From a virus (taxonomy: Duplodnaviria; Caudoviricetes): a stretch of 64,000 bases of DNA. The notes beneath the pieces were generated by a model. The model was given only the letters and a program-made list of their open reading frames with translations, searched no databases and was not told where the DNA came from. The stretch is from the IMG/VR virus record IMGVR_UViG_3300042460_000519, positions 1,638-65,637 of that record; one strand, 5' to 3'. Positions 1-64,000 of the stretch are shown here, one piece after another (positions within the stretch are counted from its first letter, which is position 1; each line of letters starts with the position of its first letter). The position numbers and the translations under genes were made by a program.

Positions 1-1080
1 TCTTTTATCAAACATTGTTTTATAGCCTCTAAGGAACTCTTTTCCTAAATGTCCAGGATAACGTCCATTGTTGATAATAATAGCAGGATAATAACTACTA
101 ACGTCCCAATCAATAATGTAATGCTCATCATCAGCTTCAAATATCTTAGGACCATTAACACTATGAAGACCACCCTTGGCAAATGTATATTTGTTATTAT
201 AGAAGTTAATCTCTTCCATAAAATCATCATTCATTCCCATAGTCATCTTTCTTGTTCTCTGAAAGAATTCATCTAGTTCAGGTGTAACAAACTCTACATA
301 AGAAGCAATGCAATTCTTAACAGCAATTGTTTTTCTAAAGAACCCCTTACGTGGTAATTCACCATATGCAATTCCTTTCTCTTGCATATAAAACTTCTTA
401 ATCATCTCATCACCAATTTTACTGTCTGAATAGTTCAAACAAGGAATATCAAACTCAGTTTCTATATCTTGTCTAAGCTCTATTTGGTTATTGCCTTTGT
501 ATAATGGATGATTACATTGTCCTATTGTTATTTTATAGAATTCATATGTAGCCATTACATCATTCTTGCAATAGGTTCTGGTGATATGTCTGTCTGTTGG
601 TGTCATTCCCACCTTTGTATGATGAACAGGCATTTCCTCAATATTCTCATAGTCCATTTCAAACTCAAGCCTTTTAAGAGAGACCATTCGATTCTTATTA
701 TCGTAATGATTAATCTTGAATAGATCTATTTGTTTAAAACTTAGTTCGTGCTCTCTGTATTCAGGGAACACATCATAATTAGCATCATGAATAACATCAG
801 CAGCCTTCTGTGCAATCTTACTGCATAGTTCTAATGCAGGCAAATCATGCCATTGCTCATAGCTACGTAATATCCATTCAACCACTTGGCTGTCAAATCT
901 TATGTTATTATAACCAACCCAATAATAATCATTGTGTTCGTCACAGAAATTAATAAATGCATCTATTTCATTTTTACTCTTACTAATTTCAAATTCATAA
1001 TATTCATCACTTTGTGGATTATATACACCAACAAAGAACATTTCTAATAAGGTTTCGATGTCATAGATTAATACATTCAT
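1..1080 (-). CDS. polB: Family B DNA polymerase, N-terminal 360 aa (truncated by window edge)
   Basis: Not in the ORF track; translated by hand from ATG at 1080 (overlaps the TGA of 1077..1316). MNVLIYDIET (ExoI), WVGYNNIRFD (ExoII), YCKNDV (ExoIII), then GGLHS and IIDWDVSSYYP (PolB motif A, DxxSxYP). Open to position 1. Confidence 0.9.
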   Translation of the reverse strand, partial: MNVLIYDIETLLEMFFVGVYNPQSDEYYEFEISKSKNEIDAFINFCDEHNDYYWVGYNNIRFDSQVVEWILRSYEQWHDLPALELCSKIAQKAADVIHDANYDVFPEYREHELSFKQIDLFKINHYDNKNRMVSLKRLEFEMDYENIEEMPVHHTKVGMTPTDRHITRTYCKNDVMATYEFYKITIGQCNHPLYKGNNQIELRQDIETEFDIPCLNYSDSKIGDEMIKKFYMQEKGIAYGELPRKGFFRKTIAVKNCIASYVEFVTPELDEFFQRTRKMTMGMNDDFMEEINFYNNKYTFAKGGLHSVNGPKIFEADDEHYIIDWDVSSYYPAIIINNGRYPGHLGKEFLRGYKTMFDKR

Positions 1081-1316
1081 AATTCTTTGTCTGATTTATA
1101 GATTTCTAATAGTTCTTTCATTTTATATCTGCTGACAAATCCATCAATAGTATATGTTTCTCCAATCTCTGTATCATCAAAGAAGTCTACTCTTTTTTTA
1201 ATACACCACGCTGCAAACCCAATAGCAAACTCATCTGCTACTTGTTCACATTGAGCTTCCCAATCACTTGCCCAAAATTCCATTAATATTTGTGAAAAAT
1301 TTTCTTTTAGTGTCAT
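1077..1316 (-). CDS. Hypothetical phage protein
   Basis: 79-aa ORF coupled by ATGA overlaps to both neighbours. Confidence 0.7.
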   Translation of the reverse strand: MTLKENFSQILMEFWASDWEAQCEQVADEFAIGFAAWCIKKRVDFFDDTEIGETYTIDGFVSRYKMKELLEIYKSDKEL

Positions 1317-1615
1317 AATAATGGTTCTTTAGTTCCTATTTCATAAACACAATTATACAATGGATCTGTATTAATAATTTTTAGCAATATCAATAATTGA
1401 TCTGCTTCAACATAGTCAAGATTTTCATAGTTAAGTTTTGTTACAATACTAAAACCATCTCCAGTGTCTTCAATTGTTATTGCTGGTTGATTATGTAATT
1501 CATCACTCCAACTTTCTGTAGGAGCATAATACAATGTATGTATTTGCTTTTTACTTTCTCCTATACAATCATAGTCGTATTCATATTGATTGTCAATAAA
1601 TATTTGATTCTTCAT
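1313..1615 (-). CDS. Hypothetical phage protein
   Basis: 100-aa ORF in the tightly packed minus-strand operon. Confidence 0.7.
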   Translation of the reverse strand: MKNQIFIDNQYEYDYDCIGESKKQIHTLYYAPTESWSDELHNQPAITIEDTGDGFSIVTKLNYENLDYVEADQLLILLKIINTDPLYNCVYEIGTKEPLL

Positions 1616-1809
1616 TTTGTTTGTTTTTTATGTTCTTTCCAATCTAACCAAAATCCTATTGCAACAATAATGTTCATACCAAAAGAGGCAATGAATTCAT
1701 ATATGTCTTCATAAACATGTGTAGAAAGATGAATATGTCCCACCATCCAAAAAGGAACAGCAAGATTGTTTGATATCCATCTAACTAAATATGTTATGAA
1801 GTTTTTCAT
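1612..1809 (-). CDS. Small putative membrane protein
   Basis: 65 aa with two hydrophobic stretches and a basic C-terminus. Confidence 0.6.
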   Translation of the reverse strand: MKNFITYLVRWISNNLAVPFWMVGHIHLSTHVYEDIYEFIASFGMNIIVAIGFWLDWKEHKKQTK

Positions 1810-1835
1810 TGTTACAAATATAATAATTATTTTAA

Positions 1836-2255
1836 TTATTCTTCATCTTCGTCTGTCAAAAGTCTAATTACAACTTTTTGATCATACATATTAGGAATAA
1901 CTTGTTCTTCTTCATCAAAGAATTCTTCAATGATTTCTAGTTCTATCCATCCACCATATTCACTAAGAATATAATTAATGTCTTCAAGGCTTATAGGACG
2001 TAATTCATCTACATCATCTCCATCATCCATCCAACCTAGTTCATGTGGTTCAACAAGAACAGTTTCATCATCATCAATGATGTATAGCTCCATAGGAGCA
2101 CCATTCTCAATAATGAACTTCTCTTCATCTCTAGGAATTTTATCTAATTCAAATAGCTTAATTCCTTCTTCAGATGCTTCAACAAACAACATTCCTTTCT
2201 CAAGCTGTTTAGGCATATAGCTCTTAAGAACTAATTCACATTCATAATGATACAT
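1836..2255 (-). CDS. Acidic hypothetical protein
   Basis: 139 aa, very D/E-rich. Confidence 0.7.
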   Translation of the reverse strand: MYHYECELVLKSYMPKQLEKGMLFVEASEEGIKLFELDKIPRDEEKFIIENGAPMELYIIDDDETVLVEPHELGWMDDGDDVDELRPISLEDINYILSEYGGWIELEIIEEFFDEEEQVIPNMYDQKVVIRLLTDEDEE

Positions 2256-2387
2256 TTTTGTCTTTTATTATTAAATAATATTCATTATTGAAATACTTTA
2301 AAACCTTTTCATCGTTAGGTATACTCATTACTTTTTCCATTTTTTCTTTATCTAGTAAAAGAAAAGTTCTGTGCATAAGGATTAATT

Positions 2388-2687
2388 TCATAATGTTATT
2401 AATTCTTCTTGTTCTATACTAATTTCTATTTTTGTTTCTTCAAGCTTTCTGAATCTAGATTCTTTAAAAGCAGGTTCAATAAACGCTCCTACAAGTTTAA
2501 ACCATTTAGGAGGATTATGTATTTCTTCAAGATATACACCAACAACAAAATCATGGTCAGCAAAACCACGAATTGTATATTGTTGATCTTGTTTAACCCA
2601 ATTGGGCACATCTCTTAATAATTCTTCCACTGTGTGTGCTAACATACTTGCGTCAACACACACCACTTTATCACCTATTGATAACAT
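2388..2687 (-). CDS. Hypothetical protein with SH3/KOW-like start (IGDKVVCVD)
   Basis: 99-aa ORF. GDKVVCVD is a common start for small phage beta-barrel proteins. Confidence 0.65.
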   Translation of the reverse strand: MLSIGDKVVCVDASMLAHTVEELLRDVPNWVKQDQQYTIRGFADHDFVVGVYLEEIHNPPKWFKLVGAFIEPAFKESRFRKLEETKIEISIEQEELITL

Positions 2688-2688
2688 A

Positions 2689-3387
2689 TTATATGTTTTT
2701 AAATTGTTCTAAAATTTTATCTCTTAACTCTTTAAAGTCATTACCATCATTACCAACACATCTTATCCAAGTTTCAGCCATAATATCTTTTACTTCTTCT
2801 TCACTATAAACTTGTTGTTCTTTTGTAACAGCATCATAAATTTTAACTTGATTTCTATACAAAATAGCAAGTTTATTTTCTATTACACTATATTGACACA
2901 TTGAACTTCCTAAAACTTCTTCAAGTGTTTCTTGTTTAGGTTCTTCTTTTGGCAAATAAATATGATATTTTACCTCCCACTTATCTTCATCTTTATCAGC
3001 ATAATTATCGATAAGTTTATTAGTTTTAGCAACCTCAACCTCCTCACAACTTGGATTCTTAACAAACCATTCTAAAAATGTATCATCAATAGCTTGTACA
3101 CCATCTTTGATTAGGTCTTGGTCTGTTGTTAGGATAATTTTTTTATAAGCATCTTTATTTAAAGTCCAATCTAATTTTAATTCTCTTTGAATAGAGTTTG
3201 AATATAATGATATAAACCAATCTCCCTCTTTAATTTCTTCATCAGAAGTGATGTAGATGTTTTGGTTTGTAAAATCATCATTTCTACTTTGAATTGAAGT
3301 TTGCATCATTCCAAATACAAAGTTTTCATTATTTCCTAAATATAACCTACTTGGTTTATCTGTTGGTAATATGTGTATGTTTTTCAT
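2689..3387 (-). CDS. Mosaic hypothetical protein (KQETLEE / YSEEEV modules)
   Basis: 232 aa; shares a 24-bp identical segment with 3393..3632. Confidence 0.75.
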   Translation of the reverse strand: MKNIHILPTDKPSRLYLGNNENFVFGMMQTSIQSRNDDFTNQNIYITSDEEIKEGDWFISLYSNSIQRELKLDWTLNKDAYKKIILTTDQDLIKDGVQAIDDTFLEWFVKNPSCEEVEVAKTNKLIDNYADKDEDKWEVKYHIYLPKEEPKQETLEEVLGSSMCQYSVIENKLAILYRNQVKIYDAVTKEQQVYSEEEVKDIMAETWIRCVGNDGNDFKELRDKILEQFKNI

Positions 3388-3805
3388 AATTCTTATTTGT
3401 TTAAAAATGTTTCAAATATTAATCTTCTTGCTTCTGCATCAGATAATGTTCCTCTTAATCTTTGTAGAAATTCTGACTTGCCTATTTGCTCTTGTTGCCA
3501 TTTAGCACCTTCAATAAAGTCTATTTTAGATATTGCAATTGGTGTCATATCCTCAAAGTCTAATTTAGGGTGTATTTCTTCCCAATCATTAGCATACTTT
3601 TCAGCAACTTCTTCAAGTGTTTCTTGTTTCATTTTAAAAATATTTTAAGTGTTCTACCATCATCTTGAAATTGTATCTCAACATCTTTAGCATTATACTT
3701 TGTAAATGCTCTACCATTATATGGTGGTGAATGTTGTATCACTTCAACTCTTTTCACTTTTGATGTGTCATTTTGTTGTTCTTGCCATTTAGCACCTTCA
3801 ATAAA
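2914..3805. repeat. Two pairs of exact 24-bp direct repeats in adjacent genes
   Basis: aacttcttcaagtgtttcttgttt at 2914-2937 and 3606-3629 (KQETLEEV); ttgccatttagcaccttcaataaa at 3495-3518 and 3782-3805 (FIEGAKWQ). Confidence 0.9.
3393..3632 (-). CDS. Mosaic hypothetical protein (KQETLEE...GAKWQ)
   Basis: 79 aa carrying both repeated peptides. Confidence 0.75.
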   Translation of the reverse strand: MKQETLEEVAEKYANDWEEIHPKLDFEDMTPIAISKIDFIEGAKWQQEQIGKSEFLQRLRGTLSDAEARRLIFETFLNK

Positions 3806-4198
3806 ATCATCATAGTATCTATTATAATTATCTCCTGCTATATACCTCTCAGCAGCATCTATAAGTGCTTGATTTGGTTCAGATGGATTCTCTATTTCAT
3901 CAATAAACTTTTTAATATTCTCTTTTTTTTCATCATTGAAGACATCCTTAAGTTTAATTTCTCGAGATTCATCATACAACTCCAATTCTTCATCAGATTC
4001 CATCATATCAATTAGATGTTGTTTTTGTTGTTCTTTGTTAATATAATCAGTTACAGCATCAATATCTTTTTGATTAAAAATATCTTCCTCAGTTAGTACC
4101 TTTTTAGGTTCTTGTTTTGGAAAGTCAATAGTGTCTTCTATACATGTACAGTGTTCTAATGACTTATTACAATCTTTACATTCTTCTTTTGACTCCAT
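3629..4198 (-). CDS. Mosaic hypothetical protein (N-terminal CxxC..CxC, GAKWQ module)
   Basis: 189 aa; CKDC-CTC N-terminus; DFIEGAKWQ shared with the neighbouring gene. Confidence 0.75.
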   Translation of the reverse strand: MESKEECKDCNKSLEHCTCIEDTIDFPKQEPKKVLTEEDIFNQKDIDAVTDYINKEQQKQHLIDMMESDEELELYDESREIKLKDVFNDEKKENIKKFIDEIENPSEPNQALIDAAERYIAGDNYNRYYDDFIEGAKWQEQQNDTSKVKRVEVIQHSPPYNGRAFTKYNAKDVEIQFQDDGRTLKIFLK

Positions 4199-4205
4199 AT
4201 CTTTA

Positions 4206-4460
4206 TTAGTTACATATTTGACTTCCTACAGGTATATTGCCATCTCTTTGAGTTTGTATTATTGCACCTGTGCAGTTATTTTTTATTTTAATAACTGAGA
4301 ATACAGTAACACCACCTTGACCATTAACTACGTTAAATGAAGTTGATTCAGTTACCACCCCACAATTACAATCTGTAGGATTTTCTGAAGGGGTGTTGTC
4401 TTCTGTTGAACAACTTAGTGACACAATAGTCACTGCTAAAATTAAAATTGCTTTTTTCAT
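4206..4460 (-). CDS. Small lipoprotein
   Basis: MKKAILILAVTIVSLS-C is a type II signal peptide with lipobox Cys; four further Cys in the mature part. Confidence 0.75.
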   Translation of the reverse strand: MKKAILILAVTIVSLSCSTEDNTPSENPTDCNCGVVTESTSFNVVNGQGGVTVFSVIKIKNNCTGAIIQTQRDGNIPVGSQICN

Positions 4461-4657
4461 ATTGTTTGTTTTTGATAATTAAAATCTGGTATATAATTGT
4501 GATTAACAAGTAGACTAACACTGTCTATTGATTTAAATACACTGTTTGCTGTAAACTTCTCTAAAGCTTCCATCATATTGTCAGCTTCTACAATTTCTTC
4601 AAGATCTGTGGCACAATCATTACGTTCTGCCCAGTAACATATTAAATAATTTCTCAT
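4457..4657 (-). CDS. Hypothetical protein
   Basis: 66-aa ORF overlapping its neighbours by 4 nt. Confidence 0.65.
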   Translation of the reverse strand: MRNYLICYWAERNDCATDLEEIVEADNMMEALEKFTANSVFKSIDSVSLLVNHNYIPDFNYQKQTI

Positions 4658-4833
4658 GGTTTTTTAAATTTGATTTCTATTGATTCCATTATTTCTTTAA
4701 AGTCTTTATCCTTTATCATATATCCTTTTTGTATATACAATACATGTGTTGAGTTTCCTTCTTCATTGATGAAAGAAACAATACCTGTGTCTTTTTTAAG
4801 TAACACTCTCTTTGCTTGTTTTAGTAAACTCAT
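4654..4833 (-). CDS. Small hypothetical protein (59 aa, MSLLKQAKRV...)
   Basis: Hand-translated, below the ORF-track cutoff; its TGA overlaps the ATG of 4457..4657. Confidence 0.55.
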   Translation of the reverse strand: MSLLKQAKRVLLKKDTGIVSFINEEGNSTHVLYIQKGYMIKDKDFKEIMESIEIKFKKP

Positions 4834-4840
4834 AGTCTTA

Positions 4841-4866
4841 AAAAGAAAAAGCCCTATTGCTAGGGC
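4841..4866 (-). terminator. Intrinsic terminator
   Basis: Minus strand GCCCTA-GCAA-TAGGGC followed by TTTTTCTTTT. Confidence 0.8.
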
Positions 4867-4880
4867 CTAATCTCCACAAA

Positions 4881-5027
4881 TTAATAACCTAATTTTTCTA
4901 AAGCTAATTCATCAGCTGTTATAAGATAAATTCCCTTTGTTATTTTACAATCAAACCACACTCTTAATTCTAATGCTCTTTGTTTGAATTGATAAAATGC
5001 TGTTGGTTCTAGTTCTATTGTTTTCAT
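4881..5027 (-). CDS. Small hypothetical protein (48 aa, MKTIELEPTAF...)
   Basis: Hand-translated; ATG overlaps the TGA of the ParB-like gene and the ORF ends just before the terminator. Confidence 0.55.
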   Translation of the reverse strand: MKTIELEPTAFYQFKQRALELRVWFDCKITKGIYLITADELALEKLGY

Positions 5028-5779
5028 ATTATTGATTTTAATAATTTTTTATATTCTTCTGGGTCTAATGTAACAGTTTTAAACTTGTCTTTGTTAAGCT
5101 TTAGATTAGCTAAGAATTGTTTGTGATCATATTTATCATATGAACTAATAAAATTCACATAAGAAGAAATAAACAATTTGTTGCTCATTCTATCCATACG
5201 TTTTACAAGCTTTAGAGCATCTGTTACATAATTTAATATTGTAACACCTCTTTTCTCATCATCAATGGCAAACTCACCTTTCTTAATCAATGATGATACA
5301 TGTGAACCACCAACAGTACCACTGCAAGTGTTATTCATAAGAATCTCTGCTACTTGTGATAATTCAATATCATATGTATTGAAATATTTACTTAGTTTAA
5401 CATAGTCTTTATTAACGTTACTCCATACAAGAATGTAATCTTTCATAGTCCATGATTTAGAAGAGCTATTCAATAATGCTAAATGTTCTGCAAGATCAAC
5501 ATTATCTTTAATATCTATTTCTACATATGGAACATCCCAACCAAGTCTCATGAGAGCGTGATAAAGATGTTGTCCATCAATAATGTAAGTTGTTTTGTTA
5601 CCATCAATAAAACTAATTGTTGATACAACAACAGGTCTTACAATTCCCATTTTATCTAACGATGTAGATAGTTTAGTTACTTGTTGAGGAATAATTGGTC
5701 TATTAACTCCTGCTAATAAAGCAAATCCTTTACTTCCTGACATTTTTAATGTCTTAATTGTCAATGTTTTGTTTTTCAT
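5024..5779 (-). CDS. ParB/Srx-like domain protein
   Basis: NRPI...V.KL..SL...GIVRPVVV...YIIDGQHLY.AL..LG..VPY matches the ParB N-terminal fold (DGQH[R>L]); then LN...KSW...DY. Confidence 0.75.
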   Translation of the reverse strand: MKNKTLTIKTLKMSGSKGFALLAGVNRPIIPQQVTKLSTSLDKMGIVRPVVVSTISFIDGNKTTYIIDGQHLYHALMRLGWDVPYVEIDIKDNVDLAEHLALLNSSSKSWTMKDYILVWSNVNKDYVKLSKYFNTYDIELSQVAEILMNNTCSGTVGGSHVSSLIKKGEFAIDDEKRGVTILNYVTDALKLVKRMDRMSNKLFISSYVNFISSYDKYDHKQFLANLKLNKDKFKTVTLDPEEYKKLLKSII

Positions 5780-5819
5780 GTTTTCTAGTTTTTAAATTTG
5801 TGTTCTATGTTTAAATTAT

Positions 5820-6102
5820 GACGCATGTGCGTCCACTTATCAATTAGTTGTGTTGACCAATGATCAACTTTATACAGATTTCAATAACAACTATCCAAAA
5901 TTGTTATTAAATTAGCACCCTCTTTCTTTGTTGTGAAGTGGAGTAGGGTCACGTAGTAAGAGATGTTCTAAATGTTTGCACCAGATAGACTGGGACACAT
6001 TACTACTTGCTGAGAACTCATTTGTGTTGGACGTGGCAACCTTTTCACTCGTGGTACATCCTTCCTTTCTCAAGGGAACAACACATTCTACATCTCTGTA
6101 GA
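5820..6102 (-). ncRNA. Candidate structured non-coding RNA with pseudoknot
   Basis: No ORF of 60 aa or more, locally GC-richer, with several complementary pairs, a GAGA tetraloop on the minus strand and a loop-distal pairing TGAGAA/TTCTCA. Family not recognised. Confidence 0.55.
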
Positions 6103-6348
6103 TATCTTTATGTAAAGCATAATATTTGTTACAACACTACGTCTTAAAGACCTGTTACAGTCTATTACAAAGGATCAATGTTTAGCCTATTGTTGTACAT
6201 TATAATATACATTTTGCATGCTTTTTATTGTTTTTGTATAATATAATATACATAAATGTATAATATGGGTAAGTTCAGTGATACGCAGCACATACATTGA
6301 CTATTTAAACTGCTTTGTGGCGATTTAGTCCCCAGTGATTATACAAAT

Positions 6349-6510
6349 TTATTCTTGTTTTACAAATCTACATATTCTTTTATAAGAAAGAGCATGATAT
6401 TTCTCATAAATAACAAGTATTCTACAACATCCTTGTTGAATGGGATTTGTAGAGTAAACCACTTGACCAGTTAATATTTTAGCTGGTATTCTTGGTCTTT
6501 TATTTTTCAT
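6349..6510 (-). CDS. Small basic hypothetical protein (MKNKRPRIPAK...)
   Basis: Internal ATG of track ORF 6349..6552; overlaps the end of 6500..6670. Confidence 0.45.
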   Translation of the reverse strand: MKNKRPRIPAKILTGQVVYSTNPIQQGCCRILVIYEKYHALSYKRICRFVKQE

Positions 6511-6670
6511 CACCTTTATCATTAACATGCATTCCAAAAATAATTGGAACAATAAAAGGAGCTAACAATGAAAGCAATACATCTTGATAACCTAATGTAT
6601 CAAATGTTTTATGTTCTTGTAGTAATATACCAAACATAATGAAGTAACTGATTATACAATATAATATCAT
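6500..6670 (-). CDS. Small two-helix membrane protein (56 aa)
   Basis: Hand-translated MILYCIISYFIMFGILL...VLLSLLAPFIVPIIFG. Confidence 0.5.
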   Translation of the reverse strand: MILYCIISYFIMFGILLQEHKTFDTLGYQDVLLSLLAPFIVPIIFGMHVNDKGDEK

Positions 6671-6687
6671 AATATTTTTATTTTAAA

Positions 6688-6894
6688 TTAAACATCGTCT
6701 GCATCATCAGCAAACATCTTATTCCAATCTTCATCAGTGTTACCACTAATGATAAACTCTCTATCTGCTGCATTCAAATTAGGAAATGCATCTTGAGCAT
6801 AAACGCCTGATTGCCAGGCGTTATATTGCTTTTGTGTAATGTCAAGATCTCTTGTTCTTTCTACACCAAATACTGAAGTTCTAGTGATTAACAT
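6688..6894 (-). CDS. Conserved-looking small phage protein
   Basis: 68 aa with Q.AFP.L...DREFIISG.T..W, a pattern I recall from many phage hypotheticals. Confidence 0.7.
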   Translation of the reverse strand: MLITRTSVFGVERTRDLDITQKQYNAWQSGVYAQDAFPNLNAADREFIISGNTDEDWNKMFADDADDV

Positions 6895-7075
6895 ATTTCT
6901 TTTCTATTTTTTCATATGCATTACACATTTCTTTATTATTAGAATAGTGAATAGATTTAACTCTGTTAAGCATCCATTCATTAAACTTTTCTATTTCAGT
7001 GTCTTTTTTGTTCAAATCTAGTTTATCAACTAATGAACAAAATATTTGTTTGTTGATTTCAATATTCATAATCAT
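6881..7075 (-). CDS. Hypothetical protein
   Basis: 64-aa ORF in operon. Confidence 0.6.
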   Translation of the reverse strand: MIMNIEINKQIFCSLVDKLDLNKKDTEIEKFNEWMLNRVKSIHYSNNKEMCNAYEKIEKKYVNH

Positions 7076-7251
7076 AATGCAATTAGTTTTTCGTAATCAG
7101 TTAATAATAATTTCTTTTGTGTCATTAATTTTGCTTCTAATTCATAATAGCGATGAACATCTATTTCATCACTAGATGATAATGTTTCGTCTAATTCAAA
7201 TAATTGTTGGTCAATAAGATTAATTTGGTTTTTAATTTGTTCTGTGTTCAT
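7072..7251 (-). CDS. Small coiled-coil protein (59 aa, MNTEQIKNQI...)
   Basis: Hand-translated; its TGA overlaps the ATG of 6881..7075. Confidence 0.55.
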   Translation of the reverse strand: MNTEQIKNQINLIDQQLFELDETLSSSDEIDVHRYYELEAKLMTQKKLLLTDYEKLIAL

Positions 7252-7268
7252 AGTTTTAAGTTATTAAA

Positions 7269-7652
7269 TTATAAATATTTACTAAATTTTGAATAAACTA
7301 ATTTTATTTGGTCATGAGCATATCTTCTTGCATCATCTGCTGTATATGCATCAACAAGGTCTTTAATGATGTTAGCTTGTTTTATAACATATGCTTCATC
7401 ATGAGTACAATTATTATAACCATGAGCTGTATCAAATCCTATCATGAGATATTCTTTATCTTTATCCCATTGTGTGAATGTTATTTCTTCAGTGCAACTA
7501 TCAGGTTCTAAATATTTTCCCCAACCTTCTTCTAATTTAACTAATATTGGATGGTCTTTGGGAATATGGACATATCCACATCCCCAACCAATTGTTCTAA
7601 TATTAGATTTAAATTCTTCCTCATATTTCATTGTACTAATAAATGTTTTCAT
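7269..7652 (-). CDS. Conserved phage hypothetical protein (GYVxIPxxHP...GFDxAH)
   Basis: 127 aa with WGCGYVHIPKDHP and IGFDTAH motifs. Confidence 0.7.
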   Translation of the reverse strand: MKTFISTMKYEEEFKSNIRTIGWGCGYVHIPKDHPILVKLEEGWGKYLEPDSCTEEITFTQWDKDKEYLMIGFDTAHGYNNCTHDEAYVIKQANIIKDLVDAYTADDARRYAHDQIKLVYSKFSKYL

Positions 7653-7894
7653 ATAACTGTGTCTTTTAAATAAAATTGTGTTGTTAATGATTGTTGTTCA
7701 ATCATGCCAATAATAGTTCCTATATATAATGCTGTTTGTCCAAGATCAAATGATTCTGGAATACTAATCATTAAATATTTACTATCTCCTTCTTCTTCTA
7801 TGGAACAAGTGATAGATTGTGTGTTTAACTGTTCAACCATTCTGTTGATTGCAGGCCAATACATTGAACCTACGTGATATTTAATTTTTATCAT
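7649..7894 (-). CDS. Hypothetical protein
   Basis: 81-aa ORF in operon. Confidence 0.6.
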   Translation of the reverse strand: MIKIKYHVGSMYWPAINRMVEQLNTQSITCSIEEEGDSKYLMISIPESFDLGQTALYIGTIIGMIEQQSLTTQFYLKDTVI

Positions 7895-8117
7895 AATGTT
7901 TATTTTCTATAGGTCCTAAATAAAGTGTGTCAGAGTTCTTTGAGCCAAATTGTAATAATACAGGTGTGTTGTCCATTGGAATAGATTCAAGATCATCATT
8001 CCATATAAATACAGGATTATCAAAGTTTGGGTTAACATAAATCTTTTGTTTAGTAAATAGATAAATGTTAGTAGCAATTGATATACACAATAATGCTAAT
8101 AATAAGAGTTTTTTCAT
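7881..8117 (-). CDS. Membrane-anchored or exported small protein
   Basis: MKKLLLLALLCISIATNIYLF N-terminal hydrophobic segment. Confidence 0.65.
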   Translation of the reverse strand: MKKLLLLALLCISIATNIYLFTKQKIYVNPNFDNPVFIWNDDLESIPMDNTPVLLQFGSKNSDTLYLGPIENKHYDKN

Positions 8118-8121
8118 GTTA

Positions 8122-8325
8122 TTAAGAATTTAATTGTTCATTAACATCATATCCAACTATTGAAGCTGGTATCCAGCCAATGATGAACATAATCATTATT
8201 GTTGCACCATTTGTCATACAATTTCTGTACGACAGATCAGATAATAAATACCCAATCAATCCCAATACACACCATGTAATGAGAAATGTGGCTATTACAG
8301 CCAACATAAGTTTTGTTGATTTCAT
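8122..8325 (-). CDS. Two-TM membrane protein
   Basis: 67 aa with two hydrophobic helices. Confidence 0.65.
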   Translation of the reverse strand: MKSTKLMLAVIATFLITWCVLGLIGYLLSDLSYRNCMTNGATIMIMFIIGWIPASIVGYDVNEQLNS

Positions 8326-8345
8326 TTGTTTGTTATTAATTTGTG

Positions 8346-8576
8346 TTAATATAAGTCTTCATATACATATGTTGTATAAGGATCTAGTTTTGTTATTATG
8401 CTGGATTCTGAATTTATATAATTCATACGACCAAAATCATTATACATTGAAATGTATTTAGTTATTTCTTTGAGAGCATATGCTTTAGTATAACTACCAA
8501 GAGTATTAGCTGGAACCTTGTGATAATGCTTACCACCACTTCTATTTCTTTTGTCTTTATATATTCTTAAATCCAT
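8346..8576 (-). CDS. Hypothetical protein
   Basis: 76-aa ORF with ACATTATG start context. Confidence 0.6.
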   Translation of the reverse strand: MDLRIYKDKRNRSGGKHYHKVPANTLGSYTKAYALKEITKYISMYNDFGRMNYINSESSIITKLDPYTTYVYEDLY

Positions 8577-8675
8577 AATGTGTATAAATTAAAAACAATT
8601 AATTATAGCGTGTGTTATATCCTTTAACGCTCTTCTAAACTACACCAATCATCTGTTGGTAATTAATTGTTATAT

Positions 8676-8906
8676 TTAAAATGTAAATGTGAAATGTATA
8701 TGAGAGAATATATAACATATGCATTTAAACATTAGAATAATATATGTAGAAAAAAGAGAAGACCAAAGAATATTAGCTGTTCTATACATTTTTCTTTGTC
8801 TAGCACCTTCGTCTAATGTAATATACCAATAAGCAATAGCAAATAGTATAAAGAATACAATGATGTGTATACACACACTTGTAACGTTAATGTTGATTGT
8901 TGTCAT
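8676..8906 (-). CDS. Two-TM membrane protein
   Basis: 76 aa with two hydrophobic helices. Confidence 0.55.
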   Translation of the reverse strand: MTTININVTSVCIHIIVFFILFAIAYWYITLDEGARQRKMYRTANILWSSLFSTYIILMFKCICYIFSHIHFTFTF

Positions 8907-8920
8907 AATTTGTTATGTAT

Positions 8921-9112
8921 TTAAAATTCATTTATTATATCAATAGGATAATCATCATCCCACTCATCATCATCATCATCTAGAGATAATAAATATTCTA
9001 TAAGATCTAACTTTCCACTAAGATATGCAACACTCTGTACATCTACTTCTTTATAAGCTTCTTCTAATCTAATAGATATATTCTTCTTTTGTTCTTCTAA
9101 TATTTCTTTCAT
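8921..9112 (-). CDS. Small acidic protein
   Basis: 63 aa with a poly-Asp C-terminus. Confidence 0.6.
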   Translation of the reverse strand: MKEILEEQKKNISIRLEEAYKEVDVQSVAYLSGKLDLIEYLLSLDDDDDEWDDDYPIDIINEF

Positions 9113-9137
9113 AATGTATAATGTATTAAATAAGGCC

Positions 9138-9356
9138 CTAAACTAATAGAGCCTTATATTGGTTATTAAATAAATCATCTATACAGAATGAACATAACAT
9201 TCTATGTCCATACTTATTACCATTCTCATCTATTTTAAAGACTTCTTCTCTAAGATCTCCAAATGATGTATTAACTATTGTATTACATTCATCACACTTA
9301 CATACATATGTAGGTTTAATGAATAAAGAAAGATCAACTTGTTTATTTGTTACCAT
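9138..9356 (-). CDS. Small Zn-finger-like protein
   Basis: CKCDEC...CSFC. Confidence 0.55.
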   Translation of the reverse strand: MVTNKQVDLSLFIKPTYVCKCDECNTIVNTSFGDLREEVFKIDENGNKYGHRMLCSFCIDDLFNNQYKALLV

Positions 9357-9497
9357 AATGCTATATAATAATGTTATCGTTTATTAATTTGTTTTTGTTT
9401 TATACACACTTGTTTGAGGCAGTGTAATACACCTCTATATCTTAATATCTATTCACATATTCAATTTATTGAAAGAATATTAGTGAAACATTATATT

Positions 9498-9620
9498 CAT
9501 TGCGAATAATGTAATTCACTTTTATAAAAGAGCGTCTTTTTTTATACACCATTGCGAATAATGCAATATATTGATATGTTTTTTTTAATAGCCCACCCTT
9601 ATTTACAAATCCCACCCTTA
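9498..9620. repeat. Short direct repeats in a non-coding gap
   Basis: cattgcgaataatg at 9498-9511 and 9550-9563; cccaccctta at 9592-9601 and 9611-9620. Confidence 0.8.
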
Positions 9621-9621
9621 T

Positions 9622-9662
9622 ATATAATAACAATAGCAAGCCCAATTAAGGACTTGCTATTG
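9622..9662 (-). terminator. Stem-loop terminator after 9672..10187
   Basis: Minus strand CAATAGCAAGTCC-TTAATT-GGGCTTGCTATTG followed by TTATTAT. Confidence 0.75.
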
Positions 9663-9671
9663 TATTATGCA

Positions 9672-10187
9672 TTACATTGCAACAAGGTCTTCCAAGTTAA
9701 TGGCAACTGACGCAAGTTTTTTGTTAAGCATTTCTTCTGTAATGGTAACACGTGTGCTTGACATGTCTTGTCCACCTTGATTAGAGATGGTGTAGATTAC
9801 AAGAGGCTTTAATTCTCCTGTTTCTTCATCTGCCACCATAATAGGCTTACCAAAGTTTGGCGATGTTTCATCACGCTCTACTTGAGGAAGTTCAAGAATT
9901 GGTAACAAAGCAATGTTGTCAAGCTTTGTTTGTAATTCAGCTTCTGATGTTGAAGCACGCAAGTCAAGACTTAATGGTTCAGAACAATTAACGTAAACAC
10001 GTTGTCCCTTTGCATTATAAATTGCAATAGTAACGCGATTAAGTTTGTTGGTCTTTTCATTAAGAACCCCTTTGAAGTTCTTCTTGCTTGATAATTCGTG
10101 GTAACCACCCACTCCTGCATACTCTGCAACTGTACCAATGGTTGTTAATGTACTTGCTTGTTGTGCAACGTCTTTGAATTGTAACAT
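9672..10187 (-). CDS. First leftward gene; hypothetical, possibly nucleic-acid binding
   Basis: 171 aa, monocistronic with its own terminator. Function not recognised. Confidence 0.75.
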   Translation of the reverse strand: MLQFKDVAQQASTLTTIGTVAEYAGVGGYHELSSKKNFKGVLNEKTNKLNRVTIAIYNAKGQRVYVNCSEPLSLDLRASTSEAELQTKLDNIALLPILELPQVERDETSPNFGKPIMVADEETGELKPLVIYTISNQGGQDMSSTRVTITEEMLNKKLASVAINLEDLVAM

Positions 10188-10427
10188 AATTTCTAATTTT
10201 TAAATTGTTTTTATAATGAGTTGTTTACTCCTAATGTAAAAAGGGTTTTGGGATGGAATGATGTATGTGTTATTTTGTGAAACAGCAATCCATTGTCAAC
10301 ATTTGCAACAGTGATGTGCAATGTGTGGGAGATAACCCAACTTCTCAAATTGTTTGGGGGGTTTTGATTTGGAGTAAGCTAACCAATTACACACACAAAG
10401 GGTTTCAAAATTTGGGAAAAAATTTTT

Positions 10428-10459
10428 TTTGGTAGTCTGAAAAAAACATTATAATTTTG
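10428..10459 (+). promoter_or_regulatory. Bacteroidota sigma70-type promoter for the rightward genes
   Basis: TTTG (10428-31), 20-nt spacer, TAATTTTG (10452-59) matches the -33/-7 consensus TTTG...TAnnTTTG. A second -7 box TATCTTTG lies at 10521-28. Confidence 0.7.
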
Positions 10460-10482
10460 GTGGGTGGGTGGGTTGATAATAA

Positions 10483-10503
10483 TTATAACTAAATTAATTA
10501 TAA
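10483..10503. promoter_or_regulatory. 21-bp palindromic operator-like site, copy 1
   Basis: TTATAACTA-AAT-TAATTATAA. Confidence 0.6.
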
Positions 10504-10558
10504 GTTTAAAAAATTATATATATCTTTGTTTTAACTAAACCAATAAAGAGTATATAGA

Positions 10559-10924
10559 ATGTTAGTTCAAAAACTAAAAAAACAAGTTAAAGATGAGTTT
10601 GAAATAGCAGAGAAGTATTACGCTATTCTTTCAGATATAAACTCATTAGGTCTCACTCCTAGAGAAATTCAATTAGTTGCTTTTACAGCTATTAAAGGGA
10701 ACATTACAAATGCTAATGTTAGAGAGGAATTCTGTAATAAGTATAAAACAACATCACCTACGATTAATAATATAATAAGTAAGCTTAAGAAATTAGGAGT
10801 GTTTATTAAAACTGAAGATAGAGAAGATGGTTATCCTAAGAAGGTGAAAGTTAATCCTGCTATTGTATTAGATTTTAAGAAGGATGTATTATTAGCAATA
10901 TCATTAAAACATGAAATCAGCTAA
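10559..10924 (+). CDS. Winged HTH DNA-binding protein
   Basis: LTPREIQLV...TTSPTINNIISKLKKLGVFIK is a wHTH pattern. Confidence 0.7.
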   Translation: MLVQKLKKQVKDEFEIAEKYYAILSDINSLGLTPREIQLVAFTAIKGNITNANVREEFCNKYKTTSPTINNIISKLKKLGVFIKTEDREDGYPKKVKVNPAIVLDFKKDVLLAISLKHEIS

Positions 10925-11282
10925 TACACCTATTAAGGAATATATAATAAAAAAGATAGCTGTTAACAAGGTGACAGATAAATTGATTTCAGAAAAAACA
11001 ATGGATCTTGTTATATCACATCAATTTGAATCAGCTATTAAAGCTATGATGACAAATAGTACAGTGGAGATATCTGGATTTGGAAAGTTTCTTTTCAATT
11101 TTAAAAGAGCTCAAAAAGAATTAACTAAATACGAGAAGATTAGAGAGCATTATACGTCTCTGTTGCAAAACACATCATTGTCTGAAGAACAAAGAAAAGC
11201 TCTAGAGGATAAGTTGGCAATTGCAAATGATGGAATAAAGAATTTAAAACCAAGAGTAGATGAATATATTTCAAATTTATGA
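10911..11282 (+). CDS. IHF/HU-like DNA-binding protein
   Basis: TVEISGFGKF matches the HU/IHF signature; crAss-like phages encode such proteins. Confidence 0.7.
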   Translation: MKSANTPIKEYIIKKIAVNKVTDKLISEKTMDLVISHQFESAIKAMMTNSTVEISGFGKFLFNFKRAQKELTKYEKIREHYTSLLQNTSLSEEQRKALEDKLAIANDGIKNLKPRVDEYISNL

Positions 11283-11553
11283 GGGTTGGAGAAACAACAT
11301 CTTCCCTCCAGAGAAATTAAAAGAAGCCATTGTTGAAACGTCAGCTTCTAGAATGGAGATATGTAACAATTGTGAACACATCTCGACAAAACATAATACA
11401 TTAAGGAAGGATGTACATTGTACAAATTGTGGATGTACACTTGCAGCAAAGACTAAATGCCTTTCATGTGATTGTCCTTTAAAGAAATGGGTCTCTGTAA
11501 TTACACCACAACAAGAAGAACAAATGAAAAATCATGGAAGAGGAAAACAATAA
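11260..11553 (+). CDS. Cys-rich Zn-binding protein
   Basis: RMEICNNCEH...CTNCGC...KTKCLSCDCPLKKW. Confidence 0.7.
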   Translation: MNIFQIYEGWRNNIFPPEKLKEAIVETSASRMEICNNCEHISTKHNTLRKDVHCTNCGCTLAAKTKCLSCDCPLKKWVSVITPQQEEQMKNHGRGKQ

Positions 11554-11815
11554 ATTTACGATAACAAAGATTCCTCTTGAACCTTTAATAGAAATTCTTT
11601 TAAAGATATATGAATTAGGAATGGAATATATAGACATCGAAGGGGTGATAGATGTTGATGATGTCAAGGATACAGTTAACATAAAATTCTGTAATGAATA
11701 TATGGAAATTGATAAGACAGATGAGGGTTCAATAAAAGGATATATTATAGGATATAATGATATTGACGAAGAACAAAGACCCTTGTCTGATGATGATTTA
11801 AATGAATTAATATAA
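11534..11815 (+). CDS. Acidic hypothetical protein
   Basis: 93 aa, D/E-rich. Confidence 0.65.
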   Translation: MEEENNKFTITKIPLEPLIEILLKIYELGMEYIDIEGVIDVDDVKDTVNIKFCNEYMEIDKTDEGSIKGYIIGYNDIDEEQRPLSDDDLNELI

Positions 11816-11823
11816 ACTACATA

Positions 11824-12156
11824 ATGGCAGTAAAAAAAACTACATATATAAATGCTGAGCTTGATTGGGCTGAAGAGCAATTAGCTTCATGGAAACAATA
11901 CGTTGATGCTAATCCTTTACATACATTAAAGGATAGAATTGAATGGAAACCTACAGCTAAAGGTGGTGCTATGCCAATGGTGATAGCCTCTATCGAGGCT
12001 CAAGGCAAGTTTGTTCAAGAGACAATGAAAAACTACCTAGCACTGCTTGAGCAAGTAGAGAAACTACGTGAGAAAGAAGAAGCAAAAGTGGTTCCTGTAA
12101 GAGGTGGTGTTGAGCTTGGTAGTATGGCTGAAGAGTTTTTAAAGAATAGACATTAA
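11824..12156 (+). CDS. Probable terminase small subunit
   Basis: 110-aa helical protein abutting terL; assignment by position only. Confidence 0.45.
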   Translation: MAVKKTTYINAELDWAEEQLASWKQYVDANPLHTLKDRIEWKPTAKGGAMPMVIASIEAQGKFVQETMKNYLALLEQVEKLREKEEAKVVPVRGGVELGSMAEEFLKNRH

Positions 12157-14180
12157 TGGAAAGTTTACAAAGTATTGATTATAAAGATTGGTTTATAAAT
12201 CAGAAGAGAGTTCCTCAAAAGGATTCAGATGAATATAAAGCATTCTATGCCTATCACAAACAACTGTGTATTGATGGTTGTACAATGGGAGGTGTATATA
12301 TCAATCCTTTTTTATATTGGCATTTAAACTTCTGGAATACAGAGGTGGATGTTATAGATGACAGAGGTAGAATATCACAGAAATATGCTAATCCATATCT
12401 ACGTGATAATGAATGGGTTATAACAAACGAAATAGACAGAGCTCAAATAGAAAAGAAAGGCCTAGTTATTCTAGGTATTAGACGTTTGGCTAAGTCAGTT
12501 ATTGAGAGTTCATATATAGGTTGGGGAGCAACATTTGATGAGAACAGTCAGAACATTATTGCTGGATTAAATGCTCCAGATATAAAACTGATTACAGATA
12601 AAATAGATAAAGGACTCAACTTCCTTCCTGAAGCATGGAGATGGCAAAGAGTTGAAGACAACTGGAAAAACCAGGTTACGTTAGGGATCAAGACAAAAGC
12701 AGGAGAGCGAATCCCCTTTTCTCAGATCCTTATTCGTAACTTGGATGGGGGGAATAATGAAGAAGCTATTGCAGGTACAAAGCCTAGGAAGCTAATCATT
12801 GATGAGATAGGTAAGGGATCATTCTTACGTGGTCTTCAGGCTGCTACACCAGGTTTTACAACACCATTTGGTTGGGGATGTTCTCCAATTCTAACTGGTA
12901 CAGGTGGAGATATGCAAAACTTCATGGATGCAAAGAGTCTTATGTTTGACGTAGATAATTTTAATTTTCTTACGTACAACAATGCAAAGGATGAAAGTAG
13001 AGTGCATGGGTTATTTATTTCCCATAAGTATAGAATGGAAGCTAAAGAAGAATCTACACTAGGAGAATTTTTAGAACAACCAGCAGATTCAGAATTACAT
13101 AATGTAAAAATGCTTGTTTCTAATTTAGAAAAAGCAGACAAGATTACAAATGAAAATCTTGAAAGATTAAAAAAAGCTGGTGATAGACTTGCATATTTAA
13201 AAGAAAAGATGTATTATCCACAAGAGGTGGATGATATATTCCTGAATGAAGATACTAATATATTTGATATAGAAGCAGCTAAACGTCAGAAAGCCAGACT
13301 ATTAGCACAAGAAAGAACAGGAACACCTGTTGTTTTATATGATGATGGAAATGGTGTGAAGCATGAGTTTACAGATAAGCTTCCTATATCAAACTTCCCT
13401 CTGAAGAATAGTGACATGAAAGATGCTCCTGTAGTTATATATGAGTTTCCAATTGACACACCTCCTTATGGACTTTATGTTGCAGGAGTCGATCCCTACA
13501 GACAAGGAAAGTCTGCATATAGTTCATCATTAGGATCTGTTTATATTTATAAACGAATGCATGCTATATCAGGAGAGAAATACCAAGATATGTTTGTAGC
13601 TAGTTATTGTGCTAGACCTGATAAAAAAGAAACATGGGAAGAACAGGCAAGGTTATTGATTAAGTATTACAATGCTAGAACATTATGTGAAAATGATGAA
13701 ATCTCTTTTATAGATTATATGATCTCTAAAGGAGATGCACATTATTTAGAGAGACAACCAGATTGGTTAAAAGAAATAGTTCCAAACACCACAGTGAGAA
13801 GGGATTATGGAATACATAGATCTGCTGAGAAAATTAGAGACTTTCTACATGGATGTTTAAAGAAATATACAGAAGAAGTAATACACGTAGAAAAAGATGC
13901 TGATGGTAATGTTGTTTCTGAAACTAAGGGTATGGCTAAGATATTTGATCCTGTCCTACTTGAAGAAATGATACAATATAATGAAGAAGGAAACTTCGAT
14001 AGAATAATTGCTGCAGAATTAGCTGTATCTTTGGCAATGAAATTAAATCCTATAATGGGAAGAACAGGTGCAGCTGAAGATGCAAGAGTAACTTCGCTCT
14101 ATTCTAAAAAGAAAAAAAATTCACTATTCTCTGAATCAAAGGGAATGTTTAATAGTAACAAACATAAAATGTTTAGATAA
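12156..14180 (+). CDS. terL: Terminase large subunit
   Basis: crAss-type ATPase motif GIRRLAKS, Walker B LIIDEIG, coupling motif GTGG, RNase H-like nuclease YVAGVDPY...NFDRI. Confidence 0.92.
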   Translation: MESLQSIDYKDWFINQKRVPQKDSDEYKAFYAYHKQLCIDGCTMGGVYINPFLYWHLNFWNTEVDVIDDRGRISQKYANPYLRDNEWVITNEIDRAQIEKKGLVILGIRRLAKSVIESSYIGWGATFDENSQNIIAGLNAPDIKLITDKIDKGLNFLPEAWRWQRVEDNWKNQVTLGIKTKAGERIPFSQILIRNLDGGNNEEAIAGTKPRKLIIDEIGKGSFLRGLQAATPGFTTPFGWGCSPILTGTGGDMQNFMDAKSLMFDVDNFNFLTYNNAKDESRVHGLFISHKYRMEAKEESTLGEFLEQPADSELHNVKMLVSNLEKADKITNENLERLKKAGDRLAYLKEKMYYPQEVDDIFLNEDTNIFDIEAAKRQKARLLAQERTGTPVVLYDDGNGVKHEFTDKLPISNFPLKNSDMKDAPVVIYEFPIDTPPYGLYVAGVDPYRQGKSAYSSSLGSVYIYKRMHAISGEKYQDMFVASYCARPDKKETWEEQARLLIKYYNARTLCENDEISFIDYMISKGDAHYLERQPDWLKEIVPNTTVRRDYGIHRSAEKIRDFLHGCLKKYTEEVIHVEKDADGNVVSETKGMAKIFDPVLLEEMIQYNEEGNFDRIIAAELAVSLAMKLNPIMGRTGAAEDARVTSLYSKKKKNSLFSESKGMFNSNKHKMFR

Positions 14181-14181
14181 A

Positions 14182-16767
14182 ATGGCAATAATTAGATATA
14201 CAAAAGATGCTACAATTAGGTATGCATATTTGAACATATTCCCTGATCAGTTTAAAACAGAAAAGGAAAAAGAAGATGAAAGTTGGATTAAGAATACAAT
14301 GGACTACTTCTCAAACAAAGCATATGCTGAATATGTAAAGAATAGAGATACGTTTGTAAAAAACTATGATCTTATGAAAGGTATCCTTCGTATGGAAGAT
14401 TTCTATCAAGAGCCTGATGTTAAGAGCTTTACAGAAATGCTACAAGCAGATCTTGAGCTTCCTACATACGTTAAGCATTATTCTATTGTCACCACTCCTG
14501 TTAATGAGTTAGTAGGAGAGATATCTAAACGTCCTGATACATTTAGAGTGAAAGCTTTTGATGATGATAGTCAGGCAGAAGAACTACAATTTAAAACAGA
14601 CACTCTTCAAAAGTTTATTTTAAATAAAGCAAAACAAAAAATTCTTGAAAAAGCTGCAATTGAAGGACAAGAACCACCAGAGCCAGAAGAATTAGAACAA
14701 ATGACAATTGATCAAATGAGAGATCAATTAGACTCATATACATCACAAGCTGAAAAATGGGCCAATCATGTTCTTACATGTCAGAAAGCTGAGTTCAATT
14801 TAAAAGAAAAATCAGAAGATGCCTTTAGAGATATGCTAATATCTGCTAGAGAATTTTATCATATATATGAAGACAACTCTAAAACTGGATTTAACATCGA
14901 AGTTGCAAATCCAAAAAACACTTGGTTTCTTACTACTCCTGATAGAAAGTGGATATCAGATCCCACTGGTAGAGCTCAAGGAGCCTATGCTGCTGGCACA
15001 GTACAAGTTATGGAGCTATCAGAGATCATTGAAAGCATACCAGATCTTACGAAAGAGGAGATTGACCACTTACGCTCATCACTTCAAGACTATGGATTAA
15101 TCAATGTACGTGAATCAAATTTAGGTAATCCTAATGCACCAGAAGGTATTGATTCTGTACAATATGATACATTTGATCCTCTTGTTCTTCAAACAAGAAT
15201 GATGATTGAATCAGAGATGAAAGAGAACAATGATGGACTTAAAGACTTCTTAGGGCTAACTAATAATGTTAGTTCATTTGGTTATAAGTATGTTGTTGTT
15301 AGAAGCTATTGGATATCTAAAAAGAAAATAGGTAAACTTATATATTTAGATGAATTAGGTAATGAGCAATCAATACTTGTTGATGAAAGTTACAAATCAG
15401 GAACTATACCTACACAACAATCATTAGAATGGGGATGGATCAATCAATGGTATCAAGGAACAAAAATAGGTCCAGATATATATCATATCAAACCATTCAA
15501 ACTATTGAACTACTGCCCAATAATAGGCACGACTTTTGAAGTGAAGAATACAGAAGCTAGAAGTCTAGTGGATCTTATGAAACCTTTTCAGGTTATATAT
15601 AATGTATGTATGAACCAATTATATAAACTTCTAGAAAAAGAAGTTGGTAAGGTTCAACTTATGTCATTAAGACATATTCCTATTCCTAAAGATGGAGATG
15701 CACAAGATGCTCTTGACATATGGGAAATGGAAGCAAGAAACAGAGGTGTAGTATTTATTGATGACTCTCCAGAGAACTTAAAAGCTCCTAGTTCATTCAA
15801 TCAATTTACAGCTCTTGATCTTACACGTACGCAGGAGATACAATCTAGATATAACTTAGCTCAACAAATAAAGAGTGAGTGTTGGGAACTTATAGGTATG
15901 TCTAGACAACGTATGGGATCTATAGCTGCATCAGAGAGTGCTACAGGAACTAATACAGCAATGCAACAGAGTTACTCTCAAACAGAACCATTGTTTATTG
16001 CACACGAATATGTAATGGGACAACTATATCAAGGTATCATTGATGCTGCTTTACATATAGCAAGTTCAAAACCACAAAGTACGCTATCATATATTACATC
16101 AGAAGGATTGTCTGCATTTGTACAAGTAAATGGAGATGATTTAAAATTTAGAGATCTTAAAGTGTTCCCTACTAATAGACCAGAAGACAAACAAATGTTT
16201 GATGAGCTTAGAGCACTTGCACAACCTCTTATGCAGAATGGTGGTTCATTATATGATGTAATAGAACTATATTCTACTAAGTCTATGAGAGAAATGAAGA
16301 AAACATTCAAAGATCTTAGAGATAAACAAGAAGCACAGCAACAACAACAAATGCAACAGCAACAGCAACAGATTGATCAACAACAACAACAAGCTCAAGC
16401 TCAAATGCAACAAGCTATTCAAATGAAACAAGCTGATCAAGCTCATGATGATTATCAAAGAGAACTTGATAGACTGTCTAAAGAGAAGATTGCTATTATA
16501 CAGGCTACAGGATTTGGTAATGTAGAATCAGAAGATGTTAATGCTAATACTATTCCAGATGTATTAGAGATGAGTAAACTTGCACAAGCTGAAAGTAAAG
16601 CTACTAAAGACTATGGATTAAAAATGGCTGACTTACAATCTAAAACTAAGCAAGCTAATGATAAAATGTCTATAGAGAAAGAGAAGCTACAAGTTGCTAG
16701 AGAAAATATGCAGAATGACTTAGCTGTGGCAAAAGAAAATGCTAAAGGCAGAAATAAGTCAAAATAA
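14182..16767 (+). CDS. Portal protein
   Basis: 861 aa directly after terL; LVDLMKPFQVIYN and IGMSRQRMGSI motifs and a Gln-rich C-terminal coiled coil typical of crAss-like portals. Confidence 0.88.
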   Translation: MAIIRYTKDATIRYAYLNIFPDQFKTEKEKEDESWIKNTMDYFSNKAYAEYVKNRDTFVKNYDLMKGILRMEDFYQEPDVKSFTEMLQADLELPTYVKHYSIVTTPVNELVGEISKRPDTFRVKAFDDDSQAEELQFKTDTLQKFILNKAKQKILEKAAIEGQEPPEPEELEQMTIDQMRDQLDSYTSQAEKWANHVLTCQKAEFNLKEKSEDAFRDMLISAREFYHIYEDNSKTGFNIEVANPKNTWFLTTPDRKWISDPTGRAQGAYAAGTVQVMELSEIIESIPDLTKEEIDHLRSSLQDYGLINVRESNLGNPNAPEGIDSVQYDTFDPLVLQTRMMIESEMKENNDGLKDFLGLTNNVSSFGYKYVVVRSYWISKKKIGKLIYLDELGNEQSILVDESYKSGTIPTQQSLEWGWINQWYQGTKIGPDIYHIKPFKLLNYCPIIGTTFEVKNTEARSLVDLMKPFQVIYNVCMNQLYKLLEKEVGKVQLMSLRHIPIPKDGDAQDALDIWEMEARNRGVVFIDDSPENLKAPSSFNQFTALDLTRTQEIQSRYNLAQQIKSECWELIGMSRQRMGSIAASESATGTNTAMQQSYSQTEPLFIAHEYVMGQLYQGIIDAALHIASSKPQSTLSYITSEGLSAFVQVNGDDLKFRDLKVFPTNRPEDKQMFDELRALAQPLMQNGGSLYDVIELYSTKSMREMKKTFKDLRDKQEAQQQQQMQQQQQQIDQQQQQAQAQMQQAIQMKQADQAHDDYQRELDRLSKEKIAIIQATGFGNVESEDVNANTIPDVLEMSKLAQAESKATKDYGLKMADLQSKTKQANDKMSIEKEKLQVARENMQNDLAVAKENAKGRNKSK

Positions 16768-16850
16768 TAACTAATTATAAGGGTTAAAAATATTAATGCT
16801 ATATTATGGAAAAAAATCAACATAATTATTGAATTAATGTTTGATTATTA

Positions 16851-16871
16851 ATATAACTGTTTTAGTTTTAC
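16851..16871. promoter_or_regulatory. 21-bp palindromic site, copy 2 (degenerate), overlapping a promoter-like box
   Basis: ATATAACTG-TTT-TAGTTTTAC; TTTG at 16840-43, 19-nt spacer, TAGTTTTA at 16863-70. Confidence 0.5.
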
Positions 16872-16907
16872 ATAGAATATAAACCAATTTTTAAATACAA
16901 CTACATT

Positions 16908-18161
16908 ATGGCTGATACAACAGATAATATATCTATGGGTAATTTTTCTATCCAAGATACAATGGAAATGGGTATGGGTAACCAAGAATTGTTAAACGAT
17001 TTGTTTGAACCAGAGACTGCTTCTAGTAATCCTGAAGATGTCACTGCAATCATTAAAGAAGCTAATCCACCTGCTGCACCTGCTGCACCAGAAAAACCAA
17101 AAGGTAAAACAATAACACCTCTTGAAGATGATGCTGATGATAATGAAAAAAATCAAGCATCTATTGCTAACTTTTTAGGTGATAACGATGATGATGATGA
17201 AGAAGAAGAAACTAAAACTGTTTCAACTAAAGCAGCACCAAAGGCAGAGACTAACGAAGATAGTGATGATGACGATTCATCAAATGATACACAATTTACA
17301 GCTTTAGCAAATGATTTGTTTAAGCTTGGAGTTTTTAATGAAGATGAAGATGATGAACCTATAACTACACCTGAACAATTCCTTCAAAAATTTGAAGCAG
17401 AAAAGAAAAAAGGTGCTTCAGAAATAGTTCAAAATTTCATTGGACAATTTGGAGAAGATTATCAAAATGCATTTGATGCCATATTTGTAAAAGGAGCTGA
17501 TCCTAAAGAGTATTTTAGTACATATAATAATGTAGTTGGTTTTGCTGAAATGGACTTATCACAAGAGTCTAATCAGATTAAAATAATGAAACAAGCTTTA
17601 GCTGATCAAGGATTTGATCCTGAAGATATAGATACAGAAGTTGAAAGACTTCAAAATTATGGTGATCTTGAAAGCGTAGCTGGAAAACATCATAAAGTGT
17701 TGGTTAAAAAAGAAGCTCAGAAGTTGAATCAATTAGAAGCACAAGCTGAAAGAGAGTTACAACAAAAACAAGCTATTAGAAATCAATATATAAACAATGT
17801 TCAAGGTATACTTGAAGATAGATTAAAAGCTAAAGAATTTGATGGTATTCCATTAAATCCAAAATTAGTAAATGAATTACAAGATTTCCTATTAGTAGAT
17901 AAATGGAAAACACCATCTGGAGAAACACTTTCAGATTTTGATAGAACTATATTAGATTTAAAAAGACCAGAGAATCATGCCATGAAAGTTAAAGTGGGAT
18001 TAATTCTTAAAATCTTAGAAAAAGATCCAACATTATCTACTATACAAAAAACTGGTGTGTCTAAAAAGACAGATCAATTATTTGGAGAAGTTGCAAGACA
18101 AGTTACAAAAGCTAAATCGTCAACATCTGCTCCAGCAAATAAAAATTCGTGGTTTCAATAA
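16908..18161 (+). CDS. Scaffold-like protein between portal and MCP
   Basis: Acidic disordered N-terminus and helical C-terminus; conserved position in the crAss-like capsid block. Confidence 0.65.
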   Translation: MADTTDNISMGNFSIQDTMEMGMGNQELLNDLFEPETASSNPEDVTAIIKEANPPAAPAAPEKPKGKTITPLEDDADDNEKNQASIANFLGDNDDDDEEEETKTVSTKAAPKAETNEDSDDDDSSNDTQFTALANDLFKLGVFNEDEDDEPITTPEQFLQKFEAEKKKGASEIVQNFIGQFGEDYQNAFDAIFVKGADPKEYFSTYNNVVGFAEMDLSQESNQIKIMKQALADQGFDPEDIDTEVERLQNYGDLESVAGKHHKVLVKKEAQKLNQLEAQAERELQQKQAIRNQYINNVQGILEDRLKAKEFDGIPLNPKLVNELQDFLLVDKWKTPSGETLSDFDRTILDLKRPENHAMKVKVGLILKILEKDPTLSTIQKTGVSKKTDQLFGEVARQVTKAKSSTSAPANKNSWFQ

Positions 18162-18196
18162 ACAAATAAATAATTAATAACTAAAAGAATAATAAA

Positions 18197-19762
18197 ATGT
18201 CAATTCAAACAATTCCTGGGTTAACTGGTTTTACTTATGCAAGAGTAGCGTCTATGGACAAACGTGCAGTAGGAAAACTTACTGACTCAAATCACTTGGA
18301 GTCTTTTCACTCCACAGAGCCAGCTGACTATGATAAAAAAATCATCAGCTTATATACCCAAAGTTCATTGTATAGCAATGATTTCTTGGATATGATTAAC
18401 AAGAGTACACCATTCTACATCGACAATAATAGCGATGCATGGAAATGGCAAATTGCTGTACCTTACAAGTTTCCTAAAATTATCGACATCCCTCAAAGTT
18501 TAACAGACATTATTGAAGGTACAGGTAAGCCAGGTATTGATGGTCAAGAATTCCAATTAGTATTAGATACTAATGAGTTCTCTAAAAATGCTATCATCTC
18601 TGTAGGTTCTCGTCAGTATGGTCCAAGATTTTATGTAATCAAAGATCCAACTCCTTGGAATGCTGGATTCTTATATACATTCAATCTAGTTACAGATAAT
18701 CCAATTGTAGATTTCGTAAGTAGCCAATTTTTACAAGTTGGTACTGAACTAGAATTAGTTGATGCTGCTATTGGTGAATTTGACCAAGACCTATTAGGGT
18801 TACCAAGATTGGGTGAGCAAATCACTATGTTCGAATCATTAGGTTCTGCATATGGATATGAGCACAAAATCACAGAATGGGCTGATGACAAAATGATGAA
18901 AGATGCTTCAGGTAAAGCTCTTGATATCTTAGTATATGCTCCACAAAGACGTAACCAATTACCTTTAACTCGTAATGATGTTAAATGGGAACCATTCATT
19001 GAGTTCTGGATGCGTAAATCTATGTTAGAATTAAAAGTTAAACGTATGATTTGGGCTAAACCAGGTACAGTTAAAACTGGTGGTGGTAAACAAGAATTGA
19101 AACGTACATCTGCAGGTGTTTACCACAGAATGCGTAACAATGGTAACTTAGTACAATATAACAGAGGAGAATTCTCTGCTAACTTAATTCGTTCAGTATT
19201 TGGTGATCTTTTCTACAGAAGAGTAGATGTTAAAGACAGAAGAGTTAAAATGTACACTAACGAAGCTGGATTCGATGTATTCCAACAAGCTTTGAAAAAT
19301 GATGCATTAAATTCAGGTCTTACATTTATGGCAGATTCTGGAAACAGATATATGCAAGGTGAAGGACAGCACATCACTTACAACTTTGCATTTGATGCAA
19401 TGGTTACACGTGAGACTGGTCGTGTTGAATTAATTCACTTAAAAGAATTAGATTTACCACAATCTAACTTAGAGTTTGGACAAAACAAAAAATCTACTCC
19501 AGTATTCATGGTGTTTGACGTTTCTCCAATGTCTGATGGTTCAATGGTAAACAACATTAGAGAGGTACGTATGAAAGGTGCACCTTCTATGACTTGGGGA
19601 TACATTGATGGTACTCGTCACCACTTAGGTTTTGCTAAGTCTCAAGGTATGAGTTCAGCTAACAAATTCCCAGGATACGAAATCTGGATGAAAGACAGAT
19701 GTGACGTATTCATTGAAGATCTTTCGAGAACTGTGTTGATTGAAGAAATCCCACAATTCTAA
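18197..19762 (+). CDS. Major capsid protein
   Basis: 521 aa in the terL-portal-X-MCP order, high-expression codon usage (cgt, ttc, aac), followed by a strong stem-loop. Confidence 0.85.
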   Translation: MSIQTIPGLTGFTYARVASMDKRAVGKLTDSNHLESFHSTEPADYDKKIISLYTQSSLYSNDFLDMINKSTPFYIDNNSDAWKWQIAVPYKFPKIIDIPQSLTDIIEGTGKPGIDGQEFQLVLDTNEFSKNAIISVGSRQYGPRFYVIKDPTPWNAGFLYTFNLVTDNPIVDFVSSQFLQVGTELELVDAAIGEFDQDLLGLPRLGEQITMFESLGSAYGYEHKITEWADDKMMKDASGKALDILVYAPQRRNQLPLTRNDVKWEPFIEFWMRKSMLELKVKRMIWAKPGTVKTGGGKQELKRTSAGVYHRMRNNGNLVQYNRGEFSANLIRSVFGDLFYRRVDVKDRRVKMYTNEAGFDVFQQALKNDALNSGLTFMADSGNRYMQGEGQHITYNFAFDAMVTRETGRVELIHLKELDLPQSNLEFGQNKKSTPVFMVFDVSPMSDGSMVNNIREVRMKGAPSMTWGYIDGTRHHLGFAKSQGMSSANKFPGYEIWMKDRCDVFIEDLSRTVLIEEIPQF

Positions 19763-19791
19763 TAAACATCAGCCTATCCAGGCGACAACAG

Positions 19792-19831
19792 GAAAAGAAT
19801 TCCCCTCACCCTCCCAGAGGGGAACCTTTTC
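19792..19831 (+). terminator. Stem-loop after MCP (terminator or attenuator)
   Basis: TTCCCCTC-loop-GAGGGGAA followed by CCTTTT, with outer pairing GAAAAG/CTTTTC. Confidence 0.7.
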
Positions 19832-19833
19832 AA

Positions 19834-19892
19834 AAGAGTGATGAATATAGACTACATGTTTATATTGCATTCCTTTCGATAGGACCACTCTT
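19834..19892 (+). ncRNA. Candidate three-way-junction cis-regulatory RNA
   Basis: AAGAGTG/CACTCTT closes two hairpins (AATATAGAC..GTTTATATT and TCCT-TTCGAT-AGGA). Confidence 0.45.
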
Positions 19893-19926
19893 CAAATTAT
19901 AAACCAATTATTAATTAAACTACATT

Positions 19927-20898
19927 ATGGGCAAGTTAGGCAAAATTTCTACAATCAAGAAAGACTATTCAAATAATACACAATTGCAGACAATGCAAAG
20001 TGAGCTTTCAAGAAACAATATGACAAGAATTCCTGGTACAGGAGTTTTCAAATATCCTTATAAGGAATTAGATGGTCAGTACAGAACAGGGTTAGATCCA
20101 AATGCTTCTTATATTAAGAGAATTTCAGATCCAACAGAAAGAGAAATGGAGATAGAAAGAGTTACAAAACTTCGTGAGAAATTAGAATCTGCATTAGGAG
20201 ATATTGATTTATCACCAAGATCTAAATTTTGGAACTATGGATTATCACTTTCTACAGATGATGTTACACACGTACAATCTGTAAAATTATTAGATGGAGA
20301 TAACTATTTTGATCTTAGCGTTCCTTTTCAGGAATTAGCATTTTCATGGTTAAGGGTTCATCCAACTATTGCAAGTTCTTATCAAGCTTGGGAAAGAGGT
20401 GAATATGCTGCAGATATACAATTCTACATTGTAGATGAAGATATCGAAAGTGGAATAGTATTTAAGAAAAAACAATTGATTAACAAAGCAATTGTTAAGT
20501 TTGATTCTATGACTCCTGAGAAAAAACGTAAAGTGGCAAGACTATTAGGTCTTCCAGTATCAGAAGATTCAAAAGAAGAGATTGTATATAACCAAGTAGA
20601 TAACATGTTAAAACAATCAGAATTCAAATCTGGAACATTCCAAGGTTTAAATCCTGTTGAAGTATTTAACAGATTTGCTGACATGAAAGAAAACTTGTTA
20701 CATATTAAAGATTTAGTTAAACAAGCAATTAATCATTCTGTATATAGAATCAAACCAACTGGTAAGGTTTATGAAGGAGATTATGAAATTGCTTCAGATG
20801 AGGAAGCATTAGTTAAATTCCTTGCAGATGATGATAATCAAGAAGATTTAATTGTTCTTGAACAAAAATTAAAAACAAAAAAAATAGCTGCTGTATAA
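19927..20898 (+). CDS. Conserved crAss-like capsid-block protein (first gene after MCP)
   Basis: 323 aa; assignment by synteny. Confidence 0.6.
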   Translation: MGKLGKISTIKKDYSNNTQLQTMQSELSRNNMTRIPGTGVFKYPYKELDGQYRTGLDPNASYIKRISDPTEREMEIERVTKLREKLESALGDIDLSPRSKFWNYGLSLSTDDVTHVQSVKLLDGDNYFDLSVPFQELAFSWLRVHPTIASSYQAWERGEYAADIQFYIVDEDIESGIVFKKKQLINKAIVKFDSMTPEKKRKVARLLGLPVSEDSKEEIVYNQVDNMLKQSEFKSGTFQGLNPVEVFNRFADMKENLLHIKDLVKQAINHSVYRIKPTGKVYEGDYEIASDEEALVKFLADDDNQEDLIVLEQKLKTKKIAAV

Positions 20899-20922
20899 CA
20901 TAGTATCTAAAAAACATAAAAA

Positions 20923-21654
20923 ATGATTCAAGTAGATAGTTTATTATATAAGATTGATCAAAGACTAAATAAGCTATCTACTAATGAACATCAACAGATT
21001 CAGCTTGAAGATAAGATCTTGGCTCTTAATGAAGCTCAGATTAAATTGATAAAGCAAAAGATTGATAACTTTAGTACTGTTAGCCAAATGGGTCTTGATT
21101 CATTTAAAAAACGTTACGAAGATTTACAAAGTCTTGTGATTGCATATAATGATGGACAACTTCCATTAACATTAAAAAATGCAGAATTAAATCAGTGGAA
21201 AGCAAACGTTCATGATCTTAACCCAAAATATATGTTCTATATAGATTCATATGTTTTAGCTGATAAAGGAAGATGTAAGAATAGAAAGATTTGGATTAAT
21301 AGAGATCTTGCAAAGCATGGTGACCTACAGTTCATATTAAATAACACTCATTACAAACCAAGCTTTGAATATCAAGAGACATTCAACTCACTTGCTTCAG
21401 ATGAAATAACTATATTTACAGATGGAACATTTCTTCCTAAGAATATAAATATATCATATATGAGATATCCTGTATATATAAATAAAACAGGTTATATAAT
21501 GTTTGATGGGCAACCATCCTTTGATCAAGATTGCGAATTAGAAACATATCTAGAAGATGAATTGTTAGACTTAACAGTACAAAATCTAGCAATGTATACA
21601 GAGAATCAATCTGCTGTTCAAAATGCAGCATATAGGATTCAAACAAACGAGTAA
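20923..21654 (+). CDS. Head-tail adaptor / ring protein
   Basis: ALNEAQ...SYMRYP...CEL...LEDELLDLTV pattern typical of crAss-like ring proteins. Confidence 0.6.
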   Translation: MIQVDSLLYKIDQRLNKLSTNEHQQIQLEDKILALNEAQIKLIKQKIDNFSTVSQMGLDSFKKRYEDLQSLVIAYNDGQLPLTLKNAELNQWKANVHDLNPKYMFYIDSYVLADKGRCKNRKIWINRDLAKHGDLQFILNNTHYKPSFEYQETFNSLASDEITIFTDGTFLPKNINISYMRYPVYINKTGYIMFDGQPSFDQDCELETYLEDELLDLTVQNLAMYTENQSAVQNAAYRIQTNE

Positions 21655-21680
21655 ATTTTTAACTTTAATAAATAAATAAA

Positions 21681-22826
21681 ATGGCAGATTTTTCATTAAC
21701 TACGTTATTCGTGGTTCCCAGTGGCGTTCCAATCGCTAGTCCTGGTACATTGACACAAGCCCTTGATGGAACAAGTGGTGAGGTAGGATTTTTTAATCCA
21801 AATTACGTAGCTGTAAATGCTGGAAGCGTTGACAACTTTCCTTATTTCTATGTAGCTCAAGGTAGAATTAACACTTATCTTCAAGGAACAAAACGTTCTG
21901 ACAAGATTGCAGGTTGCCCAGGTGGACAATCTTGTAAATCAAATGTAATTGAAGCTTACAAAGTAGTAGGATGTCCAACTCCAGTAAATCAAATTACTGA
22001 AATTGATTCATGGAATGTTCATTGTGGTGACACTGTGACATTGACATTAAGAGGATTTTCTTCTTATCTTAACACATTGTATTTCAATGGATTCACACGT
22101 TCAGTAACTGTACAAGCACCTTGTTGTGATTGTGATGGTAACCCATGTGATACTGTTGATGTAAATGCTTTAATCAATCAATTCATTGATAAATTAGAAG
22201 CACAAGCTCCTGGTAACAATCCTGACAACATTCACTTAACTCAATTCTATACATTTACAAATGTAGCTGGAACAACTTTGAAAATTGAAGGAAAACCATT
22301 AACTGCATATGGACAACCATGTGACGTTGCTGCGTTCCCATTCGAATTTGATAGACTTTGGTTTAGAACTTTTGTATACAGTGGTCCTGCAACTACAGCT
22401 GACTTTATCGTTGCTGATAATTGTAACATTGTTGCTGAAGCTGTTGTAACTCAAGAATCTAACTTTGCTAGAGGATTGTCTACAGAAATTGCTCAATTAG
22501 AGAAAAACTTCTATAGCTACCAAGCAGGTTACTTGAAACACTTATACAGAATAGCTGGTTACAATGGTAACTTTGAAAGCTGGGTTACTCCTGGTGCTAC
22601 TTATGATACTTACTATGTTAAATTTAATGAGTATGGTAAAGGTGCTTACAACTGGGGTGATTACATCACAGAAGACTCTACAGTGATTATAGCTGCTGTT
22701 ACTGGTTCAACTGAATCTACAACTGTAAATAATATCTTAGCTGCTGCTCTTGGATCAGAATATTTTACTGATGCTTCATCTGGAGATTGTATCACTACAA
22801 CTTCTACTACTACTGCACCAGCATAG
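21681..22826 (+). CDS. Abundant structural protein (auxiliary capsid-like) with C-terminal Thr tail
   Basis: 381 aa, beta-rich, high-expression codons, own terminator; ends CITTTSTTTAPA. Confidence 0.6.
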   Translation: MADFSLTTLFVVPSGVPIASPGTLTQALDGTSGEVGFFNPNYVAVNAGSVDNFPYFYVAQGRINTYLQGTKRSDKIAGCPGGQSCKSNVIEAYKVVGCPTPVNQITEIDSWNVHCGDTVTLTLRGFSSYLNTLYFNGFTRSVTVQAPCCDCDGNPCDTVDVNALINQFIDKLEAQAPGNNPDNIHLTQFYTFTNVAGTTLKIEGKPLTAYGQPCDVAAFPFEFDRLWFRTFVYSGPATTADFIVADNCNIVAEAVVTQESNFARGLSTEIAQLEKNFYSYQAGYLKHLYRIAGYNGNFESWVTPGATYDTYYVKFNEYGKGAYNWGDYITEDSTVIIAAVTGSTESTTVNNILAAALGSEYFTDASSGDCITTTSTTTAPA

Positions 22827-22849
22827 TTAGTAAAATAATATTAACTAAT

Positions 22850-22882
22850 AAAGGGAAGGAGATAAACTCCCTTCCCTTTTTT
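22850..22882 (+). terminator. Intrinsic terminator
   Basis: AAAGGGAAGGAG-ATAAA-CTCCCTTCCC followed by TTTTTT. Confidence 0.85.
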
Positions 22883-22898
22883 ATTAAAATAAAATAAT

Positions 22899-23462
22899 AT
22901 GCCATCATTAAACTTAGATATTTTAGTAGTTCCTACGTATAACACATTAACTCTTGGAGTTATTGATGCTTCTACATATCCAACTACTCCCCCTAATGTA
23001 ACATCTCCAACAATAGAAATAACTCCTCCTGGATTTAATGTTGCAGTTATTCCTTTTGATGTTGATAATTTTAATATCTTTACATCAGCAAATTTAGGAA
23101 TTTCATCAGCAGGGACTAGTCAACCTCTTCCTGATGGTGTATATCACTTAAGATATTCCATTGCACCTGCATTTGTAAACTTTGTAGAAAAGTCTATAAT
23201 GCGTACAGATCAAATTCAAGAAAGATTTGATCAAGCATTTATGACACTTGATATGATGGAGTGCGATAGTGCAATTAGAACACAATCTAAAGTGGAACTA
23301 ACATCTATATATTTTTTTATTCAAGGAGCAATTGCAGCAGCTAATAACTGTGCAATAGTAAATGCAAACAAACTATACAATCAAGCAGATAGAGCATTAA
23401 CAGCTTTCATAAGAAATAATTGTGGATGTTCTGGTAATAATTATATAAACAACTTTAATTAA
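22899..23462 (+). CDS. Virion structural protein (fibre hub/collar-like)
   Basis: 187 aa with LPDGVY.LRY and Cys-rich helical end; first gene of the fibre block. Confidence 0.55.
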   Translation: MPSLNLDILVVPTYNTLTLGVIDASTYPTTPPNVTSPTIEITPPGFNVAVIPFDVDNFNIFTSANLGISSAGTSQPLPDGVYHLRYSIAPAFVNFVEKSIMRTDQIQERFDQAFMTLDMMECDSAIRTQSKVELTSIYFFIQGAIAAANNCAIVNANKLYNQADRALTAFIRNNCGCSGNNYINNFN

Positions 23463-23469
23463 AAATAAA

Positions 23470-23589
23470 ATGGCAAATTGTGGAAACTGTGGTGCTAATG
23501 TTGGATGTGGATGTCAATTAAGAGATGGCTTATGCGCAGCTTGTCGTGCTGCTGCAAATAAAGCATTAAAATTTTTTAGATTATGTTAA
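23470..23589 (+). CDS. 39-aa Cys-rich peptide
   Basis: Hand-translated MANCGNCGANVGCGCQLRDGLCAACRAAANKALKFFRLC; A-rich leader; overlaps the start of the next gene. Confidence 0.7.
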   Translation: MANCGNCGANVGCGCQLRDGLCAACRAAANKALKFFRLC

Positions 23590-24581
23590 CACCTAGATTA
23601 ACTAATTGTGCACAATGCGAAGATATATGTTCATTAATTGAAAGTATAGATTGCAAGGTTGCAGAGATGAGTGTTAGCTTATACAACAATGTTGTATTTA
23701 TGCTAAACAAATCTTTCAACCATGAACTACTTTCTGATTTATTGAACTATAAACGTATTCTACAGTACAAGGTGTGTAATCCAAATTATGCAGGACATTT
23801 CACTGTCAATATGATTGCTAGTAAAGTGAGAAGATTTACATCTGGATGTATAAAAGATTGTAGTTGTCGTACTTCTGGTGCAGGAACTATAATTACAACA
23901 ACATCTACAAGTACCATCCCACCTCTTACAACTACCACTACTTCTAGTTCTACCAGTACTACAACCAGTACTAGTACCACTATAGTACCAACTACAACCA
24001 CTACTAGTTCAAGTAGCACTAGCACAAGTACGTCAACTAGTTCTAGTACATCTACTAGTACTAGCTCAACAACTAGTACAACTACTACTGAAGGACCTAC
24101 AACTACTACCACTAGTTCTAGTAGTACGTCAACTACTACATCAACCAGTAGTAGCACTACTACAACTACTACAACAGCGTGTGTAAATAGACCAGTAGGT
24201 TTAACTAATGGTAATTTAATACAAGCTGTTAATAACCCAGGAGATCCATCTAGAAATTTTTCTAATGTGTCTGTTGCATATGCTTGTGATACATTTAGTT
24301 ATTTTAGATCAGTACCTATGACAACAGGTTCAGGAGCAAGTTATATAGATATGCAATATAGCACACTAGCTATTGGGGAAGTAATATATAATGATAATAA
24401 TGGAACTAATTGTGTTAGAGTTGCAAATGGGTTTTACTGGTTTCAACCAAATATTATTAGTCCAATAACATACTTTAAAGGTATTAATCAAATAAGTATT
24501 GTTACAACAGTAGGTGGAGTAATTACAGCAATTGATATTTGTGATTATGTTCCAACAACTACAACAACAACAACAGTATAA
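23583..24581 (+). CDS. Thr/Ser-rich fibre or decoration protein with Cys module
   Basis: Cys-rich helical N-domain, about 95 aa of nearly pure Thr/Ser, then a C-terminal module also present in 35149..41040. Confidence 0.75.
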   Translation: MLTPRLTNCAQCEDICSLIESIDCKVAEMSVSLYNNVVFMLNKSFNHELLSDLLNYKRILQYKVCNPNYAGHFTVNMIASKVRRFTSGCIKDCSCRTSGAGTIITTTSTSTIPPLTTTTTSSSTSTTTSTSTTIVPTTTTTSSSSTSTSTSTSSSTSTSTSSTTSTTTTEGPTTTTTSSSSTSTTTSTSSSTTTTTTTACVNRPVGLTNGNLIQAVNNPGDPSRNFSNVSVAYACDTFSYFRSVPMTTGSGASYIDMQYSTLAIGEVIYNDNNGTNCVRVANGFYWFQPNIISPITYFKGINQISIVTTVGGVITAIDICDYVPTTTTTTTV

Positions 24582-24602
24582 ATAAAATAAAAATAATATA
24601 AC

Positions 24603-25727
24603 ATGTCTTGTACAAATTGCTTTAATGGATGTGCTGAAACTATCTCAGATCAGTGCGTAAAATATACAGGAATAGATGTTCCTGCTCTTGGCATTTCAAC
24701 TGGTGATAATTTATTATCTGTTGAAAATGCAATTACAAACTTTCTTGTTCCAGCAATAAATGGTACAGGAATAAAACCTATTATAGATCCTAACATTATA
24801 TGTGACATTGTAAAAAGTTATCTTCCTCCTTGTACTACGTGTGTAGGATTTACATTGAATGAAGTACTTACAGCAATAATAGAAGCAACATGTGATGTGC
24901 AAACACAAGTTACTGGAAATACTACTACATTAAACACACTTAATGCAAATTATATAATAGGTTGTTTAACAGGAGTTACAGCTTCTTCAGATACACATGA
25001 TATTGTGCAAGCTGTAATTAATAATCTTTGTTCTTTAAATAGTGCATTCTCTGCATTAATAGTAAGTCTTCCTAATACATATGTTCCTATTAATTCTTCT
25101 CCAGGAAATCCTGGAATCAATGATTATATTGAAACATATATAAACACAGAAAGCACTACGTTACTTGCTCAAGGTAGAATGATTCCTTATACAGCAGTTC
25201 CTTATTATGGACCATTGTCTGGTTATCCAACTGCAACTGACAGTCTTAGTTTACTAGGGCAAGGTATAGGATATTGGGCTAAAATATATTTATGTAATGG
25301 ATTAAATGGTACACCAGATTTAAGAGGAAGAACATTAGTAGGGGTAACTACAGGAATGGGTGGAGGGATATTTGATCCTGCTGTAGATCCAGCTGTAATA
25401 GGTAATCCTAATTATGGTATAGCAACAACTGTTGGAGAAAATACAGTAACATTAGGTGTTGGACAAATTCCTTCACATTCACATATTATTGATACTGTAG
25501 TTGACTTCAATGATCCTGGTCACAGTCATACATATGAGGGTGCAAATTGTTGTAGTGGTAATAATAATAGTGGTAGAAAATCTTCTCCAACTACTAAAAC
25601 AACAAGTACTCAACAAACAGGAATAACAGTAGGAGTTACAGCAACTGCACGTGATTTTGGAGGAGGAGGTTCTCATAACAATTATCAACCATCAAGAGGT
25701 TGTTATTATATAATGTATATACCTTAA
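24603..25727 (+). CDS. Tail fibre with phage tail-collar domain
   Basis: LCNGLNGTPDLRGRTLVG...VTL...QIPSHSH...DPGHSH...SHNNYQP...YIM is the tail-collar/short-fibre signature; Cys-rich 'type B' N-terminus. Confidence 0.8.
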   Translation: MSCTNCFNGCAETISDQCVKYTGIDVPALGISTGDNLLSVENAITNFLVPAINGTGIKPIIDPNIICDIVKSYLPPCTTCVGFTLNEVLTAIIEATCDVQTQVTGNTTTLNTLNANYIIGCLTGVTASSDTHDIVQAVINNLCSLNSAFSALIVSLPNTYVPINSSPGNPGINDYIETYINTESTTLLAQGRMIPYTAVPYYGPLSGYPTATDSLSLLGQGIGYWAKIYLCNGLNGTPDLRGRTLVGVTTGMGGGIFDPAVDPAVIGNPNYGIATTVGENTVTLGVGQIPSHSHIIDTVVDFNDPGHSHTYEGANCCSGNNNSGRKSSPTTKTTSTQQTGITVGVTATARDFGGGGSHNNYQPSRGCYYIMYIP

Positions 25728-25733
25728 TTACTT

Positions 25734-26840
25734 ATGTGGCCATTCTTACCAAAAAAATGCAATTGTCCAGAAACTCCTACTAACCCAGGAACATCATGTG
25801 ATCATAGTGGTCTTACCACTAATGATTTAATATATAATGGTCCAAATGGAGTGTGTTCTAATGTTACTACAGAAATGACAGTAACAGAAGCGTTTCAACA
25901 ATTAGATTATTTTTTATGTAGCGTAGAGTTCACACAATATCTATTAGATTTAATACAAAACAATCCAAACTTATTTCCTAATTTCATTACATTAGTTAAT
26001 GGAGCAATTGATTGTAGTACAATAATTGCATGTGGTCCTCCACCTATTGATTGTACATTTACAGCAAGTGCTAATCAAATTCTTTTATGTACATTTACAG
26101 CAAGTGCTACTGAATTACCTACATGTAATTTTACAGGAAGTGTTAATCAAGTTCCAGATTCTACTACTACATCTACAACTAGTAGTTCTTCAACTAGCAC
26201 CAGTACCAGTACCAGTACCAGTACTTCTACATCTACTACTACCACTACATGCCCATGTTATACTTGGGATATTGATGCAACTGCACCAGATGTTGCAGCA
26301 GGACTTAATCTTGCTTATATAAACTGTAATGGTGATCCTACTAATGAAGAGATTATAGGTGGTCGTCCTTTTACAAGATGTGTACAATCAGGTAGTACAC
26401 CTACATTAACTAGAGATGATTCTGCTCCACTAGAAGATTCAACAGTAACAATAACAAGTGACTGTTGTACATCACCTCCACCTATCTCATCAACAACCAC
26501 AACAACCACTAGTAATACATTTGGTCCACTAATTGTTCAAAATGATTCAGTTAATCTTACAGTAAATTCTGTCACAGCACTATTTGCTTTTATAAGTATT
26601 CCACCTACTCCTCCAACTACAATAACAACAGGAACTCACGAAGCTTTGGTTAACGCTATTACTGTTAACGTTACTTCAAATATAGCTCCTAATTGTATGA
26701 AACTTTATATAGGTGGTTCTTTTATACAGCAGGTAACTATTGTTGGAACTGGAGCACATCAATTTGATCCACTTATTGTTGCTGATACAGTTGAAGTTAA
26801 AATAGTAATTAATGATTTTGAGTGTATTGAACCTGAGTAG
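25734..26840 (+). CDS. Thr/Ser-rich modular fibre protein (type B anchor)
   Basis: ND.IY.GPN..C..VT...TVTEA N-domain, three 12-aa CTFTAS repeats, T/S linker and CPCYTWD module. Confidence 0.75.
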   Translation: MWPFLPKKCNCPETPTNPGTSCDHSGLTTNDLIYNGPNGVCSNVTTEMTVTEAFQQLDYFLCSVEFTQYLLDLIQNNPNLFPNFITLVNGAIDCSTIIACGPPPIDCTFTASANQILLCTFTASATELPTCNFTGSVNQVPDSTTTSTTSSSSTSTSTSTSTSTSTSTTTTTCPCYTWDIDATAPDVAAGLNLAYINCNGDPTNEEIIGGRPFTRCVQSGSTPTLTRDDSAPLEDSTVTITSDCCTSPPPISSTTTTTTSNTFGPLIVQNDSVNLTVNSVTALFAFISIPPTPPTTITTGTHEALVNAITVNVTSNIAPNCMKLYIGGSFIQQVTIVGTGAHQFDPLIVADTVEVKIVINDFECIEPE

Positions 26841-26874
26841 TCATTAAAGTTAATAAATAAAAATAAATAAAAAC

Positions 26875-28008
26875 ATGATAATAGTAACAACATTAGTTAT
26901 TCCTCCTGGAAATGATCCTGGGCCATTTAATCTTTATTCAGATTCAGATGGGTACACAGTTCCATTTGCAACGAATGTGTCTGCTGCTGCATTGCAAGCT
27001 GGATACAGTTCAACTGTACCTAATGACGCTACAATAATTAGAGTGATGTCTACTGGATTGTGTACAAACTTTATTGATTTAAATATAAATTTAATTACTA
27101 CCACTACAACAAGTAGTTCAACTAGCACCAGCACTTCAACTAGTACATCTACTTCAACCAGCACAAGTACTTCTACTAGCACTAGCACCAGTACATCTAC
27201 ATCAACTAGTAGCAGTACCACTACAACTACTACTACATCAGCGTGCACTTGTTATAATCTAACTTCTATACCTCTTGGGGTTTCTATAGGCAATACAGAA
27301 TTTGACTATATAGATTGTTTCACAAATGAACCTGCATCTATTATAGTGTTTACTGATACTCCAGTAGATATTTGTGCTAAAACAGGTAGTGTAATAAAAG
27401 GTGCAGGAGATCCTGGACTAACCCTTCCATCTGAGTCAGATTGTTGTGGACTAATAGTTTGTGAATGTTACGAGGTGAATTATATTGGTCCACCAGACCC
27501 AGAATTCCCTACTATTGGAGTTACATATTTCTCATATCGTAATTGTTCAGGGGATCTAGTAAATACTGCTGTAGGAAACGATTTAGGATTCCCACTCTTT
27601 CAAAAAATTTGTGCTCAAGAAGGTACTATTACAATAACTGGTGGTGATGAAGGCTGTGGTGGTAGTGGTTTACCATGTGCTACTTGGGACATAACAACTG
27701 GTGTGGATTGTTGTCTATCATTTTTCCCTTCTTTTATATCTGAAACACCAGAACCTATAAATGGTTGTGCTGCAACATTAGATACTCCTTGTTGGGTATC
27801 AAATATTGGTGGAACAGCAGGTAACGAAATAATAACTAGTAGCAGTACTGTTTATCTTGATTCTACTGGTACTATTCCATTTATAGGAGCTGGAGTAGAT
27901 AATTTTTATAAAATAACAATTACAGGTAGTACAAAATGTACATCAAGTGAAGTTGCTCCAGATGGTGATGTTGGTGGTTTAATTGGTATATGTTCTACAT
28001 GTCCATAG
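26875..28008 (+). CDS. Thr/Ser-rich modular fibre protein (type A anchor)
   Basis: GPFNLYSD.DGY..PFATN N-domain, long TS linker, tandem C.CY...Y..C...IC...CC modules. Confidence 0.75.
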   Translation: MIIVTTLVIPPGNDPGPFNLYSDSDGYTVPFATNVSAAALQAGYSSTVPNDATIIRVMSTGLCTNFIDLNINLITTTTTSSSTSTSTSTSTSTSTSTSTSTSTSTSTSTSTSSSTTTTTTTSACTCYNLTSIPLGVSIGNTEFDYIDCFTNEPASIIVFTDTPVDICAKTGSVIKGAGDPGLTLPSESDCCGLIVCECYEVNYIGPPDPEFPTIGVTYFSYRNCSGDLVNTAVGNDLGFPLFQKICAQEGTITITGGDEGCGGSGLPCATWDITTGVDCCLSFFPSFISETPEPINGCAATLDTPCWVSNIGGTAGNEIITSSSTVYLDSTGTIPFIGAGVDNFYKITITGSTKCTSSEVAPDGDVGGLIGICSTCP

Positions 28009-28037
28009 TAAAAAATAAATAAAAAATAAATAAAAAC

Positions 28038-29426
28038 ATGATAGCATTAATAACATTAGTTATACCAGTAGGAGGTTCTGCTGGACCATTTGATCTCTAT
28101 TCAGATGCAAATGGTTATACAATTCCATTTGCAACAAATATATCAGCTGTTGTATTACAAGCTGGATATACATCTAATGTTGTTCCTGATGGTACAACTA
28201 TAATTAGAGTGACTTCTGTAGGTATATGTACAAATTCTGTTGATACACCAATAAATTTAATTACAACTACAACTACTAGTAGCACATCTACTAGTAGCAC
28301 GTCAACTACGTCTACATCAACAACTGTTGCTCAAGCATGTTATGTATATGAATTAACAGCAACAATTGATAATGCTAGTTGGACAGCACAGTTATGTTCT
28401 GGAGGTGTTACGTCAGGAGTGTTACCTTTTATTGGAAATACCTTTACAACACCTTGTATTATAAATACATCATTAGTATTAACTGGCATCACTGCTTTTA
28501 CAAATTCTATTGATTGTTCAACAACCACAACAACTAGTAGTAGTTCAACAAGTACAAGTACAAGCACAAGTACCAGTACATCTACTAGCACAACTACATC
28601 AACTAGTTCTTCTACAACAACAACCACCACTACTGAATGTCCATGTTATACTTGGGATTTTGTAGTAGGTCCAACTGATGCAGCAGAAGGAGGAGTTAAT
28701 CTTCAATACACTCAATGTAGTGGTGCTCTTAAAATTAGACGACAACTAACTGCAGGCACATTTAGTGTTTGCATAGGTTCAAACGAAATATATGATATAA
28801 CAAAAATTGAAGGTGGAACTGTTGACGATTCAACATTAACAATAACTAGTGAATGTTGTACACAACCACCATATACTTGTCAAACATATCAGATAAATCC
28901 TCCTGTAGACTTTGGAGATCCATCACACGTTGTGGAATATATAGATTGTGTTTCAAACATTCCATTTACTGTATCGTTAGTATATGGTGATGGTGGTGTT
29001 CCTATATGTCAATCAAGTATAGTAAGTGATAGTAACAGCTTACTTACAGATGGACCTTTAGGATCATGTCCAACTACAACCACAACTACTACTCCAGCTC
29101 CTTCTATTTTAAATTGGGAGTATCAAAAAACTTCACCATCAGAAGGACTTTTATCAATAGAACTAAATAGTAGTGGTGTTTTAGCACAAACTACTGATGG
29201 TTCAGGTACAATAACACCTTGTAATGTTGGGGATATATTAGTTGTTGAAGCTATTCCTACAGCACCAGTTGAAAACACTACAGTAGAACTTACTATAACC
29301 AATTTTTCTGGAACAGTATTTTATGAGACACAAACAGGAGGAGCATCAATAACAACACCACCAATTACAATACTAGTAGGAGAATCTCCTTATTTAGTGG
29401 ATGTGAAGTTTTATGCTGCAATTTAA
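28038..29426 (+). CDS. Thr/Ser-rich modular fibre protein (type A anchor)
   Basis: N-domain closely paralogous to 26875..28008; three linkers and several Cys modules. Confidence 0.75.
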   Translation: MIALITLVIPVGGSAGPFDLYSDANGYTIPFATNISAVVLQAGYTSNVVPDGTTIIRVTSVGICTNSVDTPINLITTTTTSSTSTSSTSTTSTSTTVAQACYVYELTATIDNASWTAQLCSGGVTSGVLPFIGNTFTTPCIINTSLVLTGITAFTNSIDCSTTTTTSSSSTSTSTSTSTSTSTSTTTSTSSSTTTTTTTECPCYTWDFVVGPTDAAEGGVNLQYTQCSGALKIRRQLTAGTFSVCIGSNEIYDITKIEGGTVDDSTLTITSECCTQPPYTCQTYQINPPVDFGDPSHVVEYIDCVSNIPFTVSLVYGDGGVPICQSSIVSDSNSLLTDGPLGSCPTTTTTTTPAPSILNWEYQKTSPSEGLLSIELNSSGVLAQTTDGSGTITPCNVGDILVVEAIPTAPVENTTVELTITNFSGTVFYETQTGGASITTPPITILVGESPYLVDVKFYAAI

Positions 29427-29449
29427 TAATAAAATAAATAAAAAATAAA

Positions 29450-30889
29450 ATGAGTTGTTCAAATAATATAACCCCTTGTGGATGTGGAAATAATCCATGT
29501 GGATGTGGAACTTCATCAAATGATGTTGTATACCAAGGACCTAATTTATCATGCACTGGTGTAACAAATTGTGACACTGTTACAGAAGCAATATCAACAA
29601 TAGATGGATTTATTTGTAGTCCAGAAATGGTTCAAAATATTATTAATAATATTTTAAATAATACAAATCTATATAATCAGTTTACATCAATTGTAAATAA
29701 TACAGTTGATTGTCAAACAGTGTGGGATTGTATTAACGCATCATCAACCACTACTACATCTACCACTGCAATTCCTTGTGTTTGTACTACATATTTTATA
29801 GCAGGGTCGATGTTTAATCCTGGTGCTGTAACATATGTTCCTTGTGGAGCAACTCAAGTTGTTACAATACAAGTAACTGATATTGTTGAAGAGATATGTG
29901 TTGATAATACATATGGTGTTATTGCAACAGGAAGTGCAAGTTTCAGTAATACATTTGATTGTTGTGTTGCATCAACCACTACAACCACCACTTTGGCTCC
30001 AACCATTACAACAACAACCACAATACCACCAACTACCACAACTACAAGTTCTAGTTCAACAAGCACTTCTACAAGTACGTCTACATCAACTAGTACATCT
30101 ACTAGTACTAGCACTTCTACTTCAACAAGTACTAGTACAAGTACAACAACAACAAGTTCTAGTTCTACAACAACAACCACAACTATTAAACCTAGTTGTT
30201 CAGTATATGAACTAGAAACTACAGGTCCTGGTTCAGGTCTTGGAGAATGTGATTGGTCAGGTATAGATTGTAATACAGGTCTTCCAGTTGGAGCAACAAT
30301 TCCATACCCTGGTACTACTAGTACAGGATGTATAGTTGATAGTTCATTAGTATTAGGATCTAAAGTGGCAGTAATTTCTTCTATATCTTGTGATCCTATT
30401 GTATGGGAAGTAGATTCTCCTGGTTGTTGTGATACATCAGGACGTGAATTTATAGAACTACCTTATGATACTGTTCTAGGTGATACTGTATATGCCACAG
30501 ATGGAAATTGCTATAGAGCAGTAAACACTTCTGTAGCATCTCCAACAATAACATTAGGAGATTCTACTATTTACACTGATTGTAATGACTGTGTAGCTGC
30601 ACATCCTTGTCCAACTACAACCACTACAACTACTTTACTAACATGTAAAATATGGAATTGGGAAGCTATAGGACTTAATGATTCAGGTTTAGAATATACA
30701 AATTGTGATAATGTATTTACAGTTATTCCTGTAATAGATATAACAAATAATTCAGGAAGTATATGTGTTTATCCAGGTACAACTCCTATTTGGAATCCTG
30801 GACCATCATTAGGTACTCATGAATTAGGAACAAATAATATACCTTGTGGAACACCAGCAACAACAACTACCACTACGACAGTCGTTTAA
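29450..30889 (+). CDS. Thr/Ser-rich modular fibre protein (type B anchor)
   Basis: N-domain paralogous to 25734..26840; four Cys modules; ends TTTTTTTVV. Confidence 0.75.
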   Translation: MSCSNNITPCGCGNNPCGCGTSSNDVVYQGPNLSCTGVTNCDTVTEAISTIDGFICSPEMVQNIINNILNNTNLYNQFTSIVNNTVDCQTVWDCINASSTTTTSTTAIPCVCTTYFIAGSMFNPGAVTYVPCGATQVVTIQVTDIVEEICVDNTYGVIATGSASFSNTFDCCVASTTTTTTLAPTITTTTTIPPTTTTTSSSSTSTSTSTSTSTSTSTSTSTSTSTSTSTSTTTTSSSSTTTTTTIKPSCSVYELETTGPGSGLGECDWSGIDCNTGLPVGATIPYPGTTSTGCIVDSSLVLGSKVAVISSISCDPIVWEVDSPGCCDTSGREFIELPYDTVLGDTVYATDGNCYRAVNTSVASPTITLGDSTIYTDCNDCVAAHPCPTTTTTTTLLTCKIWNWEAIGLNDSGLEYTNCDNVFTVIPVIDITNNSGSICVYPGTTPIWNPGPSLGTHELGTNNIPCGTPATTTTTTTVV

Positions 30890-30906
30890 CTTAAAACCAA
30901 CGTATT

Positions 30907-31557
30907 ATGACAGTATTAATAACCTTAACTATAGCAGGAACTGATTCAGGCCCTTTTGACCTTTATTCAAACCTTGATGGATATCTATCAGCTTTTGAGT
31001 CAGCTGTACCTAAAGCGTCATTACTTGCAGGATATCCATCATCTTTTGTTCCTGATTTCACAACAACTATTAGAGTGAGATCAAACAATCCATTCTGTAC
31101 AAATTATGTTGATATTCCTGTACAAGAACCAACTACAACTACAACTACAACTCCTAGTCCCACTTTACCTTTGGGATCTTCAATAGGTTTTCCAGGTCCA
31201 GATACTTGTACAAGTCTAACAGTTACTTCTAGTTTTACAGATGGTGGGGGTACTTTAACTCAACGAGGAATATGTTATAACACAACTGGAAATCCAAGTT
31301 TTGCTGATTCTATATTTGAAGGACCAGTTGTTACAGGTATTTCAACTGTTGATGTTACAGGTTTAACTCCTGGTACTACTTACTATTGGAGAGCTTATGC
31401 TATTAATGAAATTGGTATTGGTTATTATCCAACTGTTTTATCTAATCCAACAGGATTTGTGTTTTCTACAGCTCCTTGTTCAACTAGTACAAGTACAAGT
31501 ACAACTACTGTTGATCCAGGTACTACAACCACCACAACCACTGGTCCAGTATTATAA
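30907..31557 (+). CDS. Type A anchor plus fibronectin type III-like domain
   Basis: GPFDLYS N-domain; DGGG..TQRGICY...GLTPGTTYYWRAYAINEIG is a Bacteroidota FN3 signature. Confidence 0.75.
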   Translation: MTVLITLTIAGTDSGPFDLYSNLDGYLSAFESAVPKASLLAGYPSSFVPDFTTTIRVRSNNPFCTNYVDIPVQEPTTTTTTTPSPTLPLGSSIGFPGPDTCTSLTVTSSFTDGGGTLTQRGICYNTTGNPSFADSIFEGPVVTGISTVDVTGLTPGTTYYWRAYAINEIGIGYYPTVLSNPTGFVFSTAPCSTSTSTSTTTVDPGTTTTTTTGPVL

Positions 31558-31595
31558 TATAATTAACCTTGTTTTTGTTGGTTTAACAAGGTTTT

Positions 31596-31626
31596 CTTCC
31601 AGGGGCAACTCTGGAAGTTTTTATTT
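31596..31626 (+). terminator. Intrinsic terminator ending the fibre block
   Basis: CTTCCAGGG-GCAA-CTCTGGAAG followed by TTTTTATTT. Confidence 0.8.
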
Positions 31627-31645
31627 ATAACTATTTTAGTTATAA
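31625..31645. promoter_or_regulatory. 21-bp palindromic site, copy 3 (perfect arms)
   Basis: TTATAACTA-TTT-TAGTTATAA; extra half site at 31657-64; -7-like TATCTTTA at 31696-703. Confidence 0.65.
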
Positions 31646-31731
31646 AGAATTAGATCTATAACTAAAAAGATTGTTAACTATAAAAACAATTTTTTTATCT
31701 TTACAATATTTTTTAACTAATATGAATACAT

Positions 31732-32946
31732 ATGTCTGATTATCAAAGCTTATTAGGTCAATTAGAAGAATTACTAACACAAAAAAAGAGTAAGAAATTC
31801 TATGCTCAAAGACTTGGAATAAGTGAATTTGAAGTTACTGAGCTTTTGAAGGAGCTTAGAGAGAAGGACAATTATCAAAATGTAGAAGGAAAGAGTTATA
31901 TAGAAGAGCGAAAGGTAAATGTTGAAAAGGGTACAATAGAAAGTACAATCGTATCAGACTTTGATCCTAAAGATGATCTTGAACTAGCTAAGCTACACAA
32001 GATAAATCTAGATAAATACACCATAACCAACTACTGGTCTAAGATGTTACCAAGTGGAAAGTTCACTTCCTCAGTGTTCTCCAAGAAGAAAGAAGCAAAA
32101 GATTACTCACCTGAAGACTTTGCTAAGTTTTTAGAAAACTACAAACCAAAAGAAATTAAATTAAATGTAGTAAAGTCTACTATTAATACAGAAACTATTG
32201 ATTTAGAAATATCAATAGCTGATTTTCATTTAGCTAAAAAAACATTAGAAGGTGAAAGTATTCAAACAAAGAAAGAACAATTTTTATATGTATTAGTAGA
32301 TTTATTAAGTAAAGCTAAAGCTTCTTTTGATATAAAAACTATTATATTTCCAATATCAAATGATTTCTTTCACACAGATAATTACCAAAATCAAACTACA
32401 AATGGTACTCCTCAAGATGTTCTTACAGGATATGATAATGAATATGAAGAAGGGTTTGATTTATTAGTTACAGCTATATCAATATTAAAAGCATATTCAG
32501 ATAACGTTGAAGTGATCCTTGTACAAGGTAATCATGATAGAACTAAATCATTTTATTTGGCACACGCTTTGGATGTATTTTTCTCAAGTGTTTCTAATGT
32601 TACATTTCAAAGAGAACATTCAACAACAAAGGTTGTTATATTAGGAAATACATTTATTGGTTATCATCATGGTAACTGTAAGATAGAAGATCTTCCTTTG
32701 TTATTTGCAACAGGTAATAATAGTGAAGCTTTTGGATGTTCTAAATACAGAGAGGTACATACAGGAGATAAACATCATTATATGGCTAAAGAAGTCAAAG
32801 GGGTTAGAATACAACAAATGCCTAGTCTTTCTGGAACAGATAGATGGCACTTAGATAATAATTATATTAATAACATAAGAGCTGGAATAGCTACAGTGTA
32901 TCATCCTGTTAAAGGACGCATTGCAGAATTTGAATCTCGTATATAA
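31732..32946 (+). CDS. Calcineurin-like metallophosphoesterase with N-terminal HTH-like segment
   Basis: IADFH, NDFFHTD, VQGNHD, GYHHG and HTGDKHH motifs; N-terminal YAQRLGISEFEV. Confidence 0.8.
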   Translation: MSDYQSLLGQLEELLTQKKSKKFYAQRLGISEFEVTELLKELREKDNYQNVEGKSYIEERKVNVEKGTIESTIVSDFDPKDDLELAKLHKINLDKYTITNYWSKMLPSGKFTSSVFSKKKEAKDYSPEDFAKFLENYKPKEIKLNVVKSTINTETIDLEISIADFHLAKKTLEGESIQTKKEQFLYVLVDLLSKAKASFDIKTIIFPISNDFFHTDNYQNQTTNGTPQDVLTGYDNEYEEGFDLLVTAISILKAYSDNVEVILVQGNHDRTKSFYLAHALDVFFSSVSNVTFQREHSTTKVVILGNTFIGYHHGNCKIEDLPLLFATGNNSEAFGCSKYREVHTGDKHHYMAKEVKGVRIQQMPSLSGTDRWHLDNNYINNIRAGIATVYHPVKGRIAEFESRI

Positions 32947-32954
32947 TACAAAAT

Positions 32955-33683
32955 ATGTCAACAGGTAGAAAATTAGTATCAGATGTTAGAAGCACACACA
33001 AGTTGCTATCTACTGATTCTTTGATTACAGACAGAGCAATACTTAGTGAAATAAGAAATAATTCTTTATTATTAATTAAGAGAGAAACAAACCTTAGAAA
33101 ACTTTGGGCAACAGATACATTGTTCACTACTATTCCTTGTTTAGAAATGTGTGAAGTTCCTCTTTCTGAATGTTGTGATTATGTAGACGAATGTACAATA
33201 GCTAGAAGCAAAGAAAAGATTCCACGTATATCAGAAGGTAATTACCAATATGTAATACAAGGAGTGTATTCTATTAATGCATTAGGAGGGCAAGGAAAGA
33301 AGCTAAAAGAAATATCTGTTAATAGATATATAAATCTTCTAAAGCTTCCTATTATTAAAAATGAAGCATACTTTTGGATTACCAATGGATATCTATATGT
33401 AAACAATCCATTATTACAAGCAGTTAGATTTGTTGCTTTCTTTGAAGAAGATGTGACAAATGATATTCTCTATCCTGAAGATTGTGATTGTGGAAAGCAA
33501 TTTACATTAGAAGAAATATGTATAAATCCATTAGATAAAAAGTTCCCTCTTCCTGGATATCTAGAACAACAAGTGTTACAATTAACTTCTCAAAAGCTTC
33601 TATCTACATATTTCAATATTAAAACTGATATTACAGCAGATGGTGTAGATGGACAAGCCCCTAATTCAAAAGCAACTAGTTAA
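32955..33683 (+). CDS. Tail ring/neck protein
   Basis: 242 aa; TDRAIL...PCLEM..VP...CC pattern and synteny with the crAss-like tail block. Confidence 0.55.
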   Translation: MSTGRKLVSDVRSTHKLLSTDSLITDRAILSEIRNNSLLLIKRETNLRKLWATDTLFTTIPCLEMCEVPLSECCDYVDECTIARSKEKIPRISEGNYQYVIQGVYSINALGGQGKKLKEISVNRYINLLKLPIIKNEAYFWITNGYLYVNNPLLQAVRFVAFFEEDVTNDILYPEDCDCGKQFTLEEICINPLDKKFPLPGYLEQQVLQLTSQKLLSTYFNIKTDITADGVDGQAPNSKATS

Positions 33684-33686
33684 TAA

Positions 33687-34169
33687 ATGGCAAGAGTAAA
33701 AGTTGAATGGAGGAGCGCAAGCAAGGATAATTATATAGATTTTTGCTCAAAGAATCCAAATATTATTTTGACATTCAATGAATGGAGGAATATCATATAT
33801 TCATTCAATGAAGAATATAAACAATACATATTAGAAACAGGAGAGAAGGTAAAGCTTCCATTTGGACTAGGAGAGTTCTCTATAATCAAAAAGAAAAGAA
33901 AAAGAATAAATGATGTTAATGGTAGAGAGTTTATTAATCTTCCTATTGATTGGCAAAAAACTAAACAGAAAGGAAAGGTTATATATAATTTCAATTACCA
34001 CACAGAAGGATTTTTCTTTGGTTGGCAATGGTTTAAAAAAATAACTAGGTTTAGACATTCTGATCTTTGGTATTTTAAACCATCAAGAATAACATCAAGA
34101 CTATTGTCTCACTATATAAAAGCTGATGATAAGTATAAAGACTTATACAGAGAATGGAACATTAAATAA
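33687..34169 (+). CDS. IHF-like protein of the tail block
   Basis: GEKVKLPFGLGEFSI...IDWQKT; crAss-like phages carry an IHF-like gene just before the tail tube gene. Confidence 0.7.
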   Translation: MARVKVEWRSASKDNYIDFCSKNPNIILTFNEWRNIIYSFNEEYKQYILETGEKVKLPFGLGEFSIIKKKRKRINDVNGREFINLPIDWQKTKQKGKVIYNFNYHTEGFFFGWQWFKKITRFRHSDLWYFKPSRITSRLLSHYIKADDKYKDLYREWNIK

Positions 34170-34177
34170 TAAAAACG

Positions 34178-35146
34178 ATGAGTTACTACTATAAATATAA
34201 TTTTGTTAGTCCTGAACCAGTATATGCCACTGTTAAAGAAGAGCTTAAAAGCTATTTTGATACAGGTGCAGTGGATGATCTTTTATTTCCAACCTATCTT
34301 GACAAGTGCTTACAAAAACTTGGAAGAACAACATATGTTATTTCTGAAGAAGTTTTATATATAGAAGACTTTCAAGCTAGACTTCCTGACAACTTTTATG
34401 CTGTAAGAGAAGCTTGGATGTTAGTTGAGATTCCTCAATTTCCATATCAATCAGCTAATTCATTATATACACAAGCAGCATCATCCACTACAATACAAAT
34501 TGTTCCTGTAACATCAGGTGGAGTTCCTTGTACTAATGTTGCATGCACTACAGGGTGTCCTGAATGTATGCCAGAACTTATACAAGCTGTATACAAAACT
34601 AATCAACAAATGACAAGGTCATATAGACAATCATATCTTCTTAAGCCAGGTAATATATCTGCAAGAAGTAATTGTTCTGTAGATTATTCAAATGATTTAG
34701 ATTTATATGGGCAACACATTCATGTTGGTACAAATACTCCAGGATCATCTAGTTTTGATTCATTTGACATTAGAGATAATAAAATTGTAACTAATTTTAG
34801 AAATGCAACAATACAATTAGTGTTCTATGCTACAGAATATGATGAGGTGGGTAGTCAGTTGATTCCTGATAACTATCGTATTAGAGAATACGTAGAAGCA
34901 TTTATCAAATTCAAAGTATTTGAAATGCTTAGTAATCAAACTAATGATGAAACGTTTAATCAGTTACAACAAAAGCTTGTATATTACAAACAGTTGTATG
35001 ATGAAGCATTTATAATGGCAAGTATAGAGGTTAAGAAACAAGATGTCTATACCAAGCAAAGAAGAATAACACAAGATCTTAATAGATTCAATATGTACGA
35101 ACTTCCTAATAGAACAAATCGTTATGGAAGAAGAAGAAATAATTAA
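34178..35146 (+). CDS. Tail tubular/ring protein
   Basis: 322 aa between the IHF-like gene and the tail stabilisation gene; ARLPDNF and LIPDN motifs. Confidence 0.65.
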   Translation: MSYYYKYNFVSPEPVYATVKEELKSYFDTGAVDDLLFPTYLDKCLQKLGRTTYVISEEVLYIEDFQARLPDNFYAVREAWMLVEIPQFPYQSANSLYTQAASSTTIQIVPVTSGGVPCTNVACTTGCPECMPELIQAVYKTNQQMTRSYRQSYLLKPGNISARSNCSVDYSNDLDLYGQHIHVGTNTPGSSSFDSFDIRDNKIVTNFRNATIQLVFYATEYDEVGSQLIPDNYRIREYVEAFIKFKVFEMLSNQTNDETFNQLQQKLVYYKQLYDEAFIMASIEVKKQDVYTKQRRITQDLNRFNMYELPNRTNRYGRRRNN

Positions 35147-35148
35147 TC

Positions 35149-38100
35149 ATGACAGATAATACATCTCAAGATAGTACACCACAAGGAAACATTAAATTAG
35201 AATATAATGTTGCTTCAACAGGTTTAAATTTAGATAACACTGTTAATCAAGTATCTAAAGGGCAATTGACGTATGCATTAAATGCATCTGTTGAAAACTT
35301 TGATTCTTCATCAGTTAATTATCAAAATGAACCAGGGAATGAAGCATGTATAACTTTTCCAAATGAGTTTGTTTTAATAGGAGCACATTTTATTCAAGAA
35401 AAAAATAAACATATATTCTTTATCACAAATCCAATTACAGAAGAATCTGAAATTGGATTTATGGAAAATAATGATTGTCAGTATCAAACATTAGTTAACG
35501 CTAGTTGTTTAAATTTTAATATAAACTATCCAATACATAAAGTTGTACATAAGATTACAAATTGTACAACAGAGATATATTGGACAGATGGATTTAATCC
35601 TAGAAGATATTTAGATATTGAAAACATTCCTTGGAAATTAAAAGTTACTTCAAATCTTTGTGATCCTACTCCTGATATAGGTAATTTAGATTGTAATCAA
35701 TTAAAGTTACAACCTAATTTTAATATTCCAGAATTATCAATAGTTGATATTAGAAATGGTGGTGATTTAACTTCTGGTACATATCAATTTGCAATACAAT
35801 ATTCTGATGCATCTGGTAATCCATATACATCATATTATTCTGTTACAAATCCATGCCCTATTGCTGACATACGTACAACCACTCCAAATTTTAATTATCA
35901 AGTAGGAAAATCTATTGTTATAAGTATTGATAATCTTGATGAAACAGGACTTTTTCAATATTTTAATTTAGCAGTTATAAAAACAATAAATGACATTCCA
36001 TCTGTAGAATTAGTTGGGACATATTTTATTGATCAATCAATAAAAAATATTACATACACAGGACAGAATCAAACACAAATAAGACTTACGATACAAGATA
36101 TATTTGAAAAGTTTCCTTATTACGAATTAGCAAATGATCTAACAGCTGTACAAGACGTTCTTGTATGGAATGGACTTACATCTATAGATAGAATAAACTA
36201 TCAATCTATTGCTACTCAAATTACTTTACAGTGGCAAACATATAAAATACCTGCTACAGAAAACTATGCTGATGAATTAAATGCTACAAACTTGCGTGGT
36301 TATCTACGTGATGAGGTGTATGCATTTGAGATTGTATTCTTATTAAGAAATGGAAAACAAACAGATGGTTTTCATATTCCTGGAAGATTAAAAAATGTTA
36401 ATGAAGCATATCCAGATGTACCTAATACAAATTCTGATTTTATAGGAAATGGAACTTCTGCTCCTTATTGGAAGATATATAATACAGCTTCTGTAACAGG
36501 AACTGCTTTAGGAGATCCAATTGGAAATGCCACTCCATATCAATATGGTGAATTTGCTTATTGGGAATCAGAAGATGTTTATCCTTGTAATATAGATCTT
36601 TGGGGAGATCTTGCAGATCAACCTATTAGACATCATAAGTTTCCAGATGTTCTTGTAAGTCCTATATTTGAATCAGTAATTTTTGGTGGAGCATCATCAA
36701 TGGTTATGCAAAATGACGCTGTATTTCCTATAGGAGTTAAAATTGATATAGATCAAGTAAGAAATTTAATTATAACATCTTCTCTTACAAAAAGTCAAAA
36801 AGATGATATTATTGGATTTAAAATAGTTAGAGGAAATAGAGGAACAAATAAATCAATTATTGCCAAAGGTATTCTTAGAAATGTTAACTCTTATAAAAGA
36901 GAAGAGCAAGAATTCTATTTTCCAAACTACCCATATAATGATCTTGATGTAGACCCTTTCTTAAATCAAAATAATAATGCATGGTTGCAAACAGCAGAAC
37001 CATGGTTGATCATTGGAGAAGCACTTGAAAATGGTAAAATTATAATTCAATATACAGATTGTAATACTGGAAAGCTTACAACAAGAGACGATATAGTTGC
37101 TGGACAAACAATAGAAATATGTGCAATTACACGTCCTATAACATTACAAGGAAAAGCTCTTATTGGTCCAGGTAATTATGATGTTTGGTATTCTAATGCT
37201 TGTGGAGGTTGTAGAGGATATAGATTTTCTTGGGCAGATCCATTTACAGATAATAATCTTGCTTTAGTAGATAACGATCCTTATTTAGAAGGTTGTGGAA
37301 TTTTTCCTGGATGTTTTTTTGGATGCGATGAAGAATGGGCTAGGGTTGATGTTGGTGGAATAGCTAGAACAGATTGTAATAATAGTTTTTGGGATGGATT
37401 TTGTAAATGCGATGCTTCTACTTTAGACGCTGCTCAAGTAGGATACACAACTCAACCAATCAATGTTATAGATCTTAATGGTGGTACAATAAAACATCCT
37501 AGAATAGGAAGAAGATCTTCTTTAAAAACTAAAGAACAAGTTCCTTTACCAGCATTATCTCTATCTCAAGATACAAATTATAGATATGTATTTAACTCTC
37601 CTGAAACATCATTTGGTCAACCTTTTCTAGGAACTATATTAAAACTTGAGAATGTAATATATGGTGCAGGAAAAGGTCATTTTGTACAAGTTAAAAATAA
37701 TGCTAAATATAAATTACTTTCAGAAGAAGCTCAGAGAGATGCATATGCTAGTTCAGATAAAATTGCAAATCTTGGATCATATAATGCCACTGCTTTATTT
37801 ACAGCATATCAAACATACCTACAAATATATATAAATGGTATAACAAGAAAGAACTATGCTTATTCGTTTAACTCAATAGCTAATTATGATTATTGGGCAT
37901 CTATAAATAATAATCTTGGAATTAAACAAAGAGAAATAGATTATACACAATACTTAATTCCTGGTGTACAATCTGTAGGAGATCCTAATGGAATAGTTAT
38001 GAATAACTTCCAACGTGAATCTTCTGTATTTATTAAAACAATAGAAGATAGAAATGGTATTCCTGTTACAGCTATACCTTTTCCTAGCAATAGTCCAGAA

Positions 38101-41040
38101 ATGCTTGATGGTGGTGGTGTACCTATAGTTACAGATAAATCTAGATTTACAATTTCTAGCATTAATCATTGCGCAACTCCAGCAAAAGAAAAACAACTAA
38201 CTGTAGTTTCATATTATGCTTCAATGAAAAATGATTTTGTCAATCAATGGGGACAAATATATTCATATGATACAGTTGATACAGGATTTCAAAAAAATAT
38301 TACAGATAACAATTCTTCTACAATTTTTGGTGGAGATACATTTATATCTAGATTTGCATTTAAAACAAAAATTCCATTCTTTTTTGATAATAGAGTTAAT
38401 GCTCCTGATGATTCAGATGTGTTCTATGATGAGATTGGTAATGTTGCATATCCAAAATACTGGCATTCTGCTAGATCCATATTAAAAAATATTGGCGACT
38501 TAACTAACTTTATTAGTTATAAAGCACATGAGTTTGATTGCCCTAATGATCCATCAAAAATAGCTCCAGCAACTACAACAGGAGCATATGGATCATATAG
38601 AACATTTTATGATGGATATTTTTATTTATTTGCATATGGTGTACCTAACTTCTATTGTGAAAGTTCTTATAACACAGACCTTAGACAAGCATTTAATAAT
38701 AAAGAAGGAGATTTCTGGCCACACGTAACAACAGGTATTCCTGATGATTGGGTACAAGAAACTTATGTATCTATAGCTAATGATAATACATATACATATA
38801 ATGTAACATTTTCTAAACAAAATAAAGAAAACTTCTTTAGTCATTTACCATCAGATTGGACTGATCAATTATGTTTTACATATTTCCCATTTAGAGCAAT
38901 CTATTCTGATACACAAAATCAAAATGCTGATGTAAGAGTTAATAATTGGTTAATATATAGAGCAACGTCATTATTTGATTTTCCTCAAAATTATGGATCT
39001 CTTACAGCTTTAGATGGAATTCAAAACAGAGCTATATTGGCTAGGTTTGAAAACAAAACATTAATGTATAATAACTTATTAACTATCAATACAAGTAATC
39101 CACAAGCTGCTTATGTTGGTAACCCTAATATGTTTAGTGCTCCTCCAGTTGATTTTGCTGAAACAGATCTTGGATATGTAGGAAGTCAAAATAAAATGTT
39201 ATTAAAGATACCACAAGGACAGATCACTGTTGATGCTAAACGTGGACAAATATTTCTTATTGAAGGTACACAAGCTGTAGATCTATCTGGATTTGGTTCT
39301 GGAATGAATAGATTCTTTACAGACCATTTAGCATTTGAAATACTTAGATATTTTCCTAATGTTTCAACAGATAATCATTTTAATGGAATTGGACTTCATG
39401 GAGTGTATGACAGTAAGTTTGAAAGAATTATTCTTACTAAATTAGATTATATTCCTATTGATAAAGATATTAAATATGATGCTATAACAAAACAATTCTA
39501 TTTAGAAACAATTATAGATGGCAACAGTGTCATTAGATCAGAAGTTTATTTAACAGATTCTGATTATTTTTGTAATAAGTCTTGGACAATATCATTTAAC
39601 TTCAATACAAAATCTTGGATTTCTTTTCATAGTTATATTCCTAATTGGTACATAGGAGAAAACAATTTCTTCTATTCTGGAGTTAATGGATGTTGTACAG
39701 ATATTGCAGGAGACTTTACAGCAATTGTTGGTACGCTTAATAAAATACCTCCAACTACTACTACCACTAGTTCAACTACATCTATATCTACAACAATGGC
39801 TCCAAGACTAAAAAAAGATTGTGATTTAGAAGGTGTTATTGTTGAAACATTATGTGAATTAGAAGGAGATGCAGTTATAACAGTTCCACCATCAACAACA
39901 ACAACAGTGTGTGTAAGACCATCAGACTTATCACGAATAACATTTTTATCAGGATATCAAATAGAGCCAGATCCTATTGTTGATTCAACTATAAGTTTTG
40001 AAGCTGCATGTGGTGCATTTGGTATATTAACATCTTCATCTACTGCAATTCCTGAAGGATTTAATGTTGGTTACTCAACTTTAGAAATAGGAAGCGTTTT
40101 GTATTATGATTATAATAATAATGATTGTACATACGTACCTGATGGTTGGTATATAACACAAGAAGGATTGTATAATGGATTTGTATATTATGTAGAAGGT
40201 GGAACATTAACTTCTAAAGACTATTGTGATTGTGGAAGCACTACACCTGATACAACTGTTATTCCAAATATTCAAGAATGTTGTGGAATATTATTTTCAA
40301 CTATTGATGGGGTTTATTATAGTGATACTATTACAACAGATATGGCTTTATTAAATATTCCTAATTTCAGTTCTACATATGGAATAGCTATGACAGCTAA
40401 TTACTTATGGAGTGTAACTACAGAGTTCTTAATGTGGGATATTACATTAAGTCCATTCAGTGCAACATTTAATACAGCTATACCATTCCCAGGAGCATTT
40501 ACAACTTCTTCAGGAATAGTTGCATTAAACGATACAACACTAATTACAATAGGTGATTATTCTTCACCACAAGATGTTGTAGAGCTGGTTCTTGATTGCA
40601 ATGTAACTCCTCCTGCATTTATTTCTACAGTTCAATTTAGTCTACAAGCAGATAGAATTGCACTTAGTAATATGTTATATACAACTACAGAAAAATTAAT
40701 TGTTATTAATCAAGATACAATAACATCTGATTATTATTTAACACAATATGAGTATCCTTCAGGAATAATTGAATTAGATTTAAATATAGGATCAATAGTT
40801 CCAACATCAATATATGAATGTGCATGTATAATATATATAACTACAAGTTTAGATGTGTTATATACAATAGAAAAATCATCTCCTAATTCATTAGTTGAAG
40901 TGACAACACTAACATCAAATGCATTTATTTCTGCTACACAAGTGGCAACATGTGTAGGAGGATCGTTAATTGATAGTGTAGTAACAACTACAACAACAAC
41001 CACTATTGCCATTACTACAACATCAACAACAACAGTATAA
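35149..41040 (+). CDS. Tail stabilisation (muzzle) protein, N-terminal part, with Cys/Thr-rich insertion and extension
   Basis: GLNLD..., IYWTDGFNPRR, G.L.SGTYQFAIQY, GYLRDEVYAF, FGGDTFISRF and WTISF...WISFHSYIP propeller motifs; about 450-aa C-terminal extension of fibre-type modules. Confidence 0.75.
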   Translation: MTDNTSQDSTPQGNIKLEYNVASTGLNLDNTVNQVSKGQLTYALNASVENFDSSSVNYQNEPGNEACITFPNEFVLIGAHFIQEKNKHIFFITNPITEESEIGFMENNDCQYQTLVNASCLNFNINYPIHKVVHKITNCTTEIYWTDGFNPRRYLDIENIPWKLKVTSNLCDPTPDIGNLDCNQLKLQPNFNIPELSIVDIRNGGDLTSGTYQFAIQYSDASGNPYTSYYSVTNPCPIADIRTTTPNFNYQVGKSIVISIDNLDETGLFQYFNLAVIKTINDIPSVELVGTYFIDQSIKNITYTGQNQTQIRLTIQDIFEKFPYYELANDLTAVQDVLVWNGLTSIDRINYQSIATQITLQWQTYKIPATENYADELNATNLRGYLRDEVYAFEIVFLLRNGKQTDGFHIPGRLKNVNEAYPDVPNTNSDFIGNGTSAPYWKIYNTASVTGTALGDPIGNATPYQYGEFAYWESEDVYPCNIDLWGDLADQPIRHHKFPDVLVSPIFESVIFGGASSMVMQNDAVFPIGVKIDIDQVRNLIITSSLTKSQKDDIIGFKIVRGNRGTNKSIIAKGILRNVNSYKREEQEFYFPNYPYNDLDVDPFLNQNNNAWLQTAEPWLIIGEALENGKIIIQYTDCNTGKLTTRDDIVAGQTIEICAITRPITLQGKALIGPGNYDVWYSNACGGCRGYRFSWADPFTDNNLALVDNDPYLEGCGIFPGCFFGCDEEWARVDVGGIARTDCNNSFWDGFCKCDASTLDAAQVGYTTQPINVIDLNGGTIKHPRIGRRSSLKTKEQVPLPALSLSQDTNYRYVFNSPETSFGQPFLGTILKLENVIYGAGKGHFVQVKNNAKYKLLSEEAQRDAYASSDKIANLGSYNATALFTAYQTYLQIYINGITRKNYAYSFNSIANYDYWASINNNLGIKQREIDYTQYLIPGVQSVGDPNGIVMNNFQRESSVFIKTIEDRNGIPVTAIPFPSNSPEMLDGGGVPIVTDKSRFTISSINHCATPAKEKQLTVVSYYASMKNDFVNQWGQIYSYDTVDTGFQKNITDNNSSTIFGGDTFISRFAFKTKIPFFFDNRVNAPDDSDVFYDEIGNVAYPKYWHSARSILKNIGDLTNFISYKAHEFDCPNDPSKIAPATTTGAYGSYRTFYDGYFYLFAYGVPNFYCESSYNTDLRQAFNNKEGDFWPHVTTGIPDDWVQETYVSIANDNTYTYNVTFSKQNKENFFSHLPSDWTDQLCFTYFPFRAIYSDTQNQNADVRVNNWLIYRATSLFDFPQNYGSLTALDGIQNRAILARFENKTLMYNNLLTINTSNPQAAYVGNPNMFSAPPVDFAETDLGYVGSQNKMLLKIPQGQITVDAKRGQIFLIEGTQAVDLSGFGSGMNRFFTDHLAFEILRYFPNVSTDNHFNGIGLHGVYDSKFERIILTKLDYIPIDKDIKYDAITKQFYLETIIDGNSVIRSEVYLTDSDYFCNKSWTISFNFNTKSWISFHSYIPNWYIGENNFFYSGVNGCCTDIAGDFTAIVGTLNKIPPTTTTTSSTTSISTTMAPRLKKDCDLEGVIVETLCELEGDAVITVPPSTTTTVCVRPSDLSRITFLSGYQIEPDPIVDSTISFEAACGAFGILTSSSTAIPEGFNVGYSTLEIGSVLYYDYNNNDCTYVPDGWYITQEGLYNGFVYYVEGGTLTSKDYCDCGSTTPDTTVIPNIQECCGILFSTIDGVYYSDTITTDMALLNIPNFSSTYGIAMTANYLWSVTTEFLMWDITLSPFSATFNTAIPFPGAFTTSSGIVALNDTTLITIGDYSSPQDVVELVLDCNVTPPAFISTVQFSLQADRIALSNMLYTTTEKLIVINQDTITSDYYLTQYEYPSGIIELDLNIGSIVPTSIYECACIIYITTSLDVLYTIEKSSPNSLVEVTTLTSNAFISATQVATCVGGSLIDSVVTTTTTTTIAITTTSTTTV

Positions 41041-41042
41041 TT

Positions 41043-41909
41043 ATGTCAAAAACTATTGTAATAAAGATAACCAAAACAGGACCTAATGCAGGACCTTTTA
41101 ACATCTCCACAGAGTTTGGGGATGTTCTTGCTACAGATGTTTCTAAAAAACAATTAATAGTTGGTGTTACATATATTGTTGATGATAATGTTACAAGTAT
41201 AATACTAGAATCTACAGGAAAATGTCCTGTTAAAAAATTCTTTTTTTTAGAATCTTATACCCCATTTGAATATGCTAGTTCAGCATATGTGCAATCAAGA
41301 ACAGCATGTCTATGGAGACACTTAACAAATATTCAATTGTATAATTCTTACTATGGAATTACACAACCATATATAATAGAATACCCTTTTGCTTATCAAT
41401 ACCAAGATGAAATCTTGCAGAACGTAAAAGACTACACTAAAGCGTATGAATATCTTGCTATACCAGATGGTGTATTTAATGATAACACACGAATAGAAGT
41501 TGATAACAAATGGTTTAACAAAGCTATTCTATATAATGGGCAACAGAGTTCAGGACTATTAGAACTAGTAGCTAAACCAATGAATAATCTAAGAGCATAT
41601 GGTCAATATCCAATATTCAATACTAACAGTAAAACAATCACATATACAAAGAGTGATAACTTCTATCAGTATAATACATTCTGGGCTTTAAACAAAAGTC
41701 CTTATGTTCCAATGTTCAATACAACATGTGAGTCTATGTCAATAGATAAAGTGATTAATGAAGCTAATATGGACTATGGCACTAGAAGCTTTAAGAAAGC
41801 CACGCTAAGAGCAAAAGAATTAAAGGTGAGACATATATTAGATAACAGTTCAGAAACGCATTTAGTGAGTCAATTTATAATCGCTCCTGCACAAATGTCA
41901 TACAAGTAA
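41043..41909 (+). CDS. Type A anchor fused to the probable C-terminal part of the tail stabilisation protein
   Basis: N-terminal AGPFNIST...ATDVS...IILESTGKC matches the type A domain; then LWRH...YNSYYG...YIIEY...FNKAILYN.QQSSG. Confidence 0.6.
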   Translation: MSKTIVIKITKTGPNAGPFNISTEFGDVLATDVSKKQLIVGVTYIVDDNVTSIILESTGKCPVKKFFFLESYTPFEYASSAYVQSRTACLWRHLTNIQLYNSYYGITQPYIIEYPFAYQYQDEILQNVKDYTKAYEYLAIPDGVFNDNTRIEVDNKWFNKAILYNGQQSSGLLELVAKPMNNLRAYGQYPIFNTNSKTITYTKSDNFYQYNTFWALNKSPYVPMFNTTCESMSIDKVINEANMDYGTRSFKKATLRAKELKVRHILDNSSETHLVSQFIIAPAQMSYK

Positions 41910-41910
41910 A

Positions 41911-43989
41911 ATGAAAGGAAAAGTAAAATGCACATGTGGATGGTCATGGAACAAATCTGATTCTAGTGCTAAGGATATGTATATATGTCATGAGTGTGGT
42001 AGAGACAATAGCAACAACATGAAGAATGGTGGTTGGTTAGATAGCTATGCTGATGGTGGAACAATGCAAGAACACCAAGAGAACTATAATGATTATAAAA
42101 TTTCTGCTCCTGAAGGTTTCAAAGGAACTGGATATAGTAACGTAGGACGTAACTATTCTCCTGCATGGGGAGGACAGTTTCAAATGGGTGGTAATGTATA
42201 TCCAGTTAATTATGTTCCTCAAGCACAAGAAGGAAAAACAATGTTTAAAAAACCAAGTATTCTTCAACAAGAATATATTGATCCAATATATTCATATTCT
42301 GAAAGAACAAAACTATATCCTTTAGAAGAAAAAGTATTTAAAGAAAGACCTGATGTAGCTGGAATGGCTGCTGGAGATAATCGTGTTATTATTAATCCTT
42401 GGTCTCCAATAAGTAAAGAGATGAAAGATCTTGTCAGAACAAATGAAACTGCAAGACTTGCAATGCGTAATGGATATCCAAGACCTGACTTTGAACTAAC
42501 TCCAAAACAACAAGAGTTTTTTAACACTGTTCAAAATGGTAAACCTTATTCTGAAGACTTACAAGATATAAAAGAGACTATTGCTGCTAGAGTAATGACA
42601 GGGGATGATAGTGCACAAGACTATACTAAAGAGCAAGAGCTTTATGCAGATAAGTTATTTGATGTATTAAAAAAATCAAAAGAATATGCTACTGGAATGT
42701 CAGGTATGATGAAATCTAAAATAGGAATGGGTAACGCTTTTGGTCATCCTGCTATTAAAAGAATGTCACAAGCTATGCCTAAAACAGGAATGACTCCTGA
42801 AGGAACAGGAACACATTATATGTCATCTGTAGATAACTACGCTGTACCAGAATTACAAGATCTTGGTGAAGAAGAACTAACATTGGTAGATCCTGATTCT
42901 AGAAGTAGAGAAGCAATTAGATTTAATTCTCCTGAAGAAGCAAACTATTTTGCAAAAAATTATAAAGATGTTGCTCCAATGACAAATATATTTGGAGATT
43001 TAAATAGTTTTAAAGCAGGTGGTTCTATTCCAGGAGCTGTAGGATTTACATATGCACGTACGAAAGGTATTCCTTCTAATGGTCCATATGCAAAGAAAAC
43101 AATGGCTAGTGCACAGAATGGTGTAGACATGCATGGTTCCCCTATTACAGCTATTGAAAAACATAGATATGATATAGATAGAAGTTACTATGATCCAAGA
43201 ACTAATATAATGAATCTTGGATATGATTATGCTGCATCAGACGATAAAGATAAAATGATTGCACATGAAAATTATCATGCTAAGCAACATAAAGAAGGTA
43301 GAGATAATTTTGATATAGCGCATAATACAGATAATGAGCAATGGGCAAGAATGCAAAAGCGTCCACAGATGATGACTACTCCTGAAGTTTGGAATAACTT
43401 TTATAATAGAAAAGCTATAGAGTCAGATATGATGATTAATAAAATAGCAGAGAGATTACCTGAATCACAGTTTTTTAGAAATGCTGCAGGAGATATAATA
43501 TATAATAAAATAGTTGATCCAAGACAATATAAGATTCCTTATTCTTTTGAAGGAGAAGCTGAGTATTATGAAAATACAGGAGAAGAATTTCAGAATGGAG
43601 GAGAGATGAGATATTACCAAAATGGTCTTGATTGGAAACCAAAAGGAATGAAAGATGGTGGATGGTTAGATGCATATAAAGAAGGAGGAATCATTAAAGA
43701 TGATAGAGGACAATGGGATCATCCAGGAGAGATAACAGAAATCAATTCTAATGATATAACCATGGAAGGAGTACCTTATAATGTTCTTGGTATATCAGAC
43801 ACAGGAGATACAAAACTAATGAAGCCAGGAAAGAACTATAAGTTTAAAGGAAAGAAGGTTACAGAGTTTCCTATGGCTAAAAATGGATTAAGACAAGAAC
43901 AAAAAGGTTTGGTGAATTTAGACAATCTACTTAACTTTACAAATTATAATAAACCACAACCAGGTGGATGGTTGAGCAAATACGAATAA
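41911..43989 (+). CDS. Cargo (ejection) protein with Zn ribbon, zincin domain and repeated xxGG motifs
   Basis: CTCG...CHECG; AHENYHAKQH...FEGEAEY (HExxH plus distal Glu); position before the RNAP block. Confidence 0.65.
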   Translation: MKGKVKCTCGWSWNKSDSSAKDMYICHECGRDNSNNMKNGGWLDSYADGGTMQEHQENYNDYKISAPEGFKGTGYSNVGRNYSPAWGGQFQMGGNVYPVNYVPQAQEGKTMFKKPSILQQEYIDPIYSYSERTKLYPLEEKVFKERPDVAGMAAGDNRVIINPWSPISKEMKDLVRTNETARLAMRNGYPRPDFELTPKQQEFFNTVQNGKPYSEDLQDIKETIAARVMTGDDSAQDYTKEQELYADKLFDVLKKSKEYATGMSGMMKSKIGMGNAFGHPAIKRMSQAMPKTGMTPEGTGTHYMSSVDNYAVPELQDLGEEELTLVDPDSRSREAIRFNSPEEANYFAKNYKDVAPMTNIFGDLNSFKAGGSIPGAVGFTYARTKGIPSNGPYAKKTMASAQNGVDMHGSPITAIEKHRYDIDRSYYDPRTNIMNLGYDYAASDDKDKMIAHENYHAKQHKEGRDNFDIAHNTDNEQWARMQKRPQMMTTPEVWNNFYNRKAIESDMMINKIAERLPESQFFRNAAGDIIYNKIVDPRQYKIPYSFEGEAEYYENTGEEFQNGGEMRYYQNGLDWKPKGMKDGGWLDAYKEGGIIKDDRGQWDHPGEITEINSNDITMEGVPYNVLGISDTGDTKLMKPGKNYKFKGKKVTEFPMAKNGLRQEQKGLVNLDNLLNFTNYNKPQPGGWLSKYE

Positions 43990-43990
43990 T

Positions 43991-46900
43991 ATGAAAGCAC
44001 AATTTTTAAAAATCGCTAAGTGTAAAACTGATAAAGAGTTTTATAAAAAATATCCAACAGAAGCAGCTTTCTTCAAAGCTCATCCTGAAGCAAAGACATC
44101 TATTAAGAAAGCTCAACTAGGTGCTTATATAGGTGGTGATACTATGAAACCTGCTAAACCAATTAATTATCAAGATATATATGATGATCTTGATAAACAA
44201 CTTACTGGTAGTACAGAACGAGAAAGACTAGAGATGGCAGCAAAGCAAGCAGCAATTGCTGCAGCATCTAAATCATCTGGTGGTGGTGGAGGTTTTGACA
44301 TGTCTAGTATGATGAGCATGTTTGGTGGAGGTGGTGAAGGAGGAGGCTCTGTTGGAGAAGGAATTATGTCAAGTGGTGGTTTTGGAGCTATAGGTGGAGG
44401 TATTGGTGGAGCTAAATATGGTAAGCGTATTCCTAAAGCTCAAGTTGGAACAGATGTTAATGGTAATGGTATTCCAGATTATTTAGAAAATATCCAACCA
44501 CAAATGGGCCCAACTCAAAATTTTTCTGCACAATCTTTTCCTCCATTATATTCTCCTAATGCTCAGCAGACAGGACAGAATTCTTTTCAATCTCCAAATG
44601 CATTTGCCACTCCTAATTATGGACAACAGTTCATGAATAATGCTAATCAAACTACTTCAGGTATGAGAGGTATTCCTCAAAGTCTTCCAAGTGGTATTGG
44701 ATATACACCTCCACAAGGTAGTGAAAGTGGCAATGGAGTGGGAGGAGCTTTAAAAGCACTTCCTTTAGTTGGACCAATTGCTGGTGCAATTGATGCTTTT
44801 GCAGAACAGAAAAAGATGAAGGGTTCAGCTGAACAAGCAATGCTTCTTAGTGGGCTTGCATTAGATCTTTCTAGAATGAGACCTGAACAAACAGAAAGAA
44901 AATATGTTCAACCTAAAGATAATGTAATACAACCAGGACAATTAGCTCGTGCACGTGGTGTAGGAACTAATATATTAACTAGAAATGGTGGAGCAGTTAG
45001 AAAAGCACAAGATGGTACAGTTGAAACTCCTCAAATAGATGGTGCTCCTACAGATTGGTATGAAGAAGGAATGGATAAGGATACATACTATGGATTTAAG
45101 AAACAACTTGATGATGCTGGATACCAAGCTATACCAAAACCAGAAAGTGTAAATGTTAGAGACATGCAAGCTATAACTGAAGAACAACCAGATCCTAATC
45201 AAATGTCTGGAGAGCAAGCAGCTGCATTTATGGAAATGTATAATAGAGATCAAGGGACATCAACTGCAACATTTGATTCTAAATCTGCTAGAGATAACTG
45301 GGTTCAGAAAACAGGACTTCCTTGGAGTGAAGCTAAAAGACTTGGATATACATCAGGATCTGCAAAAGATAATAATAAACTATTAGCTGAATTAAATGAT
45401 CCTAGATTTAAAAAAGAAAATCTAAGAACAGAAGCTCCTAAGAAAAGTTCTCAAACACGTACACCTGTACAACATAGAGATACACCAACAGGAAAACTTG
45501 CTCCTATTAAAAAACCTCTAACTCTTGATGAATATTTTAAAGGTAAACCTAAATATACAAAAGATCAAGGTGAGATAAGAATGCCTGATGAAGGAACTAT
45601 GATTGATAGAGTTGGCGAACGTTTGGCTAATCCAGGACAGACACTTGCTAGTTTAGCTAAATATGGAGAATTGCCTGCTAGAGGATTTTCTAAAAATGAT
45701 AAAAATGCTTATGATCAAGTGCTAGGAGTTGCCAATCCTTTTTATTGGGGAAATGCTTTAGTTAATGCTAAAGATTATGTAACCCAAGGAGAATATAAAA
45801 AAGCAGCAATAGAAGCTGCTGATGCATTGCCAGCATTAGGAAAACTTAAATATACTAAATATATACCATTCAATAAAGGTCTTCCACCTGCAAGTGTGCG
45901 TAGAGCAGGCTATTTAGGAGAAGGTGCTAAAAGACTTAAAGCTGCTCCTGCAAAACAATTACCTGCAGCTTCACCTAGAATGTTAAAGCAACCATTCACT
46001 CCTAACTTTGTTATGTATGAAGATGGTGGAGAAATACAAAATACATACGCCCCTGGTTATCTATATGATGATCTTGGATATGAACCATTAAATGATTCTA
46101 ATGTAAAACAATATTATCATGGAGGAGGCATTCCAAGAGCACAAGGTGGTTTCTCAAGTTTTATGGGAGCAGGAGGTACAGATATGTTAAATAGTGCAGT
46201 TGGTCAAGGGTTTAACAATAGTGCAGGATATCAAATGGGTAGTGCTATTGGAAACATAGCAAATGTAATTCCTGGTGTAGGACCTGTAGTTGGAGCTATT
46301 GCTGCACCTATTTTAGGTACTATTGGTGGAGCATTAGATCAAGCATTTGGTGATGCTGGAAAAATAAAAAAATTCCAAGCAAAAGCAAAGAAAAATACAG
46401 AGGGTGCAGCAATGAATAATATGGCTCAAGGAATACAAGCTGGAAATGCTAGTGTAATGGAAGATGGTGGATGGGTTAGTAATGATTGGCAACCACAAGT
46501 TATAGCTTCATTTGGTGGTCTTGACCAACAAGACTTTTATGACTATGCACATGATGGAATGGAATCATTAAGAGCAGGAGGTCACATAAGAGGAGAATAT
46601 CAACCTATTAGTAATAGAGGTATGGAACAATATGCTATGGGTGGTGAAGTTAAAACTACCTGGGGTGGACATGCTGAAACTATTTCACATAATCCATATA
46701 TGCCAGGATCAGGAGAAACTATTATGTTCAGAGGAAAATCACATGATGAATCTGATGGTAATGGTAATACAGGTATAGGTGTTAAATATGGTAAGGGTGG
46801 ACATGATAGCTATACAGACTATGCTGAATATGGAACTCAAGAAGCTGATGCTGATGTAGAAGTTGAAAGAGGAGAACCAGCTGCAGAATTACAAGATGCT

Positions 46901-48628
46901 AATGGTGAAAAGAATTTAACAGTGTATGGTAATTTAAAAATTCCTAATCAATATATAGATCTTTTAGGAGATCCAAAAGCTAAAGGTAAAAAGTTTAAAA
47001 ACTATATAGCTGAAATTTCTAAAGATGAAGATAAAATAAGTAAAGGGATAGAAGATTCTACAAATAAACTTAATGCATTGAATGTACAAAATTCATTTGA
47101 TAAATTAAAATTAACTTCTTTACAAGCTAATATACAAGGAGCTAATATGAAACTTAAAGATATAGCTGACAAGAAAATAAATGCAGCTCATTTACAAAAT
47201 GCTATTAATGAAACAGCAGAAGAAAATGGTTTAGTTGCTGATGATCTTGCAAGAGGTAAAGTGAAAGTTAATGAAGAGGCTATGCAAGAATATGCTGAAT
47301 ATGGTAAGACAATCAAAAAAGCTAAAGATGGTGACAAAATCAAAGGTGATAAAATGACAGTCAAAGAAGCTATTGCAAAAGGATATAAATTAGAAGCTGA
47401 TGGTAAATATCACTTAAGAACTAAATCAGAAGATATACCTGAAAAAGAAACAAAAGTGGGTGAAGCAATGGCAGAAATTCCTAAAGGACAAAAACAAACT
47501 ACATCAGGAACATGGGGCAAAGTGACACCAGAACAATATGAACAATTTAAAAAAGATAATTCCTCTTGGTTTGACTTTACTAACTTTGATCCTAAGAAAA
47601 AAGATGATGTAAAATATTTCCAAAGAAGATTTAATGAAGAAGCTGCAAAAACTGGATCAACTGCAAAGGTATTTGTAGATGGTGATCTTGGAGAGCAAAC
47701 TGTCACTGCAAGAATAAAAGCTGCTAAACAAAAAGATCCATCTGTAGCTACAGATAAAGTGGCAGATATATACGAAGAAGATAAAGTGTATGATGAAAAT
47801 GCTAAAAAAAGAAATCCTTGGATAGATGCTGTAGGACAAGTACTTCCTTTTATTAGACCTTCAAATCAAGAAGCATTTGATCAATCTCAAATTTATCCAG
47901 AAATTAGTTCAATTGTAAATAATCGATTAGAACCTGTACAAGCACAAGGTTACCAACCTGATCTTGGCACACCATATGATATTTCTTTACAAGATCAATT
48001 AAATGCTAACCAAGCAGATTTTGATTCTATAAAAAGACTATATGCAAATAATCCATTTGCTCTTGCACAATTTGCTGCTCAGAAATATGCTGCTAATGAG
48101 AAAGTTCTTGGAGATCAATTTAGAATGAATCAAGCTGAACGTTCTCGCGTATATGATAATAACAGAGACATTCTTAATGAGGCTAAGCTTAAGAACTTAG
48201 ATATATTTGATAGACAGTATACAAGACAGGAACAAGCTAAGAGTAATACAAAAGCTGTTGCACAAGCTGCATTAAATTCTATCACTGATAAATATGCTAA
48301 ACATAAACTTCAGAATAGAGAACTTGGTATATATGAAAACTTATACAATTATAGATATTCTCCATCAGGAAAAGCTATAAACATGAATGCTCCTTGGCAA
48401 GCTAACCTTCCTAACATGTATGATAAAGGTAGCAGAACTGCTAACATGCGTAAGGTGTATGACGAACAAGGAAACTTTTTACGCTTTGAGCCTATTGAAG
48501 AAACTACAACAGTTACTGACGAAACATTAGATGCTGCAGGTAAAACTCCTGGTATTGGTGATAAAAAGAATGGTGGTAAAGTGAAAGCTAAAAATGGTTC
48601 TATTGTAAGCGCATACAAAAATTTATAA
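43991..48628 (+). CDS. Large cargo (ejection) protein
   Basis: 1545 aa; Gly/Ala-rich hydrophobic segments, G.SH..G...EVERGE motif, DGDLGEQT peptidoglycan-binding-like motif, repeated xxGG motifs. Confidence 0.65.
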   Translation: MKAQFLKIAKCKTDKEFYKKYPTEAAFFKAHPEAKTSIKKAQLGAYIGGDTMKPAKPINYQDIYDDLDKQLTGSTERERLEMAAKQAAIAAASKSSGGGGGFDMSSMMSMFGGGGEGGGSVGEGIMSSGGFGAIGGGIGGAKYGKRIPKAQVGTDVNGNGIPDYLENIQPQMGPTQNFSAQSFPPLYSPNAQQTGQNSFQSPNAFATPNYGQQFMNNANQTTSGMRGIPQSLPSGIGYTPPQGSESGNGVGGALKALPLVGPIAGAIDAFAEQKKMKGSAEQAMLLSGLALDLSRMRPEQTERKYVQPKDNVIQPGQLARARGVGTNILTRNGGAVRKAQDGTVETPQIDGAPTDWYEEGMDKDTYYGFKKQLDDAGYQAIPKPESVNVRDMQAITEEQPDPNQMSGEQAAAFMEMYNRDQGTSTATFDSKSARDNWVQKTGLPWSEAKRLGYTSGSAKDNNKLLAELNDPRFKKENLRTEAPKKSSQTRTPVQHRDTPTGKLAPIKKPLTLDEYFKGKPKYTKDQGEIRMPDEGTMIDRVGERLANPGQTLASLAKYGELPARGFSKNDKNAYDQVLGVANPFYWGNALVNAKDYVTQGEYKKAAIEAADALPALGKLKYTKYIPFNKGLPPASVRRAGYLGEGAKRLKAAPAKQLPAASPRMLKQPFTPNFVMYEDGGEIQNTYAPGYLYDDLGYEPLNDSNVKQYYHGGGIPRAQGGFSSFMGAGGTDMLNSAVGQGFNNSAGYQMGSAIGNIANVIPGVGPVVGAIAAPILGTIGGALDQAFGDAGKIKKFQAKAKKNTEGAAMNNMAQGIQAGNASVMEDGGWVSNDWQPQVIASFGGLDQQDFYDYAHDGMESLRAGGHIRGEYQPISNRGMEQYAMGGEVKTTWGGHAETISHNPYMPGSGETIMFRGKSHDESDGNGNTGIGVKYGKGGHDSYTDYAEYGTQEADADVEVERGEPAAELQDANGEKNLTVYGNLKIPNQYIDLLGDPKAKGKKFKNYIAEISKDEDKISKGIEDSTNKLNALNVQNSFDKLKLTSLQANIQGANMKLKDIADKKINAAHLQNAINETAEENGLVADDLARGKVKVNEEAMQEYAEYGKTIKKAKDGDKIKGDKMTVKEAIAKGYKLEADGKYHLRTKSEDIPEKETKVGEAMAEIPKGQKQTTSGTWGKVTPEQYEQFKKDNSSWFDFTNFDPKKKDDVKYFQRRFNEEAAKTGSTAKVFVDGDLGEQTVTARIKAAKQKDPSVATDKVADIYEEDKVYDENAKKRNPWIDAVGQVLPFIRPSNQEAFDQSQIYPEISSIVNNRLEPVQAQGYQPDLGTPYDISLQDQLNANQADFDSIKRLYANNPFALAQFAAQKYAANEKVLGDQFRMNQAERSRVYDNNRDILNEAKLKNLDIFDRQYTRQEQAKSNTKAVAQAALNSITDKYAKHKLQNRELGIYENLYNYRYSPSGKAINMNAPWQANLPNMYDKGSRTANMRKVYDEQGNFLRFEPIEETTTVTDETLDAAGKTPGIGDKKNGGKVKAKNGSIVSAYKNL

Positions 48629-48643
48629 CTATTTTAATTATAA
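48623..48643. promoter_or_regulatory. 21-bp palindromic site, copy 4
   Basis: TTATAACTA-TTT-TAATTATAA followed by AGAATT as in copy 3; -7 box TAAATTTG at 48693-700. Confidence 0.65.
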
Positions 48644-48644
48644 A

Positions 48645-48690
48645 GAATTACCAGTATTTATTACAAGTATTGGTAGTTCTAATTTTTTCT
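48645..48690 (+). terminator. Stem-loop, possible terminator
   Basis: GAATTACCAGTATT...AGTATTGGTAGTTC (G-U pairs) followed by TAATTTTTTCT. Confidence 0.5.
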
Positions 48691-48740
48691 ATTAAATTTG
48701 CTAATGGCATGTGATAAGCATGCAATAAAATAAAAAGATT

Positions 48741-51380
48741 ATGGCATCATGGACAGATAATCCTCAATTGCTTACCAATTTTAATCCATATGTATCTCAA
48801 CTTCCTGTTGAGGCAATGGTTAAAGTTGGTATGGAAAAACAAAAACAATATGATGAGGGTGTACAAAAGATACAAACAAATATTGATAACATTGCAGGAC
48901 TTGACATAGTTAAAGACTCAGATAGAGCATATCTACAATCAAAGATAAATCAACTTGGTAATGATACAAGAATATTTGCAATGGCAGATTTTTCTAATGC
49001 ACAGATGGTTAACTCTGTAAATGGAATGACAAACTCTCTTATAAAAGATAACAATATTCAAAATGCTGTAGCTTCTACAGCTAAATTGAGAAAAGAACAA
49101 CAACGAAAAGAAAAGGCAATACAAGATGGTAAATCTTCTCCAGAAAATGAATATGTTTTTAATCTGCAAGCATCTGAATATATAAATAGTTCAGAAGTAG
49201 GAGAATCTTTTAATGGTCAATATATTGAATATAAAGATGTAGATAAGAAGCTTAGAGACTTGCATTCTAAATTAAAAGAAGCAGATTATGAAGTAGATGA
49301 TCCATGGATTAGAGATGCAAAAACAGGTAAAGATATTTATTTTAATCCTGATGGTACGCAATCTTTAGATGCTTCTAAAGGAGGAAAAAGACAATATGAT
49401 CAAGTAATGCTCACTACTAAATTTAAAGGTATAGGGGCAGAAAAAATATTAAATAACTTTTACGATAGTCTTGATGAAACTGATATAAGACAATTAGGAA
49501 TTACAGCACAGTATAAATATAGAGATAAAGATTATACATATTATCAAAATGAAATCATAACAAGCTATGATGAAAAGAAAAAAATATATTCAGATGCTAT
49601 AGTAGATGCTACAGTAATGTTAGAAACTAAACAACTAACTACAGAACAAAAAACAAGTCTTAAAAAACAAATAGAAGAAGCTAGAGCTCTTGTTTATGAA
49701 GGAGGTTTTGACAAGGAGATGCAACAAGATCTTGAAAAAATTGATACAGAGGGAGAAGAGATAGGATATAAAACTAAAATATATACACAAAAGTATTTAA
49801 CTAATCTTGCCAAAGATCTTGATAATGAAACAAAGTCTGTAAAATATAATGATAACCCAGGATTCAAAGCAATAATGAGTGTTAAGCAATTTGAATTTGA
49901 TGTGGCCAAAGAAAGACAAAGAGAAAGAGAGAAGGCAGCAGACTATGCAATAGATTTAAGAGAGCTTGCATTAAAAGAAGAAGAGGCAATAGCAAAAAGA
50001 AAAGAAGCTAAAAAGTTACAACCTATTGTAACTGATGCACCTCTTGAAACAGATTTTACTAAGTTTAGTGTAGAAGATGAAGATTTAACTCTTGCACAGA
50101 TCAATCAAGGTTTAGGTACAGCAAAGCAAAAATTAGCAAGATTATTAAATCCTAATTTTAATGCTAAAGATCCAAGACAAGTAGCAGAAGCAATGAAAAC
50201 AGCTAATGAGGTATATGAAGAGTATTTACAAAATCCTAATGAAATAGATGATAATAATAAAAGAGAACTATTAAAAGAAATTCAAGCATTAAGTAATTCT
50301 AAAAATTTTACAAGTAGAAGAATAGATGCTGCTAAAAAAGCAGGATCAGGTTTTGCTGCTGATGCAGAAAAAGTTATCAATAAACAAAATGGTGTAAGAA
50401 TTGGAAGTACAGTTTACACAGCAAAAGAATTATATGATTTTCAAGATGAAGCTGGTAAATACATTAAGCAATATAATGTTAAAACAGCTGATGGATATGA
50501 CTCAAGATATATGATGACAGATGATATATTAAAAAAATATGAAGGAAAGAAAAAATATCCTATCGCATTAGCTCTATATAAAAGTTATAATAAAAAATCA
50601 TTGTCTCCAGATGAACAAGTGATTGCTAATCAAATTAATATAATAAATAAAAACACTTCTAGAGATGTTAATAAATTAGTAAAAAAACAAAAAGAGGCTG
50701 AATCTAAAACTTTATACGATCTTAGTCCTACAGTACAAGGAATGAAAATTCAAATAAATTCAGAGAATAAAAATGATATAAGTACTATTGAACAAATCAT
50801 AGGATTAAAAACTACACAATATAATGAGCTTGGTTCATTAGATTCTGAAAAACCAGATGACTTTAATATTGATAAGTTAAATGCATTTAATGAAAGTAAA
50901 AGTAAAGGATATACATATGTAAAAAATCCTGATGGAGGAGCAACATTATTGTTAACAGGAGGAGCTGATAATGTAAAAATAAAATTATCTGCAGATGAAT
51001 TTAATCAATGGGTTCCTGAATATTCATATTTAAATCCTATGACAACCCTCACTAAATTTATACAAAGTTCTCCAACAAAAACAACAAATACAAACAATAC
51101 AAAAGATGCTTCCACTGCACAAATATCTGGATATAATCCTTTATTGCCTGGAATAAACAATTCAAGAATAGCTCCAAAAGTTAGAGCTGATATTGAAGGT
51201 AGTAAAAATAATACAGGAAATCCTTTAACTGATTTATTTCAAGTTAGAATTTATTACAAAGCTACAGGAAAAGATTGGGATGATAAAGTTATAAATAGTG
51301 GAGGATATATTAATAGCATGCAGGCTCAAGAATTATTATCTACCATAGGACCAGATACAGTTATTAAATTGTTTAAATAA
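48741..51380 (+). CDS. Cargo (ejection) protein preceding the virion RNAP
   Basis: 879 aa helical protein; FNPYVSQLP N-terminus and synteny. Confidence 0.6.
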   Translation: MASWTDNPQLLTNFNPYVSQLPVEAMVKVGMEKQKQYDEGVQKIQTNIDNIAGLDIVKDSDRAYLQSKINQLGNDTRIFAMADFSNAQMVNSVNGMTNSLIKDNNIQNAVASTAKLRKEQQRKEKAIQDGKSSPENEYVFNLQASEYINSSEVGESFNGQYIEYKDVDKKLRDLHSKLKEADYEVDDPWIRDAKTGKDIYFNPDGTQSLDASKGGKRQYDQVMLTTKFKGIGAEKILNNFYDSLDETDIRQLGITAQYKYRDKDYTYYQNEIITSYDEKKKIYSDAIVDATVMLETKQLTTEQKTSLKKQIEEARALVYEGGFDKEMQQDLEKIDTEGEEIGYKTKIYTQKYLTNLAKDLDNETKSVKYNDNPGFKAIMSVKQFEFDVAKERQREREKAADYAIDLRELALKEEEAIAKRKEAKKLQPIVTDAPLETDFTKFSVEDEDLTLAQINQGLGTAKQKLARLLNPNFNAKDPRQVAEAMKTANEVYEEYLQNPNEIDDNNKRELLKEIQALSNSKNFTSRRIDAAKKAGSGFAADAEKVINKQNGVRIGSTVYTAKELYDFQDEAGKYIKQYNVKTADGYDSRYMMTDDILKKYEGKKKYPIALALYKSYNKKSLSPDEQVIANQINIINKNTSRDVNKLVKKQKEAESKTLYDLSPTVQGMKIQINSENKNDISTIEQIIGLKTTQYNELGSLDSEKPDDFNIDKLNAFNESKSKGYTYVKNPDGGATLLLTGGADNVKIKLSADEFNQWVPEYSYLNPMTTLTKFIQSSPTKTTNTNNTKDASTAQISGYNPLLPGINNSRIAPKVRADIEGSKNNTGNPLTDLFQVRIYYKATGKDWDDKVINSGGYINSMQAQELLSTIGPDTVIKLFK

Positions 51381-51393
51381 ATAAAATAAAAAT

Positions 51394-54300
51394 ATGCCAA
51401 TTTTTGATAATGATCTTATAGATAATGTTTCAAATAGAAACTATGATCAAGAAGATGTAAATATAGGTTCTGGATTAGGTGCTGATAGAGAGATAGATTC
51501 TCAAATAGGACTAGCTATGCCTGGACAATACAATGATTCTTTTAGAGGAATAAGTCCAGAAGAAGCTAGATTTTTTAAAGGATCAACTATTAGAACTCCT
51601 AACTCTCCTTTTGGTATGGTTTCTAAAAGTGAACTTCTTGCTAATCAACGTTATCCATTATATGAAAGAGGTATTAATCTTGAAAATGTATATGGCTTAC
51701 AACAATCAGGACTTTCACAATTAGGAAATGGTCTTATTAAAATGGGAGCATTTGCATTAGGAACATTTGGTCAATCATTTGCTACAATTCCTAATACAAT
51801 ATCTGCTGCAAAAAATCTTAGTTTAAAAGACCTTTCAAATCCTGATGGATATGAAGCATCTATTGATGATTGGATTAAGAATGTAGAAGATTACTTTCCT
51901 AACTATGTAACAGAATATGAAAAGTCAAGAGGACTTGCTACAGCTATTCCTTTTACATATGGGTCAGCAAACTTCTGGGGAGATAAAATTCTAAAGAATT
52001 CAGGATTTATGGTGGGAGCAATTGGAGGTGCTATTGCTCAAGATGCTATAATTGGTGCTGTTACAGAAGGAGTTGGTGCAGTTCCATTAGTTGCTGCTCA
52101 ATTGGGAAGAGCTTCTTTATATTTAAATAAATTATTTGCAGGTACTAATAAAGTTGATAAGGTGTTAGATCTTGCTAGAGCTGCTGGTAAATCTGAAAAA
52201 ACATTATTGAACATTGAAAGACTTGGACAACTTGCTGCTGCCACAAAATTAAATAATGGATTTAGATATGGAATGTCTATATATGGATCTGCGAGAACAG
52301 AAGCAGCTATTGAATCAAGAGAATCTTATAGAACAATAAAGGAACAACTTACAGAACAATATAAAATAGATAACTTTGGTGAAGATCCTACACCAGAAGT
52401 AATTCAACAAATAGAAGATTATGCTACAGATGCTATGAATACTAGATTTGGTATGAACATGGCTCTTCTAACTGTATCTAACTCTGTTCAGTTTGGTAAT
52501 TTATTTAAATCATTTACAGGAGCACAAAAAGGAATTACATCTTCTGCATTAAAAGATTTTGGATCTGCAGGTAAAGTGGGTCTTAAAGAAGGAACTCTTG
52601 ACACATTTGAAAAGAAACTTCCACAAACATTTTCTGGTAAAGCTTGGGAGTTTGCAAAACCAAAAGCAATTAATATATTCACAGAAGGTGTTTATGAAGA
52701 AGGTGGGCAGTTTGCTACACAAAAAGGTGTAGAAGATTATTACACAAGAAAATACAAATCAGGAAAAGAAAGTTGGGACTTTGTAAAAGAAGCAATGGCT
52801 TCTACTTCTAAAGGAATGGCTGAACAATTTGGTTCTTCTGAAGGTATAGAAAGTATGGTGATTGGTGCTATTACAGCTGCTATCACTGGACCTGTTGTAG
52901 ATAGAGTTACAGGTAAATCAAAAGCAGACAATCAAAGACTTAATAGTACACTTAACATATTAAATCAATATGGAATGACAGGTGTGCTTTCTGATAAGTA
53001 TGAAGATACATCAAGAAGTGTTGAGATAGCAAAGCAGATGAATGAAGCTGTTAATTCTGGAAACATATTTAAGTTTAAGAATTTAAAATCTGATATGTTC
53101 TTTGGGTTTGTAAACTCTCGTATTCCTATAGGAATGCATGACGTTACAATTGAACAATTAAATATGTTAAAAGATCTTCCTAAAGAAGAATTTGAAAAAA
53201 CATTTGGTATGGACTTCAATAGTTCAAATCAATCTACAGTGAGTGGGTATGTTGATGCGTTGATAACTAAAGCTAATAACATTAATGACATATCAACATC
53301 TTTAAATTCAACATTTAATAATCCTTACAGTAGAATCATAGATCCTAAGACAGATGATGAAAAAGTTGAGTCATTAAAATATAACATGTTCAATAACTGG
53401 AAAACAGACCTTGCAAATTTTTCATATACTCAACAAGACTCTAATCAAAGAATTGCAGATATACAAACAGCTATATCAAACATAAACCCTCTTCTTACAA
53501 ATGATCTTTTAACATTAACAACAAGTGAAAAAGGATTAAAAGAATTAAGTGATGCATATCAACAAAAAGCAAACTTATTAAGTGAGTCCCTTGCTAATCT
53601 TTCTCCTGCAGAAAGAACAGCTAAACGTGAAGAGATTAAAAAACTTAGAACTCTATCTGAGAAAATAAGCATTGCTTTAAATTCTAATAAAATTGATGAT
53701 GCAAAATTGTTTAATGAATTAATTAATTTTGAATTAGCTGGTCAAGATTTTTCTCAACCTAACAATTTAAGAATAGATCAAAGCACAGGTCTTATAGAAT
53801 ATGCTGAAGATTTAAATAAATTAAATGCTAGAAAAGAACAAGCTGCTACAAGTTTTGAAGATCTTTCTACAGAGAAAGGATTTGATAAATACTTTGCACA
53901 AGAGGAAGAAATTCAGAAAGAAAAAGAAGAACAAGCTGAAACAATAACATCTCCAGATGATGAGAAGTTTGGATTCTTAAATAAGACTGGTAAGAAAGAA
54001 ACAGCAGAAGTTGGTAGAGAATATCAAGTTCCTGGTTTCTCTACTGCTAAAGTTAGAAAAGCTGGTGAGCAGTTTAAAGTGATATCTCCTACAGGTGAAA
54101 TTACTTTTTATGATACACAAATAGAAGCTAAACAGGCTGCTGATGATCTTAACGTAGATTTTGCAGAACTAACTACAGTAAAAGTTATTGGGTTAAATGA
54201 GGATGGTACAATTAAAGTGGAAGACTTAGCTGGTAATATTCAGAATATAAACCCTTCTCTTCTTAAAGGATATGAAAAAATACAAACAGAAGAAGAGAAA

Positions 54301-57300
54301 CTTGCTAAGGATAAAGAAACTCTTGATAAAGAATTAGAAAAATTAGCACCTACAGCAGGTTCTGTACAATCTGTTTCTCCTACACCAGGTGAATTTATTG
54401 GTACAGATAGTAAAGCTAAAGATGTTGATATAGTTTTCTTGGCTACAACATCTCCTTCTGAAGATACAGCAGGTAATGAAGCTAACAATCTTCCTCATAT
54501 AAAAAGAGCTAGAACATTCTTAAATAATTTTAAATTCTTTAAGAATAGAAATAAAATAAAAGCAATCATTGTCACTCCTAGTAACGTAAATGAATTAGGA
54601 CTTGAAGGGCTTATACAATTATCTTATAATAAAAACATCACAGATCCTTTAACAGAAGATGAAACTAATGTTGAAAAGGGATTCATGGCTCAAGTGTTTA
54701 TTATACAAACACCTGAAGGAAACTTTTTTGTTAATGAAAAAGGAGAGAAGTTAAATAAAATAGGAGAAGACTCAGACACTATACTTGATAATGTTGTATT
54801 TCAAACAATGACTTCTGCTAGTTTATTTACAGAAGGAGGATATACAAAAATTAGAAAAGGGCAAGAAGAACAAGCTGACATAGCATTAGAAGCATATAAA
54901 ATATTCAGACAAGAACTGTTTGGACAAACTGGATATACACCTTATCCATTTGCTATATCAAGAGGTATACCAAATCAAAATATAGTTAATGGTGTATATG
55001 AAGACAATCACATGTCTGATATACTTGGACCAAATGCAGATAAAATAATTGCTGAACATAATGGATTGATTGAAGTTGTTACTACTGGACAAGTAGAAAA
55101 CAATGCAGAACTATTATCTTTTCCTGAAGGAACAACATTAATTAGATTTGGTGATTTGTTAGACTTTGCAAATAATAAAGTGTTAACTAACAAACAAGCT
55201 AATAATGTATTCCATGTAATAAATGCAATGGCTAAAGATTTAATTGCTAAATCTAGCACAGCTAAAGCAGGTAAACCTGATTATGGATATATTACATTCT
55301 TAAAGAATGTTTTATATTTTAAATTTAAAGGAAGCCCAACTACTCCTAGTCAAATAAGTATTGACACTGCAACAATGAATTTTAAAATAGGAGATAAATC
55401 TTTTCCTTTTTCTCAAATTGAATCTAGAAAACAAGAATTAATGGATGCTTTACAAGAAGCATTTATTAGTGTAAACAATAAAACTCTAACTGATTTAGGA
55501 ACATCTAAAGAGTTTACAGAATATGTAGCTGACAAAGATGGAAACCTAACAAAGGTTGTATGGCCTAACTATCAATCATTTTTATTAGCTAGTAAAAATC
55601 CTGATGGATCTGCAAGATCTGTAGGAGAAACTCCTTTGATTACACATACAGCTAAACCAACAGATAATACAAATTCATACAAACAAAAGTATTCATATAT
55701 AACAGGTACAGATATTCTTCCATATGATAAAGTTCCTGTCAAAGAAGCTAAACCAGCTCCTACACAAGACAAAAATAAAATTGGAGAATATGAAGTGAAT
55801 ACATCTACTCCTCAAAAGTTTCCTATTAACTCAGGAGATATATTATTTACAGCAACACTATCTCCTGAAGGAGAAGTTGCAGTGGATGTAAAAAGTAACC
55901 AAACAATCTCTGATCTTTCTACAGATCCAGTAAAGATTAAAACTATTGATAGTTCATTAAAGGCAAAGCTGTCTCCTGAAGAAATAGAGCAGTTTGATAA
56001 AACATATTCAAACGAGGAGAAAGCTAAGTTATATTTTAAAGCAGCAATAACACAATCATTAAACAAAACATTAGCAGAACAACAAGCTACTCCTACAGCT
56101 GTAGAAGAACAAGTTGTACAACCAATAGCTCCACCAGAAGTTGTAGCTCAACAAGATATAGAAGCTAAGAAAGCTGATATAGAAAAGAAAGTAAATAGTT
56201 TACCTGATAATTTATTGTTTATAACACATATAACTTCAGAAGGAAATGCTGTAAATATTTTTAATGATAATTTATTAATGCCTGCTGGAGTAAGTTCTAC
56301 TACAGGTATAGTTACTAAAGAACAATTAAAACAAATATTATTTGATTTAGCTGAAGGTAAGTCTCCTCATAGAGGATATTTAGATATGTTTATAGGGGCA
56401 ATTGATAGATTAACTCTTGAAAATACTAATGGAAAAAGTTTACAAGATAAACTAGAAAACTATTTAGATGAAAACTTTATACAAGATGTTGCAAAAACAC
56501 AATTGCCATCTAGTTTAAATATTGGTTATTTTACAGATGGTGTTTTAAATACTAAGTATGATACACAAATAGAAGAAAAACTTGCAGAAGATGCTCCTTA
56601 TGATCCTTCTAAAATAATAAAAGAAGATGATGCTCCTGAGTTTAGAATGGTTGGAGAAGATGATTCGTCTGATAGAATGACAAATTCTGAATTAGAAGCA
56701 TTTAAAGAATGGCATGCTAAGAATGTTCCTTTTATTCCTTTTGAGATATTAGAAAACATTATTAAAAGAGGTAACATAACAGCATGGGGTGTATTTGAAA
56801 ATGGTGTAGCTAAGTTTGTTAGAGGTGGACTAAGAGGTACAGAATATCATGAAATCTTTGAAGCTATATATGCAGACTTCTTAACAGAAACTGAAAAGAA
56901 TAATTTGTTAAATGAATTCAGAAATAAAAAAGGAGAGTTTATAGATAGACAATCAGGTAAGAAAATAGCATACATTGATGCTACAGATAAACAAGCTAAA
57001 GAAAGAATAGCAGATGACTTTGCTGATTTTAGACTTGGTAAACTTCCTGCTAGATCGTTAGGTGAATCTGTACGTAATTTGTTTAAAAGAATTATGGACT
57101 TCTTCAAATCATTTGTAAGTAAACCATCAATGAAAAATGAGTTGTTTAAAGCAATTGATTCTGGTAAGTTTAAAGAAACAAAATTATCTGAGAGAGCGAA
57201 AGCATTATCTCCAGAATATAGAGCAATACAAGGACTTACAGAAGAACAAACTAACAACTATATCAATGATATGGTATTTCAAGTTAGTCGTATCATATTT

Positions 57301-60300
57301 AGAGAAGGGAATAAAGATGCTTTATTCAATCCTGAACAATTAACAGGGAATGAAGTGTTTGATAAAGTTAAAGAGAACTATATAAGTAAAGGTAAAGTTG
57401 CTGCATTAGGAGAAAAGAGATATAATGAACTTGTAAAAAGAACTATTAATTCAATAAGAACAAGAGGTATATCATTTAACGCTGATGAAGTGGTAACTAT
57501 AAATGATGAGAATGCTAATTCAAGAGATTATGCTCCAGAACCTTTTTCTGTAGATTGGAAGAAACATTCTACAGGAGCTCTTAAGTTTTTACTTTCTACG
57601 TTGTCAGAAAGAAAAGCATTAAACCAAACTAATGTTGAAAAATTAACACCATTAAAACCTGCTGCATATAGTCTATCTAATGAAGGATTTAAAATATTAA
57701 ACTTTAATAGAGTGTTTTCTACATTGCTAGATAGACTTCACAATACAAATGATCCTGTTGAGTTTACTAATAAGTTTATACAACTTGCAAAAGAAGACTC
57801 AAACTATCTTTCTTTGTTTGTATCATTAGGAGGTAATACAGTTACACATGAATTTGATTTTAATAATTTTGGAGAATCAGATTGGAAATTATTTATACAA
57901 TTCTTTAATACATTCTCTAGACAAAAGCCAGAAGCATTAATTCAATACACGTCTGAAGAAGGAGATGTATATACAGGATCTGCAAATCTATTCACAACAG
58001 TTAAACAAACTACTGATGGATGGATTAATAACATGCGTACTATTGGTAAAGGTGAAGGTGGATTAATTAGCTATGATAAAAAAGTATATAAAATAAACAC
58101 TGTAGCAATTAAAGAATTTAGTTTTAAAAAATCTATAGATCAACTTAAGTTCTTAAATGCACTAGGAATAGAATTTGATCAAGGAACTTATAATGCTCTT
58201 AGTAATAGAGATATTATTATAAAAGGAGATACAACTACAGAGGTAAAAGAATTTAATAAAGCTGTATCTAAAATATATACACAACTAGGGAAGAATAATG
58301 ACCTAATGACATTTGATGCTAAGCGATTAGCTATCAATGGCCCATTGAGAACATTAGCTGAATTGTATACTAGAGTTAATAATCCTAATCAAGATTCTAC
58401 ATATTTTGGTGTAGAAGGACAACGTATTGGTGCTTTCTCAGAAAACAATGCTCCTTCTTATTTTGAGAATACATTTAATGAATCTAAAACATTAACAGAA
58501 CTTCTAGAGAAAATGCCTCAATTAAATGATGTATATTCTAGAGGAAGTGAAATATTAAAACCAGGAGGACTTTTCTTTGATAAAGAAGGAACTAGAATTG
58601 CTGAAATTAAAGTTGGATACATACAGGGAAGTAAAAATTTACTTGATGGAGCAGCAAAGACTACAGCTAAATTATCTAAAGGTCAAAGATTTGTACAAGA
58701 GATAAACCAAAATATTAATGGTAATTACTATGTGCTTATTCCTGGAGATAGTTCAACAGAGTGGATGATGAACTTAGGTAATGTCATTTCTATGGAAGAT
58801 GTTATTGAAGGTAAACATTGGAATAAAGTATACAGTATATATAATAACTATTTGAATGATGAAATTAATTTAGCATTAGCAGATAGAACACAAAACATTT
58901 ATCAAAGAGCTAGGTCTCAAGAACTTAGAATAATGAAAGATGTTCTTCCAAAAACAATTGTTGATAAAATAGAATCAATGATTGAAGGTGGAAAAACTTA
59001 TGATGATATACAAACATACATTTCTGATAATAGAGGAGATATAAATTCTTCTATAAAAGATTTTGTTGAGGATATGTCAAAAGAAACAATTGATATATTA
59101 TTAAACTCTAACCAAATCATGATGGTTGAAGAGGATGAATATGTTATTAATAAATTTGATACAGAGTTTTTAAATAAATATAACTTAGCTGGTGTAATAA
59201 CATTTGATGAGCTATTAAACGTTATAAATTTTGTTAATATAAATTATCAAATAAACAATCAAGAATATCATAAAGTTTTATTTGGAGATCCATATCAATT
59301 CAAAACTGAGAAAGGAAAACTAGATGAAACAAAACGTATTAAATCATTTCTATCTGGAAGAAGAAGAACATTTAATATGACAGAGTATAATAACTTTTTA
59401 AATGACAAATACAATTCTGTAAATGGTATTGAGTTAGATGCTAAGACACCAGGTCATCATAATTATAAATCATATACCAACACTGTTACACTTAACACTG
59501 TAGAGATTGTTGGTAGTATTGCCACTCTTCCTAATATCCCTAAAGAAATCAAGAATGAATTTGCAAAAACAGATGAAACAGATGCAATGTCTTGGTTGAT
59601 GGATAATACACATAAAGAGATTGCTCTTAAAGAAGGACAGTGGTCAGCTCAAGCTGAAGCTTTCCATCAATGGCAAATGGCTTATACAAGAAGAGCATTT
59701 GATAAAAAGAAAATCAAAGAATACACAAGTGACAAACTAAGAGAGCTTGACAATAAACTATTAGCTTCTGATATGCCTAAGCATACTCTTGCTGTGAGAA
59801 AACCTATTGTATCTGGAAATAAGTTTAACAAAACAGAAATAGATCTTGTATTAGACAAAACTTCTCAGATTCCTTTATATTACAATATGGTTGAAGGAAC
59901 TAATCTAGAAGAAATGTATATTCAAATGTTTGATCAAAACATTGGGTATAGTATTGTTACAACTGGTAGAAAGGTGGGAGCAGAAGGATTACACAATGTT
60001 TACAATATAGATGGTACATTTAATACAGAGAAGTTTAATAATGTAACAGAGGTTCCTTGGATAGCATATGGTACACAAGTAGAAACTATGTCTGAAGGAG
60101 AAAAGACGCAGACAAGAGGATCTCAGCTTACAAAACTAGCTAGTTCAGATCTTTATGAAAATGGTGAGGCTATTACTGAAGAAGGTAAGAAAGCATACGA
60201 AAGAAACAATAAAGCATTAAATATGCTTAATGAGAATGCATATAATGAATTACTTAAAAGACTTGGTGTTGTAGATCTTGGAGATACATATGCTCTTGAG

Positions 60301-63300
60301 AACAAACAAATAATATCAGAAACTCTTATGTATGAAATGATGCGTAGAGATCTTTCTGAAAATGCTATTGATACAATTCAATTAAATGAAGATGGTGAAT
60401 TTATTATGCCATTTGAAGCTTCTCCTTCATATACACAAATAAAAAGTATTCTTTATTCTATGGTGAATAAAGCATTAATTTCTCCTGCAATGAGTGGAGC
60501 TCCACACGTACAGGTTCCTGTTACAATGTTTGAGCAAGCTACACAAGGAAGAAGTCTTGCTATGAAAACTGATACAGGATGGGTTAAGATTTCTAAAGCT
60601 AAATATAAAACTCTTACAGAAGAAGAGAAGAAAGATGTAATGCTTACAGATGATACACTTAAGTTCTATGAAGATAAAGATGGTTCACGCTACTGTGAAG
60701 TGATGCTTCCTCATTGGTTTAAAGGTAAGTTTGGAAACAAAACAGATAAACAAATTATTGATTATTTAAATACAGAAGAAGGTAAAAAGATATTAACTGG
60801 TATAGGATTTAGAATTCCTACACAAGCATTATCTTCTGTAGAAGTATTTAGAGTGAAAGGATTTTTACCACAATACATGGGATATACAGTGGTGGTTCCT
60901 TCAGAGATTACTAAAAAAGCAGGAAGTGACTTTGATATTGATAAATTAAACATCTATCTTAAATCTGTATACGTTGATAAGAATGGAAATGTAAAATTAA
61001 TTAAATGGCAAGGTTCTGAACAAGCTACAAAAGATTTCTTCACAAAGGTGTATGATGAATCAACAGAAAGAAAAGCTTTAAAGAAAGCAGAACTTATAGA
61101 AGCTATTGATATATTGATCTATGGATTAGAAGATACTAAAGGATTATTAAATAAGTATGGAGAATACATTCTTTCTATACAAGATAAATATGAAGATCCT
61201 TTTATGTTTAGAGCTGAAATAGAAAAACAATTAGATAGGTTAACTGATTCTAATTTGAATGCTGAAATAAGAACAGCAGAAGTTAATTCAATGTATAAAA
61301 AATCTCTTGAGAATGAATACTATGAATCATTAGAAGAACTTCTTACACTTGAAGAAAACTTTATTAAACTAATTACACCTATAGATGACGCAGGTCTTGA
61401 GAAAATTTCTGAAGTGCTAGACAATGCTAGAGGGTATAGTGAAACAAATGTAAAAGGAAAACTTATTAATAGAAACTTTATGACTAACATGCGTCATGCA
61501 TTCATCACTGGTAAGAGATGGGTTGGTATAGCAGCTGTTAATATTACAAATCTTTCGTTAAGACAGAAGAGTAAAGTGTATTTAGATCCTTCTAAATTAC
61601 CTCTTCTTCCTAAGAATGAACGTAAGTTTGTAAAAGATCTATCTATTGTTCTTCCTCATAATACATTGGAAGTTGATGGACAAACTTATGTTTCTTTATC
61701 AGGAACAAGAACAGCTGATCTTAAACAATTTATTTCACAAAGACTTTCTGGATATGCTACAGCATTTGTGGATATTGCAAATAAACCATTCATCACTAAA
61801 ATTATAAAGAGTGACATAGTAGTTTCTACATTTATGTTCTTAGAATCTATAGGTGCTGGAAATTCAGGAATATATTTCTTGAACCAACCTATTATAGAAA
61901 AGTATTTAGAATACTTAGATGGTATAGGATCAAAAAGTGTTATGGGAAAAGATAATCTTACTTACATAAGAAATATGTTCCCTACAACAGAAAAAGCAAT
62001 AGAAGATGCTAGTATATCTGTAGAAGGATTATTAGGTAATATATCACAATATGCAGAGAAAGGAAAATTTGATGCTGCAAAAAATGCTGAACAACAATTA
62101 ATATTAAATGAGTTTATTAAATATAAAATATTAGCAGATCAGTTATTTAGTTATACACAAGCTACAAACTATGATACAACAAAGTTTGGTAGTTCAGATT
62201 TATATTTCAAAAAGCAATTAGGAACAATTGCTGCAAGTAATTTTAATTTGATTTCTAATGTTAATGACGTATTAGAAAATACATTTATAGGAAAGCAAGC
62301 TGAGTTATTAGGAAAATCATTCAATGCTTTTGGAGCAATAATGAAAACAGAAGATCCTAAGATAAAAGCATACATGATTGATACTCTTAAGAAATATGCT
62401 TCAAGAAAATACATGTCTGCAGATGATTATATGAAGATTGCTAATTTGATTAACAATTCTTTTATAGATTACATTATACAGAATGACAGAACTTATTACA
62501 ATTTAATTAAACCAGAGCTTGTAGATTCTGCAACAGCTGTTGTAACTAAATTAGAAAAAGCTAAACAAAAATATCCTTCTATAAAACTATTACAAGATCT
62601 TGTTCCTGTACTTAGTAATAGAGAAGATGGAGCTAAGTCTATACAATTAAAAGCAAATGTTAAAGATGCATATAGTGAAAACCTATATGTAGGAATGATG
62701 AGAGAATTAAGAGATGGTAACGCAGAACTTAATAGTCTTTATAATGATATTATTAATGTTGCTATATTACAAGGAACAGCTCAATCTGCTATATCTATAA
62801 GAAACATTATTCCTGTAGAAGACTACGCTTCTAAAATTGCTCCTATAATAAACAATCTTCAACCAAACATAAACTTAGAATCTTTTTCTAATGCTATGTT
62901 TGAAAGAAACAATTTTAGCAACAAAGATGTATTTATGGATTATGTTCCTTTTGCAAATCCTTCTAAATTAGAAAGAGATGAAATTTTGGATCCTAATACA
63001 GGAGAAACTGAAATATTGTATTATATACCAGCATTTAAACAAACTAAAGGTTCGCAGAAAGGATTGCTAGTTTTAAATGATAAATATAATTCATTTCAAC
63101 TAGGTTCTGATTTTATTAAAGTTCCTAAAGTGATAACAGCTAGAGATGGAAGTAAAGTTAATATAGCTACAAGAAGAGAAGTTGTAGCTAAAGATTATGT
63201 ATTAATGAAACAAAAAGGATCGCAAGATCTTTATGATGCATATTATTACAAGAAGGTATATACAACTAACTTAGATGAGTATGGCAATCTTATTCCATTA

Positions 63301-63621
63301 ATAACTCCTACTGTTAATAAAGAAACAGGTGAGATTTTATATAATTATTATTATAAACAAGTTAATGTATATGGAGATGGTAATAGAGCTGTAGAATTTA
63401 ATACAAGTTTCACTCCTTCTGTTATTAATAATGGTTCTATAACAATTCAAGAAGAGCTTTCAGATGATGAGATAGTAAATCAATTTGCTCCACAGATTGC
63501 AGAAGAAGTTGTACCTTTACAAACAGAGGAAGTAGTACAAACAGGAGAACAATTAGATTTGTTTACAGAAGAAGACTTAGGTCTTAATACAGATTTTAAC
63601 CAAGATGATTTTAAATGCTAA
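51394..63621 (+). CDS. Giant virion-packaged DNA-dependent RNA polymerase (crAss-like vRNAP)
   Basis: 4075 aa; GFRIPTQ (RIPTQ at 60811-25) and AGSDFDIDKL (DFDID at 60928-42) match the catalytic motif of the phi14:2 gp66-type RNAP. Confidence 0.9.
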   Translation: MPIFDNDLIDNVSNRNYDQEDVNIGSGLGADREIDSQIGLAMPGQYNDSFRGISPEEARFFKGSTIRTPNSPFGMVSKSELLANQRYPLYERGINLENVYGLQQSGLSQLGNGLIKMGAFALGTFGQSFATIPNTISAAKNLSLKDLSNPDGYEASIDDWIKNVEDYFPNYVTEYEKSRGLATAIPFTYGSANFWGDKILKNSGFMVGAIGGAIAQDAIIGAVTEGVGAVPLVAAQLGRASLYLNKLFAGTNKVDKVLDLARAAGKSEKTLLNIERLGQLAAATKLNNGFRYGMSIYGSARTEAAIESRESYRTIKEQLTEQYKIDNFGEDPTPEVIQQIEDYATDAMNTRFGMNMALLTVSNSVQFGNLFKSFTGAQKGITSSALKDFGSAGKVGLKEGTLDTFEKKLPQTFSGKAWEFAKPKAINIFTEGVYEEGGQFATQKGVEDYYTRKYKSGKESWDFVKEAMASTSKGMAEQFGSSEGIESMVIGAITAAITGPVVDRVTGKSKADNQRLNSTLNILNQYGMTGVLSDKYEDTSRSVEIAKQMNEAVNSGNIFKFKNLKSDMFFGFVNSRIPIGMHDVTIEQLNMLKDLPKEEFEKTFGMDFNSSNQSTVSGYVDALITKANNINDISTSLNSTFNNPYSRIIDPKTDDEKVESLKYNMFNNWKTDLANFSYTQQDSNQRIADIQTAISNINPLLTNDLLTLTTSEKGLKELSDAYQQKANLLSESLANLSPAERTAKREEIKKLRTLSEKISIALNSNKIDDAKLFNELINFELAGQDFSQPNNLRIDQSTGLIEYAEDLNKLNARKEQAATSFEDLSTEKGFDKYFAQEEEIQKEKEEQAETITSPDDEKFGFLNKTGKKETAEVGREYQVPGFSTAKVRKAGEQFKVISPTGEITFYDTQIEAKQAADDLNVDFAELTTVKVIGLNEDGTIKVEDLAGNIQNINPSLLKGYEKIQTEEEKLAKDKETLDKELEKLAPTAGSVQSVSPTPGEFIGTDSKAKDVDIVFLATTSPSEDTAGNEANNLPHIKRARTFLNNFKFFKNRNKIKAIIVTPSNVNELGLEGLIQLSYNKNITDPLTEDETNVEKGFMAQVFIIQTPEGNFFVNEKGEKLNKIGEDSDTILDNVVFQTMTSASLFTEGGYTKIRKGQEEQADIALEAYKIFRQELFGQTGYTPYPFAISRGIPNQNIVNGVYEDNHMSDILGPNADKIIAEHNGLIEVVTTGQVENNAELLSFPEGTTLIRFGDLLDFANNKVLTNKQANNVFHVINAMAKDLIAKSSTAKAGKPDYGYITFLKNVLYFKFKGSPTTPSQISIDTATMNFKIGDKSFPFSQIESRKQELMDALQEAFISVNNKTLTDLGTSKEFTEYVADKDGNLTKVVWPNYQSFLLASKNPDGSARSVGETPLITHTAKPTDNTNSYKQKYSYITGTDILPYDKVPVKEAKPAPTQDKNKIGEYEVNTSTPQKFPINSGDILFTATLSPEGEVAVDVKSNQTISDLSTDPVKIKTIDSSLKAKLSPEEIEQFDKTYSNEEKAKLYFKAAITQSLNKTLAEQQATPTAVEEQVVQPIAPPEVVAQQDIEAKKADIEKKVNSLPDNLLFITHITSEGNAVNIFNDNLLMPAGVSSTTGIVTKEQLKQILFDLAEGKSPHRGYLDMFIGAIDRLTLENTNGKSLQDKLENYLDENFIQDVAKTQLPSSLNIGYFTDGVLNTKYDTQIEEKLAEDAPYDPSKIIKEDDAPEFRMVGEDDSSDRMTNSELEAFKEWHAKNVPFIPFEILENIIKRGNITAWGVFENGVAKFVRGGLRGTEYHEIFEAIYADFLTETEKNNLLNEFRNKKGEFIDRQSGKKIAYIDATDKQAKERIADDFADFRLGKLPARSLGESVRNLFKRIMDFFKSFVSKPSMKNELFKAIDSGKFKETKLSERAKALSPEYRAIQGLTEEQTNNYINDMVFQVSRIIFREGNKDALFNPEQLTGNEVFDKVKENYISKGKVAALGEKRYNELVKRTINSIRTRGISFNADEVVTINDENANSRDYAPEPFSVDWKKHSTGALKFLLSTLSERKALNQTNVEKLTPLKPAAYSLSNEGFKILNFNRVFSTLLDRLHNTNDPVEFTNKFIQLAKEDSNYLSLFVSLGGNTVTHEFDFNNFGESDWKLFIQFFNTFSRQKPEALIQYTSEEGDVYTGSANLFTTVKQTTDGWINNMRTIGKGEGGLISYDKKVYKINTVAIKEFSFKKSIDQLKFLNALGIEFDQGTYNALSNRDIIIKGDTTTEVKEFNKAVSKIYTQLGKNNDLMTFDAKRLAINGPLRTLAELYTRVNNPNQDSTYFGVEGQRIGAFSENNAPSYFENTFNESKTLTELLEKMPQLNDVYSRGSEILKPGGLFFDKEGTRIAEIKVGYIQGSKNLLDGAAKTTAKLSKGQRFVQEINQNINGNYYVLIPGDSSTEWMMNLGNVISMEDVIEGKHWNKVYSIYNNYLNDEINLALADRTQNIYQRARSQELRIMKDVLPKTIVDKIESMIEGGKTYDDIQTYISDNRGDINSSIKDFVEDMSKETIDILLNSNQIMMVEEDEYVINKFDTEFLNKYNLAGVITFDELLNVINFVNINYQINNQEYHKVLFGDPYQFKTEKGKLDETKRIKSFLSGRRRTFNMTEYNNFLNDKYNSVNGIELDAKTPGHHNYKSYTNTVTLNTVEIVGSIATLPNIPKEIKNEFAKTDETDAMSWLMDNTHKEIALKEGQWSAQAEAFHQWQMAYTRRAFDKKKIKEYTSDKLRELDNKLLASDMPKHTLAVRKPIVSGNKFNKTEIDLVLDKTSQIPLYYNMVEGTNLEEMYIQMFDQNIGYSIVTTGRKVGAEGLHNVYNIDGTFNTEKFNNVTEVPWIAYGTQVETMSEGEKTQTRGSQLTKLASSDLYENGEAITEEGKKAYERNNKALNMLNENAYNELLKRLGVVDLGDTYALENKQIISETLMYEMMRRDLSENAIDTIQLNEDGEFIMPFEASPSYTQIKSILYSMVNKALISPAMSGAPHVQVPVTMFEQATQGRSLAMKTDTGWVKISKAKYKTLTEEEKKDVMLTDDTLKFYEDKDGSRYCEVMLPHWFKGKFGNKTDKQIIDYLNTEEGKKILTGIGFRIPTQALSSVEVFRVKGFLPQYMGYTVVVPSEITKKAGSDFDIDKLNIYLKSVYVDKNGNVKLIKWQGSEQATKDFFTKVYDESTERKALKKAELIEAIDILIYGLEDTKGLLNKYGEYILSIQDKYEDPFMFRAEIEKQLDRLTDSNLNAEIRTAEVNSMYKKSLENEYYESLEELLTLEENFIKLITPIDDAGLEKISEVLDNARGYSETNVKGKLINRNFMTNMRHAFITGKRWVGIAAVNITNLSLRQKSKVYLDPSKLPLLPKNERKFVKDLSIVLPHNTLEVDGQTYVSLSGTRTADLKQFISQRLSGYATAFVDIANKPFITKIIKSDIVVSTFMFLESIGAGNSGIYFLNQPIIEKYLEYLDGIGSKSVMGKDNLTYIRNMFPTTEKAIEDASISVEGLLGNISQYAEKGKFDAAKNAEQQLILNEFIKYKILADQLFSYTQATNYDTTKFGSSDLYFKKQLGTIAASNFNLISNVNDVLENTFIGKQAELLGKSFNAFGAIMKTEDPKIKAYMIDTLKKYASRKYMSADDYMKIANLINNSFIDYIIQNDRTYYNLIKPELVDSATAVVTKLEKAKQKYPSIKLLQDLVPVLSNREDGAKSIQLKANVKDAYSENLYVGMMRELRDGNAELNSLYNDIINVAILQGTAQSAISIRNIIPVEDYASKIAPIINNLQPNINLESFSNAMFERNNFSNKDVFMDYVPFANPSKLERDEILDPNTGETEILYYIPAFKQTKGSQKGLLVLNDKYNSFQLGSDFIKVPKVITARDGSKVNIATRREVVAKDYVLMKQKGSQDLYDAYYYKKVYTTNLDEYGNLIPLITPTVNKETGEILYNYYYKQVNVYGDGNRAVEFNTSFTPSVINNGSITIQEELSDDEIVNQFAPQIAEEVVPLQTEEVVQTGEQLDLFTEEDLGLNTDFNQDDFKC

Positions 63622-63642
63622 TGGCAATAAAAATAATAAATT

Positions 63643-64000
63643 ATGAGTTGTGATTTAGGTATACAAAGAATAACAAAAAAGGTTTTAAATAATAAACCTT
63701 GGTTTGAATATCAAGAAGGGGATAAATATATTCGTATAATAGATTCTCCTAATGGAAAAATTAATCAAAGCAACTATAAAGGTGTAGCTGATACAACAGC
63801 TAATGCTATTAATAAAGCAATAAATGAGGGTTATAAGAATATAGGAGATATTGCTTATTCTATATTTTTAAATGGAAAAGGTGTTGTGGAATTAAATCCT
63901 TCTAAAAAACAATTAGATTTATTAAATGCTCAAAGAGAAGAAGAAATAGCAGAAATACAACAAGAAGTAGATGAAGAAAATCAAATAAAGGAATTTGATA
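63643..64000 (+). CDS. Start of the next large gene (truncated by window edge)
   Basis: Open frame MSCDLGIQRITKKVLNNKPWFEY... to the end of the window. Confidence 0.7.
   Translation, partial: MSCDLGIQRITKKVLNNKPWFEYQEGDKYIRIIDSPNGKINQSNYKGVADTTANAINKAINEGYKNIGDIAYSIFLNGKGVVELNPSKKQLDLLNAQREEEIAEIQQEVDEENQIKEFD

Follow-up and report, generated by a model that had tools for sequence, protein, structure and literature searches.

Related adhesin and linker-module systems

Tailspikes of Klebsiella and Escherichia podoviruses and myoviruses possess conserved N-terminal anchors and a horizontally exchanged distal specificity domain, and a single virion bears several such receptor-binding proteins. 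Carbohydrate-binding modules are found on the "evolved" Dit/Tal proteins of lactococcal and streptococcal phages, and T4 Hoc is an Ig-like capsid decoration. Among secreted, often glycosylated cellular proteins, Thr/Ser(/Pro) spacers occur in cellulosomal/glycoside-hydrolase proteins and in mucin-type tracts. As described for crAss001, the virion possesses head fibres gp21 (trimer) and gp29 (dimer) and a tail fibre, gp22, on the hub gp38/gp39 (Bayfield et al. 2023, PMC10172136); the same report states that short N-terminal parts dock the fibres at fixed sites, that small binding domains are borne on flexible distal parts, and that disulfides stabilise the tail. The Fib_succ_major motif has been grouped with the C-type-lectin-fold proteins that diversity-generating retroelements target in Bacteroides phages (PMC8143477, PMC5758913).

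The locus described here, in a 64,000-nt stretch of viral DNA (the window), shares features with each of these systems. As in crAss001, the virion genes are of the crassvirus type, and the ring, muzzle, and hub-position genes are syntenic; however, the fibre genes lie past the hub-position genes here and past the portal gene in crAss001, whose fibres are large enzymatic or lectin proteins lacking Thr/Ser tethers and strings of mini-modules. Conserved N-terminal attachment, exchanged distal domains, and a plurality of proteins are common to this locus and the tailspike systems, but the latter have one large trimeric enzymatic domain per protein and structured necks, whereas here at most about ten small Cys-stapled modules, long low-complexity linkers, and five kinds of constant part sharing modules were found. 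Dit/Tal and Hoc likewise gain adhesion through accessory binding domains, small beta-sandwiches that extend structural proteins; there, each is inserted into a single protein or forms its fixed C-terminus, whereas the present cassette spans several genes whose products share anchors and Thr/Ser tethers. One module family, m6, is the same domain as in the Fib_succ_major/DUF1566 variable proteins of Bacteroides phages, where according to the cited accounts a ligand-binding tip varies by mutagenic retrohoming within one domain (PMC8143477, PMC5758913), while here whole modules appear to be swapped. Low-complexity spacers between small, independently folding binding modules recall cellulosomal linker architecture, although the present proteins belong to a phage structural operon and would be made in the cytoplasm.

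Genome setting

Pfam searches of the window identified a virion gene module of the Crassvirales type arranged as one operon, with matches to Crass_capsid (E 9e-30), P22_portal (E 2.4e-16), CrAss_Ring_2 (E 2.8e-18), CrAss_Ring_1 (E 6.8e-11), and crAss_MUZ (E 8e-34). By its major capsid protein the nearest named phage shared only 26% identity, and the window is, to judge from these genes, part of a divergent crAss-like phage. The source lineage is abundant and uncultured, with genomes of about 113–119 kb; relatives of the major capsid protein are encoded on more than 600 stretches in IMG/VR. For comparison, 80 loci with a major capsid protein 93–100% identical were kept; both genes flanking the block were present in 60 of 81 sources, giving 60 loci (59 relatives plus the window).

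The block genes lie on the same strand inside the structural operon, between the head/hub and ring/muzzle genes. Just upstream, nt 22899..23462 (plus strand) encode a conserved 187-aa virion protein matching phrog_31752, "virion structural protein" (E 1.2e-7), and found in 1,542 database clusters. Against 22 crAss001 proteins, its top match in hhalign was gp38, a weak one (E 0.0015, probability 16.5%), and its position between the auxiliary-capsid and R2 genes agrees with the gene order of crAss001; it is thus a possible counterpart of tail-hub A (THA, crAss001 gp38). From coordinate 23470, a separate plus-strand mini-ORF (23470..23589) encodes a Cys-rich peptide of 39 aa (8 Cys), and its stop overlaps the start of gene 23583; it was present in 141 related loci at 45–97% identity by tblastn and had no match in the Pfam search.

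Predicted proteins of the block

Seven ORFs, named here by their start coordinates and all on the plus strand, constitute the block. Gene 23583 (23583..24581) encodes an N domain (residues 1–101, 8 Cys), a 97-residue Thr/Ser tract region, a module of 126 aa, and a poly-Thr C-terminal tail. The product of gene 24603 (24603..25727) is a conserved fibre protein, F, with a Cys-rich N-terminus and a C-terminal domain similar to tail fibres. Two proteins carry anchor B: that of gene 25734 (25734..26840) continues with a 30-aa tract, a 79-aa module, an 11-aa tract, and a 106-aa module, and that of gene 29450 (29450..30889) with four module regions and a 71-aa tract region. Three carry anchor A: that of gene 26875 (26875..28008) has the anchor at residues 1–74, a 51-aa tract, and a Cys-rich region of 252 aa (18 Cys); that of gene 28038 (28038..29426) has modules separated by three tracts; and that of gene 30907 (30907..31557) has a weakly fn3-like module (21.5 bits, under the 25-bit cut-off) and a Thr/Ser tail.

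Tract residues amounted to 404 of 2,608 in the seven block proteins versus 42 of 16,100 in the other 29 ORFs of the window, the latter all in 21681 and the muzzle C-terminus. The longest tract region is that at residues 102–198 of the 23583 protein, in keeping with the long tracts noted in the initial annotation. Cys content was 1.9–6.5% in block proteins and did not exceed 1% in the head and internal proteins. The shared grammar that had been proposed, an N-terminal domain followed by a Thr/Ser tract and small Cys-bounded modules, was confirmed in six genes of 23583–31557.

Conserved N-terminal domains

Anchor A had been assigned to 26875, 28038, 30907, and, in diverged form, 41043, and all four assignments were upheld. 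By blastp, 26875 shared 63.5% identity with 28038 (E 3e-25) and matched 30907 at E 1e-13; a profile made without 41043 matched its residues 4–61 (E 2.7e-9). AlphaFold2 predicted a seven-strand beta-sandwich (pLDDT 91) in which the first residues form a beta-strand of the fold. The top structural match of this model was 8gl8_D, which belongs to a type 9 secretion system complex (Z 6.5, rmsd 2.5 Å over 66 residues), and FN3 domains scored at Z about 5, scores that the structure comparison tool rates as common; Foldseek found nothing in the PDB at E<=0.001. Anchor A was carried by 1,795 database clusters (50% identity). Among the best 150 of these, it started within the first 5 residues in 148, and in 131 a Thr/Ser tract followed directly past it, from residue 60–100. 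Some relatives encode A proteins consisting of the anchor and a short Thr tail, with no payload.

Anchor B had been described in three proteins. The assignment held for 25734 and 29450, which shared 41% identity (blastp E 2e-19), but could not be confirmed for 24603: its N-terminus gave only weak scores against anchor B (blastp E 0.09; hhalign E 0.002, probability 14%, 51 columns) and no match to the B profile at E<0.1, so that its membership of family B was not demonstrable. A run of about five heptads was present in 55 of 67 B anchors compared with 0.9% of shuffled sequences; on this heptad measure the two B anchors of the window reached no more than 7 and 8 out of 10. The 24603 protein instead represents, by sequence, a conserved family of its own (F), and the 23583 protein a further anchor family (N). 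Residues 226–372 of 24603 matched the tail protein/tail fibre families phrog_8763 (E 1.2e-15) and phrog_8469 (E 4.3e-12), and Pfam Gp10_C scored 17.3 bits, under its cut-off of 27. The N domain occurs alone (88 aa) in some relatives, and against crAss001 gp39 it gave E values of 0.11–0.26. In hhalign comparisons with 22 crAss001 structural proteins, the anchors had no detectable similarity (probability at most 1.1% throughout); N, F, A, and B lacked sequence similarity to gp21, gp22, gp29, gp38, and gp39, F against gp21 giving a probability of 0.6%. No characterised fibre family matched the array as a whole.

Variable modules

That the modules are mostly bounded by cysteines was borne out: Cys residues lay near both ends in 195 of 301 unique variable modules compared with 55 of 301 after shuffling. 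Module 202–278 of 28038 was akin to residues 174–249 of 25734 (E 1e-14), and a structure was modelled for module 97–160 of 28038; the models thus provide a predicted fold for anchor A and for one module family. Most modules are without a known relative. Only two families among 88 module representatives reached the Pfam cut-off, and the commonest module fold had no solved relative above Z 4.5; for most modules a binding function is therefore putative. Family m6, found in relatives and absent from the window itself, was identified as Fib_succ_major (PF09603; 103 bits versus a cut-off of 33.9, E 3.1e-29, on L131:1260-2714), and PF09603 was also among the precomputed annotations of database proteins bearing anchor B and modules.

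Variation among related loci

Among the 60 loci, block length ranged from 2,621 to 8,656 nt. N was present in 59 and F, in single copy, in all 60; 49 loci together encoded 91 B proteins, and 51 encoded 87 A proteins. The variable modules fell into 84 families and the loci into 46 architectures, with 48 distinct module strings in B proteins, 31 in A proteins, and 23 in N proteins, and 19 of the 84 families were carried by at least two anchor types. None of 32 locus pairs with a 95–99.9% identical flanking protein had the same architecture. At the DNA level the flanks matched 90–138 loci and the module segments 0–7, and the best-matching locus changed from one module segment to the next. Thus, the anchors are constant, the module strings behind them vary, and modules have been exchanged between anchor types, as the initial annotation had proposed; a fixed module order, which would have spoken against it, was not seen in the relatives.

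Muzzle protein and gene 41043

The muzzle gene (35149–41040) ends in a variable extension (39751..41040, plus strand) with a Thr/Ser tract, a 393-aa module region, and a Thr-rich tail, the tracts being at residues 1535–1549 and 1945–1963. Muzzle length varied from 1,481 to 2,175 aa among 42 ORFs, all 42 of which had tracts past residue 1200 and ended in extensions of tract plus module. The 23583 module is related to muzzle residues 1588–1694 (E 2e-9). The adjacent gene (41043..41909, plus strand) encodes a protein of 288 aa in which the A-like domain (residues 4–61) is followed by a conserved muzzle C-terminal domain: residues 88–286 matched positions 1588–1781 of the 1783 of phrog_15100 (E 2.2e-11), and the end of the muzzle body matched positions 1540–1587. 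In other crAss-like phages this C-terminal domain is part of the muzzle protein itself.

Possible function of the block

We consider it probable that the block is a hypervariable, tail-associated adhesin or receptor-binding cassette, in which shuffling of modules at the linkers generates diversity. N, F, anchors A and B, and the muzzle body would be the constant parts that build the proteins into the tail. From each, a Thr/Ser tract of 7 to about 120 residues would extend outward as a flexible tether; on this would sit between one and about ten small, beta-rich domains, most of them Cys-stapled near both ends, which may bind host-surface structures, probably glycans. Modules would be recombined, duplicated, and deleted, with the linkers serving as the joints, to give new combinations, so that closely related phages would display different module sets and thus, probably, vary in how they adsorb or in the hosts they can infect; paralogues with the same anchor would compete for one docking site. 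Virion display, tail location, docking by the anchors, and ligand binding are inferred from sequence: the same linker-module extension on the muzzle, the tail-fibre-like C-terminus of 24603, and the gene order relative to crAss001 point to the virion and to docking, and the identity of m6 as the C-type-lectin-like Fib_succ_major suggests a binding role. Speaking against this reading are the lack of similarity between the anchors and crAss001 structural proteins, the A proteins devoid of a payload, the scarcity of modules with a known relative, and the presence of Thr/Ser tracts in 12 of 127 ORFs of one complete relative, some of them beyond the structural region. The principle of a conserved N-terminal anchor with swappable distal domains is already known from phage receptor-binding proteins; the earlier likening of these proteins to eukaryotic mucin-like proteins rather than phage fibres, based on composition alone, found no support in that form.

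The A and B proteins might instead be head fibres seated in two kinds of capsid hexon pocket, where they would attach the virion to surfaces or particles in the environment instead of determining host entry. In crAss001, N-terminal docking segments (residues 1–38 and 1–58) bind two hexon pockets and the distal binding domains are small, one of them Ig-like, and the authors of that report state that other crassviruses may have uncharacterised head-fibre analogues (PMC10172136); two anchor families and small beta-sandwich payloads recur here too. Gene position does not discriminate between head and tail, because head-fibre and tail-fibre genes of crAss001 lie in one cluster. We regard this alternative as unlikely, since the muzzle, a protein of the tail tip, bears the linker-module system as well, and the muzzle C-terminal domain that has split off (41043) is joined to an A-like domain; moreover, the A and B profiles had no similarity to gp21 or gp29 (hhalign probability at most 0.3%), and anchor A is predicted to be a folded sandwich of 74 residues, unlike the short extended docking segments of those proteins. 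Placing the block proteins outside the virion altogether, as products made during infection and directed at the host envelope (serving, for example, to exclude superinfecting phages or to remodel the host surface), seems highly improbable. A modular build with many Cys residues and Thr/Ser linkers is typical of the surface proteins that bacteria secrete, but these genes lie within the structural operon on the same strand, between the head/hub and ring/muzzle genes, no typical signal peptide was seen by eye at the N-termini, the first residues of anchor A belong to a strand of the modelled fold, and the muzzle itself bears the linker-module system.

The Thr/Ser tracts could themselves be the functional part. 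Phage glycosyltransferases would O-glycosylate them, the resulting glycan brush would shield the particle or imitate host glycans, and the modules would play a subsidiary role. The occurrence of a GT2 glycosyltransferase scoring over the Pfam cut-off in five of five complete or near-complete relatives, a GT1 domain in three of the five, the proteins consisting of anchor and tract only, and the poly-Thr tail ending many genes are consistent with this, and Freeman et al. in 2023 reportedly found virion O-glycosylation in mycobacteriophages. We nevertheless judge it quite improbable: the glycosyltransferase genes of the relatives are tens of kb away from the block, such phage enzymes often modify DNA or host polysaccharide, and the diversity and Cys stapling of the modules indicate that the modules are under selection. 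A bolder form of the tail-adhesin cassette, which we offer as a speculation that is itself doubtful, is a standardised virion system of plug, tether, and payload, analogous to the dockerin-linker-module design of cellulosomes, with anchor A as the plug for a socket on the muzzle. Anchor A would have originated once a linker-module cassette had split the muzzle gene of an ancestor, leaving a separated C-terminal domain (41043) in need of re-attachment; any module string behind an A or B plug would then hang on the tail. With paralogues of one plug type vying for the same sockets, a single burst would give mosaic particles of mixed specificities, a form of host-range bet-hedging. In its boldest version the tethers would be O-glycosylated by phage glycosyltransferases, forming a true viral mucin-like coat.

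Implications

Metagenomes contain this lineage in abundance, with over 600 relatives of the capsid gene in IMG/VR, 1,795 clusters carrying anchor A, and 1,542 of the hub-position protein, yet its fibres have so far been undescribed. The cassette marks the most probable site of host-specificity evolution in these phages, and its sharply bounded natural units (anchor, tether, and module) are suited to the study of phage adhesin recombination. Profile models of the four conserved families (N, F, A, and B) and of the common Cys module could serve to label thousands of metagenomic proteins now listed as "hypothetical". Should the anchors turn out to be portable docking plugs, they would offer a means, in laboratory strains, of displaying binding modules of choice on phage particles.

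Genome context of the block

From about 12 kb on, the plus strand of the window, which belongs to an IMG/VR virus record of 65.6 kb with an estimated completeness of 57%, carried a structural operon of the crassvirus type. Plus-strand genes encoded the large terminase (at 12156, phrog_6681), portal (14182, P22_portal), major capsid protein (18197, Crass_capsid), ring protein 2 (32955), ring protein 1 (34178), and the tail-tip muzzle protein (35149–41040; crAss_MUZ, E = 8e-34), followed by very large proteins of 1,545, 879, and 4,075 aa. The named phage closest in capsid protein was Leptolyngbya phage Lbo-JY46, at only 26% identity; capsid relatives were found in >600 stretches of IMG/VR, from which 80 loci with 93–100% identity were kept. 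Complete relatives measured 113.6–118.9 kb, and terminal repeats were present in two.

Profile comparison with crAss001 paired ORF 16908 with gp31 (probability 86%) and ORF 33687 with gp42 (94%), and gave weak collinear matches of 19927 to gp33 and 20923 to gp34; ORF 22899 weakly matched tail hub A, gp38 (E = 0.0015, best of 22). By position, therefore, the block studied here (23583–31557) opens at the place of gp39, the small hub protein of crAss001, and closes short of ring protein 2. The homologues listed for 22899 all shared at least 67% identity, leaving no deeper profile for the tail-hub comparison. Sequence searches with 21681, 22899, and 24603 against solved structures yielded no match under E 0.18, and neither the block (megablast) nor its recurrent N-terminal domain, anchor A (tblastn), matched the named-phage collection. 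Anchor A was present on seven MAG contigs labelled Sediminibacterium, Cytophagales, Bacteroidetes, Woesearchaeota, Tissierellales, Chthoniobacter, and Acidimicrobiaceae, labels too mixed to name a host. No tRNA genes were detected anywhere in the window. The minus strand at nt 1–10200 held eight ORFs of 100–360 aa, for which a Pfam scan gave no match at E ≤ 0.001.

Composition of the block proteins

The block comprised the seven ORFs of the initial annotation, named here by start position (23583, 24603, 25734, 26875, 28038, 29450, and 30907), and the Thr/Ser tracts described there were concentrated in these proteins, amounting to 404 of the block's 2,608 residues versus 42 of 16,100 elsewhere in the window, the latter located in 21681 and the muzzle C-terminus. 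The possibility that the tracts represent spurious low-complexity ORFs was rejected because of the long reading frames, the conserved flanking domains, and two confidently folding domains. Block proteins contained 1.9–6.5% Cys, as against ≤1% in head and internal proteins. Such Cys-rich proteins on the tail exterior would fit disulfide stabilisation of exposed tail parts by analogy with crAss001, for which disulfide stabilisation of the tail is reported (PMC10172136). Among the other proteins assigned to the tail exterior, Cys content was 3.3% in ring protein 2, 2.9% in 21681, and 2.1% in 22899, as opposed to 0–0.5% in the capsid, portal, and giant downstream proteins.

Two small features accompanied these genes. 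An ORF of 39 aa (23470–23589, plus strand), whose stop codon overlapped the ATG of 23583, encoded 8 Cys with CxxC/CxC/CxxC spacing; it was kept in 141 related loci (45–97% identity), had no match in the Pfam scan, and may encode a small structural or assembly factor that binds metal or is disulfide-linked. Within 25734, between its N-terminal domain (anchor B) and the first tract, a 36-nt tandem repeat of 2.9 copies (26052–26155, plus strand) encoded the repeated peptide C-x-F-T-A/G-S-x-N-Q-x-x, and recurred behind the B anchors of several relatives (L096, L120, and L128).

Exchange of modules among related loci

Eighty loci were fetched around 31732, an exonuclease-like protein downstream of the block (67–94% identity). 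Together with the window they gave 81 sources, 60 of which had both flanking genes; the other 21, missing one flank, were excluded. Splitting the proteins at Thr/Ser tracts yielded 689 pieces, which clustered into 88 families. Two constant parts were single-copy, the N-terminal domain of 23583 (N, in 59 loci) and the fibre protein 24603 (F, in 60 of 60), while 91 proteins in 49 loci were headed by anchor B and 87 in 51 loci by anchor A; a few divergent loci lacked A and B and had other first domains instead (20 proteins). The remaining 84 families were variable. Nineteen of these occurred behind at least two kinds of constant part; m6 and m4, for example, each followed N, A, and B, and m10 and m15 each followed anchors A and B. 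Block length ranged from 2,621 to 8,656 nt, and 48, 31, and 23 distinct module strings were counted in B, A, and N proteins, respectively; the 60 loci showed 46 architectures. The conserved anchors with variable module strings that the initial annotation had expected were thus seen across relatives, and the fixed module order that it had named as refuting was absent.

Architectures differed even between close relatives. When the flanking protein was 100% identical, 19 of 21 pairs had a common architecture; at 95–99.9% identity none of 32 pairs did, the mean module overlap being 0.28. At the DNA level, the flanks matched 90–138 of the fetched loci and module segments only 0–7; inside the block, matches (8–116 loci) were retained solely by the F segment, by the A anchors and, to a lesser degree, by those of type B, and the closest locus differed from one module segment to the next. 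Modules were also shared across anchor types within the window, between 25734 (residues 174–249) and 28038 (residues 202–278; E = 1e-14), 28038 (residues 100–158) and 29450 (residues 249–312; E = 3e-5), and 23583 (residues 200–321) and the muzzle (residues 1588–1694; E = 2e-9).

Constant domains

Anchor A was confirmed in 26875, 28038, and 30907 (blastp, E = 1e-13 to 3e-25) and, as proposed, in 41043, where a profile made without this protein matched residues 4–61 (E = 2.7e-9). Its 74 residues, with a single invariant Cys, were modelled as a seven-strand beta-sandwich (pLDDT 91), which resembled FN3/Ig domains and chains of the type 9 secretion system complex at a generic level only (best Z 6.5); Foldseek against PDB gave no match at E ≤ 0.001. 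A search of 1.84 billion protein representatives placed anchor A in 1,795 clusters, with E ≤ 1e-10 for 1,348 of them; among the best 150, it started within the first five residues in 148, and a Thr/Ser tract began directly behind it, at residue 60–100, in 131. The five matches in a viral structure library (E ≤ 0.001) were all uncharacterised proteins of 'Virus NIOZ-UU157', an unclassified virus label, and literature mentioning it contained nothing on these anchor A-like proteins.

Anchor B, with a Cys-rich start followed by a conserved Y-x-G...C...C-D motif, had been assigned to three proteins. The assignment held for 25734 and 29450 (E = 2e-19) and was not confirmed for 24603 (blastp 0.09, no B-profile match), whose N-terminus, at E = 0.002 and 14% probability by hhalign, would be a remote relative at best. 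Each of 24603 and 23583 had a conserved N-terminal family of its own. Behind the B motif, about five heptads ending in Cys-Cys were present in 55 of 67 B sequences, compared with 0.9% of shuffled ones, which suggests an oligomeric stalk; the two B anchors of the window were of a subtype scoring only 7 and 8 of 10. Domain N was a stand-alone protein of 88 aa in some relatives and had a tether and modules appended in most, and F had a single architecture in all loci and a tail-fibre-like C-terminal end.

Properties of the modules

In line with the description of the modules as mostly Cys-bounded, Cys was located near both ends in 195 of 301 unique variable modules versus 55 after shuffling. The commonest type combined several clusters and comprised 149 domains of about 55–62 aa with three invariant Cys, found in 70 loci; it was modelled as a small all-beta domain (pLDDT 85.5). 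No fold was assigned to it, as the search of 48,161 PDB representatives gave no convincing relative (best Z 4.5) and the best viral model was an uncharacterised protein (E = 7.8e-3). Database proteins possessing it were all unnamed and metagenomic, many on contigs of up to about 117 kb, with only PF09603 and one PF26707 recorded by Pfam. Queried with the module of 23583, the ESM Atlas yielded viral clusters only, all of them unnamed and with scores below 0.9.

Only two of the 88 family representatives exceeded the curated Pfam cut-off, namely m6 (Fib_succ_major, 103 bits) and m27 (a short SSL_N/propeller-type match); sub-threshold matches included fn3, LRR, CshA-repeat, and DUF6355. Fib_succ_major/DUF1566 motifs have been grouped with phage and bacterial variable proteins of the C-type-lectin fold (PMC8143477, PMC5758913), and this classification supports a predicted ligand-binding role for m6 at least.

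Relation to the muzzle

Muzzle ORFs of 41 relatives and the window (n = 42) ranged from 1,481 to 2,175 aa owing to a variable extension of Thr/Ser tracts and modules behind a conserved body, present in all 42. In the muzzle profile of other crAss-like phages (phrog_15100), positions 1540–1587 run straight into a C-terminal domain (1588–1781). In the window, the body end matched positions 1540–1587 and the C-terminal domain was found in a separate gene, 41043 (residues 88–286), separated from the body by tether and modules, stop and start codons, and an A-like domain. An A-like domain was present in the gene directly after the muzzle in 15 of 42 cases. We infer from this arrangement that a tether-module cassette split the muzzle gene and that the A-like domain may be part of the muzzle complex; A-anchored proteins would thus most likely dock at the tail tip. 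Since none of the 65 A-anchor sequences matched a PHROG family at better than E 0.01, nor any muzzle family, it is through 41043 only that anchor A is linked to the muzzle. In some relatives (e.g., L089, L111, and L151), the apparent split, which in the window concerns 35149–41909 (plus strand), lay earlier, immediately ahead of the last conserved body segment.

Possible function and comparison with known systems

The block probably encodes a tail-associated display of adhesins or receptor-binding modules. The constant parts would be incorporated into the tail, the tethers would supply reach and flexibility, and tether DNA would serve as junctions at which modules are swapped with their folds undisturbed, so that modules with stapled ends are gained or lost as units and adhesion specificity varies with the module set. 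Poly-Thr tails closed many genes directly ahead of the next anchor (23583, 29450, 30907, and the muzzle), and some proteins consisted of an anchor and tail only, which fits frequent cutting and joining at the linkers. Neither distal domains exchanged behind conserved anchors nor accessory binding modules carried by tails or capsids are new in principle. Decoration of the head by fibres, in the manner of crAss001 gp21/gp29, we regard as unlikely.

That the block serves mainly as a glycosylated shield appears improbable. The mucin likeness of the block proteins is one of composition only; a GT2 glycosyltransferase was encoded by all five complete or near-complete relatives and a GT1 domain, within an ORF of 711–1,152 aa, by three of the five, and these genes were located far from the block. 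Of the 127 ORFs of one complete relative, 12 contained Thr/Ser tracts, and these lay chiefly, though not exclusively, within the structural region. Least credible, and very improbable, is a role outside the virion.

Literature on Thr-rich phage-fibre linkers and freshwater crAss-like phages yielded no earlier account of this architecture. What is new in form is the combination of long Thr/Ser tethers with mini-modules strung together, up to about ten at a time; also new are the single module pool on which five kinds of constant part draw, the muzzle among them, and the scale of the family within an uncultured crAss-like lineage.

In the relative G003, outside the record of the window, glycosyltransferase regions were located, for example, at C1:100123-100416 and 84834-85166, and small ORFs outside the structural region (G003:C1:82898-83281, 90899-91081, and 92125-92367) had Thr/Ser tracts at their ends.

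Follow-up and report, generated by a model that had tools for sequence, protein, structure and literature searches.

Conserved junction peptides mark module borders in two putative cargo proteins of an uncultured crAss-like phage

Two neighbouring genes of an uncultured crAss-like phage code for proteins punctuated by short glycine-containing motifs, and the locus raises the question whether these motifs are module borders, protease cleavage sites, docking tags or a by-product of composition. The window, i.e. the whole 64,000-nt stretch of phage DNA that was analysed, carries on the + strand the genes of tail ring 2 (32955-33683; Pfam CrAss_Ring_2, 2.8e-18), ring 1 (34178-35146; CrAss_Ring_1, 6.8e-11) and the muzzle (35149-41040; crAss_MUZ, 8e-34), and an ORF of 288 aa resembling the muzzle C-terminus (41043-41909; phrog_15100 positions 1588-1781 of 1783). 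These are followed, on the same strand as all features described below, by the ORFs of the putative cargo proteins P1 (P0001, 692 aa, 41911..43989) and P2 (P0002, 1545 aa, 43991..48628), both defined by translation and homologues. In 43 related loci the P1 gene lies downstream of the muzzle gene and the 288-aa ORF. The cargo genes of crAss001 occupy the position after the muzzle gene, as do the P1 and P2 genes here. P2 residues 1163-1242 are 39.5% identical to a virion structural protein of Cellulophaga phage phi17:2, and the C-terminal beta domain of P1 has BFVD matches in uncultured phage proteins (E 2.3e-9) and in a structural protein of Cellulophaga phage phi4:1 (E 1.4e-3). Judged from the position by the muzzle gene and the annotation of the Cellulophaga phage relative, P1 and P2 probably travel in the particle and enter the host by ejection.

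All motif strings listed in the original prediction are present in the translations: MKNGG (37), YADGG (46), FQMGG (90), AQEG (105), YATG (259), FKAGG (367), AQNG (401), FQNGG (560), YQNG (569), MKDGG (580), YKEGG (589) and AKNG (656) in P1, and KAQLG (40), AKYG (141), KAQVG (149), RNGG (331), KAQDG (338), YEDGG (676), YHGG (709), RAQGG (716), MEDGG (823), RAGG (861), YAMGG (881), KAKDG (1110), KNGG (1526) and KAKNG (1532) in P2. Enrichment was assessed with 3000 residue shuffles per pattern. The general form first proposed, [YFAM]xxG, did not clearly exceed a Gly-rich background (19 observed and 12.8 expected in P1, reached by 104/3000 shuffles; 40 and 34.1 in P2, 429/3000), but tighter patterns did: [FYM]xxGG occurs 7 times in P1 (0.82 expected) and 10 times in P2 (1.80 expected), and [KR]A[QK]xG 6 times in P2 (0.33 expected), counts that none of the 3000 shuffles reached. 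GGW is found 3 times in P1 (0.08 expected; 1/3000). When Gly-richness was controlled by conditioning on GG, [FYM] at position -3 remained significant (7/9 in P1, P=3e-5; 7/21 in P2, P=4e-3). The tight patterns were defined post hoc, after inspection of the sequences; that they predict block borders in relatives gives them independent support.

The usual arrangement, which we call a seam, begins with an aromatic residue or Met, followed by two residues (the first often Q, A or K), Gly-Gly, a short spacer and finally A-Q/K-x-G, most often AQxG. The spacer is x-[IV]-P-x, WLDxYxx, [SN]VYPVNYVPQ or a 29-30-residue element of the form SIPGAVGF...KKTxxS. Over 43 related loci the density of [FYM]xxGG / A[QK]xG per 1000 aa was 5.1 / 3.5 in the P1 class and 5.0 / 3.7 in the P2 class, 0.6 / 0.6 in the muzzle, 0 / 0 in the 288-aa class, and 0.5 / 0.4 and 0.8 / 0.9 in the classes of the downstream 879-aa and 4075-aa proteins (48741..63621), which are not seam-rich by motif counts. 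The next protein, of 879 aa, has no [FYM]xxGG and one A[QK]xG. The 4075-aa protein shows no enrichment (4 observed, 1.7 expected, 273/3000 shuffles); it has DFDID at residue 3179, and crAss001 gp47 aligns with it at 25% identity over 568 aa (BLASTP against a 10-protein database, E 7e-19).

The ends of blocks shared with relatives pile up at the seams, in P1 (119 homologues) as well as in P2, where they gather at 42-49 and 672-681. In all-against-all comparisons 48.7% of 9264 HSP ends in the P1 set lay within 10 aa of a seam (20.1% for random positions), and 38.5% of 2390 in the P2 set (16.0%); decoy motifs gave ratios of 0.6-1.3. Indels were then defined at the DNA level in P1 gene pairs whose flanks were 80% or more identical, which gave 249 events with 90 unique junction pairs. 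One junction or more was within 8 aa of a seam in 90/90, and both were in 57/90, compared with 4.2% for random positions and 0/87 for decoys. In roughly half of the pairs the two flanking alignments share up to ~35 nt of the shorter gene, which means that seam sequence is present at both ends of the insert. Protein-level indels had both junctions at seams in 490/1787 cases of the P1 set (2.2% random) and 65/225 of the P2 set (1.5% random). Because of the common ancestry of the relatives, these breakpoints cannot be counted as independent events.

Could the motifs nevertheless simply reflect a Gly-rich composition and common ancestry, without any border role? Besides the weak enrichment of [YFAM]xxG, it speaks for this that many instances in the homologue set are one ancestral site counted repeatedly, and that GG without a preceding [FYM]xx is also somewhat enriched by block ends (ratios 1.6-1.8). 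Shuffles, the GG-conditional test, the lack of border association of the decoys and the indel junctions did not support it, and the signal at -3, -2 and +2 around GG persists in 864 GG contexts that share less than 35% identity with one another. We regard this explanation as extremely improbable. The seams are real and lie at domain edges where relatives differ by whole modules; that they are true module borders, as had been proposed, we hold to be very likely.

P1 has 1111 homologues at E<=0.001 among metagenomic relatives, with mosaic architectures. Sequence comparison shows a small chassis, conserved and provided with slots; relatives in bare form measure ~180-260 aa, and 631 relatives of 125-401 aa are made up of just the seams, the beta domain and two small modules. 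The protein starts with a CxC...CxxC zinc-ribbon-like module recognised from sequence (residues 1-36, 41911..42018), which is optional, many minimal relatives beginning at M-A-K-G-W-L-D, and weakly modelled (pLDDT 58-69 in the chassis model). Seam 1, MKNGGWLDSYADGG (residues 37-50, 42019..42060), is an insertion site in relatives (e.g. L004, L007, L041). Seam 2, FQMGG-NVYPVNYVPQ-AQEG (residues 90-108, 42178..42234), is defined by block ends, the right ends clustering at 94-96 (29) and 106-111 (21), and by DNA-level indel junctions. The slot 1 cassettes (residues 109-366, 42235..43008) are missing from minimal relatives and covered by just 6-25/119 homologues; they include a weak internal border, YATG at 259, and a folded core at 130-187 (pLDDT 82-87). 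As a lead only, stand-alone viral look-alikes of slot 1, of 137-138 aa, were seen in the ESM Atlas (TM 0.81-0.83).

Seam 3 is the long form, FKAGG-SIPGAVGFTYARTKGIPSNGPYAKKTMAS-AQNG (residues 367-404, 43009..43122); it holds 12 invariant columns of alignment A1, and the left ends of blocks fall at 359-370 (44), the right ones at 404-407 (33). It precedes a zincin-like cassette (residues 405-559, 43123..43587; pLDDT 65-83) with the HExxH sequence HENYH at 452. In fold this cassette weakly matches VgrG2b, a metallopeptidase effector (6h56_B, Z 4.5, rmsd 4.1, 100 aligned), and PprI (8sln_A, Z 4.4, rmsd 3.5, 84 aligned). Zincin-like cassettes are present in 113 representative clusters, at varied positions. 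Seam 4, FQNGG-EMRY-YQNG-LDWKPKG-MKDGGWLDA-YKEGG (residues 560-593, 43588..43689), is defined by block left ends at 549-556 (27) and 584-590 (56), and residues 562-607 have pLDDT below 50. The chassis C-terminal beta domain (residues 594-655, 43690..43875), identified by homologue coverage and BFVD, is the most widely conserved part of P1, covered by 102-115/119 homologues, with pLDDT of 73-83 in the P1 model and 78-86 in the chassis model. Seam 5 (AKNG, 656-659) with the conserved tail and the terminal GGWLSKYE at 685-692 (43876..43986) is an insertion site in L018, L019 and L030; the terminal GGWL is nearly invariant.

For P2, residues 1-700 found 572 homologues at E<=0.001. The conserved N-terminal module ends at the seam KKAQLG (residues 39-44, 44105..44122), where blocks end at 42-49 and K39, K40, A41 and G44 are nearly invariant. 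The variable region that follows (residues 45-675, 44123..46015), delimited by homologue coverage and motif positions, is split by AKYG/KAQVG (141-153) and RNGG/KAQDG (331-342) and covered by only 2-7/34 locus homologues. The conserved core extends from YEDGG onward (residues 676-1545, 46016..48625; block left ends at 672-681). Its internal seams are YYHGGGIPRAQGG (708-720), MEDGGW (823-828), RAGG (861), YAMGG (881-885), KKAKDG (1109-1114) and KKNGGKVKAKNG (1525-1536), in which G711, G712, G826, G827, G863, G864, G884, G885 and A1111 are invariant or nearly so.

On balance, and with no great confidence, we lean towards reading the seams as hinge-like peptides at the junctions, with a repeated coding sequence through which modules can recombine in frame. 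P1 and P2 are in this reading modular (polyvalent-type) proteins, with a conserved peptide joining one module to the next; the seams would be flexible, exposed hinges between independently folding modules, letting the chain thread like beads on a string. In the DNA each junction would repeat the same few codons, so that short-homology recombination between seams could insert, delete or exchange whole modules with the frame kept, and P1 would be a small chassis whose fixed slots take variable cargo; cutting at the seams would not be required. The hinge role is suggested by low pLDDT in two modest-quality models (mean 45.9 and 57.9): ten of the 12 listed P1 sites fall in 10-residue blocks with mean pLDDT below 50, the remaining two being located at either end of the zincin domain, at its first and its last residue. 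For the recombination mechanism, the end states are what it is deduced from. Synonymous variation occurs among the seam codons (GGT 57%, GGA 40%) and DNA repeats between seams within the window are only 66-76% identical, both of which we count toward constraint at the peptide level; third-codon variation is somewhat lower at the long-seam glycines (0.43-0.56 bits) than at two nearby invariant glycines (~1.0 bit), in only 23 instances, and a DNA-level constraint may act as well.

A mere hinge would not need the conserved aromatic residue at -3, Q/A/K at -2 and I/L/V two residues past GG; in alignment A1 seams make up 7.9% of residues but 20.5% of columns with at least 90% identity. This conservation suggests that the seams are recognised by something. 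We found no published description of the seam peptides.

A first rival reading is that a protease, the zincin module or another phage or host enzyme, cuts after Gly-Gly or AQxG, either inside the capsid or once ejection has taken place, and so frees the modules of a polyprotein as separate effectors. The zincin-like module of P1 is flanked by AQNG and FQNGG, the footprint conserved around GG spans -3 to +2, and exposure is predicted for the stretches that contain the seams. Of 103 zincin-bearing representative proteins, 82 have a seam at the upstream edge and 75 have one at the downstream edge, a pattern that persists under 38% identity (18/25 and 16/25). Small zincin proteins (186-320 aa) keep a seam on either side, an arrangement as compatible with recognition or processing as with a joint. 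Processing by zincin-like peptidases has been proposed for polyvalent proteins (PMC5512222) and for the phi14:2 gp65 zincin (bioRxiv 10.1101/2020.03.07.982082). However, the zincin is an optional cassette: P1 has HExxH in 22/42 related loci, and seams are as dense without it (9.4 per 1000 aa) as with it (8.0). Of the 20 loci lacking it in P1, four have HExxH in the 4075-aa-class ORF, and in 16 none was found within at most 10 kb on either side; a Pfam search of 36 window ORFs found no other protease family. Virion gel bands of crAss001, of about 150, 270 and over 300 kDa, fit uncut large cargo proteins, the bands being unassigned in the passage describing them (PMC6235969). The main text of the crAss001 structure paper treats gp45 as one chain from tail to capsid and contains no words for proteolysis or cleavage (PMC10172136). 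N4 vRNAP bears an HExxH subdomain, and in the main text of the N4 structure paper the term 'proteoly' does not occur and the sole 'cleav' term concerns removal of a tag by TEV protease (PMC13434306). Cleavage at the motifs, as originally predicted, was not supported in that form, and we consider it unlikely.

Alternatively, the seams and adjoining conserved unstructured chassis segments could be short linear motifs docking on the portal, the rings, the capsid interior or other cargo, repeated partner pockets loading and positioning whatever the chassis carries. In 72 sequences, residues 49-130 and 196-225 of the chassis rank with the best conserved, yet have pLDDT below 50, as is typical where folding takes place on a partner. 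P1 ends with GGWLxKY and in many relatives starts with M-A-K-G-W-L-D, the same motif as the enriched GGW. In crAss001 gp45 the portal-bound domain, residues 425-552 (PMC10172136), starts A-F-G-G-W-L, FAYGG follows at 559, and a predicted membrane helix (136-158) has I-G-G-W-L at its end. Against docking, motif count tracks cassette number and not structural symmetry. Enrichment in gp45 is weak ([FYM]xxGG 3 against 1.2 expected, 355/3000; A[QK]xG 5 against 1.5, 40/3000; GGW 2 against 0.15, 31/3000), and P2 is not demonstrably homologous to gp45 (29.7% probability in hhalign over 49 columns; BLASTP E 0.38 for the candidate domain). Docking by the seams seems to us decidedly improbable, and the proposed motif-dependent packaging tag found no backing as formulated; chassis parts common to all relatives, including the C-terminal beta domain, are better candidates for a packaging handle than a motif of 4-5 residues.

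Returning to the seams as junctions, the cargo that they border is diverse. The 117 complete P1 relatives contain 406 inter-seam segments of at least 60 aa (101 families, 62 singletons), and known effector types occur among the relatives: ART-PolyVal in 2/47 long relatives and a YkuD domain in 1/20 relatives of P2. Since the seams mark module borders in relatives, the predicted plug-in architecture for variable modules is supported, modules having been added, lost or swapped at seams among more than 1000 metagenomic relatives. With cassettes gained and lost as units at the motifs, P1 and P2 thus form a plug-in scaffold.

Two adjacent genes of the window, encoding proteins of 692 aa (P1, 41911-43989) and 1545 aa (P2, 43991-48628), carry Gly-ending motifs, which the original prediction had described as delimiting the domain cassettes of cargo proteins. 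All motif strings listed there were found in the P1 and P2 translations. The general pattern proposed for them, [YFAM]xxG, did not clearly stand out from the background when patterns were compared with 3000 shuffles each: it occurred 19 times in P1 against 12.8 expected (104/3000 shuffles) and 40 times in P2 against 34.1 (429/3000). The narrower form [FYM]xxGG was far above chance in both proteins (P1, 7 versus 0.82; P2, 10 versus 1.80; 0/3000 shuffles each). In P2, [KR]A[QK]xG was found six times (0.33 expected, 0/3000 shuffles), and in P1 GGW was found three times (0.08 expected). Phe, Tyr or Met occupies the -3 position in 7 of the 9 GG pairs of P1 (P = 3e-5) and in 7 of the 21 of P2 (P = 4e-3). 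Because these residues are preferred at -3 given a GG, the signal is not a by-product of Gly-richness.

The motifs had been said to come in pairs, and the usual unit indeed consists of [FYM]xxGG, a spacer and A-Q/K-x-G. We call this junction peptide a seam, and the module between two seams a cassette. Recurrent spacers are x-[IV]-P-x, WLDxYxx, [SN]VYPVNYVPQ and a 29-30-residue form, SIPGAVGFxYART...KKTxxS. The P1 set contained 231 such units, the P2 set 182. Across 43 loci, the seam density of P1- and P2-class proteins exceeded that of the muzzle, 288-aa, 879-aa and 4075-aa classes by a factor of 6-10. The 879-aa protein of the window, encoded directly after P2 and ahead of the 4075-aa protein, has zero GG-type motifs, in keeping with the claim that the motif is missing from the next cargo protein. 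Synonymous codons vary within seams, and a search for long exact DNA repeats between the seams of the window found none, the repeats being only 66-76% identical; the constraint thus acts mainly on the peptide. Codon choice in 23 instances of the long seam spoke neither for nor against a constraint on the DNA itself. Besides joining modules, the seam may also be recognised by a partner.

A search at E≤0.001 yielded 1111 P1 homologues, of which the best 120 were kept; residues 1-700 of P2 yielded 572, and the minimal P1 form 631. The relatives of both proteins have mosaic architectures. P1 consists of at least five separately conserved blocks, which are distributed differently among the homologues. 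In 119 homologues (from the best 120 of 1111) the ends of the blocks shared with P1 accumulated at the seams, with right ends at 94-96 (29), 106-111 (21) and 404-407 (33), and left ends at 359-370 (44), 549-556 (27) and 584-590 (56). The variable middle of P2 (45-675) is bounded by KAQLG and YEDGG. In all-against-all comparisons 48.7% of 9264 block ends in the P1 set were located within 10 aa of a seam, as compared with 20.1% of random positions; in the P2 set the values were 38.5% of 2390 and 16.0%. Decoy motifs gave ratios of 0.6-1.3 near block ends. GG without the aromatic residue gave 1.6-1.8, which suggests that the regular expression misses seam variants such as KNGG and KQGG.

Gain and loss of blocks were also followed at the DNA level, between the P1 genes of the window and of 43 related viral contigs, using pairs with flanks at least 80% identical. 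The 249 large indels found correspond to 90 unique junction pairs. At least one junction was within 8 aa of a seam in 90/90, and both junctions were at seams in 57/90, whereas the same inserts placed randomly reached 4.2%; the decoy motifs scored 0/87. For roughly every second pair, the alignments of the two flanks share as much as ~35 nt of the shorter gene, which means that seam sequence is present at both ends of the insert. Among protein-level indels, whose counts include related events and are not independent, both junctions were at seams in 490/1787 in the P1 set (2.2% random) and in 65/225 in the P2 set (1.5% random). Every border test pointed the same way. The suggestion that blocks are gained or lost as units at motif borders was thus borne out, and the seams are module borders with unit-wise gain and loss.

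In our preferred reading the seams act as junction peptides at two levels. In the protein they would serve as exposed hinges between independently folding modules; in the DNA, as recurring short homologies through which whole modules may be inserted, deleted or exchanged in frame. We infer both the hinge role and the recombination route. Free-standing homing-endonuclease genes adjoin P1 in some relatives (3 of the 9 neighbouring ORFs tested). In two related loci a GIY-YIG endonuclease is encoded between P1 and P2 (L003:12592-13215 and L009:11038-11658), and in a third a NUMOD-type endonuclease lies upstream of P1 (L025:9285-9992); the latter ORF ends with ...AQISYK, the same as the 288-aa protein preceding it. 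Endonucleases in this position could promote exchange in the region.

The smallest P1 relatives comprise ~180-260 aa, and many of them are encoded on contigs longer than 100 kb. They are built from the following parts, which we refer to as the chassis: GGWLDxY, with or without a zinc ribbon; a module of 40 residues that closes with SPAWGGQFQMGG; the long seam; a small beta domain; and AKNG with a conserved tail, GGWLxKY being terminal. In the larger relatives cassettes are found after FQMGG, after the AQNG of the long seam, after the first GGWL and after the AKNG behind the beta domain. The 117 complete relatives contained 406 inter-seam segments of at least 60 aa, which fell into 101 families, 62 of them singletons. 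Cassettes that could be named in P1 relatives were ART-PolyVal (PF18760; 2/47 long relatives), DUF6973 (1/47) and the zincin. Among P2 relatives a YkuD domain was present in 1/20, the other Pfam hits being mostly to low-complexity sequence without a significant stretch. P1 of the window carries two cassettes at 109-366 in addition to the HExxH-bearing, zincin-like one (405-559). In the ESM Atlas the look-alikes of the cassette at P1 119-257 (42265-42681) were free-standing viral proteins of 137-138 aa (TM 0.81-0.83), to be taken as leads only; rows of metallopeptidase families fell below the bar. Look-ups of P2 344-675 and P1 109-366 gave feature scores of 0.81 or less, likewise leads only.

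AlphaFold2 models had a mean pLDDT of 45.9 for P1 and 57.9 for a 229-aa minimal relative, confident folds being restricted to the 130-187 core, the zincin and the C-terminal beta domain. Of the twelve listed motif sites in P1, ten fall in 10-residue blocks with a mean pLDDT below 50, and AQNG and FQNGG form the first and the last residues, respectively, of the zincin domain. Within the limits set by the quality of the models, the seam motifs thus lie between folded units. Two strongly conserved stretches of the chassis, 49-130 and 196-225, were left without a confident fold. A Foldseek comparison of the P1 model with the PDB gave no match at E≤0.001, and a profile search of the PDB with A1, the alignment used for the conserved P1 columns, gave nothing below E 0.88. 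With VIA-align wide the best hit of the P1 model (Z 5.2) was a single long helix, and the zincin scored Z 4.4-4.5; the chassis model also reached Z 5.2, among rows that included cupin and CUB-like beta sandwiches. None of these matches to the P1 and chassis models was strong enough to name a fold.

The genes stand in a structural block. Pfam identified a P22-type portal (14182-16767), the crassvirus major capsid protein (Crass_capsid, 18197-19762), tail ring protein 2 (32955-33683), tail ring protein 1 (34178-35146) and the muzzle protein (35149-41040). The Crass_capsid, P22_portal, ring and muzzle matches indicate that the DNA is of phage origin, and by gene content the window is a portion of a crAss-like phage genome. 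A search of 50,697 phage records with the major capsid protein gave that of Leptolyngbya phage Lbo-JY46 as the best match, at only 26% identity, and Azobacteroides phage ProJPt-Bp1 as the second best (22%). Judged from sequence, the phage is a member of a lineage without cultured members and has no close cultured relative. Up to ~10.2 kb (1-10187) the ORFs of 100 aa or more are encoded by the minus strand; beyond 10.56 kb (10559-63999) nearly all are encoded by the plus strand. GC and AT skew switch sign at this change of strand, and the segment at ~10.2-10.56 kb is the divergent junction of two gene blocks.

The muzzle gene is followed by a 288-aa ORF (41043-41909), which by its PHROG match resembles the C-terminal end of longer muzzle proteins. 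This ORF matches only the last 200 positions of phrog_15100, and the N-terminus of the muzzle protein matches the same family; the muzzle protein therefore seems to be divided between two genes in the window and in the 43 related loci. The 4075-aa protein (51394-63621) contains a single DFDID at residue 3179, a motif described for crAss-like virion RNA polymerases (bioRxiv 10.1101/2020.03.07.982082). Its first 570 aa resemble crAss001 gp47 (25% identity), and the protein appears to fuse parts that are encoded separately in crAss001.

P1 and P2 matched no Pfam or PHROG family, and a tblastn search with P1 retrieved none of the 50,697 phage records at 1e-5. The sole match of P2 in cultured phages was to Cellulophaga structural proteins (39.5%), within residues 1163-1242 (47477-47716). 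This segment contains DGDLGxxT, a motif known from peptidoglycan-binding domains; Pfam reported no such domain there. Residues 95-140 of P2 (44273-44410) form a Gly/Met/Ser-rich low-complexity run, GGGGGFDMSSMMSMFGGGGEGGG..., which resembles the Gly-Gly-Met tails of chaperonins; similar G/M-rich runs are present in relatives.

In Bacteroides phage crAss001 the two genes after the muzzle encode the cargo proteins C1 (gp45) and C2 (gp46), which were detected in virions (Bayfield et al. 2023, PMC10172136). P1 and P2 are directly downstream of the muzzle block, in the order muzzle, 288-aa ORF, P1, P2, the crAss001 order being gp44, gp45, gp46, and they are thus the positional equivalents of the cargo proteins. 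A second line of evidence comes from gp041 of the cultured marine Cellulophaga phage phi17:2 (NC_021798.1; L044:4315-7002), an 895-aa protein annotated as virion structural protein, which matches both P1 and P2. In a three-protein database, the chassis profile of P1 hit gp041 at residues 29-86 (E 1.2e-8) and the profile of P2 hit it at residues 351-643 (E 2.6e-12); by BLASTP gp041 and P2 were 39.5% identical over 81 aa. In addition, Foldseek matched the chassis model to the counterpart protein of phi4:1 (E 1.4e-3). Gene position and the annotation of this relative suggest that P1 and P2 are packaged in the virion.

Four seams were found in gp041 (FQAGG, YQNGG, FQIGG and FQSGG; 0.67 expected, 11/3000 shuffles), the first of which immediately follows the P1-like beta domain. 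The protein differs from P1 and P2 in belonging to another genus, Lightbulbvirus, in having the P1- and P2-like parts fused in one gene, and in lacking the A[QK]xG half of the seam. Because both parts occur in this single protein, P1 and P2 are parts of one functional unit. Read together, the end of P1 and the start of P2 (GGWLSKYE / MKAQF; 43963-44005) look like a single seam interrupted by a stop and a start codon. An origin by ribosomal recoding or as a gene-fusion scar was considered as an explanation of function and rejected; the resemblance to a split seam shows only that the genes form one unit.

Some features are shared with gp45 of crAss001 (PDB 7qog and others). Like P1 and P2, gp45 is Gly-rich (12.6%); it carries GGWL twice, where the portal-bound domain starts and where a predicted membrane helix ends, contains FAEGG, FAYGG, AKDG and AQAG, and ends with KKAKGG, whereas gp46 has none of the GG-type motif. 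In BLASTP comparisons of P1 and P2 with gp45 and gp46, E was at least 0.7. Hhalign of the P2 family with gp45 gave a probability of 29.7% (E 5.6e-4) over 49 columns, and the P1 chassis profile matched gp45 371-432 with a domain E of 0.029 in a three-protein database. A description of cassette swapping or of a seam motif for C1 or C2 was not found in the accessible text of the crAss001 structure paper (PMC10172136).

The original prediction had proposed that the motifs are either capsid-docking tags or protease cleavage sites. The first proposal is suggested by the position of the motif in gp45, where the portal-bound domain (425-552) starts with AFGGWL and FAYGG follows at 559 (PMC10172136). 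Motif enrichment in gp45 is weak, however, and homology between P2 and gp45 is not established; we regard a docking role of the seams as unlikely. A packaging handle is more plausibly sought in the chassis segments that are conserved but lack a confident fold, and in the beta domain, which all relatives conserve, than in the short motif.

In favour of cleavage, P1 itself carries a zincin. Of 103 representative zincin-bearing proteins, 82 have a seam at the upstream edge of the domain and 75 at its downstream edge, also below 38% identity, and small zincin proteins retain both seams. The conserved footprint around GG is also broader than a hinge requires. However, the zincin behaves as one more cassette. 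HExxH was present in P1 of 22/42 loci and missing from 20/42, so that the sites are not always accompanied by a zincin in P1, and seam density was no lower without it (9.4 in P1 and 9.2 in P2 per 1000 aa, versus 8.0 and 8.1 with it). Of the 20 loci without HExxH in P1, four have one in the ORF of the 4075-aa class, and 16 have none in the sequence covered, which extends up to 10 kb on either side. In the window the HExxH of P1 is the sole one of the block, and Pfam detected no other protease family among the 36 ORFs. In crAss001, gel bands of ~150, 270 and >300 kDa were reported (PMC6235969), and the structure paper (PMC10172136) regards gp45 as one chain. In the main texts of openly available papers on Cellulophaga phages and crAss001, these band sizes were the only proteomic evidence found. 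Cleavage at the seams is possible yet not indicated, and we consider it rather improbable.

A combined reading, that the recombining peptide is also recognised by the zincin cassette, acting in cis or on co-packaged proteins, or by another protease, so that after ejection the chain splits at [FYM]xxGG and AQxG into free effectors, is in our estimate unlikely. If it were true, any module placed in a slot would automatically be packaged, delivered and released, and sequence alone would reveal the exact cut sites for thousands of crAss-like and related Bacteroidota phages that have not been cultured.

Other viruses also label their packaged or core proteins with short motifs, some of which end with Gly-Gly. 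Packaged proteins of T4 and phiKZ-like phages have capsid targeting sequences and prohead-protease sites, those of T4 being N-terminal, and the core proteases of adenoviruses, asfarviruses and poxviruses use Gly-Gly-X sites; in each case the head or core protease that cuts is known. The seams differ from the core-protease sites in having the hydrophobic residue at -3 from the first Gly, not at -2, and from T4-type targeting sequences in being internal and repeated, with at least 10 per protein. Pfam detected no head protease family among the 36 window ORFs, which does not prove its absence. The seams also resemble the His boxes and Gly-rich motifs of T-even tail-fibre adhesins and to the pre-toxin motifs of polymorphic toxins, e.g. 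VENN, which flank variable cassettes and are thought to guide swapping recombination; the exchange junctions of P1 likewise map to seams (90/90 and 57/90). What varies in those systems is a receptor-binding tip or one toxin at the C-terminus, whereas P1 and P2 have several internal slots in putatively packaged proteins, enzyme-like modules and a different seam sequence.

P1 and P2 fit the published class of polyvalent proteins (Iyer et al. 2017, PMC5512222). These are large, extensively mosaic polypeptides of phages and conjugative elements in which unrelated modules, zincin-like peptidases and ART-PolyVal among them, are joined in one chain, and they are believed to be delivered to the host together with the DNA. 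Several unrelated domains are present in the P1 polypeptide. Of the polyvalent-type domains, P1 of the window has HExxH with weak fold matches (Z 4.4-4.5) and no Pfam hit; ART-PolyVal is present in 2/47 long relatives, not in the window. Zincin-mediated processing of polyvalent proteins was proposed without a junction sequence, and the word 'linker' is absent from the main text (PMC5512222). P1 and P2 have a defined recurring seam, a minimal chassis with fixed slots and an optional zincin, and these are added to the polyvalent-protein literature; in the main texts of openly available papers, no published description of the seam motif was found.

With module borders defined by seams, exact positions become available for testing the older proposal of polyvalent processing, and since phi17:2 is a cultured relative, a direct experimental test is possible. 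The seams also offer a practical rule for splitting such proteins into domains in annotation and structure prediction, and, should a cultured relative be used to deliver a chosen protein into its laboratory host, they would point to natural places for inserting it. Few known phages are as abundant as the crAss-like ones. If their cargo proteins rest on a fixed chassis with coded slots, this would explain how the injected toolkit can vary fast while assembly is left undisturbed.
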